A stretch of DNA of 64,000 nucleotides from contig CM119378.1 in NCBI GenBank assembly GCA_051294905.1, positions 19,406,001 to 19,470,000 on the forward strand, in the 5' to 3' direction. Each line of letters starts with the position of its first letter. Positions within the stretch are counted from its first letter, which is position 1. The stretch comes from Botryllus schlosseri (lineage: Eukaryota). A program made the position numbers and the translations under genes. Positions 1-64,000 of this stretch are shown piece after piece. Below the pieces are notes generated by a model. It had not been told where the DNA came from. It did no database searches and saw only the letters and a program-made list of their open reading frames with translations.

Positions 1-260
1 TGAGTAATGATTCTACTATGGTTGATGAGTATACTGAAAATTATGGTTTCGATAGTATTTTCCATTGTGAAATCCTTGAAACCTCAATTGCTCGTATCAC
101 AGCATACGAAACCCACTGTATTGTCAAAAATTGCAATCAAATTGGTATGGTCGAAAAAATTATAAATTTTCCTGTAATGTAATGTCTGAACTATCTGCAT
201 AATTCACACTCTTATGAAGTCTTAATGAGTAGTGGTCGAAAACTCGACTCTTGAACCCTA
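1..260. mobile_element. Fragment of hAT-type MITE family 2 (boundaries approximate)
   Basis: Aligns by eye with the interior of the copy at 15230-15480 (shared ccttgaaacc, cgtatcacagcatacgaaac, ggtatggtcgaaaaaat). Confidence 0.55.
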
Positions 261-302
261 ATACTTGATTACGAATGATATAATTCATACTTACATCATA
301 TG

Positions 303-849
303 CAGGGTTGTAACCAAGTCACAAGGCTCCGAGTCACAAGTCAATCTCACTTTTATATTTTTGACTCGAGTCATTTTCAATTCCCACCGAGTCAGGTCCG
401 AGTCCAAGTCAGTGAACAGAGGATCGAGTCCGAGTCATGGTAATATGACTCGAGTCCGAGTCCAAGTCATTGTGTTAACTGCTCAGTTTCCAGTTAAAGT
501 CTTCCTAAACCCACTTTTTTAACTCTGTTTGGTGATATTGAATGGCTCGCATTTATAATATATAAATTTTCCTCACATTTAGCAGTTTCTGGTCGCATTT
601 TCAAGCACCAGTGCCAACAAACGAAATCCCAATAGTGTGTTGGCTTCAAAATTACAATGAAATGTCGGTCTTGGCCGTCTGAATCTCGAGTCAATGACTT
701 GCTTCGAGTCATGCGCAATGACTGAGTCCAAGTCGAGTCAATACACAGATTGACTCGAGTCATTTCCGTATTTTGAGAAAATGACTCGAGTCGAGTCATC
801 TGAAAATCGTGACTCGAGTCAAGTCATGACTCGAGTCATTACAACCCTG
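303..849. mobile_element. hAT-type MITE family 1 (GACTCGAGTC-rich), copy 1
   Basis: 11-bp TIRs cagggttgtaa/ttacaaccctg; perfect 8-bp TSD atcatatg (295-302, 850-857); clustered gactcgagtc motifs near both ends; no coding capacity. Confidence 0.92.
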
Positions 850-1699
850 ATCATATGGCAAAAGTGGTTATCGACACCACTCCGATTGGTGTTAAATAAT
901 AGTCTAGCATAATGTTTAAATCAACTGAACTATGGCAGTAGAGAGTAGGCTATATCTGAAGAGTGTATCATTCATTCATTCATCACCTGTGATGTTCCAG
1001 GACGGTAGGCCTTATTGTTCAGCTCAATGGACTAGGAATTTCAAGAGTTTTAGACTGTAATTCTCAAACTATTTCGACTCATCGCTCTTTTATCAAGCTC
1101 GACATATCTTTATCGTCCACTCAAAATCTCGAGGTCATCAGTAACAAAGTACTTCTACTTTTCTGTAGTACACGAGTCAAGTTTATCCACTTGTTTCAGT
1201 TACTGAAGTAGTTTTGTTTCTGCGTCACCTTCAACAGTTTTTTGATGCTGAAATACTAATTTTTTTTGGCAACTGGAAAGTAGTTTTTGGATTCACCTCA
1301 ACAATGCGTTGCTGCGAAGTTGAAAGAATTCATAAATAAATTCAATTGAAGTAACATGAAGCAAATTTCCCCAATCTTATTCCTTTTCACCTTTAGCAGG
1401 CTAGGACGAGTTGAGCATTGAGCCACAAATTATCAAAATCTGCCGATTGAACTTGACAAGAAACCACACTGCTAATTAAATAAAATTTCATCCTTTGTTA
1501 TTTTTGGCCAATTTTATTCTCAAAACCATCCCCCAGGGTGCAATAGTGCCCACTTTGTGAACCACCAGTTTAATACGTAGTAAGATTGTGATACAATGAA
1601 AAGATAGGACAATGTTGAAAAGTTATTAATGTAAAGACAGTTGGACACTGAATGAAGAGTCAGAACGTGGTTTATAACTTGTACTTTATTTGGTTTCAG

Positions 1700-1838
1700 A
1701 TAAATGCCGCAGCACATATGAAGACATATTTGGGAAAAACCAGATTGTTTACTATATCGACAAAGTATTGTTTAATAAAATCAATGATACTTTTGGGCAT
1801 GTACAGGCCATGCAACCTCTTGGATACGATAATCCCTG
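1700..1838 (+). CDS. Internal exon of a predicted single-pass membrane protein (extracellular part)
   Basis: Acceptor tttggtttcag, donor gtatgt; 139 nt open, phase 1 to 2: (D)KCRSTYEDIFGKNQIVYYIDKVLFNKINDTFGHVQAMQPLGYDNP; phase matches the exon at 3052. Confidence 0.6.
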
Positions 1839-2383
1839 GTATGTAGTTTTCTTATATTATTATTTCTAATGAATTAATGTCTTGTAAAACTGAGAGTATT
1901 TTGAGTTTACATTTGAAAAACAGGTTCTTATTATCTAGCTAAAATGAATGGTACATAGCCTATAGCTGATTAACACCAGTGGACACTAGTCAGCCCTCTA
2001 GTTCACCGGACCACGACCTGACATCTCGCCTTCCGACACATGCCACCTCTTTTTGTCGCCTGTCCTTTTATATTATCTTAGCTGTTACTTTTCATTAAGT
2101 GTGCATGCCTCCCCACCTAGGCCAGGTGGGTATCTGATCTTGACTACTCCCAGTCGTTTCGATACCTTCCTATTTTTCATTTTATCACAAGTCTTGTTGT
2201 TTACTACACAAGAAATTGAATTGAACTTGGTACAAATAAATTGTACAAATTTTGTCTATATTTCTATGTTGTCAGGTCATTGATGTAAGAAGTCAACCAG
2301 CATAAACTTTGTGCGGGGGGGGGGGGGGAGATTCAGTTCATATCAGTAATCGTTTTTGTATCAATTCATCTACTGCTAATAAC

Positions 2384-2884
2384 TAGGGCTGGGCAAAATC
2401 GAGTACCGGAGTGATTCGATTCTGAATCACGAAATATGCTTCGAGTCGAGTAATCGAGTATCGCTCATTATAACATCATAACAGAATGTAATACGTCAAA
2501 GTTCAAATATGTACCGTTTGTGTCACCACAAAGAATATAATGCCTGGTATCCATCTCATAAATGATACTTGGGTATTTTAAGACCGTACGGATTTCATTC
2601 CACTTGGTGACAATGTTGTGGGATGATCATGGCTATGGAAATGTGCTACGTCCAATAGCCTTCGTGGCTTTGTACTATATGTTTCGTATGCTACAATACC
2701 GCCAATCAAGGTTTCGTATGCTACAATACCGCCAATCAAGGTTTCAAGGCTCCGTCAGTGAAAATTAGTATCGACACTATAATTCTGGTCGATAAATTAA
2801 CTTTCAGTGACGAGACGCGTATAATTTCAGTACTCGAAAAAATTGTATTTTACTACTCGACTCGAATCATTGTGCCCAGCCCCA
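2384..2884. mobile_element. hAT-type MITE family 2, complete copy
   Basis: TIR tagggctgggca / tgcccagcccca (1 mismatch); perfect 8-bp TSD ctaataac; internal 30-bp tandem duplication at 2681-2745. Confidence 0.88.
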
Positions 2885-3051
2885 CTAATAACTCTCTCAA
2901 AAGAAGATATTTTTTTTTATTTATAGAAAAGTAGTACGGTAGCAGTGAATAAATGTCACCAATGCCTTGTCACGTTACAGTGCCCATGGCCTGTACATTT
3001 CAAAAAGACAATATTTTCGTCACGAATTATTTTGCCCAATATTTTATACAG

Positions 3052-3229
3052 CAAATTACCAATCCAGCCATCACCACGTCCGTCGACATCTCGGTCATTA
3101 TGGGCTGTACCATTTGCTGTTGTCTTGTCGTTGATACTGATGGTTATCATACCATTCTGTCTGCGAAAAGTTCGGAAAAAGAGAGCAAAGACAAGTGTCC
3201 GGTGGAGAAGTATTGTCACAAGTACCTCG
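3052..3229 (+). CDS. Transmembrane exon of the predicted single-pass membrane protein
   Basis: Acceptor ttttatacag, donor gtgagc; phase 2 to 0; P/S-rich stalk, hydrophobic LWAVPFAVVLSLILMVIIPFCL, then basic stop-transfer RKVRKKR. Confidence 0.68.
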
Positions 3230-3842
3230 GTGAGCATTAATAAAAGTATGCCTTATATATAAGCCAATGTCTTGGAGTGTAGTGTCTTCTACTGATGAAG
3301 AATTGTAAGCTTTTGCACCTAATCGGATGGGCAACAAATTCGATAACCAATTTTGTTGTTATTCTGTTACTCTCTCTCAAATCTTATGACTAATATAAAT
3401 ACAATAATCGCTGTAAAGAATATCGACCTACTGCAAACTGACTAGTGCACACGGAAGTTCACGAATACTAATACTAACATCGATGGAAGATATATGCATG
3501 TTTAAAGTTTTGTTACTCATCAACAGTTCCGTATTCAAGGGCTGGTTTTGCCTAAAAAACTAAAATTGTTATGAAGAAGTAGTATAAAATCATAACCACT
3601 AGAGTAAGTGGTGCAAGAGGCGAAACCTACTTGGAGTAATCGTTACTGACCTCTGTTTACGAATCACCATTTCTTTCAACATATCAAACATCTCCCTATT
3701 CACATTGTTTGAAGTTGCAGACTCCTGGTGACGGCCTCTATGCATTGGGCACCCTGAAGTATGCCCAGTACAAGCTAATTTCAAACCATACAATATCTCT
3801 GCGGTAGTCAAGACAGACTTGTGATTGTGCCTCTTTTCCTAG

Positions 3843-4334
3843 GAGTACATCACAAGGCTAATGGAAAATGGAGAGACTGAACGGGACAGTGGGGAGAATC
3901 CTGACGTGGTGGAAGATGTGTTTCCCATTGTGCCGGACACCTTCGTCCATCCGCAGCCTACTGCTAGCCCCAATGTTTACGTCATAAAAAATCAACCACG
4001 CCACCCAACCAGTAATGAAGCGGACAGCAATCCTGCCGATATATATGATCAAAACTCCAGTGAGACTCGAGTAAACAACTCACAAATATGTCAACACTCT
4101 GGACATGATGGGAACGTTATGGTATCTGGCATTCTAGACCAGCCCCAAGTTTCCGAAATTGCCTCCCGAGAGGTTTGTGATGATGCCAGATCAGTATCTG
4201 CCTTGGATTCTAGGATAGTTTTGGACTTACCCAACAGGGATGTTGGTGTATATGAAAATGTGACTTATGGTCACGCTCCGGTTGAGGATGCGTATATGCC
4301 AAAGAGCTGTTCAGAACCCAACAATATTGCTTGA
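3843..4334 (+). CDS. Terminal exon: acidic, low-complexity cytoplasmic tail with tyrosine motifs
   Basis: Acceptor ctcttttcctag; phase 0 and in frame with the 157-aa ORF 3861-4334; motifs VYVI, IYDQN, VYENV, AYMP; TGA stop. Confidence 0.68.
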   Translation, partial: EYITRLMENGETERDSGENPDVVEDVFPIVPDTFVHPQPTASPNVYVIKNQPRHPTSNEADSNPADIYDQNSSETRVNNSQICQHSGHDGNVMVSGILDQPQVSEIASREVCDDARSVSALDSRIVLDLPNRDVGVYENVTYGHAPVEDAYMPKSCSEPNNIA

Positions 4335-6739
4335 AAAAGTTCAAACTGAAATTTAGGCATCTATCAAGTTACTATTATGAACGTCGGCCTGACATTTGTA
4401 ATTGTACACTGAGTATCACCCAGTTCCTACCATACCCCAAGTTAGCTAAACCCCTACCAGCGCCAACTCTAATTCAAATGACCTTATCATCATATCACAA
4501 AATCCAACCGGGATGCTAGCAACCCCAACAGATTGTTTGATGGCGTGGAAGGTTATGACTGTTGATGAGAGAATTCAAATTTATGAAATGCGGTCAATAT
4601 ATAGAAAAACGCTTGAATTGGAGGTAAATCGCACAGAGCGCGAAATTTCGTTCGTTTGCACCCTCCTTCAGATGCTTTCACAATTTACCCCCCCCCCAAG
4701 TTGAGAACCACTCACTGCATTATAGTATCATTGCAACTATGCGCATTTTGTTCAATTATGTCTGTGAAACTACTTGATACTCTTTCTACAAATCGTTTCG
4801 ACAACTGAAATGGGATCCGGTAGAGTAGGTTTTATATCGAAGACATGGACATTTCTGGTGCTGCCGAGAGGTTCAATATGCTTTGCAAAGAACCTTTGAT
4901 GACTTGAAATTTGACTTGGAAATACAGGCGGGTAAGGCTACAGCCATGTAGTACGAGTACCATGTCGCTGTCCTTATTAGGCACTTAATCACACCGACCT
5001 GTGGTGATAAAACGTACATGCTTCACATGTTTGAAAAAGTAGAACTTTTTTCTTCAAAATGAAAGATCATTGCAACATTACATTAGTGATAAAACTGCGG
5101 CTGAGAAACATAATTCATCACTATTTTGTGTTTGTTGATTAGCGTAATAGATCAACGATTTTGAGCAAGTGTGCTTAGACACCTTCGAGACATTGTATTG
5201 ATATATATTTGTAAAATATTGCGCCATCTTGCCACATGGTTATTGCACAATAGCGTTTGCATTTTTTTGTATTTCAACTTCCTTGACTGTTTCGTTCTTG
5301 GTATTTCCTCGACTGCGATTTCCTATTGATTTTTTCTCTCGAAGAGACGCAACCGATTTAGCCGAACCTATTTCTATTTTGTCGTTTCAAATACGAAAAA
5401 CTTGCCACATCATGCAATGAATATGCGTTAATATCAAAATTCGTCTGCACTAGATCTACCTCAAGCTGTCTCGAATGAAGCTCATGATTTATAGCAGTGC
5501 TCTTACAGGATTTTGATCTAAATTCGGAGATTGGTTAAGGTAGTGTAGATCCGTAAGGTTTGACTGACTACAAAGTGATTGAAGGCGTCCAACTTCACAG
5601 ATTTCTGGGCATTTCAAGATGAGATAAATGCAACGCCTAATATAGGATTCCTTCCTGAGCCTTTTTAAGAATTTTGGGGCTTTACGTCTCTACGTGACAG
5701 GTAGTTTCCAGGTGGTTGCTGGACCATTGGTAGAATCCTCCTTAAAAAACGATCTGAATTTGTTAAATTTCCTGTTGGAAAGCTGGCCGCAGTGACGGAA
5801 GCGTTTTTAGATTAGTGTGACATTTGCATCGCATATGCTATTAAAATTGTATACTTCCTGTAATATAGCAGCACGAATTCAGCTCTCAGCATGTCAGATG
5901 ACCACTTTCGGCAGTTCATATAAATGCTTTTCACAACTACATACATACTTTAGTAATTTTCTAATCGAGCAAACTCTTATTTCGGTAGTTTTATATCAGG
6001 CTACCAATGACAGAAATCGATCTTACGTCAAATCTGCCACGTTCCACACTGATTAGGAAAATGATAACTGCGGTCTAATGACGGTATTAGATCCTCACCA
6101 AAATCACCCTTGAAGATGATTATGGGCCTTGTTCCATACAATTACATCTACATCTTTGTAAACGAGGCATTGTCACAGAGTTTCAGAGGTGGTCAGCAAC
6201 GACGTTATTTCTAATTTTCAAAGTGCAAGTAGGTGTTGCGTACTTTGATATCTCACTCAAGTGGTTTTCATGCTACAATACTCCTACTTCTATACTTCAG
6301 TTGCCATTTTTTAAGCAAAATTAAGCCTATAAAACTCATTTCTTTACATACTTGAAATCGCTACTTCTGCTTGTACTTTAGAGCAGAAAGTTAAGACGGC
6401 ACGTGACTTATTTGACAACCTCTGCTGCATTTTTCCATCATGACAATGTGTCTTGATGAAGCTGACCAATTGACTTTGGGTAACGATTTCAAATTCGTAA
6501 ATGCTATTCTCGGATCATTATTTTGCAACAAAGTTTGCTGCTCTTCTTCGTCTTCATATCTACCATACTCATACAAGACTGGAACAAACCGGACAAGGTT
6601 ATCTCAAAGGCTTGACCTCCGTCTAACCCCTGAGCCTGAACTGAGAACCTGGCTTCGATATTATGTTGGAACGAAATTTATTAAAGCTAGACAGAATAGA
6701 GTGGCCAATAAAAATTGGATGCCAGTAAAAAATGGTAAG

Positions 6740-7110
6740 AACTTTACAGCAACAAAAAATAGAAAAATTACAATAAAGTCGGTCAGAATAGTAAAACAGT
6801 AAAAATATAATTTACAAGCATAAAGGCAAGGAAATCGTTTTCCTGTCGGTAAAGAAATTTATATCGTGCTAATCATGGTAATGAAATTTAATTAGGCGGG
6901 AGAGATTCCAGAAAAAAACGCGAAGAACTTTACAGCAACACAAAATAGAAAAATTACAATAAAGTGGGTAAGAATAGTAAAACAGAATAGAGAAATAGCA
7001 GTAAAGAGTGTGAAGAACTATTGAAGAAATTGAAGAATTACAATAAGTCGGATAAAATAATGAAACAGTAAAAATATAAATCACGAGCACAAAGGCAGCG
7101 GCGATTCGAA
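6740..7110. repeat. Three imperfect A-rich direct repeats of about 60-100 bp
   Basis: gaactttacagcaac..aaatagaaaaattacaataaagt..gaatagtaaaacag recurs near 6740 and 6925, with a partial third copy near 7038. Confidence 0.6.
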
Positions 7111-9421
7111 TGATTTCCCAAGCCGGCGGTGGACATTGGTGTGGAACGGTGTAATTGCGATATAATTGCCAGAGATGAGCACAGATTTGGATTTGGCAGA
7201 GTCGGATGAAATGATTTAGGCTGAATTTGGATCGGATATACAATTCAAAATATTTAATCCGCTCATCTCGGGTAACTACAGAGAGGATTCCGATACTGAC
7301 GTTCGCCTCATACGAAGAATTAGTCAGCACTGTGATTAGATACCAGATAGTTATTACGTTCTACACCTGATATAGCAAGAAAATGATACACTCAGCAAAT
7401 TTTAAACAACACACTGAAGTGCGGGGAGATAACTCACACTGCACCCACAGCGGCCACTGATTTCTGAGCTTGTCAAAAGAGAAAGAGATTTTACTATTGT
7501 CTACACCAGGGCTACTTGAATCGTTGATCAAGGTCCGAATGGGAACCTTTTCAGTGTTGAATCCAGTCCTTATCTGTCTTGGTATTTACGTACCGGTAGT
7601 ATAATACGAAATACACTACCTTTGATTTGCAAAAACAGCATAAAAATGCCATTTCTTCCGCTAGCTGTGACCAGCAGAATGACAAATGCGTTTAGCTCAT
7701 TGCTTTCGCTAATACCGCTTCACCGTGTCCTATATATAGCAACACCATATTACATTTGCATGAATGTGAATCATTTTATGAGAGTTATGACAGACCAAAT
7801 CGAATTTCAAACTTTTGCTGTTTGCTCAAAACAGTTGATTTTCTCTGCTTTAGACTATCCCGCTCGCAGACATTGACCTAACATCTATTACGATGTTTTC
7901 AGCTCTCTACGGTAGTGCTCTTCAACCTTTTTTTGGTTGATGACCCTTAAAGTTGTGACAAACTCTTTTTGCCAAGTTCCATGTTTCTCGGTAGTGGGAA
8001 TCAATAGTCAAGTAGACAGACATATCTACATGTAAGGTAAATTGAAAACAAAACTGGCTTATGCATGACTTATGGACAGAAACCTCTGACTTTCCACGTG
8101 AGCAAATGTCCATCAATGCAAGTCAGTAAGCTCTTGGGAACATGATGTCTTGTGTCATGTGTCATTTGATTGTACTATATGGTATCTCAGGAGGAAATTA
8201 CATTTCGATAACTATTATTCAGGCAAGCTATAGGATATTATCAGTCATATTTAGAAGGTTATTCCAAGTTCCTAGGATATGCTCTGCCAAAATTCATAGC
8301 ACAGGTAGATGAACAGTTTGAGGGAGGAGATGATATAGTTAGCTGATTTACATGAAACTGAGATGTTGCTCACATCTCAAGCTTTTCCTGAACGATTCTA
8401 ATGTAAATAACAGTATTTGTGGTTGAAAACTAGCAGAATCGAATTAGAACACAAGAATTCAAGAGTGTCAATTGAGACATGGTAATTTGATGATCAGATG
8501 GTCTTATACAGAGATAAGTGGATTCATGCAAGCATACATGGAACAGTGACAGAAGCATTGGGGTCAAAATGGTTGGTTTTATGGAAAATTGAACAACATG
8601 AATCTAGCATAACTTGTAACAGGTAGATCAGCCTTGCTTCTCAAAGCATGTTTCTAATCCTATTGAAGGAGAAATAGGCCAGCTTATCCGCCACACATGA
8701 ATGCCATACTTAATGGAGGGCGAAGGCAGGCTTTTCATTACCGTATAAATGTTTTACAATATTGTTAATAATGGCCTGAAGTTGATTCATTCACTCATTC
8801 ATTCAGGGATGTAATATTCTGGAATAAAAACCACAGGTCCCTACGATATATAGTAAGTTAGGGCAAAGAACGATTTTCCGAATTCCAAGGTAATGGGTGA
8901 AGGTCGAATTTAAAATATATCAACTAAGACTTTTTGTTACGAAATTAGGTCAATGTTTAGCACGAGAAATGTACTACACAAACAAGTACTAATTTGCCAT
9001 TGCTTGCGTTCATAGTTGTTCCTACAAGCGATCTTCTATGCCCCGTTATTTTCGACGGAAAGCCGCAACTTTGCTACCATCGGCGTTACTCGCGTGCACG
9101 AATGTCAATCCTAGGCTTGTTTTGTACTGTGTTATGGCCACCAACAAGCGTAAAAGGGAGATTACGATATCTTTTTCCGTTAATGTTCCTCAGCCCGAAT
9201 CGCCTATAACCCCTGCAGATCGAAGTCATGGTGAATTGAACGATAACCAGCTTTCCGCTGGCTGCCGTATACGCTGAACTCAGTCCATTGTTATATGATA
9301 ACGCGTTACACCGATTGTATTATGACGACATAACGAGGCTCTGTCTTTATTAAAACTTGTAGGCTTGTAGCGTCCTGAGGCTGAGATTGAGGCTAAGATT
9401 GAGGAGATTAAGATAAGTAAG

Positions 9422-11609
9422 ATGGAGTGGAGTGAGTCGGATATGGAATTTGATTTAAATGAAGTGGCACACCAGGAAAATTGTGTAAGGGAAGTCGCAA
9501 GAAAAAACGGGATCGCCGTTAGCACGTTGCGAAGCCGAATGGCAAAACACTCCGAGTTACTGCGGCGAAAACCAGGACGAAAGCCAGTTTTCAGCAGCGA
9601 CGTGGAGCTAAGCCTGGCAAAGTGCATCGATACTCTTTGCCAAGCTGGTTTCAGCCCTAAGCAGACGGAGCTATTGGATCTGGTCCAAGAATATACGGCC
9701 AGAAATAATTTGTCAACACCGTTCGTGAACGGACGACCAGGTGTTGACTGGTTATATTCTTTTATGGCGAGAAATCGCTTGTCATTGAAAAAGGCAAACA
9801 TGTTAAGCTCCGCAAGGAAATCAGTTACTTCCAATCCATTCATAATATTCGATTTCTATGAAACACTGGCCAGGATTGTGGAGAAAAATAAACTATCGGC
9901 CAATCAAATTTGGAATTGCGACGAATCGGGTTTTCCCAGTGACCCGAAGCGCTGCGAATCGGGTTTTCCCAGCGACCCGAAGCGCTGCAGAGTGGTACGC
10001 CGACGGGGAAAAGTCGCCTATAAAATTACTTGTGGCGCAGGTCGACTCAACACTACGGTATTGGCCTGCTGTTGTGCGGATGGCACCGCAATGCCCACTC
10101 TCATTGTATATAGCGGGAAAAATGTACAAAGCACCTGGCACGGTCCTGATGCTTTACCAGGGACGCAATATGCTGTAAGTGACAACGGCTGGATAACCAG
10201 CGAGATATTTGCCGACTGGTTTGAAAAATTTAGTAAGAACGTGGCGAAGCGACCACTTTTGTTGATCTTCGATGGCCATTCGAGCCACGTATTACTGAAA
10301 GTGATCGATTATGCCATGAAGGAAAATATAATCCTACTTAAATTACCACCGCACGTGACGGATGTACTGCAACCGCTCGACGTAGCGTGGTTTGGTCCAC
10401 TGAAAAAACACAGGGAGAACGTCCTAAATAGCTGGGTGAATATTTATGGTACAAGTGAGTCAGTGAGGCGGGCAAATTTCGCTGACCAATTGGGAAAAAT
10501 TGAGTTTGGGTCTGTCAAGAAGTAATGTGATATCTGGCTTCTCTCCAACTGGTATATACCCGGTAAATAAAGAAAAATATCCGAACGATCGCTTTGACAA
10601 GCGATTGATTCGGAGATACGAGGCATGGGTGGAAGAAGGCAAGCCCTATGACATGATGGAAACCCTGGCTACGGAAGTGACCACTCCAAATAAGCTCACA
10701 AAATGCGTGTTAGAAGGCAGCGTAGATGAAGTAACGTCAGACAGAGGCACTTAGGAAATTTAATCTTCACCGCCTAAACCGTGCTCTTGCGCTTTGTTGT
10801 ATGAGCAAATGGGCCCAAAACCAGAATTTGTTGTCCCTGACAAGAAGTCGGCTCCAGCGTGGGTTTTGTTAAATCGACAAGAACAATTTTGTTCGACCCC
10901 CAACAATTCGGCCCAAGCCTCGACGTCTTCGGAGCTCAAAAATGCTAGCTTCGAGGAATTGATTTTAGAAAAGATAAAAGGGCCAATGCAAAAAAACACA
11001 CAGAAACGTCGCAAGATAGATTTTAAGGTGAAGGTAATAACAGATGACGAGTATGCGAATGCTATAGCAGAGAAAGAGAAAGGGAAGGGCGGCTCGTCAA
11101 GGAAAAGGAGTCAGAAAGAAACTGAGATAGCTGAGGTAGTAACTGAGGTTGAGGCTGAGAGAGACAGCGAGGAAGACAGTTTAGAACTAGACATTCCAGT
11201 GAATGATAATCCCCGCGAGGTGTGGAAGAATTTGAGTCCACCTACGGCAGAGAGTCAAATTGTTCTTCGTTGGTACGCCTGTATCTATCAGGCTAAACGG
11301 CGCAACATGATGTTCATCGGCAGACCAACAAAACAATTTCTGGATGACGCGAGCGGCCCGGTTATAAGCCTTGAAATTGATTGTTGTATAAAACCAGTGG
11401 CAGGCAGTGATACACTCTATGAAAACCTTCCGTCTCACTGGCCGAAAGATGTCGATGTCTTTCCTATTTCCGATGTCATCGCAGAAGCTCAGATGGAACC
11501 TCTACGTGGTGGTAAATGGCGCGTTAAGAATGCACAACAATTGAAAGAAATGTTTGACGCATGTCAAAAAACCGACCGCGAGAACGTCTTCCGACAAATT
11601 CAGTTTTGA
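9422..11609 (+). pseudogene. pogo/Tigger-type (HTH + CENP-B-type HTH + DDE_1) transposase, disrupted
   Basis: Motifs VREVARKNGIAVSTLRSR, IWNCDESGF, DNGWITSEIF, LLIFDGHSSH, LPPHVTDVLQPLDVAWFGPLK; frameshift near 10500 (continues SNVISGFSPTGIYP), stop at 10752-10754, then ORF 10794-11609. TIRs not found. Confidence 0.88.
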
Positions 11610-11978
11610 ATTTGCTTTTCAGTGATCGCTAGTTACCCGCGACTTGCTTTGTAATATATGTTCTGTTGCAAAATATTTATCGAATTGAAACATTCTGACA
11701 TTGGAGTAAGGTAGCCAATTCAAAGCAACGACGCAGCCTTTCACACAGGCCGCAGGCAACAATCAGGAAATCTGGAACAGAAGTCAGAAAACCAAAACTG
11801 CTGAAAGACAAAAAAAAAAGAAACCTACCGGTATCTGAATGGAGTAAAACACACACTGACATCGACAATGCCTCCAAAGGAAAGCGCATATTTACAAGGC
11901 AACAATAGGAAATAGCAAAAGTAAGACAAAGGTTTCGACATCTACAATTCAGTTGGTCGGGAGAACGAAGGAGAGTAA

Positions 11979-13300
11979 TTGAAGTATCAAACTGATTTTG
12001 ATAGATTTGAGACATCTACAAAGCCTCAAAGAAACCATAACCTGACACAATTTCGCTCAAGTTCCATAACACATATGACGGTTTGTCGATTAAACGTATC
12101 AACTCTTGTAATTAGCATGAATTCTGACCAAGTCAGAAGATGTACTATTGCATTAGTGATCACATTGACGTATAAGCAAGTATACGACTAGAAACTAAAC
12201 AATATACCAAAGTCCAGATCGTAATACTCACTTCTGGTAGTGAATGACGTGAAGAATTAAATTACACTAGGTGATATGCATCCAAGTGACGAGGGGGATT
12301 GCATTCAAGAGACTAATACAACAACACCGCAAGAAAGAGAGGTAAGAGGTAGAGAAATTTGGTGACTGTTTTCATGGAGAATGTATTCGCATCCTAAGCT
12401 TTCGTCTCGCTCACACGATCTCTCTCAAGTTTAGATCTAGAAGTTAGTTAACCGATAGGCCTGCATAAGAAACAGACTGAAATGGAACGAATCATGATCA
12501 TGCGAAAAATTGTTCAGCCACGAAGAAGGGTACATGTGTGGTATGTGGCAAAATCGGTAATTTCTGGAGAACATGCCCAATGAATAGAAGGAATATTCAT
12601 CACAATATGTTGTTCCAAGAACATGACATGGACTAGCAAATGACATTGTCTTTATTGCTATCAATAAAGATAATGATATGGCATTTATGAAAATGCTAGA
12701 AGCTTTGCGGAAGAAATATATCCCTGGACAATGAAAAACTACTATTCAAAAAGCAACAAGTGAGATTCTACAAGCACATACTATCTGACCAAGGGGTCTG
12801 AAGCCAGCTGAAGACGAAATGAGAACAATACGCAATATAAAAGCTCAACAAGAATTATCATTACTTTTAGGCGTAATAACGTATAGGCGTAATAACGTAA
12901 TATATTTAAAAAAACTTGCTCACAATAGCCTCAAAGAAGCTGACTTAGAAAAATGCTCCCGAAAATGGGAGGAACACAACGAAGAAGCGCAGAACAAAAT
13001 AAAAGAAGAACCATGCTCCAATACTGTCTTATCACGATCCTAATTAAAAAGCACGAGAGGCAGAAATGTGCTGTTTGAATTAAGTATGTGAATGTTTTCA
13101 AGATCTCTCTTACAGGTCCTAAGAGAGCAGTGACAACGTACAATTTACGTAAGCTGCCCCACAGGTTGCACAAAAGAAATGATGAGCTGGAAATTACGCC
13201 CGCACCAAGGGCAGTAGACCAGCAGTACAGAGTGAAAGCCGAAAAAGGCCTGCTTGACTGACGGCATCACCTAAAGCCAAAAAGGGATGGAAAGATACAG
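11979..13300 (+). mobile_element. Heavily deleted Gypsy-type gag-pol remnant (boundaries approximate)
   Basis: Zinc-knuckle-like DHAKNC and CVVCGKIGNFWRTCP (12496-12579); RT-like DIVF..EKLLFKKQQVRFYKHILSDQGV and ELSLLLGVITY; thumb KWEEHNEEAQNKIKEE; integrase-tail-like QYRVKAEKG..RHHLK; many stops and frameshifts. Confidence 0.68.
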
Positions 13301-14459
13301 GTTCGAAACGCGAGTGTCACTTTACTTGCCACTAAGAGTTAAGTTATCAATGCGAATCATAGTTTCGATGCATTTACACCGTGTTAGACTGTAGACAACG
13401 ATTTGTCGTATCGCAGCATACGTAACACATAGAACAAAGCTACACACATTAGTGAAATAACATCTTGTGGAGTCATGATCAATCCAGGGTATTGCCGCCA
13501 ATTGCAATGAAATAAGTCTAGTCGAAAAAATACCAAATAATCTTTATTGTTGCATTATATTTCTTGTGGTCGCATAAAATGTACGAATTTGAGATTCCCG
13601 CATCATTCATATTGTTGTGACTGCATATAGAGGGGTACTCGAATCATTGAAGAACTCAAGTTTTTTCAGTCATGACACCCCATGGGTCTCAGTCAAGACA
13701 CTATTTGTCGGCGACTAGAGTAATTTTTGATATTCAAGAAGATGACCACACTCAACTTGAGTCGCTCTGTGTATTGACTCGAGACTAATGAAGCCAGAAA
13801 CTACCATTTATGTGCAAGAATAAGCCTCAAAGAAGTCTATTTCTGAGACTTATTATCGGTTTTTCAGAGATCGCTGTTGCTGGTTTTAGTTGCATGTTGG
13901 CAAAATGGGTACCGCAGCTAGTTGTAGTCGCGTATTTAGAAAAATATTGATTTGTGACTGGAACTTTTTGTCTTGGTTGCAACCATGTACCAGAGACCCG
14001 ACGTAACCGCCCTTTTACTATCTTGGTCGGACAATTGACGCATGTTTTATTTCAGGCAACAATGAGAGTTCGGTGAGCTCGGCCTCGTTATAGCCTCGGC
14101 AAAGTGATCCTGCCTACAGTGTACGAGACGAAGAAACCGGCCGAATCCAGATGACTGTGTTGCCCTTGCAAGTTGTGATGTTAAAATTCGACACAGATAT
14201 AAGGGCGCAGAGAAAAATATTAAAAAAAAAAAAATTTCAAAAAGTGTCTTAGGTGTGTGGTGCCAAATATCATACAAAATACTTGTGTCATGATTTTGGG
14301 TTTAGCCACTGTGTCTCGGCTGTATCACATAGCCCTGAGCTTGAATATAGAAAGAGAGTGTTTAGTAGTTGCATATGGTCTAGGGAAATACAAGCACTAA
14401 TTATTTTCCTTTTTAACAATTACTCAATAAAAAGAGCGCTGATGCACCTCCAATCCTAG

Positions 14460-15165
14460 ACTGTAGCTATAGTTGAAAAAAAAGCGTATGATTCGATTGA
14501 CCACGGGCTTATGCACGCAGTCATAGACCAAGCCGGCTTCGGGTTGAGCTTTCAAAACTTTATCTAAGGAGTATACGACAAGGACCTCCTACAAAGACTA
14601 AACAAAGAAATAAAGGACACAGAATTTGCGGCTTTAAAGAGCAAATCGTTTTAACAGCGTATGCAGAGGACATCACAATCACACTCCTAGAAGAAAAATA
14701 GAGTGAGGGTGCAATTCAGATAATACAAGAATTAGGATAAGTACACTGCCAGTCAATCGAGAAAAGACGTACGGGATGAGCTTTGAAAAGAGGTCGCGTA
14801 CGGCACCAACCTCATTCCACTGGACGAAAGAGCTCACAATCTTGGCAAACTCTATTGCGCAAGACTCAAAAGATCTCCCAAAAGCAATGCGACGACCCAA
14901 TGAAAAAGCCCAGCAAACTAATCCAAGATCTGAAAAAGATGCATCTTCATAGGTATGAAAAAGTAGCCCCAGCCCTACCCTAAACCAACATCCTGACCAT
15001 ATTTACATACAGAACACATACAAGAAGAATTCCCAAGAACATCAGACGAAGACTATAAAGAGAACTCATGTCTTTCCTCTTCCGGATGGAGAAGCAGGTA
15101 GACTATGATAAAGTCATACAGAAGAAAGAAAATGGCGGGTTCGAGCTACGAGACATACCGATGAT
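14460..15165 (+). mobile_element. L1/Tx1-type LINE ORF2 remnant, RT region (left part)
   Basis: KKAYDSIDHGL..GFG, TAYAEDITI (degenerate YADD, 14654-14680), VNREKT, KVIQKKENGGFELRDIP. Confidence 0.8.
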
Positions 15166-17365
15166 TAGGGCTGGGCACAATGATTTGAGTACTCGAATCT
15201 GAATCGCGAATCAATTACAATGATTTGAGTAGTAAGAGACGATTTTTTGGTGTATTGAAATAATGCGCTCCTCGCCACTGAAAGTAAATTTATCAACAAG
15301 AATTATACTTTCTATAGTATTTTTCACTGTGGAAGCCTTGAAACCGTGATTGACCGTATCACAGCATACGAAACAGATAGTACAAAGCTACGAAGGTTAC
15401 AGGAAATAACATATTTATAAAGTCATGACCAACCCGCAACATTGTCACAAGTGCAATGGAATCGGTATGGTCGAAAAAATACCAAAGTATCTTCAATGTG
15501 ATGTGATATTGGCTTTACATTCTTTGCAGTAGCATAAATGGTACATATTTTCTCATTTCACTCATTTCGTTCCCTGGAATCGCCGCGCCAGCGTGCTGAT
15601 CAACCTGCCGTGACACATGATGAGGAAGATGGACTACTTGTGAAGACACGCTGAATCTATAGAATTCGGTCCAAGGTCGTGGCTAAGAGAAGCCAACGAA
15701 CTAGAGAGAACAGTGTATCTCTTACAGCATGCTCCTTACACTGAATATGTAGTGATGGACCGTGTCATAGAAGAAACAAAGACTGATAAGACACTGTCAC
15801 GTCTCCGAAAATGCATACGCAAAGGATATATTCCAAAGAAGGACTCGTCGCTTGACATGTTCCGGAAATTCATCGATAAGATTATATTATGTAATGGCCT
15901 AATGCTCAAGCAAGATAAGATTATTCTACCCAAGACTTTGTGGGAAGTAGCAATTGACAAAGCTCATCAGGGTGGGCACCCAGGCCTAACTAACCTGAAA
16001 CGTCGTATACGAAGCCATTTTTGGATTCCAGAACCGGCAGAAGGCAAGATAAAAGCGTGCTAAGTTTGACAACAGTTTACTCACGCCGGCACCAAGCAGC
16101 CGCAAAAGGTGATTTTACCTCCTAAGAAGCCATGGCATGAGGTAAGCATTGATTTATTTGGGCTAATGCCTGACAACCGCCATGCCGTAGTAGTACAAGA
16201 CATCAGCGAAGATCGCGAAAAGCACATCAGCGAAACATGTCATCCCGGCTATAGCAAACACTTACAATCAGTTTGGGCAGTCTGACGTCCACCGAATGAA
16301 CAATGGTCCGCCGTTTAACTCAATGACTTTGCTGATTTCTCGCAGCAACGTGGAATAAGACATCAAAATTTGATCCATATCACACACAGGCTAATCCTGT
16401 GGAAACATTCATGAAACCGCTTGGGAAAGCTATGAAAATAGCCCACGCGCAGCACCAGGATAAAGATAGGGCCCTACAAGACTTATTGGCAGGATACCGA
16501 TCCAAGGAGGTACAACCAGCGTTAGAAAGAGATCTACAACTGAAAATATCCAGGCAAAATTCCATCAATGCCTCGAACAAAAGGCAAGATCGCGAACTCT
16601 CTATAGGACAAAAAGTCATCTTGCGGAACTTTGGTAGAACCAAATTTGAACCGATTTATGGACCGTAGATCTACAAAATCACCAAGCTGCATGCAGATGG
16701 TGCAGAGGTCCTCCGCTTTTCGGATGGTAAAAAGTTTATCCGCCACCTAAACGATATCAAACTACATTTCGGGGATATCACGACTTCGAACCAAACTTCA
16801 AAGGTCCAACAGTTGATAAACTAGTGGGAACCACTTCAACAAAATGCTTTTGCTGACCCGGTGGAAGAACGAGGTACTGCACTGAGCCCCATCCAGTCGG
16901 ATGAACAGGAGAGTTCGCGGAACGAAGTGCATGTGCCACAGACGCGTACTAAGCAGACTGGCCGACTTCAACAGTCCTGGTTTCCTGGAAACCACTGAAC
17001 TTCAAGTATCCATGCCCTTCTCAAAAGGGGGGGAGTATTATTATGACTCATTTCGTTCCCTGCAATCGCCGTGCCCGCGTGCTGATCAACCAGCCGTGAC
17101 ACATGATGAGGAAGATGGATTCAGCAGCACGGTCGTCAGCGCGCGTTAACCTAGATTTTGTATCTGCTTTCATCGCAGTTGCCGTTGGGGTTATTAGTTC
17201 TTCTAACTTAATAAAATATTGAACTGCTGTAACGTGTGCGCTATTCCACGGGATTTATTACATACTATCATTACATCATAATGAGTGATAGTCGCATACT
17301 CGACTCGAAGCATAATACGAGATTTAGAATCGAATCACTGAGGCACTCGATTTTGTCCAGCACTA
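15166..17365. mobile_element. hAT-type MITE family 2 inserted in the LINE and interrupted by a Gypsy element
   Basis: Ends tagggctgggcaca and tgtccagcacta; TSD ccgatgat/ctgaggat (6/8); 15166-15550 and 17255-17365 align with the copy at 2384-2884 in reverse orientation. Confidence 0.82.
15560..17262 (+). mobile_element. Internally deleted Gypsy LTR retrotransposon (partial 5' LTR, integrase remnant, PPT, 3' LTR)
   Basis: 15560-15633 vs 17046-17119 differ at 4 of 74 nt; HQGGHPGLTNLKRRIRSHFW, PWHEVSIDLFG, NGPPFNS, ANPVETFMKPL; polypurine tract aaaaggggggag at about 17023-17035. Confidence 0.88.
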
Positions 17366-17510
17366 CTGAGGATCACGGAGACGATTTACATCCGACCAGC
17401 GCTACAATGCCGAAGGGCAAGCAAAGTCAAAGTGGGACAAGAAAGCGGACAACCAACTAGCCATCACGCTAAACCGGCACACTAAGAAAAAATTATCGAA
17501 CAATGCAGCA
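17366..17510 (+). mobile_element. L1/Tx1-type LINE ORF2 remnant (right part)
   Basis: Removing the MITE and one TSD restores the frame DIPMITETIYIRPALQ..KWDKKADNQLAITLNRH, matching DIPTIMEMLFLEPANQGKWREGLDHQLELRLNRH at about 30170-30280. Confidence 0.78.
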
Positions 17511-17679
17511 CACAATGACCGTGTTGCATTAGAATAATAATATACATTTTTGTGTAAGTAATAATAATAGTCGATATTAGGATATGTCGCTGCTATTCAC
17601 GCTGTTATTGGGGAAGGCTTCTTTATTCGTCGAGTGAGGCTAGGCAAAGTAGCGATTTAGATCAGGCAAGGGATGTTTT

Positions 17680-20600
17680 GCGGTTATGAAGAAGACCGGA
17701 AAGATCTATTACATCATTTTTCAAGCCCTCATTGTCAAACATCACTGAGCAACATGCCTGTCCGACAGTCAATACACCCGAATTCAATTCGCCATCGGGA
17801 CGAGTCGAATTAAGTCAGACCGAAGGACCATGTTCTTCGCAACAATTCACCCATTCTCATAAGCGTCGTAATAAAGTTTAGGACCAAATCAAATTCAATT
17901 ATTCAACTGGTCATTGGAAAGAATATCGCTACGCCAAAAAAGTCGTCTGGCTTAAATTTCAGAGATGTTGGCTACACGCATTCAAGTGGTTAGCCTACAG
18001 TCCGTCTTAAGACGGGGCATACTGCATGTTTTGTCGGCTAGTTGCCGTGGATGCAGTTAACGGCCAGCAATTAGGACAATTCGTCACCGAGCCAATGCAG
18101 AACTGGAAGAAGGCTAGAGAGAAGTGCAGACGGTTTGGAAACAACGTACAAAATGGGTACGGTAGTGGAAAGAATGAGTTCACCTAGGGAGAGGAAGGCC
18201 ATTGCGGGTCCCGAAGCTTCGAATTCCATCATCATATTTTGTGGTCACGAAAACACACCTCTTCGCGGCCATCGGGATTCTGGCCCCCTGGGAAATGATT
18301 ATGGTTAGCAATCACGTACTGATAGAGCGAGATAGTGTGATGGTTATGCGTTTGGCTTCTCGATTGGTAGGTCGTGGGTTCAATCCCCGGCCGAGTCATA
18401 CCAAAGACTCGAAAATTGATATCCGCACTCCACAGCTATCCTGCTAGGAGCTCAGCAATCACGGATAGCAAGGAGAAAAAACGGAGGCGCAGACTAGATG
18501 ACCTCACTGCCGTATCGCAACTCTGTCTTCAAAGCATCTCAATGGTGCAGGTGAAAAAGAATATCATATCTCTCTCTAATGAAGGACAATTTTCGCGCAA
18601 TATTTCGATACTTCATGGCTTATGGTAATAAATATTTGTCTGAAAATTTTGCTACTGCTCCCACCAATGCCCTCTACCAATGTAGAGAAATTCAAAATTA
18701 GCTCGTTGAAATCTGTGGCAATTTGATTAGAAAGAATATCGTAGACAGAGTTGCTGCCGCGAAATATTTCTCTATTCTCGCGGACGAAACAAGTGATGCA
18801 GCTCAGTTCGAGCAATTATCACCGAGTGTTCGATACGTCCATGCTGACAAAACATGGATGGATGTGCTCGTGAAGACTTTCTTGGTTTCATAGAACCCAA
18901 GTTAACAGGGCGAGCGCACTTGCGGACCTTTTGATTTAAACTTTGACTTCACGGAACATGGCACCGAAAAACATGTGTGGGCAAGGCTATGTCGGAGCTG
19001 CGAACACATCTGGACGCTTTAATGGCGTACAAGCTCTTGTGCGTGAACAGTTCCCTTCAGCTACATACACACATTGCAGTTCGCACATCCTTAATCTCGT
19101 TCTCTCACATGCATATGGAAATGCCACTATAAGAAGAACAATTAAGAGTGTCCACGAAGTGATCGTTTTTTTCGTCAACAGCCCAAGAGGGGAGAGATAT
19201 TGAGGGAGGCTATTAGCGGTATTTGCCCTAATACACCAAGGACAAAACTAGTTCCGTTTTGTGTAAATCGCTGGGTGGAACGCCATGATGCTGTGTTAGT
19301 GTTCTGGGAAAAATATTCTGCTATCGTTCACGCTCTTGGTGAAATAGAAAATGGCGATGACAATGCACCCACTAAAGAATCTGCGGTTGAATGTAAGCAA
19401 AGGATACGGACAATGGAATTCCTAACGTGCATTTTGGTGACTGTTCCCGGAACAACACATGCTCTTTACGGTGCATTGCAAGCCGTAAATATGGATTTAA
19501 TAAAATGCGAGGAAATAGTGACCAATGTTGTAGACACTTCCAAAGAAATCATGGCTAATGTGGAGGACAAATTTTCTTCAATTTTTTGAAAATGCGTGAA
19601 GTGTTGTTCGTGACCATGACATCCCAATGATATGGAGGGGGCTGCGAAGTGCCATTGCGAGCAAGGACGACGTAAAGAGTAATGCCTTGGAGAATACCTT
19701 TAGGCTGTTTGTGCAAAATATAATCAAAGAGCTAGAAAAACGATTTGGAAATACATTTCGTCGAGCTGCGCAATATTTTGCGATTTTGCCGGCGACGATA
19801 AATACGGGTACGTATTATGAAAAGGTGATGTTAAGACGATTTTTGTGACAAATTACCATATATCAACTCATTTCACACAGGTTCATGGGCAGAAAAAAGC
19901 GATTCGGAGTTATTTAGATCGTATGAAGACGATCTCGATGATTTGGTCACCTTACAAAACGAGCTGGCAACCTGGCGGCAGAAACGGAGGAATGCTGACC
20001 CCACATCGATTCCTACGAATGCACTCTTGGCATTCAACTCAGCTCCAGAGCATATTTTTCCTAACATCAGACGATTGCTGCAGGTAGGCTGACCAGAATT
20101 CTCGATCAAAACGCGTGCCTGTACCATTTCAATTGGATTTCAGATCTTGGTGACACTACCCATAACAACCGCTTCAGTGGAACTCTCTGAAATGCAGTCA
20201 AATCAGTTCGACTAAACGGCCTGGCTTTGATACATATACACCGAGAAATCGAATTATCCAAGTTGAATGTTTTGCGAAAGTTCGTCAACAAATCTTCTCG
20301 CAGATTACATATTGCCACTTGAATGCGATTGCTGTGAATTCGCTTTTGTACACTTGTTATTTTCAAGTTCTAAAGTTTGTTGATAATAAATAAACCGCCA
20401 AGCACGAAAACCAACTCGTGCGCCATCGGAATTTCATGACATCTTATGCGAGTGTTCTTGTAACCGGATAATAGAGTTCAGACGATACGAGAGAACCATG
20501 TGACAATGGGGATTTGGGTTTCAGTAGACGAGAGAAAAATACGAGAAAAAGGTGGTGATGCACAGCATTGCTTGATCGGCCGATGGCGTGACGATGCCGC

Positions 20601-20719
20601 GCGGCAATTTGGGGATTGTCAAATTAAAACAAGAAATATTAGGTCACTGGAAATAGATTTAAGAAGGGGCATATTCGTGCTTGGAAACGGGACACTGATT
20701 ACCCCTGTCTACACCCCTG
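17680..20719 (+). mobile_element. Decayed autonomous hAT element (TTF-zinc-finger/DUF4371, P52rIPK/ZMYM1-like transposase)
   Basis: WLAYSPS*DGAYCMFC, PLRGHRD, KYFSILADETSD, GQGY.GAANTSGRFNGVQA, YTHCSSHILNL, RWVERHDAV, RLNGLALIHIHREI; right terminus ctacacccctg at 20709-20719. Left terminus not located. Confidence 0.88.
18325..18577 (+). mobile_element. tRNA-derived SINE inserted in the hAT transposase
   Basis: A-box-like tagtgtgatgg (18333-18343), B-box ggttcaatcc (18377-18386), gtcataccaaagact core, (TC)n tail; interrupts the transposase between RGHRDSG and NEGQF, which are close together in the paralog at about 32620-32690. Confidence 0.8.
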
Positions 20720-20879
20720 CACAGGCAATAAACATTCCGAACATAGGAACCAGTCAGTGTTGTTCGTCAATCAACAAACACGAGATTTCGGTGTGCGACA
20801 ACAATTCCAACAAGCAATTATGACACACTCCCATCAACCTCTGGTTGTATTATCACTATATATAGCTCGTGTCCCTGTG

Positions 20880-21230
20880 TCTCAACAGCAGCCATTTACC
20901 TGAGCAGAAAGTGTCATGAAACCGCGTCTAGAGCGTGCAGTACAGGAGCTGCAGGGAGAAGTGGCGTCTGTGACTACCTTGTCTGACAGTACAATGCAGA
21001 GAAGATCTTCCATGATTACTACATCACTAAAAGACATCGTTATAGCAGTGCTTCGTTATGCTCCTTGCTATGGGCTTCAATTGGATGAAACGACCAATAT
21101 CACAAGCCAAGCTCAGTTGATTGTTCATGTTTGCTTTCCAAACACGGAACGCTAAGAAATTGTGGATCACTGTTTTGTCTCGCCATTCACATTGACTCCC
21201 ACGCACTGAGCATATTTACGAAAGTGGACA
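20880..21230 (+). mobile_element. Buster/Charlie (ZBED5/SCAND3-like) hAT transposase fragment
   Basis: LSDSTMQRR..LKDIVIAVLRYAPCYGLQLDETTNITSQAQLIVHV. Confidence 0.75.
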
Positions 21231-21231
21231 A

Positions 21232-22745
21232 TTTGGCTATGAAAATCTCAGCCAAAAGGGGAAAATATTCTCAGACAACTGACTGACCACATTGCCAATC
21301 TATGCAAAATATTTCTTGGTGTTACGAACATGAAATGTCAAGAAATTGCGTATTGTCATGCAGTAAGCTGGACGTGACTGGTGCCAAGGATTTCGGAACA
21401 GTCATGACATATCGCTAAGTGAACGGGAAGCGACATCATTGGCTCAGTCCATCTCAATAAACAGACATTCTGTTGGTGAGTTTTTAAAAAATCCCGAAGT
21501 GCTTGACAAGGGCCTACAAATTCACTGCCACATATATTTGTATGTTGATGAGACTGGTTTCCATACAGTGCAGGAACTGAGTTAAGTTTTGGCGCTTGAA
21601 GGCATGAAGCGAGTAGGTGCTGTCACCTTGGCTTGAAGAGGAGAGTTAGTGACTGCAACCTGTACCATTTCTGTTACGGGGAATGCAATTACGCCAGTTT
21701 ACGTTTTCCTCATAATGATATCACGATGATTTCATATCAGCTTGATCTACTGGATGGATGGGCAACGAGAATGTTTTCATTGAAACATTTCTGCCACATC
21801 TGGTCATGCATACCAGATGCTCTCCTAATACTGGACAATCGCGTTTCACATGTCAGAATACCATTAATCGAAACGGCCAAGGATAATGGTATTGCGATGC
21901 TAACAATAACTCCCACGAATAAATCTGCAACAGCTTTTCAAAGAGTAATGTCTCCAATAAACATTACAAATGGCTATCTGAAGAGTGGAATTTATCCCTA
22001 TAATGAAAATATTTTCCAATATCATGACCTTGCGCCATCATTTGTTAGCGACAGAGATCAGCAGTGAACAAGATATTTAGTCGACTTTATCTGCATCGGC
22101 AAATGCATCACCAAGAAAAATGTTGACGTTTCCGATTACAGGTCCACTCTTTCAAGCCAACAGAAAGAGCAAGAGATCAACTATTTTGACTTCATCAACC
22201 CATCTAACTTCACTGATCAAAGTAAAAGAGAAGACGAAGAAGATTACAAAGAAAGTTAGTACAGCCAATCTATACAGAGAGTGAGGAGGAACAGGAAATG
22301 TTTTCGATGATGACAGCTCAGTGGGTGAAGAATTGGAAGAATTTATAGTCAGAGATTGAGTGCTCAAGACTTGTGAAGGACAAAAACTATCTAGGTGAAG
22401 TCAGGGCAGTCCAGGAGGCAGATATTCGTTTCAATGTCATGAGAAGGGCAGGGAAGAATTGGAAGTGGCCGAAAGAGAAGGATGAGATTTTTTATGAAAA
22501 GTCTCAGGTGATGCAGACTGGCAACACCCCTTTGTTGCTGCATCACATGGACAATTTACTTTTAATGACATAGCGGAAAATGTTGTGCAAATTCGTTCCG
22601 AAAGTTGAATGTTTCATTGTTAAAATATTTCTTTCATTATGTTACCAATTGATAGATCTATTCGGGATAAGCTGGTACTGTAATTAACAAGAGTTCCTGG
22701 GGTGTCTCATCTTGGACTCAGCGTGTGTCATGTTACCCTCACCCC
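21232..22745 (+). mobile_element. Decayed pogo-like DDE_1 element, family P, 5'-truncated
   Basis: ATSLAQSISINRHSVGEF, YVDETGFHTVQ, LLILDNRVSHV, AKDNGIAMLTITP; homologous to 31480-31620 and 36480-37800; terminal motif gtgtctcatcttgg near 22702-22745. Confidence 0.75.
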
Positions 22746-22799
22746 GAGGTAAGTTTGACCAACAATTTTAGAAGCCCGAGAACTTCGAGAGTATGTTGT

Positions 22800-23790
22800 T
22801 CAATATCACTCAAAACATACATATGAATAGTACAGATGGCAGGATTTCCATCGGTACCAAAATCGATGCTCAGAGAGCATTAGTTTTTTCGATTGGCGTT
22901 GAAATATCAGAAGAGTGTCTCATCTTGACCTTTTCTCCACTACAATGCGTTCTATTTTGAGATCACTCATTACATTGACGGATTTAAATGTCACAGAATA
23001 TAACCTGCTGATGCATTCTCAAGCAACTCAGTTAGATGTACCTGACAAAGAGGATGAATATAGCTATGACTTCAGCAAACTCATGGCAGTATGATTTGCC
23101 ATGACAACGTTGAGGAAAAAGTCTATTCCCTTGGGTTTGAGTCAGAAATGTACAATTGGAATATCACTTTCTAAAAAAACAGATAACGTAATGACTTTTA
23201 GCAGAAATAAAGGGTATTCTCAGCTCCTATTGGAATGTATGAGAACTATTTCAAGTTAGTGAGGATGACTTTGTGATGCGATAGAGTCGGGATTGCCTTT
23301 TCGCATCGCCCTGGGAATCACCAATCTCACTCCCTCGCATCACATGTTTTACATGTCATCGCAATCTCATTCTTCATGTTCGGCCAATACACAACGAGCA
23401 GGACTGAAGCTTTCGAACTAATAATGGCTCTGTTGCTTGCATGAAACTCTCTCAGAATGGTGATTCCCAGGGCAACGAGAAAGGACATTCTGAAAAACCT
23501 TCTTGCAGGCAAAAGATGCATTGAAAGTTCAAAAGCTCGAGCCCTGACTCATTGTGCATTGGCTAAACATGTTAATGAGATTGGGATGTCCTGTAAAACG
23601 TGAATTATACATCAAAGACCGTCAGAGCAATCTAAAGAGCTAATTAGGAATCCTTAAGAAGTTATTCTTCTTGATACGTGGTAGATATTGATCTATTCTA
23701 TTAGGCAAGTGACAAATAATGATTTCTTGTGTACTGTCCTAGCAAATACCGCATGTTGAAGGTCATGGCTCATGGTAATCACTCAAGCGT
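22800..23790 (+). mobile_element. Gypsy RNase H/integrase remnant with a local inverted duplication (boundaries approximate)
   Basis: Plus strand RMVIPRATRKDILKNL..SSKARA..NEIGMSCKT; minus strand LREFHASNRAIISSKASVLLVVYWPNMKNEIAMTCKTC; IDLF downstream. Confidence 0.62.
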
Positions 23791-24380
23791 AACAATATTT
23801 TAGAAGTCTCCCTCTTATTTCTGTCTACTTCAAAAATTTTGTGAATGGTGTCATATGAAAGCTATTGTAACATAGATTTTAAAGAAAATGAGTTATTTTG
23901 AAGAAAGTGAGCTTTTAACTAATATGTACTCTCAAAGTTGTGAAATCAATGTATATTTCAGGTCATTGACATTCACTGATTTTGTCAAAATTGACGTTTG
24001 AGATTTTTGTTGCCGAGTACCCTAAAACACATTCCAGTCATTGGAATTGGTTTAGATAGATTGGTGAAGATGATTGAGTTCCAGAATTGCAGTATTGCCC
24101 ATAGAAGCGGAGTTATTTGTGTTTTTCATTGATAATTCTGTGATTATCCTTGATCGGTGGTTAATCCAAGAATTGTCACCGAAAAACGAAAATAACTCCG
24201 CTTCTACGGATTGGAATTGAGTCAAATTTGTTTTACATCGTTTTTGAAGACAGCGCAACAATTTCATGAGGTTGAAAGAAAAATTAAGAAAAAATATTTT
24301 GGCATTTTTGAGTAAATTCAAAATTTTCAAACTGTACGATATCCCCGATTACCGGTTGGAATGAATTCAAATTTGGTGTG

Positions 24381-24726
24381 TTTAACGCAGAGCGAACGTT
24401 TGTAGTTGTATAATTGTATATCTGACTCCAAGAAGGTTGCGTTTACAATTCGCTGCGTGTTTCTTCTTTCGTTCGACGGACCGGCTAACCACGCCGTACG
24501 GCCTTGTTGGCTGACGTACCCCGAAGCCTGTCTATTGCACGTCAGGGTCACGTCGGGGTCACCACTTTAACGCAGAGCGAACGTTTGTAGTTGTTATAAT
24601 TGTATATCTGACTCCAAGAAGGTTGCGTTTACAATTCGCTGCGTGTTTCTTCTTTCGTTCGACGGACCGGCTAACCACGCCGTACGGCCTTGTTGGCTGA
24701 CGTACCCCGAAGCCTGTCTATTGCAC
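24381..24726. repeat. Near-identical 160-bp direct repeat with a 25-bp spacer
   Basis: 24381-24540 vs 24566-24726, differing by one extra t; a separate 36-bp tandem repeat lies at about 24849-24931. Confidence 0.9.
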
Positions 24727-24969
24727 ACGTATTCGATGGATCACACTGACGAATATATTTTGTTTCCGTCTCCCCGACTTGTAACTTTTTTGAATATCAA
24801 GTACGGTTCAAAATGCAGTATATCTTTCTCGCAATTGGCGAAGTACTTATGAATGTCTATCGACTTCCGAACCAGCTAATAATCATGAATGTATATCAAC
24901 TTCCGAACCAGCTAATAATCATGAATGTATACATACACACGTATATCTCGAAATGAACCCAACGTCGTA

Positions 24970-25860
24970 CGATTTCATATTTCGTTATCTACGTTCACAC
25001 TCACAAAGGTCTTATCAAGCCTCAATTCAGGGAATTGCGTACGGTTTACCAACTCCTTATTAACCATTATTCAAATGGCGTTATACCAATATATTTCGTT
25101 AAAGTGTGCGCCGTCTTTAAAGGCAACCTAACAATTCAATCACATAGCCAGCAAGATTCAGGAAAAAAGTTTTTTCAACAGCATTACTGTGCAAACATGA
25201 AGATGATTTTGATGAAAATGGTCACCACGAGTCATGGCAAGTCAGCTTGTGATGAAATAGGAGGCACTGTTAAGAGATCTGCTGCCCATGAAAGCTTACG
25301 AAGACCTTCAGAACCTCAGATTTTGAAATTTGGGGATATGTTGCAATATTGCAAGTCAGCAATCCCAAGCATTCATTTTGAGGAGATTGAAGCTGCAGCG
25401 CTGGAAAGGTCACGTTCCAATTCACCAACAAGATTTGCAAGCGGATCAACTATTAACGGAACCAGAAGTTATCACAATTTCAAACCTTTGTTGCGCAGTA
25501 ATGAGACGAATCAACTATGATGAAAGCGCTTGTTATAGAATAGACTTTGTTCACAACAATCTATAGGATATTCATCCTGTTGAGGTAAAGCTTGGTAGCT
25601 GCTGTGTATGATCAGTGCTGGTACCTCGGTGGTGTTTTGGAGACGGACGTTGAAAATGAGGACGCAAAAATAACGTTTTTGGATCCTAAATAAAGGTCCA
25701 AGTGTATCTTTCCGATTTCGAAGAAGTGTGGTCGAGTGCTGGGTCCCATATAAGCACATTGTGTGCAATATTGAAGCTCCGACACTATCATCATCAAGAG
25801 GCCAGTACCAATTGACCAAAGAGTCAGAAAATAAAATTTCATCATCCAGGGAGATATTCA
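24970..25860 (+). pseudogene. Transposase-like remnant of the HGKxxCDxxGG type (superfamily not assigned)
   Basis: TTSHGKSACDEIGGTVKRSAAHESLRRP..QIL, TINGTRSYHNFKPL, then AVYDQCWYLGGV in another frame. I recall this motif set from repetitive invertebrate transposon-derived ORFs. The element probably spans about 23790-26110; TIRs not resolved. Confidence 0.65.
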
Positions 25861-26199
25861 CTTCATCCCTTGAATGAGATTTATTACTGAATTGAGTGGT
25901 TAGTAGACTCCAGAAGATTAATATTTTTTATTCTCTTTTGTGTGTTTCTAGTGTTTAAGACTATGTCTTTGTTATTCTTTACGTAAAAATCTGAAAGTAG
26001 CAAAACTTCACCGTTGGGTGACCACAAAATCTCCAATTTTCAAAGTGCGATAACTCTGCGAAAAGTAGACCGATTTTGATAAAATTAAGTTTGCTGCACT
26101 CAGGGCTGACACCCAATTTACTCCTCGATCTTCATTGCAATCTGAGACCTAGTAGTGACGCCTCAGGTTGATTTGACATGGACTTACCCTTACTTTTGG

Positions 26200-26700
26200 A
26201 GTGAAGCAAGGTAAAATGGTCACCTTGGTATCTGCAAGAAAAATAATGAAATGCGCAAAAAACTTCCTATCGAGTGTTGGAAACACAATGCGAACTTCTA
26301 TTTCAAAGCAATTAATGAGTGGATCAAAGGAGCTCTGCAATGAAAGAATACGTAAAAGTACAGGATTGTGTCCCACAATGATGCTGAATGGTCATTGGTC
26401 ACTCTGTGCAATATGCAATTACCAGAAACAACCGCTCGTACAAGGTTGGTATGACGAAAAACTTCGCATTGACAGGGAAGATGCCAAGAGAAAACAGATA
26501 TCTGATAAATATTAAAACCAGAGAGTAAAGTATTTACCGAGAACGCATGTTGGTGATGTTGCTGTTCAGAACGAAATAGATCTTGGATCTTGCAATGTTA
26601 CTACGATGAACTAAGATGTATCATTGGATTTGAATCTGGCGTGGGGAATAAAAGAAACAGGAGACATCTGCAAAACCTCATAAACAAGGTGAGACTGATG
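26200..26700 (+). mobile_element. Gypsy integrase remnant
   Basis: GHLGICKK..MRKK..W, CAICNYQKQPL, KYLPRTHVGD, SGVGNKRNRRHL across shifted frames. Confidence 0.62.
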
Positions 26701-26955
26701 GTGATGGAAAGTTTTGAAGAACAAGTAATACCAATTCTAGTTTCGAATTTGGTAAAGTGAGTAGTTTTACTTCAAGTTTTTACAGGTGAGGTTAGGCCAT
26801 ATCTCCATCTGCTTGAAGTGACTAGGCTGCAATTACAATCAGTGGATGTCACCGTGAAGAACTCTAATCACACGCTTTGGGATAATTATGCTGTCACTTT
26901 ACGCAAACCGAACGCAATTGTCACAAATCACCTTATGTGTCTTGTATTGACGCAG

Positions 26956-27130
26956 CGGAGATTTTGATGAAAATGGCTTTAGAAAGGTTGCCGGAATCCG
27001 CCAAGTCAAAGATAAAGGTATGAAAATGCGGAACTGGTAAGTCATGGTGTTTCTTCACTGCTGTGCTTCCTGAGCTGAAAGATGAACAACAAGCAAAAAA
27101 GCCATAAAATGAACCCTGCTTCATCTGAAG
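26956..27130 (+). pseudogene. Orphan, inverted copy of two CENP-C-like cassette exons (copy A)
   Basis: 62-nt exon 26956-27017 with AG/GT, (S)GDFDENGFRKVAGIRQVKDK, same length and phases as 44293-44354; the next exon keeps its donor (ASSE/gtac) but has lost its acceptor; the downstream intron sequence is also homologous. Confidence 0.75.
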
Positions 27131-27966
27131 GTACATTGTTCTTGTACATTTTCGCCCTGAAATATTGTTTTCATACCTGCTTATTTGCAATTCATATTAT
27201 TGCTTCCTTATTGAATTAGCTAGTTGTGTTTGAGTTTCAAAGGTAGTTAGTTCCAGTTCTGAGGTAGCTTGAAAAATTGAGCAACTACAATTCTGATTTT
27301 CACAGGTGTGGTTAGGCCATATCATAATAGGCTCACAATTCTGATACATCTCTGGCTCTAACATCAATCAATCAATGCCACCCGGAAAAAAAACTTGAAT
27401 CACACACTTTTGGACAATTATCCTCCCACTTTATGCACTTTGGAAATACCCATGAACCTCTAAACAGGTGCAGAGGAATCTACACATGAATGCATATGCG
27501 AATCCAAGGAAATGGAGAACGGTTGCACTGTTGTACAATGCTCCAAACAATGGCATGTCTGCTGTCAGTGCGTATCCTTTGATATTTTCATCGTAACATA
27601 ACTAGAGCTGAGCGCAATGATTCGAGTGCTCGGTGCTGGTTAAGATCAAAACATGAATACGACCACCCGAATAGGGGAGAGGAGGCCAAGATGAGACATG
27701 GATTTTTTCAGAGAACAATTTGTTGATTTCCAGAATCATTTAACCATGTAGCTCTCATAATGCCATTCTATAGCTCCACCATGTAACTGAGAGAGATAGG
27801 TTTGAGGTGTAACAGAAATATGCCAAAATATGTATTTTTTAGTTTCAGTAATATATTCTAGGTAACTTCTTTCAGAAAGACAGTCAGTGGAAGCAACCAT
27901 CCACGAAAGCAAACAAAGTTATTGAAGGTATCAGAAGCCTCCGACTTGGCAGGAATGTAAAAAATA

Positions 27967-29990
27967 CCGTCATTTTCCATGTATAATCCGCAAATTTTGC
28001 GTGTTATACATGGGAACAGCACGCTTGAATAAAATTTCCCTCGAAATAAAACTATAAATGGATGAGATGTGCATTTTATTTCATGATATCACTAATTTCT
28101 TTCGTTTCATTTTGATCCCTGCAATCGCCACGCCCGCGCACTGATCAACCAGCCGTGACACATGATGAGAAAGATCGACTAAGCATGCTCGGCGGCGTTC
28201 GTTATGTTAGATTCTTTATCTCTTTAAATCGAAGTTGCCGTTGGGGTTATTAGTTTTATCTTGATAAAATATTGAACTGCTGTGACGAGCATTATTTATT
28301 ATTACCAGTAGCTTCCATTCACAGTTTTATAATTGCCCTAGTGGTTTCATGAAGATAGGTAAGAGAGCAAGTTATAGTATGGAGTTTCAAAACAATGTCA
28401 TTGAAGTGGCAGAAAAATTGGGCAATAGGGCAGCTGTTCGCAAATTTGAAGTTGATGAATCAAACATAGACTCTGGAAGAAAAAATATCAAATTAATACA
28501 GCAAAAGCTTCAGCAAGAGCACCTGGAAGAGGAAAGAAAGCACAGTATCCAGATGCCGAGGAAAAATTAGTGGAGTTAATTATTGAGAGAAGAGCTGGTG
28601 GAATAGCAGTCAGCACTATTGAAATTAGAACATTGGCTATGAAATGGATAAAGAGAGACTACCTGTATTCAAACTTCAGAGCCTCCATAAAGTGGTGGTA
28701 CTTATTTATGGGACGCAATGACATTTCAATTAGGAGGAGGATTTCAGTGGCACAAAAGTTACCACAAGACTATAAAGATAAGCTGTTAAAGTTTCAGAAA
28801 TACATGATTGGCCTAAGAAAGGTTTATGGCTACGAGGTAAAGGATATTGCTAATGCTGATCAGACTCCAATCACGTTTGATTTACTGGCAAATCAGACCA
28901 TGGCCTTGAAAGGAACAGATACTGTAACAATCAAATCGACTGGGAACAAAAATAACAGGTTCACGGTTATGCTGGGGGCATATGGGGATGGTATGAAAAT
29001 GTGGCCATACATAATATTCAAGAGGAAAACCCTCCCCAGGAACATAGTGTGGCCTTCTGGTGTGATTGTCAGGTGCCAGAGCAAAGGATGGATGGACGAG
29101 GCACTGACAAAAGACTGGCTGAAGACTGTCTGGTGCGCAAATCCATCCATCAAAAGAAGAATGCTTGTGCTGGATGCCTTCCGTTGCCACAGGATGCCAT
29201 CCACCAAGGACATCTTGAAAGAGAACAGAACGGATCTCGTGATAATTCCCAGTGGTATGACATCGCAGTGTCAAGTGATGGACATCCCTGCAACAAACCT
29301 TTCAAAACATCCATGCGTCGGCGATGGAATGAGTGGATGGCGTGTGGGAAACACCAGTTCACAGCTCGAGGTAATTTAAAAAGGGTGGACCTCCTGACTC
29401 ACAGCTGGAGGTAATTTAAAAAGGGTGGACCTCCTGACCATAGTCACTTGGATTAAGGAAGCATGTGAAGAGCATGATCCCAACATCATCATCAAGGGAT
29501 GGCACCGAAGATGACATTCTGTGGGAGGATCAGGTTGCACCGCGGGCTATGGAAGTAGAGATGGAAGATGATGATTGCGTACTAGATGAGGAGATGTACA
29601 CTGATGATCAGAATCAGCTGCAAGCTTTGCAAAACCTCTTCAACGAGCCAAATTCAGACTCTGATAATTCCCTCAATGGATTTTAGAGTACCGTATTGAT
29701 TGATGTATTGTCATGTTATGAAAGTACCGGTATGTGCTAAGTAGTACAACAAAATCAGCAAATAAAATATCGCGTAGTGCAGGCTGTCTTTTATTTCATA
29801 ACACTTTGCCTTGTTTGGTTCTTTTCTGCTGTTCATTTCAAACACAATGCTCTCTTGGCAGACGCTTGCTCGGTCACCTGCTAATTCAGGGCGTGTACTA
29901 TACACGGGTACTGGCTTTTTCACAGAAATTACATGCTATTTCAAGGGTGCGTATTATACATGGGGGCGTACTATACTTGGAAAATTACGG
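27967..29990 (+). mobile_element. Tigger/pogo element (Brinker-type HTH + CENP-B HTH + DDE_1), frameshifted
   Basis: TIR ccgtcattttccatgtataa vs ccgtaattttccaagtatag (17/20); TA on both sides; empty TA site at 33681-33682 in the duplicate block; ORFs 28349-28570 and 28570-29379 (ANADQTP, KGWMDE, LVLDAFRCH). Confidence 0.9.
28100..28305 (+). mobile_element. Solo LTR of the Gypsy family at 15560-17262 (boundaries approximate)
   Basis: Matches 17046-17250 (ccctgcaatcgcc, ctgatcaaccagccgtgacacatgatgag, gttgccgttggggttattag, taaaatattgaactgctgt). Confidence 0.85.
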
Positions 29991-30885
29991 TAGTCCTAAT
30001 GAGGACTAATGTACTCCCTTCATTTACATATCCAGCCATCATGGTCAGAATGCCGTGCAATATCAGAAGCAAGATAAAAGAAACAACCACCAAGTTACTA
30101 TTCGGAAATGACAACAGAGCAGAATAAGGGAAACTAATCCAGAAAGAAGCTCATGGAGGTATCAACCTAATTGACATTCCCACAATAATGGAGATGCTTT
30201 TTCTTGAGCCGGCGAATCAGGGAAAATGGCGAGAAGGGCTCGACCACCAGCTGGAGCTCAGATTGAACAGGCACCACGAAAAAAAAACATTCCTAATGAC
30301 AGACCACACTCTTTGTAGCTGCTACCCCATTAGGAAGAGATGAACAAAGCAATGAGAGATATGAAGATAACGAAAGAGGACATAAAACTCCAGAAGAAAA
30401 GAGACCTTTATGAAGACATAAAACTGGCCCGAAAAAAACAAAATTCACGGAGCCCTGACCTCTAAACAGCGAAAAATGAACATGCTAATAGCAAACCATA
30501 TGCTATAAACAAATGAGAGACTTCCACCGAGAGGAGTCGCGAGAACAAGTGACTGTGATCTGCGAGGAAATCTTAGTGAAACACATGTACACGTTTTCTT
30601 AGACTGCAGAGAAACCAAAGAAGTCGTAACTACCATCCTAGAGGCTTGTAGAAAGTCACCAACGAAGCTGCACTAAAACCCGGGATGCAGACTATAATCC
30701 AATTGACTCCCAGAGAACCTGCCCGAGGTCCATAAAACAGTCCCAACGATACCAACATCTATCATCAAACAGGCAGTATGGAAGGAAAGGGAGTATAAGA
30801 TGGTGGGAGCAAAACAGTACAGAGAACAACGGATCTTGCAATCTACAATAACCCGACTCAACAGGAGAACGTGACGTAAGGAGGA
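29991..30885 (+). mobile_element. L1/Tx1-type LINE 3' fragment (continues 27870-27966 across the Tigger insertion)
   Basis: KLIQKEAHGGINLIDIPT; zf-RVT-like CDL..SETHVHVFLDC; SIIKQAVWKER; A-rich end. Confidence 0.78.
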
Positions 30886-31663
30886 AAAAAAAGAGAAAAC
30901 ATGCTAGGTGATATCCTTCACGAACTTACTGGGGTGATGAGACTTGAAGGAAAGGAAATTTGACTTTTGATATAATAACTAGGGCTCCAGAGCGAGAAGC
31001 GTACATCCACTATTTTATGTCCAGTCTGGACTTTTTCTTCGACGGAGTGTACGCAACAAAAAAGATAGTTTTAGTAATATTATGAAATGGCATTAATGGA
31101 GCAAGTAGATTACAATATTAGAAGTGTAGTCATGCACTTACTTTTGAACAGCCATAGACAGGAAAGTTTTCATTGAAGGTTATTCAATAATGGTAGTGTA
31201 GGAGTAAGATGAGACAAAATCTTGGGGGCAAGTTGAGACATGGGTATAAGAAGACTTATACATTGAATGCCTTGATATGCTTGTAATTCAAACTGTTTAG
31301 AGCAAAAATAATAGCTGTACAATAGTTATCTTAGTTGACCAGATGCCACGGTAGCAGCAAAAACAACACAGAAAGGATCGGTCTTCCCTTTTGGCGGCAG
31401 ATAAGATCGGCAGTGCAAAACATGGAGTTGATAAATAGACATTGAGTCGGTATTTACATTCCGGATCACAAGCTTCTGGCTATGAAAATCTCCGCCAAAA
31501 GAGGCAAATATTCTCTGACAATATGCATAAGAAACTGGCCGACCACATTGTCAATCAATGCAAAATGTTTCATGGTGTTACGAAAACGAAATGTCAAGAA
31601 ATTGCGTATTGTTACGCAGTAAGCAATCATGTTGATATTCCTGTAAATTGGAGCAGAGATCAG

Positions 31664-31945
31664 AAAGATGAATGCACTCAAGTACAAAACTGAGGTATGG
31701 AAGTACTTTGAAGAGGATGGAGTGGCAGGTAAAGCAGTCTGTACAGCTTGCCAAGACAGTGTTAGCATGGGAGCGACAAAGGGGAAGCACAGGAACACTT
31801 CCAACTTGTGGGCCCATCCTCGAATTCATCACCATGAATTGCACAATATGGCACTCAATGAAACGATATCCAGGCACGGTGAGACCGCCTCCAGTTTACA
31901 GAGAACACTAGAAGATATGCTATAAAATAAGAGAACAGTTTGGTA
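31664..31945 (+). mobile_element. BED-finger N-terminus of a ZBED-type hAT (truncated duplicate of 34590-34880)
   Basis: EVWKYFEEDGVAGKAVCTACQDSVSMG..NTSNLWAHPRIHH. Confidence 0.78.
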
Positions 31946-31963
31946 AGCTACAGATTTTAGGCC

Positions 31964-33350
31964 CAGGCGCGTAGCCAGCCGTGAAAAGAGGGGGGGTTTC
32001 ATTTTTTTAAATGAGCCAACATAGCTTTAATAAGGGTTACGTTTTTACGTACATGCTAGATTTCCGGTATTAGATACATCAGAAAAGCTTACCCGCATCG
32101 AGGAACCTACGCGTATTATATATTTATATGCTTTTATAAGCTCTATTTACGCTCGCTACATAAAATTGCCAACGATTCATGCCAATCATTGGAGACCAAC
32201 TGATATTTCAATTTTCCCACTCAAGAGCGTCGTATAAAAAAGGAAGTCGTCAGGCTTAAATTTCAACGAAGTTGGCTCGAGGCATTTAAATGGTTAGCCT
32301 ATAGCCCGTCCCAGGACGGAGGGTACTGTGTACCCTGTCGCCTATTTTCCATTGAGGAAGCTGGCTGCCAGATATTGAAAGGGTTTGTAACTCAGCCCAT
32401 GCAAACTTGGAAAAAGGCTAGGGAACACTGCATAGAGCATGATGCAAGACTACAATGTTACGGCTGTAGTTTGAGCGGAAGGCTTCGAAAGTGCTCACAG
32501 AACTGGAAACGTAGTGAAAGAATGAATCCGAACATGGAGCAAGACGTGATTGCCAATCGCGAAGCCATAAAATCGATTATCCAAGCAATAAAATTATGCG
32601 GCCGCCAAAACATCACCCTTCGCGGTCACCGAGATTCTAGCGCTCTGGAAGACAACTTCGACCAGTCGCGCAATGAAGGAAACTTTCGATCTCTTTTGCG
32701 ATTTAGTATGTCTTCTGGAAACAAATTCCTATCATATCATTTTGACAACGGATCTGCCACACACACACTAGTGCAACAACTCAAAATGAAATTGTTGAAC
32801 TCTTTGCCAATCTCATTAGAACAAAGATTGTTGAAAGAGTAACTGCCGCGAAATACTTTTATCTTCTTGCTGACTAAACAAGCGACGTCGCTCAGCTTGA
32901 ACAATTTTCTCTGTGTATACGTTACGTTCACGTCGATCAAGATATGAATGGATGTATTCGCGAGAACTTCCTCGGCTTCGTCGAAGCCAAGGATCTAACT
33001 GGAAGAGCACACGCAGAGCTTCTAATACAAGCTTTAACATCGTGGAGCATCGACCCAGGCAACATGCGAGGTCAGGGATACGACGGCGTTGATAACATGT
33101 CTGGTTGTATTAATGGCGTGCAGGCTCATGTGCCTGAGAACTTTCCAGCTGCTACTTACGCACATTGCAGTTCGCATCGACTCAACCTAGTCCTCTCACA
33201 CGCATGTGGCAACGCTTCGATGCAAAAAACTGTTAGGGACATCCAAGAAGTCATCATATTTTTCTCGAATAGTCATAAGAGGAGGAAAGGGATATCAACG
33301 AAGGCTATAAAAAAGACTTTTACTCTGCCACTCGTAAAAAGAGACTCGAG
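31964..33350 (+). mobile_element. Second copy, 5' half, of the P52rIPK/ZMYM1-like hAT
   Basis: Left terminus caggcgcgtagccag; FKWLAYSPSQDGGYCVPC, LRGHRD, NEGNFRSLL, GQGYDG..NMSG..NGVQA, HCSSHRLNL. Confidence 0.85.
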
Positions 33351-33354
33351 GATG

Positions 33355-34880
33355 GAGGAGGCCAAGATGAGACACAGGGTAAGATGAGACATGGATTTTT
33401 TCAGGGAACAATATGTTGATTTACAGAATCATTTAACCATGTAGCTCTCATAATGCCATTCTATAGCTCTACCATGTAGCTAAGAGAGACAGGTTTGAGG
33501 TGTATCAGAAATATACCAATACAGGTAAACAGGTATATTTTAATTTGAGTAATACATCCTAGGTAACTTCTTTCAGAAAGACAAGGGAGGACCCAAAATT
33601 CAGTGGAAACAACCATTCAAGAAAGCAACCACGTTTATTGAGGATATTAAAAGCCTCACACTTGGCAGAAATGAAAAAAATAGTCCTGCTATTTACATAT
33701 CCTGCCACCATGGTCAGGGAATGCCATACGAAATCAGAAGCAAGATAAAAGAAGAAACCACCAGGTTACTATTCGGAAATGACAACATAGCAGAATATGG
33801 GAAACTAATCCAGAAAGAAGCTCATGGAGGTATCAACCTTATCGACATTCCCACAATATTGGACATGCTTTTTTTTAAGCCGGCGTTTAAGAGGAAGCGA
33901 CGAACCGAGGGAAATGTTGAGAAAAGCTCGAGCACCAGCTGGCGATCAGATTGAACAGGTACCACGAAATTACCATTCCTAATGACAGACCGCAATCTAC
34001 AATAACCCGACTAACCAGGAGAACGAGACGAGGAAACAGAAAGTGAAAAAAAAGCTCGATGATATCGTTCACGAACTTACTGCGGTGATGAGACAAAAAA
34101 GGAAATTAACTTCGAATTTTGATATAATAAGGAGGGCTCCAGAGCCAGAACCGTACATCGGCTAGTTCATGTCCAGTGTGGACTTTTTTAATGCAGTGTA
34201 CGCAATAAAAAAGATAGTTTGAGTAATACTAAATATTATAAAATGACATTAATGGAGCAAGTAGATTACAATATTAGCAGTGTAGCCATGCACTTACTTT
34301 TGAAAAGCCATAGACAGAGAAGTTTTCATTGAAGGTTACTCAATAATGGTAGTGTAGGAGTAAGATGAGACAAAATCTTGGGGGTAAGTTGAGACATGAG
34401 TATAAGAATACTTTTACATTGAATGCCTTGATATGCCTGTAATTTAAACTGTTTACAGCAGAAATAATAGGTGTACAATAGTTATCTTCATTGACCAGAT
34501 GCCACAATACAAGCAAAAACAACACAGGAAGGATCAGTCTTCCCTTTTGGCGGTAGCTCTGAGGATGTATGTGTCATATCCTGACTAAGATGAAGGCACT
34601 CAAGCACAAAAGTGAGGTATGGAAGTATTTTGAAGAGGATGGAGTGGCAGGTAAAGCAGTTTGTACAGCTTGCAAAGACAGTATTAGCATGGGAGAGACA
34701 TAGGGGAAGCACGAAAACCCTTCCAGCTTGTGGGCCCATCTTCCGATTCATCACCACGAATTGCACAATATGGCACTCAATGAAACAATATCCAGGCACG
34801 GTGAGACCGCCTCCAGTTAACAGAGAACATCAGAAGATATGCTTCACAGAGAACATCAGAAGATATGCTAAAATAAGAAA
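33355..34880 (+). repeat. Diverged duplicate of the 27674-31945 block (pogo left end + LINE fragment + BED finger)
   Basis: Colinear homology with 27680-27966, 29991-30290, 30840-31400 and 31664-31945; carries different deletions and lacks the Tigger insertion. Confidence 0.85.
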
Positions 34881-36285
34881 ACAGTTTGGAAAGCTACGGA
34901 TGGCAGGTCCATGAAAATTGATGACCTAAGAATTGGGATGCTCGTAACTGACAATCAGGCATTTACTATGGTGTCTGAGGGTTGTAAAAAGCTTTTGGCA
35001 GTCTTAGAACCAAGATATGCTTTGAAAAGTGAAAATATAACCGGACAGAAAAGCTGTAGAAAGTTTATGATGACAAGGTTGTTAAAAAAGTCCAATTCTT
35101 AATTGAGCCAGTTAAAGCGGGCAGATATCTGTCGTTTACCACAGACTGCTGGTCAGGTGCCACCAAGTCTCTTATGAGTTTACCATGCCATTTCATTGAC
35201 ACCATGTGGTCAAGAAAACAAGTAATCTTGAATACGAGAGTGATGCAGGGGTCTCACTCCGGAGAATATCTCAGAGAGTCTTTTTCAAGGATGCTCGAAG
35301 AATGGAACAATAGCAAAGAACGGGTAACACTAGTGCTTCTAGACAATGGGTCAAATATTGTGGAAGGAATGAGACTCGCAGAACTTCCAGACCTTAGCTG
35401 CACGGCGCATAGTTTGCAACTGGTGGTTGGTGATGTGCTTTAATCATAAAAAGCTGTAACTGAAGGTATCTCAATTCTTCAAGAAGTGCGCCACTCACTT
35501 CAATCATTCAATCTTGGCTAAACAATGTCTGAGAACAATTTAAAAAGAACACGGTCTGCCTGAGCATGGTATTTTGCAATCGGTACCTACAAGATCGAAT
35601 TCAACTCTGCATATGCTTCAAAGGATGATAGCGCAGAAGCGTGCCTTGAATAAGTACTGTGGCGAACATGGTGGATTCACACGCCCCACTATTCTTCATT
35701 GATACCTTGTAGCACAATTTATTGAAATTCTTCTTCCAATAGAAGAGGTCACTCCTCAAGTAAGCCAAAGTGACTTATCTATTTCATGTATAATTCCATG
35801 AATCTCAGTACTGAAGATGATACTTCATGATGACAATGCTACTAGACCACAAACGGAAGAGATTAGGAAGCTCAGGAATGGTATAATGACAATCATGGGT
35901 AAACGTTTTGATAAATTGAAGAGCAATAAGGCTGGCAAGCAGCGAATATGTAGCTTCAGCAACACCTGAGGATTCCAAGAGACCACAGTTAGACTCACCG
36001 ACGACGACAGCTGCAAGTGGCTGTCTTGATGCACTGTTTAACACACAGTGACAGCACCCAGGAAAGTAGTTGTATTGATGACGAACTAAACCTACACCTC
36101 AAAGAAAAGATGACGGAAGTCACAAGCTACTAGCCCAAGCTACCAGCTAGAAAGTATCTGTTCCCAGTGAACGTGATTTCATCGAAATCGTTCAGATGTA
36201 CACTTTGCAGGGTGGACAGGTTCACTGGTGAGCATGCAGAGAAACTGTGCTTCCTGCATTACAACATACGTCTACTGGACTGATC
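34590..36285 (+). pseudogene. ZBED4/Ac-type hAT transposase remnant
   Basis: LEPRYAL, SFTTDCWSG, HSGEYL, LVLLDNGSNI, SCTAHSLQLVV, VPTRSNSTLHMLQR, EHAEKLCFLHYN. Confidence 0.82.
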
Positions 36286-36699
36286 ACGTTTTGCTTTTTG
36301 GGCTAGCCTAAATTTCAATAATTGTGCACAATTCTTTCTGATTTCAGTTTGCTTGTTTGGTTTTCAGCCTTCTTTGGCATGCACATCTGTGCAAGTGCCA
36401 ACTTGCCTAATACATGAGATATTTGGAGGGAAATGGTTCCCTACTCCTGCCATATTATTATCGGCCTATGTTATTGATTACCGGCCGTGTGAGTGTGTCA
36501 GTATCGGCCTGCTAAAATTGATACCTGACCTATCGCTAAGAGCACCGGAAGCGACATCATTGGCTCGGTCCACCATATTCGACAGACATTCTGTTGGTGA
36601 GAATTTTTCAAAAACCGAGCTTAAGTTCTCGAAAGTACAGATATTTTGAATGTTGATGAGACTGGTTTCCATACAGTGCGGAAACCCGATTATATTTTG

Positions 36700-36990
36700 G
36701 CGCGTTATATGGAGTGAGATCACCAGAGATGCAAAGCAAGAAGCCGATATACAAATCGTAATAAACATGACGCCAACAACACCGATAACGGAATGTAATG
36801 AAAAATCACTAATCTCAGTCAAATCCATTTTCAAACAGGCAGCATGGAATGCAAGGAATTGGAAAATACAAGGAGACCTGCTCATGAGTACGAAATGGAT
36901 TTGGCACTCCTTCTAGCGCAGACTCGGAAGACGAACTCCGCGACCGCAAGAGCAAGAAACAGAAGAAACCCTTCATAAGATGATTGAGGA
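36700..36990 (+). mobile_element. Short L1/Tx1-type 3' fragment inside the pogo DDE region
   Basis: SIFKQAAWNARNWKIQG resembles SIIKQAVWKEREYKMVG at about 30760-30810. Confidence 0.55.
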
Positions 36991-39633
36991 ATCAATAACA
37001 ATAAAGAACGCGGCGCTCGCTAGTTATATTATAAACTAAAAGCGCAGATATTCCGGCCAATGGATATTTTTCACTCGATATAATGGTGTAAATGCAGAAT
37101 ATGCTATATTTTTTCAAGGCTTGAGGACCCTGCCTATTTTTGATGCATTCCTTTGCCATTTCCTTTCCCATCGTGGGAATGTCTCGTGAAGTAACTGCAA
37201 TAAACTCAATGCAAGTAGGTGCCGTTACCTCAGCTGAAAGAGAGTTAGTGACTGCAATCTGTACCATTTCCACTATAGGGAATGCAATTCCGCCAGTTTA
37301 TGCATGTTTTTCGTCATGTAATGTATCACAATCATTTCATTAACAGAGCACCAGCTGGGTCTATTGGATGCTGCTCAGGGAATGGATGGGTTGATGAGAA
37401 AATTTTTCATTGAAACATATCTGCCACATCTCGTCAAGAATACCAGATGCTCTCCTGACCGTTAAATACTCCATGTCAGCATTACATTAAGCGACATGGC
37501 CAAAGAGAATGGTATTGTCCTGCTAACAATAACTCCCCATACCTCTCATAAATTGCAGCCCCTTGATGTAAGCGTGGTTGGGCCATTAAAAAGCCTATAT
37601 AATTCTGCGATGGATGGATGTGTGCTCATCCTGGTCCAACTGTGAAGACATATGATATTCCAAATATATCTGCAACAGCTTTTCAAAGAGCAGTGTCCCT
37701 ATCAAACATCACAGATGGCTTTCTGGAGAGGAATTTATCCCTATAATGAAATTATTTTCCAAGATCATGACTTGGAAGTGTCTCATCTTGGCTTCTTTTC
37801 CCTTATTTGAAGTTAACGGACACGATGCAGTCACAATAACTGATACAAGAGGCATCCAACAAGAATGTCTGCTAAGCATGACAATATATGCAATTTGCAC
37901 TGACCTCTTGGCATACAAAGTATGCGTTACTGAAGGTATTCCAATTGATGCATAGACCTAGATCAGCTTGCAGACGACGTCACAATATATCTTAGCAGAG
38001 CTGACTTTATCTACAGGCAACTGTTCTTAAGGAATGGGAAAGTACAGAGTGACAGGCCAAGACATCAACATGATAATACTCGCACTAATCTTGCAAACAT
38101 GATTAAGGAAACCTTGCACTCTAGCTTCAAGTGAATGTACAACATGCGATTAATTTTTCTCACAAAAGACCTGGAAAATTACTCGCAGACCATCATTGGT
38201 AGTGCACAGCCGAAGAAATCATGTGATAAGTATATGAGAGAACGCACACAGGAACCAAAATAAGAGCATTTATGAATAGGAACACCCAACCTCAGGAATG
38301 GAAAACAAACTTGGACTTCAAAAATGATTACGCTCACGACACCAATCAAAATAAAGACCCAAAGGTGCCAATGAAGCGACTCTTTGATTGCACTCAAGAT
38401 GCCAAACTACGAGAAAAATCCCTACCCTTCATTATTCACTGGATTACTGTGCATATAATTATTGAATATGCTACCGCAAATGCTAGAAACGATCAATACG
38501 TAGCTTACATATGGTCAATGGTCATGGTCACTCTCTAATAATAAGACCATCTGATCATCCACAGAACCGCAAGATTTTCATACACGGTGTAAATATTGTA
38601 TTTATAGTATGTGTGTATGTTTGCTGAGTGCTATTTATGTTCAGAGAAAGGATACGGTGTTGTATCAAGTGGCGAGGTTGACTAAAACCACGCCCCCTAT
38701 CTAAATGTTTCATTGTTTTGATATCCGGCAAACCATAGAAGGTAGGACATCTCTCAACGGATTGACCGAAACCCGTGCCAGCGGCCTACTAAGTTATATA
38801 TCAATTTTGACGCATTCCCACAATCTTATGGGTCAGCAGTCAGTACTAGGGAAATCCTAGAGAAACTGTCACACTGATCCATTTTAGTGGGGCCATGAAA
38901 AAATTATCATTCCCTAGTATACTCCGCCATAACAAGAGATGTAAATTAAAACATAATAAAATTACTAGTACAGGAATAAGCTACTTGATCTTGAGTTCAC
39001 TTCCCTAGTTTAGTGACTTGAAACAATTTAGTACCCACTTGCGAGATTTAATGCAGGAATTCAACAATTATGCAATGCAGTCACTAAATAATACATTGTC
39101 AGATGGTAAATAGTCAATCTAGTATTAAGTTTATTGTGTGTTTTATTTCGACAAGTTGAAAAAGTAGGGGGCTTTTTGATTTTTTGAAACTTCCAAAGGG
39201 GGCCAACAGTGAAAACTAATTTAGGAGCCCCTTTCCTAGAATATTGAGTCTCTGGGTGCATGATTTCATCACAACAAATTTTGGGGTTCATCGAATCAAA
39301 AAGGTTGACGAGCGCTAGAGAGCTGAAATTAACATGATAAATGTGCAAGTGTACGCCCCATTAGTTAGGTGGACAACAACCCTAGGACGACTTCAGAAAT
39401 CAGTGGCCATTGTGGGTGCAGCAAAAAGTTATCGCGCCGTACCTCAGCATGATATCGAAATTTCGCTGAGTCGATCATTTTCTTGCTGCATCAAGCGTAC
39501 CATAATCTTTCTTGTACAGCTGGTCATGAATGTCATTGGGTATTTACGGCACACAGTTCCAAACGCATAGCCACTACCGGCCCGAGGAAATATTCAAATC
39601 GCCACTGACTACTATTAAATGAAGCACACACAA

Positions 39634-39819
39634 TTATTCAGGAGGGGATGTGGAGTCATTTACGATTGACAAGGAGTAATAAATTACCGCGTTCTCATCA
39701 GTGGTGTTGCGCAGTCCGTAGTTGTTGTAGAATGGCACTTGGAAATGGGAACGCGGAGGCAGAATAACTTTTTCTCCCATCAGATTTAGCTCCACATCAC
39801 CCTTCAAGATAAGGCAGCT
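39634..39819 (-). CDS. CENPC: Terminal exon encoding a CENP-C/Mif2-type C-terminal cupin (dimerisation) domain
   Basis: Acceptor tttttttttacag; 62 open codons SCLILKGDVELNLMGEKVILPPRSHFQVPFYNNYGLRNTTDENAVIYYSLSIVNDSTSPPE*. Matches the pattern I recall for human CENP-C (GDLLCTL..IL..GDSFYVPSGNYYNIKN..EESVLLF) and yeast Mif2 (STFQIPAFNEYAIAN..DEAKMFF). Confidence 0.78.
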   Translation of the reverse strand, partial: SCLILKGDVELNLMGEKVILPPRSHFQVPFYNNYGLRNTTDENAVIYYSLSIVNDSTSPPE

Positions 39820-40381
39820 CTGTAAAAAAAAATGTTACGGTCACATTTATTCGGATCATATTAACCTGTTCCGGCACTGCCGGTTGCGGAAACAAATTAA
39901 AAGAATTAAGAAATGTTTCCGTCGTTTCAAGCCAGCCTGAGCGGCTCTGCAGTTCAGAAACATGTTGCAGCGCGGCATACTAAGTTGGAACTTTTTATCA
40001 ACCACTTACAATCAATGAAACACACAACCTTCACACCTGTTGTACAATTTGTACTGACACCTTCTTTCCCCCCCCCCATTAAATCAACAGATATTACCGT
40101 TTCATTTGAAAAAAACAACTTCCGCTTTGCAAAACACAAAACACAATAAAAAATGATAAGTATGATTGCAGGTTCAGTGTTGCATTGTCAAAAACACGTG
40201 GAAGATGACAGGTCTTGAATAAGTGTAGACTCATTCTGTCTAAAGAGATCTTCCTATGCAGCTTGATGCAAACTGTCTCCTGTCTGGTCTTTGTCAATCA
40301 AGATTGAGTTGGAGCCTTAGCTTAGCTTTACATCTCCTACTGCATCATTAGTGATACAAGAATTTATTCAACAACTTCAAC

Positions 40382-40872
40382 CAGGGTTGTAACCAAGTCA
40401 CAAAGCTCCGAGTCACAAGTCATTCTCACTTCAACGGTTTTGACTCGAGTCAAGTCGAGTCATTTTCAATTCACCACCAAGTCAAGTCCGAGTCCAAGTC
40501 ATCGAGCAGAAGTTCGAGTCCGAGTCATAGTATTATGACTCGAGTCTAAGTCCAAGTCATTGTGTTGACTGCTCAGTTACCAGTTAAAGTCTTGTTAAAG
40601 CCACTCTTATAACTCTGTTTGTTGATATCGAATGGTTCGCATTTATAATATACTAATTTTCCTCACTTGTATCAGTTTCTGGTCGCATTTTCAAGTACCA
40701 GTACCAATAGACGTAATCCCAATAGAGTGGTTACTTTACTGTTCTTCGAAATTACAATGAAATGTCGGTCTTGGCCGGCTGAATCTCGAGTCATGCGCAA
40801 TGACTCGAGTCCAAGTCGAGTCAATACGAGTCGAGTCATCAAAAAATCGTGACTCGAGTCATTACAACCCTG
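40382..40872. mobile_element. hAT-type MITE family 1, copy 2
   Basis: TIRs cagggttgtaa/ttacaaccctg; TSD acttcaac/acttcaag (7/8). Confidence 0.92.
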
Positions 40873-42679
40873 ACTTCAAGTATATCCCACAGCTGGGTGC
40901 TAATCCTTATATTTGTATTCACTTCGATAAATTCGTTTGTTTCAAAGAGTGAAACAAACACAGCATGCTACACATATGCAATCCATTTATATAAAACAGT
41001 CATTCATTCGGCCATGTAGTCAATCGGGATTCATGGTTCGTGAATGCCTGCCCCCTGTATCCATTCCCGGCCCAATCTCCGATCGCTAGTTTAGAACGCA
41101 TTGAGCGAAAGCTAAACGAATTTTCAATGAGCTTCCTGCAAGCTCATTGATGTTCTTTTATCAAGAACCTACTGCATGAGCTCTGACACCGTAGTTTATT
41201 CTAATTTCTTACATTTTGGACAACCTTAGTGTACGAAGACCAAATTTTCCAATAAATAAAACAACACACAACACAGAGTGTTGAGACTTCAATCGAGCCA
41301 GACTAGTGCGAACTACTGGATTTTTAAAATACTGAACTAGAACTGGAACTACTCACTTTTCAAAACTCACAACTGAAATTAAAACTAGAACTACTTGAAA
41401 ACTTCGCAACTATCTAATAACGGATATTACGAATTAGTGAATTGCAAATGAAAGGAGATATATCGAACAAGGTTTCGACCCCAAAACACGGCCATTGGAT
41501 ACCCCGCTGTTAGCAGTGATGACTCCGAGTTAGCCAAGGCTACAGGAACATCAAACACAACAGAACATCGGATTCACGATTCACCACAAATTATGGTGGT
41601 TGTCCGATTGATTTCTTTCCTAAATGCGCTGCTAGAACTACTCACATTAAAAATCCACAAATAATAGAACTGTTTTCTTATAAAAAATTTTGTTGTTCCA
41701 GTTTGGTAGTTTCTACAAATCCGACTGTAATGGGCATGCTGCCGTTAGCAGGTATGTGTTTGAGCTTTACAAGTAAAATGCGCTGCCACCTCATAATCAG
41801 TTGTACTCGGACTGGCCCAGCCCTAGTGGGCAACTATGACATGAACATGACGAGTGAGAGATATTAGTCTAGGGCAAGTTTTAGCAACTTTTTTTTACAG
41901 CTTCCGACAGCTTTCTAGATACTCAGAATCTATGTCTTATGATGTTTTAAGGTGTTTGGAGGGATTTTATAGCGCAACTTTTCTCTATTTTTCAAGCCAA
42001 TTATTACTGCGACTTTTATCAAATATTGCTTAAAAATGTAAAGGAGTGATTTTGAAAACATGCTATAAACTATTTCTAGTATGGTTCTATTCTCTTTGAT
42101 TTGCATAACAAAGAGCTATATGATGGGTTACGACCTTGCCCGAACAATATGTAAATATATCGCTTTATTGATTCTGTTGTTTAAATTTCAAATAATTTCC
42201 AATTTCACGAACGCCCACTCGAGACCGCCTAAAATTAAATTTTCGCTGGGGCACCCTTTTCGGGCTATTGATTTTGTTAAAGTCGCCAAGGGTGAGTTTT
42301 TCTGTAATGTCTTGGGTAAAGTTTGCAGACCTAGGGGGTTGGGACGTGTCTGATATTCGACTTGTTTTAGGGGGAGGAGATTATCGCTATGCTGTTTGGC
42401 TTTTGGGGTAAAATTATTCCTGCATTACGTAATTTTCTTGACGCATGCCGGGAAAAATGTAATTTTTGGCGGTTTCGTCTGACCGTTATAACTGGCGTAG
42501 TAACGAATTTGACAGCTCTGCAGGAGCTATGTTCTACAACGTCACCTTTCGAGTATCTCACACCCTGATAATTCAACAACAATTACGAATGCAACTTTTG
42601 TTGAAATTAAATGCAGCTTTCTCGCGATTATACTGCAACAAAAACTTGCCCTAGATAATCACTAAAACACTTACCAGAG

Positions 42680-43322
42680 TGCCGTTACCGCATGTGCGTA
42701 CCGGCTTTGTCGCATGGGGCTCCAGGGTGAAGAGACCCTGAACGGCTTTCGTCACCCCAGCTACGCATTCCGACCTGGTCATGAAAACACCTGGCACGAT
42801 CTCGTAACCCTCCGGTTTACTGGGCGAGCGTCCACAGTGACGATTATCTTGCGATACATCTGGAATTGCAGAGTAATACAGTTCAGAGGAGAGAGCCGAT
42901 GCAGACTCGGCAAGAAAGAGCTTTCTCTAGTGAAGCTATTCATCTCTCAATGGCTGTCGCGACACAAAAATACGAGAGAATCGCACCAGTCCGTGACAAT
43001 ATGATGTACATCACGTCAATGGAGTTGAAAATTCTCCACTTTTATGTTTTGACGGCGCTATCGCAATATTTGCTAATCGTTCGACTTCCGAACGAAACAT
43101 TATCGCGGATGAGACGTGTAATATATCTTGCGATAGAGTGAAGGCCGTTCGGGATTGCGGCAGTGCACTATATAGTATTTTATCGAGCCGGGTGGCTCGG
43201 CTCTGAAGACCATGTCATATCGAGCCTCCCGTCTACCTTGCATGTCGCATTTCACTGTTACATTTTTGTAGTGTTATGTTGATATGTAATGTATACGAAT
43301 AAAGATTCTCTCTCTCTCTCTC
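42680..43322 (+). mobile_element. 5'-truncated L1/Tx1-like 3' end with AATAAA and a (TC)8 tract
   Basis: CAYRLCRMGLQGEETLNGF (zf-RVT-like), IILRYIWNCRVIQFRG; aataaa at 43298-43303 followed by (tc)n at 43307-43322. Confidence 0.55.
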
Positions 43323-44171
43323 AGAAAAAGAATGTGTCAAGCTAAGTTGACAACTCAAAATTGGAATCGCGGAAGGAAGAAATACTTGATAATGAGATGA
43401 CAAGATGACACATGTTCATGTCCACATTACAAGATGAATAACAGAGACCATGGCCGCTAGCCCGCCAATGTCAGTCACTAGTATGCTCGACATCACGAAA
43501 GTACCGATGGGCCAGTATCTGTATTCTGTAGTCCTAGATATTATACATGTGATTGATGAACTTTGTCAAGTCGTTTCAACTATTCGACACCTTCTCGTTC
43601 ATATTATTTGTATTGTGTATTAGTATTGTGCATCTGAGTCTTGACTTCAAATAAGATACGGTACTTCGAATTTGAAAATATCTTAATGGCGGTATGGTAT
43701 TCCCAAACTGACCCAAATTTGGAGCATCAAGAAAATACTGTCAGTAAACATATAATTCGGCCTATGTAGTATCTACCTGTGTTTTTCAATGGTAATAATT
43801 AACATGAACTTATACTGCATTATCACGTAGGTACAAAACAGATGCTGTAGGGATCTGCGTCCCAATGTACACCAGCCCAGAACTACCATGATCGAGAGCG
43901 TCACATGATGGGGGAATTACCTGTTGTGGTTGTCTTGCAAAGCCAGTGTGCATAATGCTATATACTCTCAATCAAGATTCAGCGGTAGATAAAGTTAAGC
44001 TGTTGCTCACTTTAGATTTTGTGGAAATACTCAAGTAGGCATTTATAAGTACAGAACATCAATATCGCAACGGACAAAACATCGATATTCCCGAATTCCC
44101 GGCATGACGGTCAGCATCGCAGTTCAGAAACAACGACATTCTGGGGCAAAAAAATACGCAAACAATGGTAC

Positions 44172-44237
44172 CTTCGGATGCAGTGGGCTTTGCGGCCTTG
44201 CGGGCCTTCTTTTTTTCCACGGTTGCCGCATGGAGGG
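44172..44237 (-). CDS. CENPC: CENP-C-like cassette B, exon 5 (basic)
   Basis: ttttcccag acceptor, gtacc donor; 66 nt, phase 1 to 1: (A)LHAATVEKKKARKAAKPTASE. Confidence 0.68.
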
Positions 44238-44292
44238 CTGGGAAAATAAACGGGTAAACGCGACGACTTCAACAGGCACCGCACAGGCATAC

Positions 44293-44354
44293 CTTTATCT
44301 CTCACTTCCCGGATTCCGACAACTTGTTGAAAACGGTTTTCATCAAACTCTCCG
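44293..44354 (-). CDS. CENPC: CENP-C-like cassette B, exon 4
   Basis: gttgcag acceptor, gtatgc donor; 62 nt, phase 2 to 1: (S)GEFDENRFQQVVGIREVRDK; 55-nt intron to the next exon. Confidence 0.7.
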
Positions 44355-44711
44355 CTGCAACAACACAGGACACATAAGGAGGGCACGATCTGTGACGGTT
44401 GCACTGGGTTTGTTTAAAAATAACATATTTCCAAATTTTATATTAAATAAGTTTTTTTTCAAACTTTACTCCATGAAATTGTTTAGTTGTCAAAGCGAGT
44501 GATTCATAAAAAATTGGCTCAACTCCAACCCGAAAAGTGAAGTTATTGGGAGTACAAAATTTTGGATATAAAAAAAAATAGTATTCACGGTGGTATATCA
44601 TTTCATATATAATTATTGAACCAACCACCTTAAATATTTTTATTTAAAATTCTAATATAATTCGCTTCTACCAGTTGAAATTGAGCCAAATTGGGTGTGA
44701 AGAGTTATTAG

Positions 44712-47048
44712 TAGAGATGGGGTGAACGCGAGGTTCTTGTTTGGTCAACATTGCGTAAGAAGAAGGGATGGTGTGAGGTTCACGTTTGCGTTCTGTGTGT
44801 GAACCTCAGAAATTTAGAGGTTCACGTTCACAAACGAACCTTGGTAGGTTCTGCACTGTAAAACGTTTTTTTATATTACAATTTTCACATCAATACAACA
44901 CCTTTGGTTGAAATTTATTATATTTCGACTGCGGGCCATTCTATGCATGGCGATGGCAGCATTAAAAAATCAACACCAAACAAGCATGCACCTTGACAAT
45001 CTCAGAAATTTTACTCGCTTTGTTACAAAAGTTTGCTCGAAATATCCGTCTCTCCGTTTATGAATATTTAGTGACTCTCTGGTGTGAGCTTGACCCGCGA
45101 TCACACAACATCAACACAAAATACGCTACATGTGGGTCAGGGGCGTATCCAGAGCGCGAAAAAAAGGGGGGGTTTTGCGTTACGAATTTGGCTATTATGA
45201 CGTCATCAATGCGATCACTCGTCTTCACGCCATGGCGAATATCAACGATATACGATAATGTATAGTTTGATAATAAAAAGAGATTTGCGGTGAGTGGGAG
45301 ATGCACGAACACGATGCAGACATTGCCTGAAAATCGCGTTTTTTTATGGTATGATTAAAAGAAATTCGTAAATGCTCACATTTAGTCATGAGCCGGCAAA
45401 CGCCGCCCGTCTCCAAGCGCCTACTTCCGGCCAGAGATATGCGACTTTGTTAGGTTTTGACGACATTATGCGCACGCCTGGTAGTATCGCAGCGGACGAA
45501 CAAGCGCGGAATAGGGCGGTAGCATAAACGAGGGCGATCGCCAGAGGTGTGGTGTGAACAGTGTACGTCGTACACGAATGTGTGCTTTTCGATGGCTTTA
45601 CCAGCCGTACGGCTGAGCGTGTAGTACGCGCGAAGATAATTAGGCCTTAATTGCAAGCACGCAAGTCAGTCAATTATTACAGAGTACACACTGGGATAAT
45701 GACTTGATCTACAGAGAAATTTGTCAGCCGATATAATTAGGTTAACTTTACTACTAGGCCTACTCAATTCTCCCGTTCAGCGGCAACATAGGCCTGTATT
45801 TCAACTACAGCAAGCCACCTAACAATCGGGAACGTGGATTGCTAGGCTTGTATTTTGAATGTGACTGTCAATCGTAGGCCATTTCTCGCCGATAATTGCG
45901 AAGACAATGTGGATTTGAGAACAGCATTGTCGTACTGGTGCCGCCGTGTCTGCGTCTCGCTGATCAATCAACACACCGTGCAATTCTTGATTAGGATTTC
46001 AAGGCGAGCAGGTGCAGCGAATTCGCAGGCGCTGTTGATTGCCGACAACTTCGTCTTGGCAATTACGTATCGCGTCGACCAATTAGATTAGATTTTCCAA
46101 TAATGCGTCTCTCATTTTAGCAAGGCGAGAGAGAAATCGAGGGAAGAAAGTTGAGAACGTCTGCAACTGCCACAGCTGAAATGTAGCTGAACAAGGGCAG
46201 AATTCGTACGGAATTTGCGAGATATGATGACTTATTTTAACCTTTCGACTAATTCGGCGCATAATTCCAATATTTTGTAGGGGTTATAGACCCCCTAAAT
46301 AACATTAGGACACCATATTCGCCTTCTCATATGAAAAAACGGATATGTTAAACTAATAAATTAGCAAATATTAGTGGCTATATTTGACATCAATTTTTTG
46401 AATTTTGAAAAGGGGGGGGTTCCGACCCCCTAAAACCCCCCCTGGATACGCCACTGATGTGGGTGGTCAACGAATGATACTAATTCAACCACTCAATGAA
46501 ATTGATATTGTGGTCTGATGTAAAAAGTCTACCAGGCGTACTGGATCAATCTTGATTTCATATGTTTATTGTATCATAAAGAAAATTCTGTGCGATTGGG
46601 GTGTTGGCTACTGCTGTATAATTTGTTAATGGGGCAATATCGGTAGCAAGTATGGGAACCCGTTTTACACTCTGCTCAATATCAATGTCGAAATACTCAG
46701 ATGCGGAATACATTGCCAGTCTGGCGTAGTCCTCGTCAATATTGTTGGAAAAGCGACGGAAGATTGATTTTATGGGATTATCGTAAATCATTTGATTGCC
46801 CCAGTTCATACATTTAGCGACGTTTAAAACATTAGTATGTACTTCAGCATTGTGGCATTATGTGGCCCGAGTTTTCGCTCAGTATCGTTTACATAAATAT
46901 AGGTTAGCACTTCACTGAAATGTAGGGTTGGAATTAGCACTATGACGTCATCGACGTCATGAGGTTCACGTTCGAGTTCACACAGAACCTTGCAAAAAGG
47001 TTCGCGTTCACACGAACCTGAACCTTTCAGAGGTGCACACCATCTTTA
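44712..47048. mobile_element. Non-autonomous hAT element (gaggttcac/gtgaacc subterminal motifs)
   Basis: TIR tagagatggggtgaac / gtgcacaccatcttta; perfect 8-bp TSD gttattag. Confidence 0.88.
45138..46456. mobile_element. Non-autonomous hAT element, innermost of the nest
   Basis: TIR caggggcgtatccag / ctggatacgccactg (14/15); perfect 8-bp TSD atgtgggt. Confidence 0.92.
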
Positions 47049-47116
47049 GTTATTAGGCCAATAAAATTCGAAGAAAAATGTATTTTCAGACAACCCTAGT
47101 GTGTACGCCCACTTAC

Positions 47117-47207
47117 GAATAAATAAAGCTGTAACTGAAGCCAGGCTTTACTGGTAGCCGTATCCGGCTGCTCCTGCGGACTCCCGCTTGTTGGGTCACT
47201 GGAGGCA
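47117..47207 (-). CDS. CENPC: CENP-C-like cassette B, exon 3, carrying the CENP-C-motif-like peptide
   Basis: ttttttggcag acceptor, gtaagt donor; 91 nt, phase 1 to 2: (V)PPVTQQAGVRRSSRIRLPVKPGFSYSFIY; aligns to the recalled human motif VRRTKRTRLKPLEYWRGERIDY. Confidence 0.72.
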
Positions 47208-47798
47208 CTGCCAAAAAAAGGAGTTCGATTAGGAAGCGGCATCAAGTTGATCATTTCCCAACAACTCTGGTTTTTCAAGTTCTAATATCGATATGGTATC
47301 GACGATTTATAGCAGGGGCGTCCCACACTTATGTTACGGGGAATTTTTTGAAATGCCTTATTTCATCAACTCAATTCCACATTCCCAGAAAATTATTGCT
47401 TGTCTTGTCTCTCCGTTTCTCTACAGCAGTGGTATTGTATTTTGCATTTCAGGTGAATATCACCATATCACCATATCAAGAAGTACTGGTTAAAAACTAC
47501 TGATCCAAATCAAACACATTATACATTTTGCATTGAAAATAGTGATAGAAATGCACTGTCCAATCTACATAATACTGCAAATCCTTGCTAATGTCATATT
47601 GTGCATAATTCAACATTATTTGTCTGGGAGTATGAATTTGCTATGACGATGATGATTTGTTCAGAGATGACTTTATCTACAACGTGAAACACATAGCGAC
47701 TGGGTCGTATTGATTACGGCGTAGACGCAAAACATGAATATTCACGGATAACGTCAATCTTACACACCCACAATTGCACTCAAGACATGAATACTTAC

Positions 47799-47839
47799 CG
47801 GGAAATTCTTTAACCTCCAATTGAGGTTTCGGCGGATTC
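47799..47839 (-). CDS. CENPC: CENP-C-like cassette B, exon 2 (41 nt)
   Basis: tttttttctag acceptor, gtaagt donor; phase 2 to 1: (R)NPPKPQLEVKEFP. Confidence 0.68.
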
Positions 47840-48090
47840 CTAGAAAAAAATGCCGTCTTTGAACTTCCCATCACGTGAGATGAATATTAAAGGAACAAGT
47901 CGGATCATATTACCGAGTGACTGAGTCTGACATAACAATGTGCAAATGTGACGCGTGCAATGCAATGAAATTGACTACAACAGCTGGGCCAATTGTTTGG
48001 GACATAAGCTCGCCATTAAGTATGTAGGTAATTATGATGACAAACCTCATCACGATATGGGGAAGAAAATATTAGTCACAACAACAAGAA

Positions 48091-49263
48091 CATAGGCGCC
48101 GAACCTGGGCATGCAAGGCATGCCAGGCATGCCTAGACATTTTTTTAGGCATGCGGCATGCCTAGAATTCGGTTTGGCATGAATCGGCATAATCCCCGAT
48201 TGTGTTATTTAGAACGAATCGCAATGTATTTCCGTTTACGACATTACCTGCTACCGCTTATGTGAGCGAGGTAACCCGTTGCGCGCGGCCAATTAGCTAC
48301 AAGCGCGTTGCCAATTAACAAGATTTGTCTGTGCACAATGTAACGCGACGCGATCTCCCGCTGAGATGATCGCGAAATTGTGTCATTGATTGCCGTGCGT
48401 TCGGCAATCATCGCTTGGGACGCTTGCCTGCTTTATCGCGTCTCCTACAAGCCTAGTTTCACTCGCTTGAGCATGATGAACAATCACATCAGCAGTAGGC
48501 CCGGTGCCATCGCTTCCTGCACATTCGCATCTGCATTGGCGCACACGATATTATCGCTTGCCTACACAATCGCATCTGCAACAGGCCTGGTACGAAGGAT
48601 ATCATCGCTGGCCAACTATCGCGTCTAGAGGTGAGCAATGAGCATGCGTTGGCTCCCATCTCTCGAGCCTAGCATGCGTTAGCTCCAATCTTTCGATGGC
48701 TTGGTGACAATGCCGTTAGGTGTTTGTTGGTTAGCGATTGTAATTAAAGAGCGACATCGCTGACCTGAATGGCATCGAATGTCCGCAGACATGTGCGATT
48801 GTGAGTGCGCCGTGCATGCGTAAGTGAATCCTGCTAATACCTAAACATTACTATCGGAAGATGTGTGTCAACTGTCAAGGCTTGAGTTGTAAAAGACGGG
48901 AAAGGTTTGAACAACCTGAAATTGGTGCCATTATAAAACAGATTCCATAACAACTCTGACATTTTGCCTTGCGCAAATCGTCGCTGAGGTTACATAATAC
49001 GCGTTGATAAGCGGCGTATTTAATTGTTCGCTAGCGATCGGGACTCGCTAATTGACAGCACTTCCGGACTCGTCGACAAGCTTATCATACGCGCAAGTTT
49101 GTTAACACGCAGATATTGCATAATCGGCATTTATGCAGGCACTTAACCCTCATGAATTGATGCTATATTATCCCTAATTATCAATTCCGTCGGATCATGA
49201 CGTCTTCCTTTGTGACGTCATCGAACTCGCATGCCTAAGCAAAATTAGCGTTCGGCGCCTATG
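48091..49263. mobile_element. Non-autonomous hAT element (gcatgcc subterminal motifs)
   Basis: Perfect 14-bp TIR cataggcgccgaac; perfect 8-bp TSD aacaagaa; empty site at about 54600-54615 in the duplicate intron. Confidence 0.92.
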
Positions 49264-49430
49264 AACAAGAAGGTGCACAAACCCAAAGATTATGATACGA
49301 GTACTTTATTTGATATTTCGCACGATATGTCAAAGCCACTTTTGGAAATTATTTTCCTCCTATCTTCCAGTCTAGCCTAATTTCGACAAAGAATATCACC
49401 GTTACGGCTACTCGAGGACAACACCGTCAC

Positions 49431-49508
49431 CTGTTTGCCAATTTCTTCTTTTTCATTGACTTTTCCTGGCCTTTGCTAGCCGATCTTTTGCGGCTGGAAT
49501 TGTTGACC
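49431..49508 (-). CDS. CENPC: CENP-C-like cassette B, exon 1 (basic, NLS-like)
   Basis: catttcag acceptor, gtgac donor; 78 nt, phase 2 to 2: VNNSSRKRSASKGQEKSMKKKKLAN(R). Confidence 0.65.
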
Positions 49509-50045
49509 CTGAAATGTCGAACAGTCTGTCTTTCATTCGAAACCCATAGACTCAATAAAGGCGAACATGGACACAAGTAGTAAATTAATGGACAGGTCGA
49601 GAATAAAAAGGTGTTGCGAATTTTACAAATTCAAAAAGTCGGTTTAGTAGGACAAAGATGGGCAAACTATGGCCCGCACGACGCTAACTACTCCAGCTCT
49701 TTGAAAAAAAGTTCTCATGTCAATAAAAAGATTTCAATTTTCCGTCAAAAGTATACATTTTTTATGTCAAAAACCGATTGTCCCAATCATAACCTAACGG
49801 TAAGAATTGTGTTTGAATAGAGCAGAGAATTATCCGAAATAACATCAGCTTTTTATATACAATTTTTACTTTTATACGATAAACACGATTCTCTTTTCTA
49901 AAAATCAAGAACAGTCACACTCAGTTCTATAACAACATCACCTCTCTCGTCTGATCTGTCGAAGAAGTTCAGCGAGATGGCCACGATTTTTTGACGAACA
50001 CATTGGAATTTTGGGCAGACGGTGCACGCTTTCATGGGGCCAGAC

Positions 50046-52289
50046 CAGGGTTGGACAAACTTTTGAGCTCGCGGGTCGCATTCAAGAATTAAATCCATTC
50101 GCGAGCCGCACTCCATAAAATTGGGATACCGAGCCAAAATTCAAAATCGTTACTTGATCATATAGTGACAGACAACATGGAAATAATTTGAATGCATTGC
50201 TAGATTTAAAACAAACCAATCGTTGATATGATGATAACTTATACGCGTCAGAAACATTGACGAAAATTTATAAGCTGATCGTCCTCATTGTCAAAATTAG
50301 GAATGGAAGTAAAGGTTGTCCGAATTCTTAGAACTGGATGTAAATTTGAGTCTGCGAGCAGCGATATGTTTATGGATTTGCTGATTGTACTTATGGTTTA
50401 CCTCCAAGACACGCAATGCCGACAGCATCATAACCATGTTACCTTCAGATACAAATAACGAATCTTTCCAACACACCAGCGAATCGTTTTTCCAAGTACA
50501 GCACTATAAGTAATCAACTTGTTCATGTTGCCGATCAGGGGCGTAGCCAGTCGAAAAAAAATGGGGGATATTTATTAAAACGGGGAATATTTTTTGAAAA
50601 GATGATATTCGTTATGCTAACCACTTTATTGCGGTTTAATACACACAAATGCCGATACAACAAGGGTAAGATAATCTCGTTTGTGCTTACGTCTTTATAC
50701 ACATGAACATTTGCCAGTTATCTTAAAATATAGCTCTATTATGCGCAGTCGCATGCTACAGTAACAAACGGAAGGCGCTTTTGCCTTGCACGCCACTATT
50801 TGCCACAGCGAGTTTCATGCGCGCCGCGGATCATGACTCAACGCAGCAGGTGATCGATGATCACCTCGCAAATCACAATGTATCAGATCAGATGGAAGTA
50901 GCAAACAAATTTCGATGACAGCGAGGTATCTTGACCTTAATTACCAAAGCGAGGATGTAATCACGAAAGTACGCGCAGATCATATTACAGCACAGTGGAA
51001 GATCTCTCGATTTTGTGGTCAAAGACGAACACTCGAACAGTGAAGACACGCAAATGAATTTTAGTCTGTTGCCGTTTGATACAAACAATCTGGATTAATT
51101 TTGTTTGAAATCAATATGATTTTTACTGTCTGCCAAGATGGTGTAGTATTTTTGGTGTGTGGAGATGGTAAAGACTAATTACCACTCGAGCTTGTGCGAT
51201 TGCATCACGTGAATAACAGTGGCCTGGCGCAGGCTTAGGCTCGCGATCAAAATGCATTCCTAAACGCGTTTGCGGTGTAGAAGTGACAATTGCGAATTGT
51301 CGAGGCCAAGACTATAACTTCTGGTCAATACAATAGCACATCGAGTAGCACTATCACGCGCCGCGAGTCAGGGAGCGGCCTAATTTTCCTAGCCTCCAAT
51401 GTTTTACTACTGGCCAAGCGCGTTATAACAGGACAGTCAGCAGATGCGCCAGAGGCCTGAGACACGAAACGGCCGGAGACCTGGAAACCCACACATAACA
51501 ACCGAACTAAATGATCGCGAATTGGATCAATACATAATAGATTCCATACAGAACATTTGATTAGTACGATCTGTTTAGGTACTGTAGGGATCTGCTATCT
51601 CTAATGATACAAGCCTAGCGCGCATGTTCTAAAGGTTTGTTACTGTCAAACACGAAAACCAACTCGCGCGGTATCGAAATTTCAATGCGGGTGTTATTGT
51701 TACTGTGACTTCTGGCTCTGTAACTGGATGAGATGGGAGAGCCATGTGAGATGCGTTTTTCGGGCTTCCGCAGACGAGAGACCAATATGAGAAAAAGGCA
51801 TCACCGCACTGTTGTCTGATTGATCGATGGCGTGATGATGCCGCGCGGCAATTAGGGGATTATCGAATTAGAACAAGAAATATTAGATCAATGGAAATAT
51901 ATGTAAGACGGGGGGGGGGGGGGTATTTCGAGCCTCGAAACGGGGGGTATCGGACACCAATTATCTCCCCTGTCTACGCCACTGTTGCCGATCTAAAATC
52001 ACACTCGCTGTCAGAATTAAGTCATTCACGTTTCACTTTCTGCTATTTTTATTAATTGAAACCTTACAAAATGCATGGGCCACATGGTCGGGCTATCGCG
52101 CCATCAATAAAATGAAAAAATACCACGCTAAGAATCTAACTTATCATTATCATCTTGAAATATTTCACGAAAAACTTTAATCAAGTACCCACATACCCAT
52201 AGTAATGTGATTTTTAGTATGCATTTTATCAATATTTTTCCGTTTCTTGAGGCTTTCAAGGGCCGCGGGCCGTAGTTTGCCCACCCCTG
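50046..52289. mobile_element. MITE with cagggttggacaaac / gtttgcccacccctg ends, hosting the 50536-51984 element
   Basis: Terminal inverted similarity; only 5/8 TSD match (ggccagac/ggctacaa), so the pairing of ends is tentative. Confidence 0.5.
50536..51984 (+). mobile_element. Non-autonomous derivative sharing termini with the P52rIPK-like hAT family
   Basis: TIR caggggcgtag / ctacgccactg; perfect TSD ttgccgat; 5' part resembles 31964-32160 and 3' part (51645-51984) matches 20400-20719. Confidence 0.9.
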
Positions 52290-52353
52290 GGCTACAACTA
52301 GCAAAGTACAAAACAATATACCGCCAAATACATCATATAAAACCGCTACTAAC

Positions 52354-52399
52354 CTGTCATTGCTGGGAACCTCAACACGGTCTGATGGAGATTCACCGC
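52354..52399 (-). CDS. Candidate linker exon between cassettes C and B
   Basis: ttttgttcag acceptor, gttagt donor; 46 nt, phase 1 to 2: (G)GESPSDRVEVPSND(R); its end phase fits exon 49431-49508. Confidence 0.45.
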
Positions 52400-52679
52400 C
52401 TGAACAAAATACATACACATTTCAAATCATTTCTGGTTATCAGGTGGAATTGACATCTTTTTGGGTGGTAATTGCCTTAATGCTAGGCCTACAAGTTTGT
52501 CATGAACGACATCATAGCGAGCGGCACTCACACGCGGTAAAAACTACTGGATATTCAAAATACACATCTAGAACCAGAACTAGAGCTACAGCCATTAAAA
52601 ACCACAACTAGCAAACTAAACACACATTCAACTGATTAAATTCCAAAGCAACTCATTACTTTTTATCTTATCGTAATTG

Positions 52680-52808
52680 GATCGGCTGAAACGGTTCGTT
52701 TTACGGCTTTTTTTCTTTTTCATGGTTGCTGCATGGAGTGCAGCCGTATTATCTTTAACTTCCCGGATTCCCAGCACGTTCTTGAAGCCATTTTCATCTC
52801 TTTCGTCG
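52680..52808 (-). pseudogene. Cassette C exons 4+5, fused with the intron absent and the final donor lost
   Basis: Acceptor intact; (S)DERDENGFKNVLGIREVKDNTAALHAATMKKKKSRKTN reads through where cassette B has a 55-nt intron; the donor seen in B and A (gaag/gtac) is missing. Confidence 0.62.
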
Positions 52809-52858
52809 CTGCAACGTCACAAGATACATAAGCACGGCTTGATCCGTCACGTTTGCAC

Positions 52859-53380
52859 TAGGGTTGTTCACTTTTAATTCAAATATGATATTTGATAAAA
52901 TTGTTAGGTGGCTAATTTGGCATAATTCTAACAAGTCTAAGTTACCCTATTATTATTTCAACTTCTACAATCTACATGCTACTCCATGAGATTAGTTGTC
53001 TATACAAACGATACATAACAAAACTGGCTCACTTTCAACCCGTAAAAGCAAAGTTATTACAGTACAAAGTTGTGCATTAAAAAAATAGTATTTGCGGTAG
53101 GATATTCAATCACCAAACACCTTGAAAATTATTATTTGAAATCCTAAATTTACTGCTATAGGTTGCTTCTCTTGGTTGTGGTTGAGCTAAATTTGTATGC
53201 ATCGTTTTTAAAAAAAAAACTTTACATTATCGCTGGGCAGCCGGTAGCATGTGAATTTTTTTCTTCAATAAATTATGAATTTTTTAAATCTAATGCTCTC
53301 CAATCGAATTGAGCCAAATTGGGCGTGAAAAGCTATTAACCCAACAAATTTCAAGAAAAATGTACTTTTGAACAACCCTA
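52859..53380. mobile_element. MITE family 4
   Basis: TIR tagggttgttca / tgaacaacccta; TSD gtttgcac/gtgtgcat (6/8). Confidence 0.8.
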
Positions 53381-53399
53381 GTGTGCATGACCCACTTAC

Positions 53400-53490
53400 G
53401 AATAGATAAAGCTGTAGGTGGTGTCACGACGTACAGGTAGTCGTATCCGGCTGCTCCTGCGGACAGCAGTTTGTTGGGTCGCAGGAGGCA
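53400..53490 (-). CDS. CENPC: CENP-C-like cassette C, exon 3
   Basis: AG and gtaagt intact; 91 nt: (V)PPATQQTAVRRSSRIRLPVRRDTTYSFIY. Confidence 0.6.
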
Positions 53491-53830
53491 CTGACAAAAA
53501 GGGGGGTAGATTAAGAAGCTGCATCAAGTTAATCAGTATACATATCCCATTAAAAATTTTGATAGAAATGCACTGTACATAATGCTGCAAATCAGTGCTA
53601 ACTGCTAATACCATATTGTGTATAATTCAACAATACTTGTCTGGGATTATGAATTTGCTATGACAATGACTATTTCTACAACACGGAACCATAGTGTCCT
53701 ATATGGTGTCGACACAGGCAAATCTCACGCCTCAGTGAAATTGTATCACGTCACAATTTCCATTTGGCTACGGGCAATTTGACGGTAATTTTTCACCAGC
53801 TTGCCGAGCATTTAATTTGGTAAAACGGGT

Positions 53831-54144
53831 ATCAATCAAAAGCTGACTCTGCACTGATTACGAAAATATAAATTTTATTCCACTCGTGGCCCTGGAACTC
53901 CCACAATCAGCCTTGAATTTTTCATGGTTATGGAGATTGGCATTGGGACGCAGCAATGCTGAACAATGCTGTCTGGCGCTTCTTCTCTTGAGCTACTCTC
54001 TCGTTTTGCCAGACAGCATTGTTGCGTCCCAATGTCAATCTCCATAACAATGAAAAATTCGAGGCTGATTGTGGGAGTTCCAGGGCCACGAGCGGAATAA
54101 AATTTATATTTTCGTAATCAGTGCAGAGTCAGCTTTTGATTGAT
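53831..54144. repeat. Foldback element: about 137-147-bp inverted arms with a 30-nt loop
   Basis: 53831-53977 is the reverse complement of 54008-54144, with about 5 substitutions and a 10-bp duplication in the left arm; absent from the homologous intron of cassette B. Confidence 0.92.
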
Positions 54145-54259
54145 GGCGGAACAGATGGTGACCAGACCGGGACATATTGATTTTAGATGCAAACATGAAT
54201 ATTTAAGGATAAGGTAAATATTCAAAACCCACAATTGCACCTAAGACGTGAACACATAC

Positions 54260-54300
54260 CAGGATATTCTTTAACCTCGAATCGGGGTTTCGGCGGATTC
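54260..54300 (-). CDS. CENPC: CENP-C-like cassette C, exon 2
   Basis: ttttttccag acceptor, gtatgt donor; 41 nt: (R)NPPKPRFEVKEYP. Confidence 0.6.
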
Positions 54301-54771
54301 CTGGAAAAAATATGCTGTCTTTGAACTTCCAATCACATAAGATGATTATCACAGTAACAAGGCGGATATTATTACTGAGTGACTGACTCTGACATAGCAA
54401 TGTGCAAATGTGATGCGTGACGATGTGCAATGCAATGAAATTTACTAGAACAGCTGGAGCAATTTTTCGAGATGTAAGCTCGCCATACAGTGTGTGAGTG
54501 ATTATGATGACAAACCCACGTCAGGTGTTCTGTAAGTGGTTGATATTGCCCCCTGGGCATAAATTGAAAAGGCCGAAATGGAGAAGAAAATATTAGCCAC
54601 AACCACGAGAAGGAGCACGAACCCAAGATTATGATACAAGTATTTTATTTGATATTTGACACCATATGTCAAGGCCACTTTTTGAAATTATCATTCCCCT
54701 ATTTTTTACTCACTAGCGTGATATCGGCGTCGAATTTTGCCGTTACGACTACCCAAGGACAACACTGTCAC

Positions 54772-54867
54772 CTTTTTGCCAATTTCCTTTTTTTAACAGA
54801 CTTTTCCTGGCCCTTGCTGGACGATCTTTTGCGGCTGCGCTTCGATCTACCGTCAGATTTGCGGGCC
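54772..54867 (-). CDS. CENPC: CENP-C-like cassette C, exon 1
   Basis: tttttcag acceptor, gtgac donor; 96 nt, 18 nt longer than in B and in frame: ARKSDGRSKRSRKRSSSKGQEKSVKKRKLAK(R). Confidence 0.6.
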
Positions 54868-55184
54868 CTGAAAAATCGAACAGTCTGGCTTTAATTTGCA
54901 ACGGACAGACTAAATAATGACGAACAGGGACACAAGCACAAAATTTCTGCACCAGTCAAGAAAAAAGGGGGGTTACAATTCGGTTTAGTAGGACAGAGTT
55001 GGGCAAACTACAGCCCGCGGGGGACCCCAACTACTCGAGTTCCAATCAAGTCATAGTTACAGAAATAAGTTTCCAGCGTCACTAAAAAGGTTTCAATTTT
55101 CGACTAAAAGTTTACGTTTTTTAGGTTAAAAATTAATCGTCCTAATGATAGAAATTGTGAACAAACTTTTCAAAACTAGCAACT

Positions 55185-55630
55185 AAGGGTCGTAATGTTC
55201 CGATTTTCTGATTACTTGACTCGAGTCAATCTGTGTATTGACTCGGACTCTAACCAAGTCATATGACTCGAGGCTCAGATGGCCAAGACCGACATTTCAT
55301 CACAATTTCGAAGAATAGTAAAGTAACCAATAGTAAGTCTATCGGTTGTGGTACTTGAAAATGCGACCAGAAACTGCTAAAAGTGAGGAAAATAGGCACA
55401 TTATAAATGCGAACCATTCGACATCACTCAAGACAGTTATAAAAGGAGGGTTTAACATTACTTCAACTGGATATTGAGCAGTTAACACAACGACTCCGAC
55501 TCGACCCTCCTCTTGCCGACTTGGACTTGACTTGGTGGTGAATTGAAAATGACTCGACTTGACTCGGCTCAAAACTATAAAAGTGAAATTGATTTGTGAC
55601 TCGGAGCCTTGTGACTTGGTTACTACCCTG
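55185..55630. mobile_element. hAT-type MITE family 1, copy 3 (reverse orientation, internally deleted)
   Basis: Degenerate TIRs aagggtcgtaat / ttactaccctg; perfect TSD tagcaact. Confidence 0.85.
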
Positions 55631-56349
55631 TAGCAACTAGAACTACAACTCAAAACCCTTAAAAATCCACAACAAACCAACTAATAACTGATAATACGAA
55701 TTACTGAAATACAAATGAGCTGAGAAATATTGAAGATAGAATCGGTATTTAAAAGCGACGGGGTTTCCAGTTTGAAATGGGCAGGGATTTCAACCTCAAA
55801 AACCCATCACCTGGCTGCGATACTGATATTAGTGATGACTCTGAGCTCACCCATGGGCCATGGGGTAAAATAAAATCAATCGGAAGTTGAACGCTTTGTA
55901 AAATAGACGGAAAATATTTTATTTCCGGAGTCGTAGGTAGAGCAATATGCATGACAAAGAAATAGTTGGTGCATCCAATGGCTACAATTTCAACTTGAAA
56001 TCAAACATCCTTATGATAGGCAAGTTATTCAAGTATGGTTTCCAGAGTTCACAGTAAACGATATCTACAAAAGAACGTTAAGGACGAAGGTTTTTCACGG
56101 TCCAATGAAATTTAAAACACGTTTGTGTTTGTCAGAGTACTGAAATTTTTCATGCATAAGGAGCAAAATTTCACCGATTTTTGTCCTAAAATCGGGGGGG
56201 GGTGCAGAACTGCGCTCTATGCATGGGTATAACAATTCTTGAAAAGAATCTCCCCCCGAAATGAAACTTAGAATCGCACTTTTCTTCATGTTCGTTTGTC
56301 AATCGCATATCAAATTAGCCCATCCTGCCGAGTAATTCATATTATCAGT

Positions 56350-56900
56350 GTTGAGCGCTGCCAATTAGGGAGATTAGTCTGTGCTGCATATTAGCATGCG
56401 ATCTCCTGCTGAGCTGGTTTGCCATTTGTAAACAAACGAATTAGGTCATTGCTTGCTGCACGCGCTCGTAATCCTTGCTAATCGCGTCAGTTGACAACAG
56501 GTCTGACCAATCACATCTACAACAGGCCATTTCCGCAAGATATAATCGCTGGCCTAAACAGTAGCATTTACAACAGGCCTGGTGCACACGATATCACCGT
56601 TGGCCTGAGAAAACGCATCCGTAATAGGCCTGCTGCGCAAGATATCGTCGCTGACCTACACTATTGCTTCTCGGGCCTTGCAGCCTTTGGCTGCTATTTA
56701 TAATTGTTTAGAAACAATGCCGTTAATCGTATAATGATTAGCAATCGTGATGTCATGATTGTTTAACAGTGACATCACAGAGCAGAATGACATCGAATCG
56801 TCACGAGCAGACGTCTACGTGCGTAATCGATTTCCACTAATAATCATCGTCGGTAGCTAATCATACGCTCAAGTTCGTCCACACGAGAAGCTTGTCTAAT
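56350..56900. mobile_element. Remnant related to the interior of element 48091-49263 (boundaries approximate)
   Basis: Shared caggcctggt..gatatc..gctggcc, acaatgccgtta and gacatcg..gaatg.catcgaat. Confidence 0.55.
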
Positions 56901-56935
56901 CGACATCAACGCATTTACTATCCATGTACTGCCAG

Positions 56936-57015
56936 TGCAGGGTGCGTACTATGCATGAGTACAGGCTTTTCCCCATAATCTACATGCCATTTACAGGGTG
57001 CGTATTATTATACAG
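56936..57015 (+). mobile_element. 3'-end fragment of the Tigger family at 27967-29990
   Basis: cagggtgcgtactat..gtac.ggcttt..acatgc.attt..gggtgcgtattat matches 29888-29960. Confidence 0.55.
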
Positions 57016-57649
57016 GGAAGCAATATCAATATCGGGTATCAATTCCACATAACGTTATAAGCAGTCATGCAAAAACAAAATAACGCCACATACACGATAC
57101 ACAAGTACTACTAACCTGCCATTGTTTGAATCTCCGCCGTTTTGGTTTGTGGGACGGTCTGAAAAGAATATTCATTTAACAAAAATGAAGACCGCAGACC
57201 GATGTTCTTACTAACTTCATTTATTTGGACTCAAACTGACGTTGGATTGGTCACCCGAGGGGCCTGCGACCAGAGATTATGAGGGACTGTTGTTACTGCC
57301 TGCTTTTCTATACTATCTTCTTTCACTTTTCATTCAGTGTGCAGTGCATGCCTCCTCTTTACATCGCCTAGCTAAGCCAATGTGGGTGTCTGATTTCAAA
57401 AACAACTCCAAGTTGTTTCGACACCTTCCTATCTTTTCACTCCATCGCAATTTTGTGGCGTATTGAACTGATAAAAATTGCTAACGAACCAAACTGAGCC
57501 GAGAATTAGCAGTAAATACTGCAGATCAAAATAATCCCGTTTTCAATCACTATGCTAAGACAGTACAACATTCCTGTGTTGAGCTGGCGAAGAACAACAA
57601 ACGCTAGATTGTGTGGGATAAAATCGCCATTATCAGTAGCCCTGCTCAA

Positions 57650-57985
57650 TAGGCTTGTTCAAAAATAACTTTTTTCTTCAAATCTTACTGGCTCTAGTTC
57701 ATAAAATTGTCAGGTAGACTGAAACATCACTGCACACTAATTATCCAAGAAGTATCAAATTTTTTTCTCGAATTTTACTCAGTACGCCCATGAAAGCTGT
57801 CTAAAAAACTTGGTTCAATTTCAACTGCTGTTTTCGAACTAACATTTTTCAAATCCAAAATATTCTACTCCCCCGACTTTGCTTCACACGTAAGAATTGA
57901 GACAAATATAATGTGCAGTGTTTTTAAACCCAATCTAACAATTTTATCAAATAGCCTGTAAAATTTAAAAATTTGAACAACCCTA
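57650..57985. mobile_element. MITE family 4
   Basis: taggcttgttcaaaaat / aatttgaacaacccta; TSD ctgctcaa/acgctcaa (6/8). Confidence 0.72.
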
Positions 57986-58849
57986 ACGCTCAAATTGTAG
58001 CACAGTAGGCTACTGTAACATTACATTGAACATTGATAGCACTGTATGCATTGCGAATCGCAAGCAATCTAATATTTCTCGGCTCCAACACGTCCAAACG
58101 TTTTAATTGCTGGCGGATTACATTTTGAAAATCATAAGCGAATTCCTATCGTTTTCACAGGTGACATTGAAATAGGAGAAAAATGCGTCGCTGCACTGTT
58201 TGGTTGGAATGCATCTAATTACTTACTATGGATTATGCTAATAAATATTTATTAAAACAAGATTTTGGAGTCCAAAGGGAGTAGCATCCGATCCCCACCT
58301 ACGGCACGCACATGTTTTCAACAAAAATATTACCTCGATTTTTATCACTTGCTATCAATGATCGTGGCATCTATAATTCTGAGCCTTCACCGACCTTTCG
58401 AAAATATACGAGCTTTTCGCAGGCCAGTGAATTCGAGACGAACATATTTCCTTATTATAGATAAAAGCTACCATACTTAACTGATGAATAAGCATTATAA
58501 GAAGGTCGATATTTTTTACTCAAAAACCGGAAAACTTTGACCTAAAAAATCTAAATTCTGACATTTTTTTATCTTAAAAAACTTAATTTTAACCTAGCGT
58601 ATGCAAATTAGGCGTTTTCCCACATAATGTTAGAATTGTACTACTTATCTTCATTTCTGGTTGGAACTGTCTGTCCTTACGAAGTTGATTGGCTTAAAAA
58701 AACTTTTTTGACTCAAAAACTGACATATTTTTACACGAAAAAACTTTATTTTCACGAAATCTGGCCTTCTGAAGAATTCCAGTAGTTACATCACGTGTTA
58801 TGGTAGGAATGATTAAAATTTGTTATGGTGCAACGAATGATACCTTCCT

Positions 58850-58990
58850 ACATTCTCGGGTAGAAAGTGACTGTCCTTACTAAGTAGCTTGCCAAGAATG
58901 GAGAAAGAACGTTCAACAGCAGCAGTTGTTGGCTGACAACACTGAAGTTGTGCGTACACTGCTGGTGACACCCGTGTTGCTCCATTCTGA
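58850..58990 (-). mobile_element. hAT C-terminal dimerisation-domain remnant
   Basis: QLQCCQPTTAAVERSFSILGKLLSKDSHFLPENV (ERSFS motif). Confidence 0.65.
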
Positions 58991-59459
58991 CAGTGGTGTC
59001 TACATCACAATTTTTCATCATGCGCTTCTTTACATAAGAACCAATGCCCACGCCGTTTTGCTTCAGTTAGGATATTGCTGTACGTTGAATAACACCATGT
59101 CCACCTATTTGTTTTCATTTGAATGTTCATGATTCACAATGAGCGGACAATTGGCCGTCTACAACGGTAGGCCTATAAAGTAGGCTACAAGCTGTAAAAC
59201 GTCAAATGATAAGTTCACCGACAGTGCAAAATCTACGATACAAACGAAATGCAGGTTGTTAAATAATTTTGACTTTGCAAACAATGTTGCTATTTTTTGA
59301 CCTAACGCTACTATTTTGACCCAATTTTGACTCTCTTTGAAATGTCAAAAAAAATCGCCCTAACTATAAGCAATTTATGACATCAATTTTGGGATTTTGA
59401 AAATGAGGGTACCGACCCTGTAAATGAAACCTCGCATGTCGTCACTGAGTGGCTCTTAC

Positions 59460-59667
59460 CGAAGTGCACAGTTGTAGAACCACGTGGCTCGAATTGGCCC
59501 TCTGTTTTTAGCCAATCGGCCAGAGTCTTGCCTCCCTTCTTCTTCTTCGCCGACGGGGCAGAGTGTTCGAGGTCGGAACTCGATTTAGGTTCAACTGACG
59601 ACCTTTTTCGGCTGGCAAGGTGACGGCTGTGCTGCTGGGCCGAGATACTTCTGCTGCTACAGGCCGT
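59460..59667 (-). CDS. Candidate exon, S/K/R-rich; possibly an upstream CENP-C exon
   Basis: ttcttcttttag acceptor, gtaaga donor; 208 nt open, phase 0 to 1: TACSSRSISAQQHSRHLASRKRSSVEPKSSSDLEHSAPSAKKKKGGKTLADWLKTEGQFEPRGSTTVHF. Could instead belong to the adjacent hAT relic. Confidence 0.5.
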
Positions 59668-60160
59668 CTAAAAGAAGAATGTGCGTTAAACCTGCATTCA
59701 GGCATGTCTGGAACTCATTGTTATGTTCTGGTGAAATTCACATCCATAATTACAATGCAAGTCTACCAAGAGTTACACACCGTCAAGCTAGTTGTATTGT
59801 ATGTACAGTATTTCGGTACTAAACGATTCAACAAACGATATATACTGATTGCTGTGTAACACACACTTATCTCTAGGGTTAATATAGGACAGTAATTCGT
59901 CAATTACAGTAGCAAGTCATGTAGCATGTTCTGAATCAGTATTTTCATCTGAGAAAAGTACATCACAAAGACATAGTAAATAAAGCAAAAAGCTTTTAGC
60001 CATGGCGAAAATCATATGTGGAGGAGCTAACAACGCTAACTGTAGCGCCTTCACGATCAACGGTGGGAATGGATTCAAAGGTCGTGTGCATCGTTACTTT
60101 AGGGAACCTGATGATTTAATCGCAGAGCAAGCAAGATTTGGACCAGCCCTACTATAGACG

Positions 60161-60842
60161 TAGGGGTCTTCAAACTTGACTTTTTTTTAAACTGTACTGG
60201 CTACTTGATAAAATTGTTAGGTTACATAATTGAAGGCTGCACCCTAAATTTGGTTCAATTCCAACCAGTAGCCGCATTGCTACAGTAGAAGAGAGGTTTT
60301 GTATTCATTACATGAAAATAAATATAAAAAAATTTTGTCCAGAATTCAAAATTTTTTGTTCACCCAATGAAATTGTTAGGTTTTCTATAGAAGCGATGCT
60401 CATCAAATTTGGCTCATTGGCCATTGGCCAACCATTGGAAGCGAAGTTATTGCGGTCGAGAAATATGGATTCGAATAAAATAGTATTTACGGTGGCAAAT
60501 TCTACAATTATTTATCATAGGTCTGCCCATCGTTGATACTATTTTATTCAATTCCAATTTTTTTTTACGATAATTCTACTTCCACTGGTTGGAATTGAGC
60601 CAAATTTGGTGAGCATAGTTTCTATAAACAACCTAACAATTTCATGACGTGAACAGAAAATTTCGAATGTTTTTTTCATTTTTTTTACATAATAATATAA
60701 AAAAACTTTTTTCTCCTGTAGCAATGCAGCTACTGATTAGAATTGAGCCAAATTTTGTGTGCAGCCTTTAATTACGTAACCTAACAATTTTATCAAGTAG
60801 CCAGCACAATTTGAGAATAAAGGTCATTTTTGAACACCCCTA
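60161..60842. mobile_element. MITE family 4-related element with long (about 130 bp) imperfect terminal inverted repeats
   Basis: ctggctacttgataaaattgttaggttac..ggctgcac..aatttgg.tcaatt..cagtagc.gcattgctacag is mirrored at both ends; TSD not convincing. Confidence 0.72.
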
Positions 60843-61511
60843 CTGTACAGTCATAGTAGTTGTGGTAACGAATAACACCCATACTGGCATAGTAGCCTCG
60901 ATTACGGAGCCGTACCTGAGCTATATTCGACGCTGCCATATCCAAATTTTCAGTGATGTTCCTCTGGAGGCTATCGGCTTTCGGGGTTGCTGGACAATGA
61001 TTAGCCACACTGAAAAAAGAACGCAAACGATAATGCAACAATGTTTAGGCCTACTTGCAAGGTATTTCATACTGTCTTGAAGTCGAATCATTCCATTAAT
61101 CTGCATTGGAGTCAAAGATAATTACAATTACCTGTCACCAGAAGGATTTCATTTAGAAGTTTAAACTTTTCATTGTTTAATAGCATATAACTATGTGCTA
61201 TTGTATTTATCATAACTAATTACCGAGTATTTTTGGCACCATTCATTCACAACTTCCACTAGAAGTAGCATTAGCATGTCTTGAAAATGGTGACTTTTAC
61301 TTAGTGGAAAATGACGGCGCTACTTCTAGTTCCATTGACGTAGCAACGCTGTCAATGTCGTCAACCCCCAAATATATGATACAAATTTCCCATGCTAGCT
61401 GTCGTGTATTTACTTTATGATAGAACGAAACAATTCGAAAATGATTTCAACACTCAAAGATTCGACATTCAACATATATATATATATATATAGAAATAGG
61501 GGATTTCCAAC

Positions 61512-61582
61512 CTTATAGTTTCAGTGGGTGATGCCTCTTCGTTGGCTAAGCACGGGATGTCTTCTGCCTCAACCACCGTTGT
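61512..61582 (-). CDS. Candidate acidic/PEST-like exon
   Basis: gattttgtttcag acceptor, weak donor aag/gttgga; 71 nt, only phase 0 is open: TTVVEAEDIPCLANEEASPTETI. Confidence 0.35.
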
Positions 61583-62190
61583 CTGAAACAAAATCACATG
61601 TTATGTCAGTCTTGATCGACTGTGACAAAAATCTCCAGAAACGTAGCCAAAAATTACAGTTGGTCAGTAGGGCAGGCGGCTGGTCACTCTGCAATTCAAC
61701 TACTTGAATTAGGATTGGGTATGATTACAGACGTTTTCGTTATTTAACCAACAAAAATTGTCATAGCGATGCTTTTTTCCCACTGTGAAATCCCTGGAGA
61801 TCCCAATCGGAACCTTCGAAAATTGAAAACTTGTAGTACGCTACGGCACATGGATACGCGTTAGGGCTGCTCTAAAATAACTTTTTCTGGATTGAGAACT
61901 CCATACATAGGGCGCAACCAGCCGAGCTAGTTGTGCAGACGTTAACCATGCTCATGCTTATGATGATGAACTCTGATTTAATATGACCTGAACTTGAATT
62001 TTGCTGAACATCTTTCTCATTCGGAATTTCATTCAATTGCCAAGTTTTGCGCATTCGGCAATTTTAATTATAATCCAATTTCGGAAAAACAGTGTAGCTC
62101 TAATTCTAATCTAATTTGAGAAAGCTGAAAATTTTCTAGTTATACGAGTCTGCTCAGATGCTCGATTTTGCCACCCCTAGTGGTCAGTAC

Positions 62191-62753
62191 CAGGGTTGTA
62201 ATAACTCGACTAGAGTCACGATTTCCTGATGACTCGACTTGAACCGAGTTATTTTCCCTAAATACGGAAATAACTCGACTCGAGTCAATCCGTGTATTGA
62301 CTCGACTTGGACTTGAGTCATTGCGCATGACTCGAACAAGTCATATGACCCGAGACTCAAACGACAAAGACCGACATTTTATTGTAATTTCGAAATGAAG
62401 TAAAGTAACCACACTATTGGGATTTTGTCTATTGGTACTGGTACTTGAAAATGCGACCAAAAACTGCTAAAAATGAGCAAAAAAATAGCATATTATAGAT
62501 GCGAAGTATTTGATATCACCAAACATAGTTAGAAAAGGTGGGTTTACCAGACTTTACCTGCATACTGAGCAGTCAACACAATGACTTAGACTCGAATCAT
62601 AATACCATGACTCGGACTCGACCCTCTGCTCGATGACTTGGACTAGGACTTGACTCGATGGTGAAATGAAAATGACTCGACTTGACTCGAGTCAAAACTA
62701 TGAAAGTGAGATCGACTTGTGACTCGGAGCCATGTGACTTGGTTACAACCCTG
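62191..62753. mobile_element. hAT-type MITE family 1, copy 4 (reverse orientation)
   Basis: TIRs cagggttgtaa/ttacaaccctg; perfect TSD gtcagtac. Confidence 0.92.
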
Positions 62754-64000
62754 GTCAGTACTAATTTAGAGTACTAAAGACGATGTTACGTTTCAATACT
62801 ACTTCCAGTTCTATTTAGGCAGATTTTTTAATCACATCCTATTGTGAAGCATGAGCTAACTAGTCCATGTCCCACCTACCTTCTAGTTAAATACAAATCA
62901 TGCTCACATATTACTCTGTACTACAGAGCGAGAGATAGACTCGCCGGTACCGAAATCCATAATAATAATAGTTACTGAACTTGAAAATGTATACAGTACA
63001 GAGAGTTTCAAGTGATGGTTGAATGTACACACTTTCCACTGATTTTTGTGCGGCCACTCGACTGTAACTGGAAGAATTATCACACCATTTCACAGCCAAA
63101 GCGTTTTCGACTGGTAAATCGGATCATAGCAAAGTTAAATGACCGACTATGCTGGATTAAAAGTTTCAACAAATGACTTCGCATAATCATCGCACGAAAC
63201 CTTATCAAACTTGAGCTAAAGTACAGTTGTTGTAATCAAATCATCAACAGCACATAGCATGGGTTACCTTGAGAGGGGTGTCATCTTTAACGTGATGGTT
63301 CTTTCCACTACTTTCTAAGGTTCCGCTGTTATTTTGTTGTTTCACATAGGAGAATCTAAGTTTGATGTCGGTGTTTCGAAACTGGATCAAAGAACTGAAA
63401 AGGAATGAATTGTATTAAAACAGGATTATGCAGAATCACCGGGACTTGTTAAGTATTGAGAGGAAAGTGGTTTAGCAAGTCGCTAAAACAAAGACAAAGT
63501 TGCATTTAATTTCGACAAGAGTTCGAGTAAAAAGTTGTGTTTATGCTGGGATCAGCATATTAGGGTGGAGTGAAAATAACTCTTTAAAATCGAAAAAAAG
63601 TTTTTTTTTAATCCCGACAAATGACCTAAACAAGGGCCCGCCAACCCGTGGCCCCCGAGGTAATTTCAGAAATTAGTAATATTATCAAAAAGGGATTGCC
63701 CAGATTGGTAACTTGCATGCCCAACCAAAAATTTGATTAGTCTGGCCGCAGCACTTGGGCTGCGACGAATAAAATATCAGTTCCGACGCATCGGCAGATC
63801 CATGGGCCAGTCGAATTTGGTAGATCTTCCGTACATTACAGAATATTTGCGGTAGATTTATTCCAAGTAAATTTTTTTTCACGCTTCACGCAATATGTTG
63901 TCGCTCGCTTGCTTTTAATATTGCTACCCCATTCTGAAAATGAAAGAATGCCTAATGTACCATATCAAGTCTAATGATGATCGCGATTATGAGAGAAAGT

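What the first reader, a model, noticed from the sequence alone, without database searches (positions are those of the whole stretch)
39634..54867. Putative CENP-C gene with a tandemly duplicated CENP-C-motif exon cassette
Seen: on the minus strand, five small exons (78, 41, 91, 62, 66 nt) at 44172-49508 have canonical GT-AG sites and splice in frame to 112 aa. A second copy of the cassette lies at 52680-54867, with identical phases for exons 1-3 and an in-frame 18-nt indel. A phase 1-to-2 exon at 52354-52399 could join the two cassettes. Downstream on the same strand is a terminal exon with a Mif2/CENP-C-type cupin. Established: CENP-C has a nucleosome-binding CENP-C motif followed by a basic linker and a C-terminal cupin dimerisation domain. 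Exon duplications in grass CENP-C and Cenp-C paralogs in Drosophila are known. Inference: this lineage duplicated the CENP-A-nucleosome-binding module, giving a two-motif or alternatively spliced CENP-C, or one live and one dying cassette. I do not know of this being described for this kind of genome.
Basis: partly seen in the sequence, partly recalled or inferred. Interest (0 to 1): 0.88.

Follow-up and report, generated by a model that had tools for sequence, protein, structure and literature searches.

The report
CENP-C gene with duplicated motif block
A centromere-protein (CENP-C) gene carries two tandem copies of the exon block that encodes its nucleosome-binding motif; the one informative RNA data set shows the upstream copy in use, while the first two exons of the downstream copy, which is still fully intact, get no reads.

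Summary
On the minus strand, all listed exons exist with canonical GT-AG sites and splice in frame. The two cassettes are a genuine genomic tandem duplication, introns included, about 80% identical.

Corrections:
- The repeat unit has six exons. The "joining" exon at 52354-52399 is a duplicate of an exon at 57116-57158.
- The upstream copy has exons 4 and 5 fused and has lost the ancestral last donor.
- The cupin is split. Its N-terminal half lies in an unreported exon at 42675-42859.

The terminal exon passes Pfam's threshold for Mif2/CENP-C cupin, and its best PDB hits are Mif2/CENP-C.

RNA-seq reads from one run show splicing 57116-exon→C1→C2→C3, at an estimated 4-20x depth on the upstream copy. 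All five differences from the reference are synonymous. There are no reads on the joining exon or on B1, so a two-motif protein is not the main product in that sample.

The downstream copy keeps every splice site and an open frame (P≈0.002 if it had been neutral since the duplication). B-versus-C dN/dS is 0.32. I read it as a conditionally used spare module (0.45) or a recently retired one (0.22).

Not shown: the join from the cassettes to the cupin exons, and the expression of B2-B5. This is a new variant of a known kind. Unchecked earlier scan notes mention CENP-C-like loci on other DNA of this genome.

The parts
59460..59667 (-). Candidate upstream exon U1 (208 nt, phase 0 to 1), Ser/Lys-rich. 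It fits the frame of the next exon.
   Evidence: Open frame with a polypyrimidine-AG acceptor and a GTAAGA donor. No RNA or homology support. No Pfam hit.
57116..57158 (-). Exon L0 (43 nt), first exon of the upstream repeat unit and twin of exon L.
   Evidence: 16 X23 reads run from C1 into letters that match 57119-57148 with one mismatch. Its 3' end and downstream intron are homologous to exon L.
54772..54867 (-). Exon C1 (96 nt), basic stretch with an NLS-like run.
   Evidence: C1->C2 joint in 5 reads with CT..AC ends. Read depth present. 83% identical to B1, with an 18-nt in-frame indel.
54260..54300 (-). Exon C2 (41 nt).
   Evidence: Joints to C1 (5 reads) and to C3 (6 reads). 88% identical to B2.
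53400..53490 (-). Exon C3 (91 nt), carrying the CENP-C motif VRRSSRIRLP followed by YSFIY.
   Evidence: C2->C3 joint in 6 reads. The motif core is a 23-nt run identical to B3, longer than any identical run in 950 aligned intron bases, where the longest is 17.
52660..52808 (-). Exon C4 (149 nt), equal to exons 4 and 5 fused. The ancestral donor is lost and a new GTAATG donor at 52659 keeps phase 1.
   Evidence: Read depth on the exon and none in the bin 52392-52578 downstream. Three-way alignment with B and the third copy shows the intron deletion and the lost donor. The 52715 variant is synonymous.
52542..52647 (-). Repeat (TE-like) fragment directly after C4, at the junction of the two units.
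   Evidence: Similar copies at 41311-41448, 55635-55703 and 27184-27261. RNA contigs of X1 and X2 cover it, then run into letters not in the window.
52354..52399 (-). Exon L (46 nt), first exon of the downstream unit.
   Evidence: Canonical splice sites, phase 1 in and 2 out. No X23 read reaches 52392-52399.
49431..49508 (-). Exon B1 (78 nt).
   Evidence: Canonical sites. Zero depth in all four runs laid.
47799..47839 (-). Exon B2 (41 nt).
   Evidence: Canonical sites. Expression not tested.
47117..47207 (-). Exon B3 (91 nt), carrying the CENP-C motif VRRSSRIRLP followed by FSYSFIY.
   Evidence: Expression not tested.
44293..44354 (-). Exon B4 (62 nt), followed by a 55-nt intron.
   Evidence: Reading through the intron shifts the frame; splicing it out restores similarity to C4.
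44172..44237 (-). Exon B5 (66 nt), Lys-rich, with the ancestral GAAG|GTAC donor.
42675..42859 (-). Exon Y (185 nt, phase 1 to 0), the inferred N-terminal half of the cupin.
   Evidence: It is the only open stretch with a good donor in phase 0 upstream of the terminal exon whose sequence reads cupin-like. It makes B5, or C4, in frame with exon T. No Pfam or PDB hit on its own, so the assignment is inferred.
39634..39819 (-). Terminal exon T, the C-terminal half of a Mif2/CENP-C cupin, plus the stop codon.
   Evidence: Pfam CENP-C_C at 32.2 bits, above the gathering score of 29. The top three PDB hits are Mif2 or CENP-C. A 57%-identical fragment exists in another sample. The exon plus its 3' flank is held at 0.47-0.90 by five small contig sets of unknown kind.
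26898..27180 (+). Third, partial and inverted copy of exon 4, the short intron and exon 5.
   Evidence: 65% identical to 44119-44418 over 304 nt, E 4e-25. Its exon 4 frame is open and its exon 5 is out of frame.

Best explanation
This is the 3' half of a real CENP-C-family gene.

**The duplication.** An old tandem duplication (about 20% nucleotide divergence) copied a six-exon block. The block encodes a basic stretch, the CENP-C motif and a Lys-rich linker. The block starts and ends in phase 1, so using either copy, or both, keeps the frame into the two cupin exons.

**Usage.** The upstream copy (L0, C1-C4) is the one spliced into mRNA in the sampled tissue, and it is under purifying selection today. 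The downstream copy (L, B1-B5) is skipped there. It is too intact to be long dead. I commit to it being a spare nucleosome-binding module that is used conditionally, for example in another tissue or stage, either replacing the upstream copy or added to it.

**How the protein would work (inferred from the family).**
- The R-x-R of the motif docks on the H2A-H2B acidic patch.
- The aromatic run after it (YSFIY) contacts the CenH3 tail.
- The Lys/Arg flanks bind DNA or act as a nuclear localisation signal.
- The cupin dimerises.

**Shown versus inferred.**
- Shown: the duplication, the reading frames, the cupin family assignment, the L0-C1-C2-C3 splicing, and the absence of L and B1 reads.
- Inferred: C4 joins exon Y, B is used elsewhere, and all the biochemistry.
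For: - **Duplication.** It includes the introns.
- **Frames.** All three splice variants are open to the T stop codon.
- **Family.** Pfam CENP-C_C scores above its threshold, and the best PDB hits are Mif2/CENP-C.
- **RNA.** X23 shows junctions L0->C1 (16 reads), C1->C2 (5) and C2->C3 (6). My estimate from the bin means is 4-20x depth on the C exons. L and B1 get zero reads.
- **Selection on C.** Five of five read-versus-reference differences in C exons are synonymous. One of these is inferred from a junction letter and one from a 0.79-agreement consensus.
- **B is intact.** It keeps all 12 splice dinucleotides, has no stop codon and carries only in-frame indels. In simulation, P is 0.0024 if neutral since the duplication, 0.05 if neutral for half that time, and 0.22 for a quarter.
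- **dN/dS.** B versus C over exons 1-4 gives 0.32, bootstrap 0.17-0.60.
- **Symmetric branches.** Against the third copy, B has 39 lineage-specific changes and C has 38.
- **Splice sites.** B's sites look as good as C's.
- **Motif core.** It is identical in both copies and is the longest identical run in the alignment.
Against: - Only one RNA data set was informative, it was sampled at 6%, and its tissue is unknown.
- No read evidence exists for B2-B5, Y or T, nor for the C3->C4 and C4->Y joins.
- Exons 1-3 (83% identical) are no better conserved than the alignable intron blocks (80%). Measured against introns, constraint therefore looks weak.
- Four X23 reads leave C4 at 52726 into letters not found in the window. 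In frame they reach a stop after three codons. This is unexplained.
- Block-wise alternative use of six exons would be unusual.
Confidence: 0.45

Rival explanations
1. The downstream copy B is a recently retired pseudo-cassette. It was spliced in for most of the time since the duplication, perhaps giving a two-motif protein, and is now skipped everywhere and starting to decay.
For: L and B1 get no reads where the C exons have an estimated 4-20x depth. Exons are no better conserved than introns. Under neutrality for the last quarter of the time since the duplication, B would still look intact with P 0.22.
Against: B has no defect at all: 12 of 12 splice dinucleotides, an open frame and a perfect motif core. 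It is C, not B, that carries the structural damage, namely the lost intron and lost donor. Averaged over retirement times, intactness is about six times less likely than under continued use (my integration).
Confidence: 0.22
2. Both cassettes are spliced into one mRNA as the main product. This would give a CENP-C with two CENP-C motifs per chain, four per dimer.
For: C4-L-B1 is in frame and all sites are canonical. Mammalian CENP-C has two related nucleosome-binding motifs (PMC8245036).
Against: X23 has no reads on L or B1, although 16 reads cross L0->C1. About 10-16 would be expected at L-B1.
Confidence: 0.08
3. The RNA reads come from a nearly identical paralogous CENP-C locus elsewhere in the genome, and the locus in this window is a silent duplicate.
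For: At the three places listed in the run's table of differences, every read carries the non-reference letter. Four reads diverge at 52726 into sequence absent from the window. Unchecked earlier notes report CENP-C-like loci on other pieces of this genome. A third partial copy in the window shows that the segment is prone to duplication.
Against: Divergence is only about 1% and all of it is synonymous, which fits allelic variation between individuals. Reads match the C-specific structure, namely the L0 junction and the fused exon 4/5.
Confidence: 0.12
4. The cassette is a multicopy, transposon-carried gene fragment, and the locus is not a working CENP-C gene.
For: The region is TE-rich. A repeat fragment sits at the unit junction. 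There are three copies of exons 4-5 in 64 kb.
Against: The transcripts are correctly spliced and carry only synonymous variants. The copies are local and colinear with unique introns. The cupin exon passes the CENP-C_C threshold. No transposase or terminal repeats bound the unit, although no dedicated search for them was made.
Confidence: 0.04

Closest known systems
CENP-C / Mif2 family (Pfam PF11699 cupin plus the CENP-C motif)
   Same: It has the Arg-rich motif half (RRSxRxR), a basic linker, and a C-terminal cupin that scores above Pfam's threshold and best matches the Mif2 and CENP-C cupins in the PDB.
   Different: The aromatic half of the motif lacks the Y/F-W pair that contacts the CENP-A tail in rat and human (PMC6776904). 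Instead a Y-S-F-I-Y run begins two residues later. The motif-encoding exons are present twice.
Duplicated exons 9-12 of grass Cenpc genes (Talbert et al. 2004, PMC549713)
   Same: Both are intragenic tandem exon duplications in a fast-evolving CENP-C.
   Different: In that paper the CENPC motif is described as single (abstract). The duplicated grass exons are 9-12, and the maize model has 14 exons in which the motif lies upstream of the end of exon 13. My reading is that the grass duplications lie outside the motif exon. Here the duplicated block contains the motif itself.
Central region plus CENP-C motif of mammalian CENP-C (PMC8245036, PMC6776904)
   Same: There are two related nucleosome-binding motifs in one gene.
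   Different: In mammals both motifs are constitutively in one protein and are anciently diverged. Here the copies are a younger block duplication, and the sampled mRNA carries only one.
Cenp-C gene paralogs in the Drosophila subgenus (bioRxiv 10.1101/134817)
   Same: CENP-C function is duplicated, with possible subfunctionalisation such as germline bias.
   Different: Those are whole-gene duplicates. Here only an internal module is duplicated within one gene.
Tandem exon duplication with mutually exclusive splicing (general phenomenon; from my own knowledge)
   Same: The exon copies are equal in phase and similar in size, lie in tandem, and only one is seen in mRNA.
   Different: Known cases usually involve single exons. 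This would be a six-exon block, and exclusive use is not demonstrated.

Membership tests
CENP-C / Mif2 | CENP-C motif, Arg-rich half with the acidic-patch anchor (RRxxRxR) | tested here: met
   VRRSSRIRLP is encoded identically in B3 and C3. The anchor spacing was compared with human R742/W751 (PMC8245036).
CENP-C / Mif2 | CENP-C motif, aromatic pair (Y/F-W) about 8-9 residues after the anchor Arg | tested here: not met
   There is no Trp. At anchor +9, B has Phe and C has Thr. Both copies have Y-S-F-I-Y starting at +11. The canonical contacts are described in PMC6776904.
CENP-C / Mif2 | C-terminal Mif2/CENP-C-type cupin (PF11699) | tested here: met
   Exon T scores 32.2 bits against a gathering score of 29, at profile positions 39-83 of 85, while Cupin_2 scores 19.4 bits against its cut-off of 27.2. 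The top PDB hits are 2vpv Mif2, 7on1_C (the alignment shows a Mif2 sequence; the molecule name is uninformative) and 7x85 CENP-C, but their E-values are weak, 0.07-0.2. The N-terminal half in exon Y is inferred only. A language-model search returns generic bacterial Cupin_2 fragments.
CENP-C / Mif2 | Motif and cupin in one transcript, motif upstream of cupin | tested here: inconclusive
   Same strand, right order, and in frame through exon Y. No reads were laid on Y or T. The T region is present in five contig sets of unknown kind.
CENP-C / Mif2 | Binds CenH3 nucleosomes and localises to centromeres | not testable with these tools
   Needs experiment.
Mutually exclusive tandem exon (block) duplication | Copies with the same phase whose alternative use keeps the frame | tested here: met
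   Both units start and end in phase 1. The C-only, B-only and C+B models are all open to the stop codon.
Mutually exclusive tandem exon (block) duplication | Each copy found in mRNA, but not both together | tested here: inconclusive
   Only copy C was seen, in one run. B2-B5 were not examined.
KNL2 / M18BP1 (proteins with a CENP-C-like motif) | CENPC-like motif combined with a SANTA domain and no cupin | tested here: not met
   A CENP-C-type cupin follows on the same strand. Pfam found no SANTA domain in any exon scanned, but the 5' part of the gene lies outside the window.
Transposon-captured multicopy gene fragment | Many dispersed copies bounded by TE termini | tested here: inconclusive
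   Within 64 kb there are two full local copies and one partial inverted copy.

The most novel reading that the evidence does not exclude
The intact downstream block is a regulated alternative CenH3-nucleosome-binding module. The cell would switch, or add, a whole six-exon CENP-C-motif cassette in a particular context such as germline or meiosis. The two versions differ exactly in the residues after the arginine anchor that read the CenH3 tail: FSYSF in B against TTYSF in C.
Probability: 0.4. Interest if true: 0.7.

Novelty: new variant of a known kind. Interest (0 to 1): 0.5.

Why it matters
CENP-C is the hub that ties the kinetochore to CenH3 chromatin, and its motif is what reads the centromeric nucleosome.

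I found no description of a tandem duplicate of the motif-encoding block kept intact inside one gene. Grass exon duplications appear to lie outside the motif exon, and the two mammalian motifs are ancient and constitutive.

If the second block is used conditionally, it would be a natural case of swapping the nucleosome-reading module of CENP-C. That would allow a direct test of how the aromatic half of the motif tunes CenH3 recognition. If it is merely retiring, the locus is a snapshot of how a two-motif CENP-C arises or is lost.

The non-canonical aromatic half, with no Trp in either copy, deserves comparison with this organism's CenH3 tail.

Tried and rejected
**Homologue searches**
- An exhaustive HMMER search with the terminal exon gave a single 74-aa fragment at 57% identity from a Logan assembly. 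Its contig DNA could not be fetched.
- Word-index protein searches with exon Y's open stretch and with exon T found nothing. No orthologue or full-length protein was therefore available to guide the model or to polarise changes.

**Family scans**
- Pfam on the single motif, linker, U1, C1 and B1 exons gave nothing significant.
- The PDB search with exon Y gave nothing.
- The protein atlas returned only generic bacterial cupin fragments.

**Organism**
- I tried to identify it through a transposase ORF. The nearest named hit was a hydrozoan protein at 47% identity, which is not decisive.
- A literature search for the related sample's accession gave no papers.

**RNA data**
- RNA contig sets X1, X2 and X12 covered only repeat-derived parts of the stretch and none of the C exons, so they say nothing about either cassette.
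- The loose-end sequences at 52726 and 52673 were searched in the window on both strands, allowing mismatches, and were not found.

**Exon candidates**
- I rejected an apparent exon at 41430-41573 because it is a repeat also present at 55.6-55.85 kb.

**Left out**
- I did not type the spliced protein into Pfam, structure prediction or length-limited searches, because it has no reference.


Full report
**Observation.** Each has an AG acceptor and a GT donor, and they share one open frame.

The second cassette is a genomic duplicate, not a chance resemblance. blastn aligns 52.7-55.1 kb to 44.3-49.8 kb in nine colinear blocks at 75-87% identity, with E-values down to 3e-78, and the blocks cover introns as well as exons. 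Realigned, exons 1, 2 and 3 are 83%, 88% and 80% identical, and nine intron blocks (950 aligned bases) are 80% identical. The 18-nt indel in exon 1 is in frame.

**Anatomy beyond the finding.** Four things were missed or need correcting.

- *The joining exon belongs to the repeat.* The 3' end of the joining exon L (52354-52399) and its downstream intron match 57072-57124. A 43-nt exon L0 lies at 57116-57158 with the same phases. The repeat unit is therefore six exons, L plus 1-5. It begins and ends in phase 1, so a C-only, a B-only or a C+B mRNA stays open to the stop codon.
- *Copy C has four exons after L0.* Its last exon (52660-52808) is exons 4 and 5 fused. An internal deletion removed all but 6 nt of the 55-nt intron that B keeps. 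The ancestral exon-5 donor (GAAG|GTAC in B and in a third copy) reads CAATTAC in C, and the next GT, at 52659, happens to keep phase 1. A repeat fragment at 52542-52647 follows directly.
- *The cupin is split across two exons.* The terminal exon T (39634-39819) matches only positions 39-83 of the 85-position CENP-C_C profile. I listed all open stretches that end in phase 0 at a good donor between B5 and T. One of them, 42675-42859, has an acceptor in phase 1 and a cupin-like sequence. It links B5, or C4, to T in frame. On its own it has no Pfam or PDB hit, so its role as the N-terminal half of the cupin is an inference.
- *There is a third copy, and a possible upstream exon.* An inverted, partial copy of exon 4, the short intron and exon 5 lies at 26898-27180 on the plus strand, 65% identical over 304 nt. 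A further candidate upstream exon at 59460-59667 fits the frame but has no other support.

**Family.** Exon T scores 32.2 bits on Pfam CENP-C_C (gathering score 29, E 1.3e-7), against 19.4 bits on Cupin_2, which is below its cut-off. The three best PDB sequence matches are a Mif2 cupin (2vpv), a chain of 7on1 whose aligned stretch is the same Mif2 sequence, and a CENP-C (7x85). Their E-values are weak, 0.07-0.2. A language-model search of a mostly bacterial atlas returns only generic Cupin_2 fragments. That confirms the fold but not the subfamily.

Both copies of exon 3 encode VRRSSRIRLP, the Arg-rich half of the CENP-C motif. The canonical aromatic pair is absent. In rat and human it is Y725/W726 or W530/W531, and it packs against the CENP-A tail, while the arginines sit on the acidic patch (PMC6776904). 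At anchor +9, B has Phe and C has Thr, and both have Y-S-F-I-Y from +11.

The order of motif, basic linker and C-terminal cupin is that of CENP-C. I file this as a CENP-C-family gene with a non-canonical aromatic half.

**RNA.** The three contig-based runs covered only repeat-derived parts and none of the C exons, so they are uninformative. The raw-read run X23 (bulk RNA-seq, about 6% of the run read) gave the following.

- A C1->C2 joint at exactly 54772/54300 with CT..AC ends (5 reads).
- A C2->C3 joint (6 reads).
- 16 reads running off the upstream end of C1 into letters that match L0 at 57119-57148 with one mismatch.

I estimate depth on the C exons at about 4-20x from the bin means. The bin containing B1 has zero depth. 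No read reaches 52392-52399 of exon L, and the bin 52392-52578 is empty, so there is no read-through beyond C4 either. With 16 reads on L0->C1, a constitutive C+B mRNA should have given about 10-16 reads on L-B1.

All differences between these reads and the reference are synonymous third-position changes in my frame. They are 54828, 54282, 52715, a letter at 54261 inferred from the junction, and one in L0 from a 0.79-agreement consensus. With about a quarter of random changes being synonymous, five of five has P about 0.001. The upstream cassette is therefore a coding sequence under constraint.

Exon T with its 3' flank is held at 0.47-0.90 by five small contig sets of unknown kind. That suggests it is transcribed but does not prove it.

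Not shown: the C3->C4 and C4->Y joins, and any statement about B2-B5.

**State of the downstream copy.** B has no defect. It keeps 12 of 12 splice dinucleotides, has no stop codon, shows only in-frame length differences from C, and its splice sites look as good as C's.

I simulated neutral decay using the substitution rate, indel rate and indel lengths measured in the intron blocks. The chance of B staying this intact is 0.0024 if it was neutral since the duplication, 0.05 for half that time, and 0.22 for a quarter.

Nei-Gojobori dN/dS between B and C over exons 1-4 is 0.32, bootstrap 0.17-0.60. At the point estimate, that value cannot be reached if one branch had been fully neutral throughout.

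With the third copy as a third taxon, lineage-specific changes are A 28, B 39 and C 38. B and C have therefore changed equally, and the three copies are about equally old.

Against constraint, exons are no better conserved than the alignable intron blocks. Synonymous divergence (0.56) also exceeds intron divergence (about 0.23), which I cannot fully explain.

**Reading.** The duplication is real and old, the gene is CENP-C-like, and in the sampled tissue the upstream module is the one in use. I weighed the intactness of B (likelihood about 1 if functional, about 0.17 averaged over retirement times) against its absence from one bulk sample. On that basis I favour conditional use of B (0.45) over recent retirement (0.22).

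A two-motif main product is unlikely (0.08).

A silent-locus scenario, in which the reads come from a near-identical paralog, keeps 0.12 for three reasons. Every read carries the non-reference letter at the places listed in the run's table of differences. Four reads leave C4 at 52726 into 30 letters absent from the window, and in frame these give a stop after three codons. Unchecked earlier scan notes list CENP-C-like loci on other pieces of this genome.

A transposon-borne fragment is unlikely (0.04).

**Comparison with what is known.**
- Talbert et al. (PMC549713) describe CENP-C as having a single motif and report duplicated exons 9-12 in grasses. Going by their gene models, these appear to lie outside the motif exon.
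- Human CENP-C has two related nucleosome-binding motifs, both constitutive, and a dimer binds two nucleosomes (PMC8245036).
- Drosophila has whole-gene Cenp-C paralogs (10.1101/134817).
- Searches for reports of two or multiple CENP-C motifs found nothing resembling a tandem duplicate of the motif cassette.

I rate this a new variant of a known kind, of moderate interest. The interest would rise if B proves to be a regulated alternative module.

**Limits.** The organism is unknown to me, and the transposase lead is not decisive. No orthologue or full-length protein could be retrieved. The spliced protein could not be handed to Pfam or to structure prediction because it has no reference. The gene's 5' part lies beyond the window.

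Noticed in passing
window 26898-27180 (+): A third, inverted, partial copy of CENP-C exon 4, the short intron and exon 5, about 12 kb beyond the gene's 3' end. It is flanked by the same repeat fragments that follow C4. Its exon 4 frame is open and its exon 5 is out of frame.
   Followed up: partly
window 52726 (minus-strand exon C4): Four X23 reads match C4 down to 52726, then continue with 30 or more letters not present anywhere in the window. In frame this gives a stop after three codons. At least three other reads continue normally through 52715. This could be a structural allele, a paralog or an odd isoform.
   Followed up: partly
window 52579-52673: RNA contigs of X1 and X2 (depth about 15) cover this stretch, then jump at 52673 to letters not in the window. 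On the plus strand, 52673 is followed by GTAATT, so this may be a plus-strand (antisense or repeat-derived) spliced transcript.
   Followed up: no
window 53690-54260 (intron C2-C3): An insertion absent from copy B, containing an inverted repeat around 53860-54110 that gives mirror-image ORFs on both strands. It has very high depth in RNA contigs (up to thousands), so it is an expressed repeat family.
   Followed up: no
window 9422-10525, 28570-29379 (+): Pogo/Tc5-type transposase ORFs (Pfam DDE_1, E 9e-25 and 4e-17). The nearest named relative is a Hydractinia protein at 47% identity. The whole 1-39 kb stretch looks transposon-rich.
   Followed up: partly
window 40400-40880, 55240-55640, 62140-62770 (-): Copies of a repeat rich in GACTCGAGTC-like units sit in the introns of the gene. 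Adjacent 'gttctagtt' segments recur at 41.3-41.6, 52.5-52.65 and 55.6-55.85 kb.
   Followed up: no
window 44238-44292: A very short (55-nt) intron between B4 and B5. It is kept at 57 nt in the third copy but is deleted, leaving 6 nt in frame, in copy C.
   Followed up: yes
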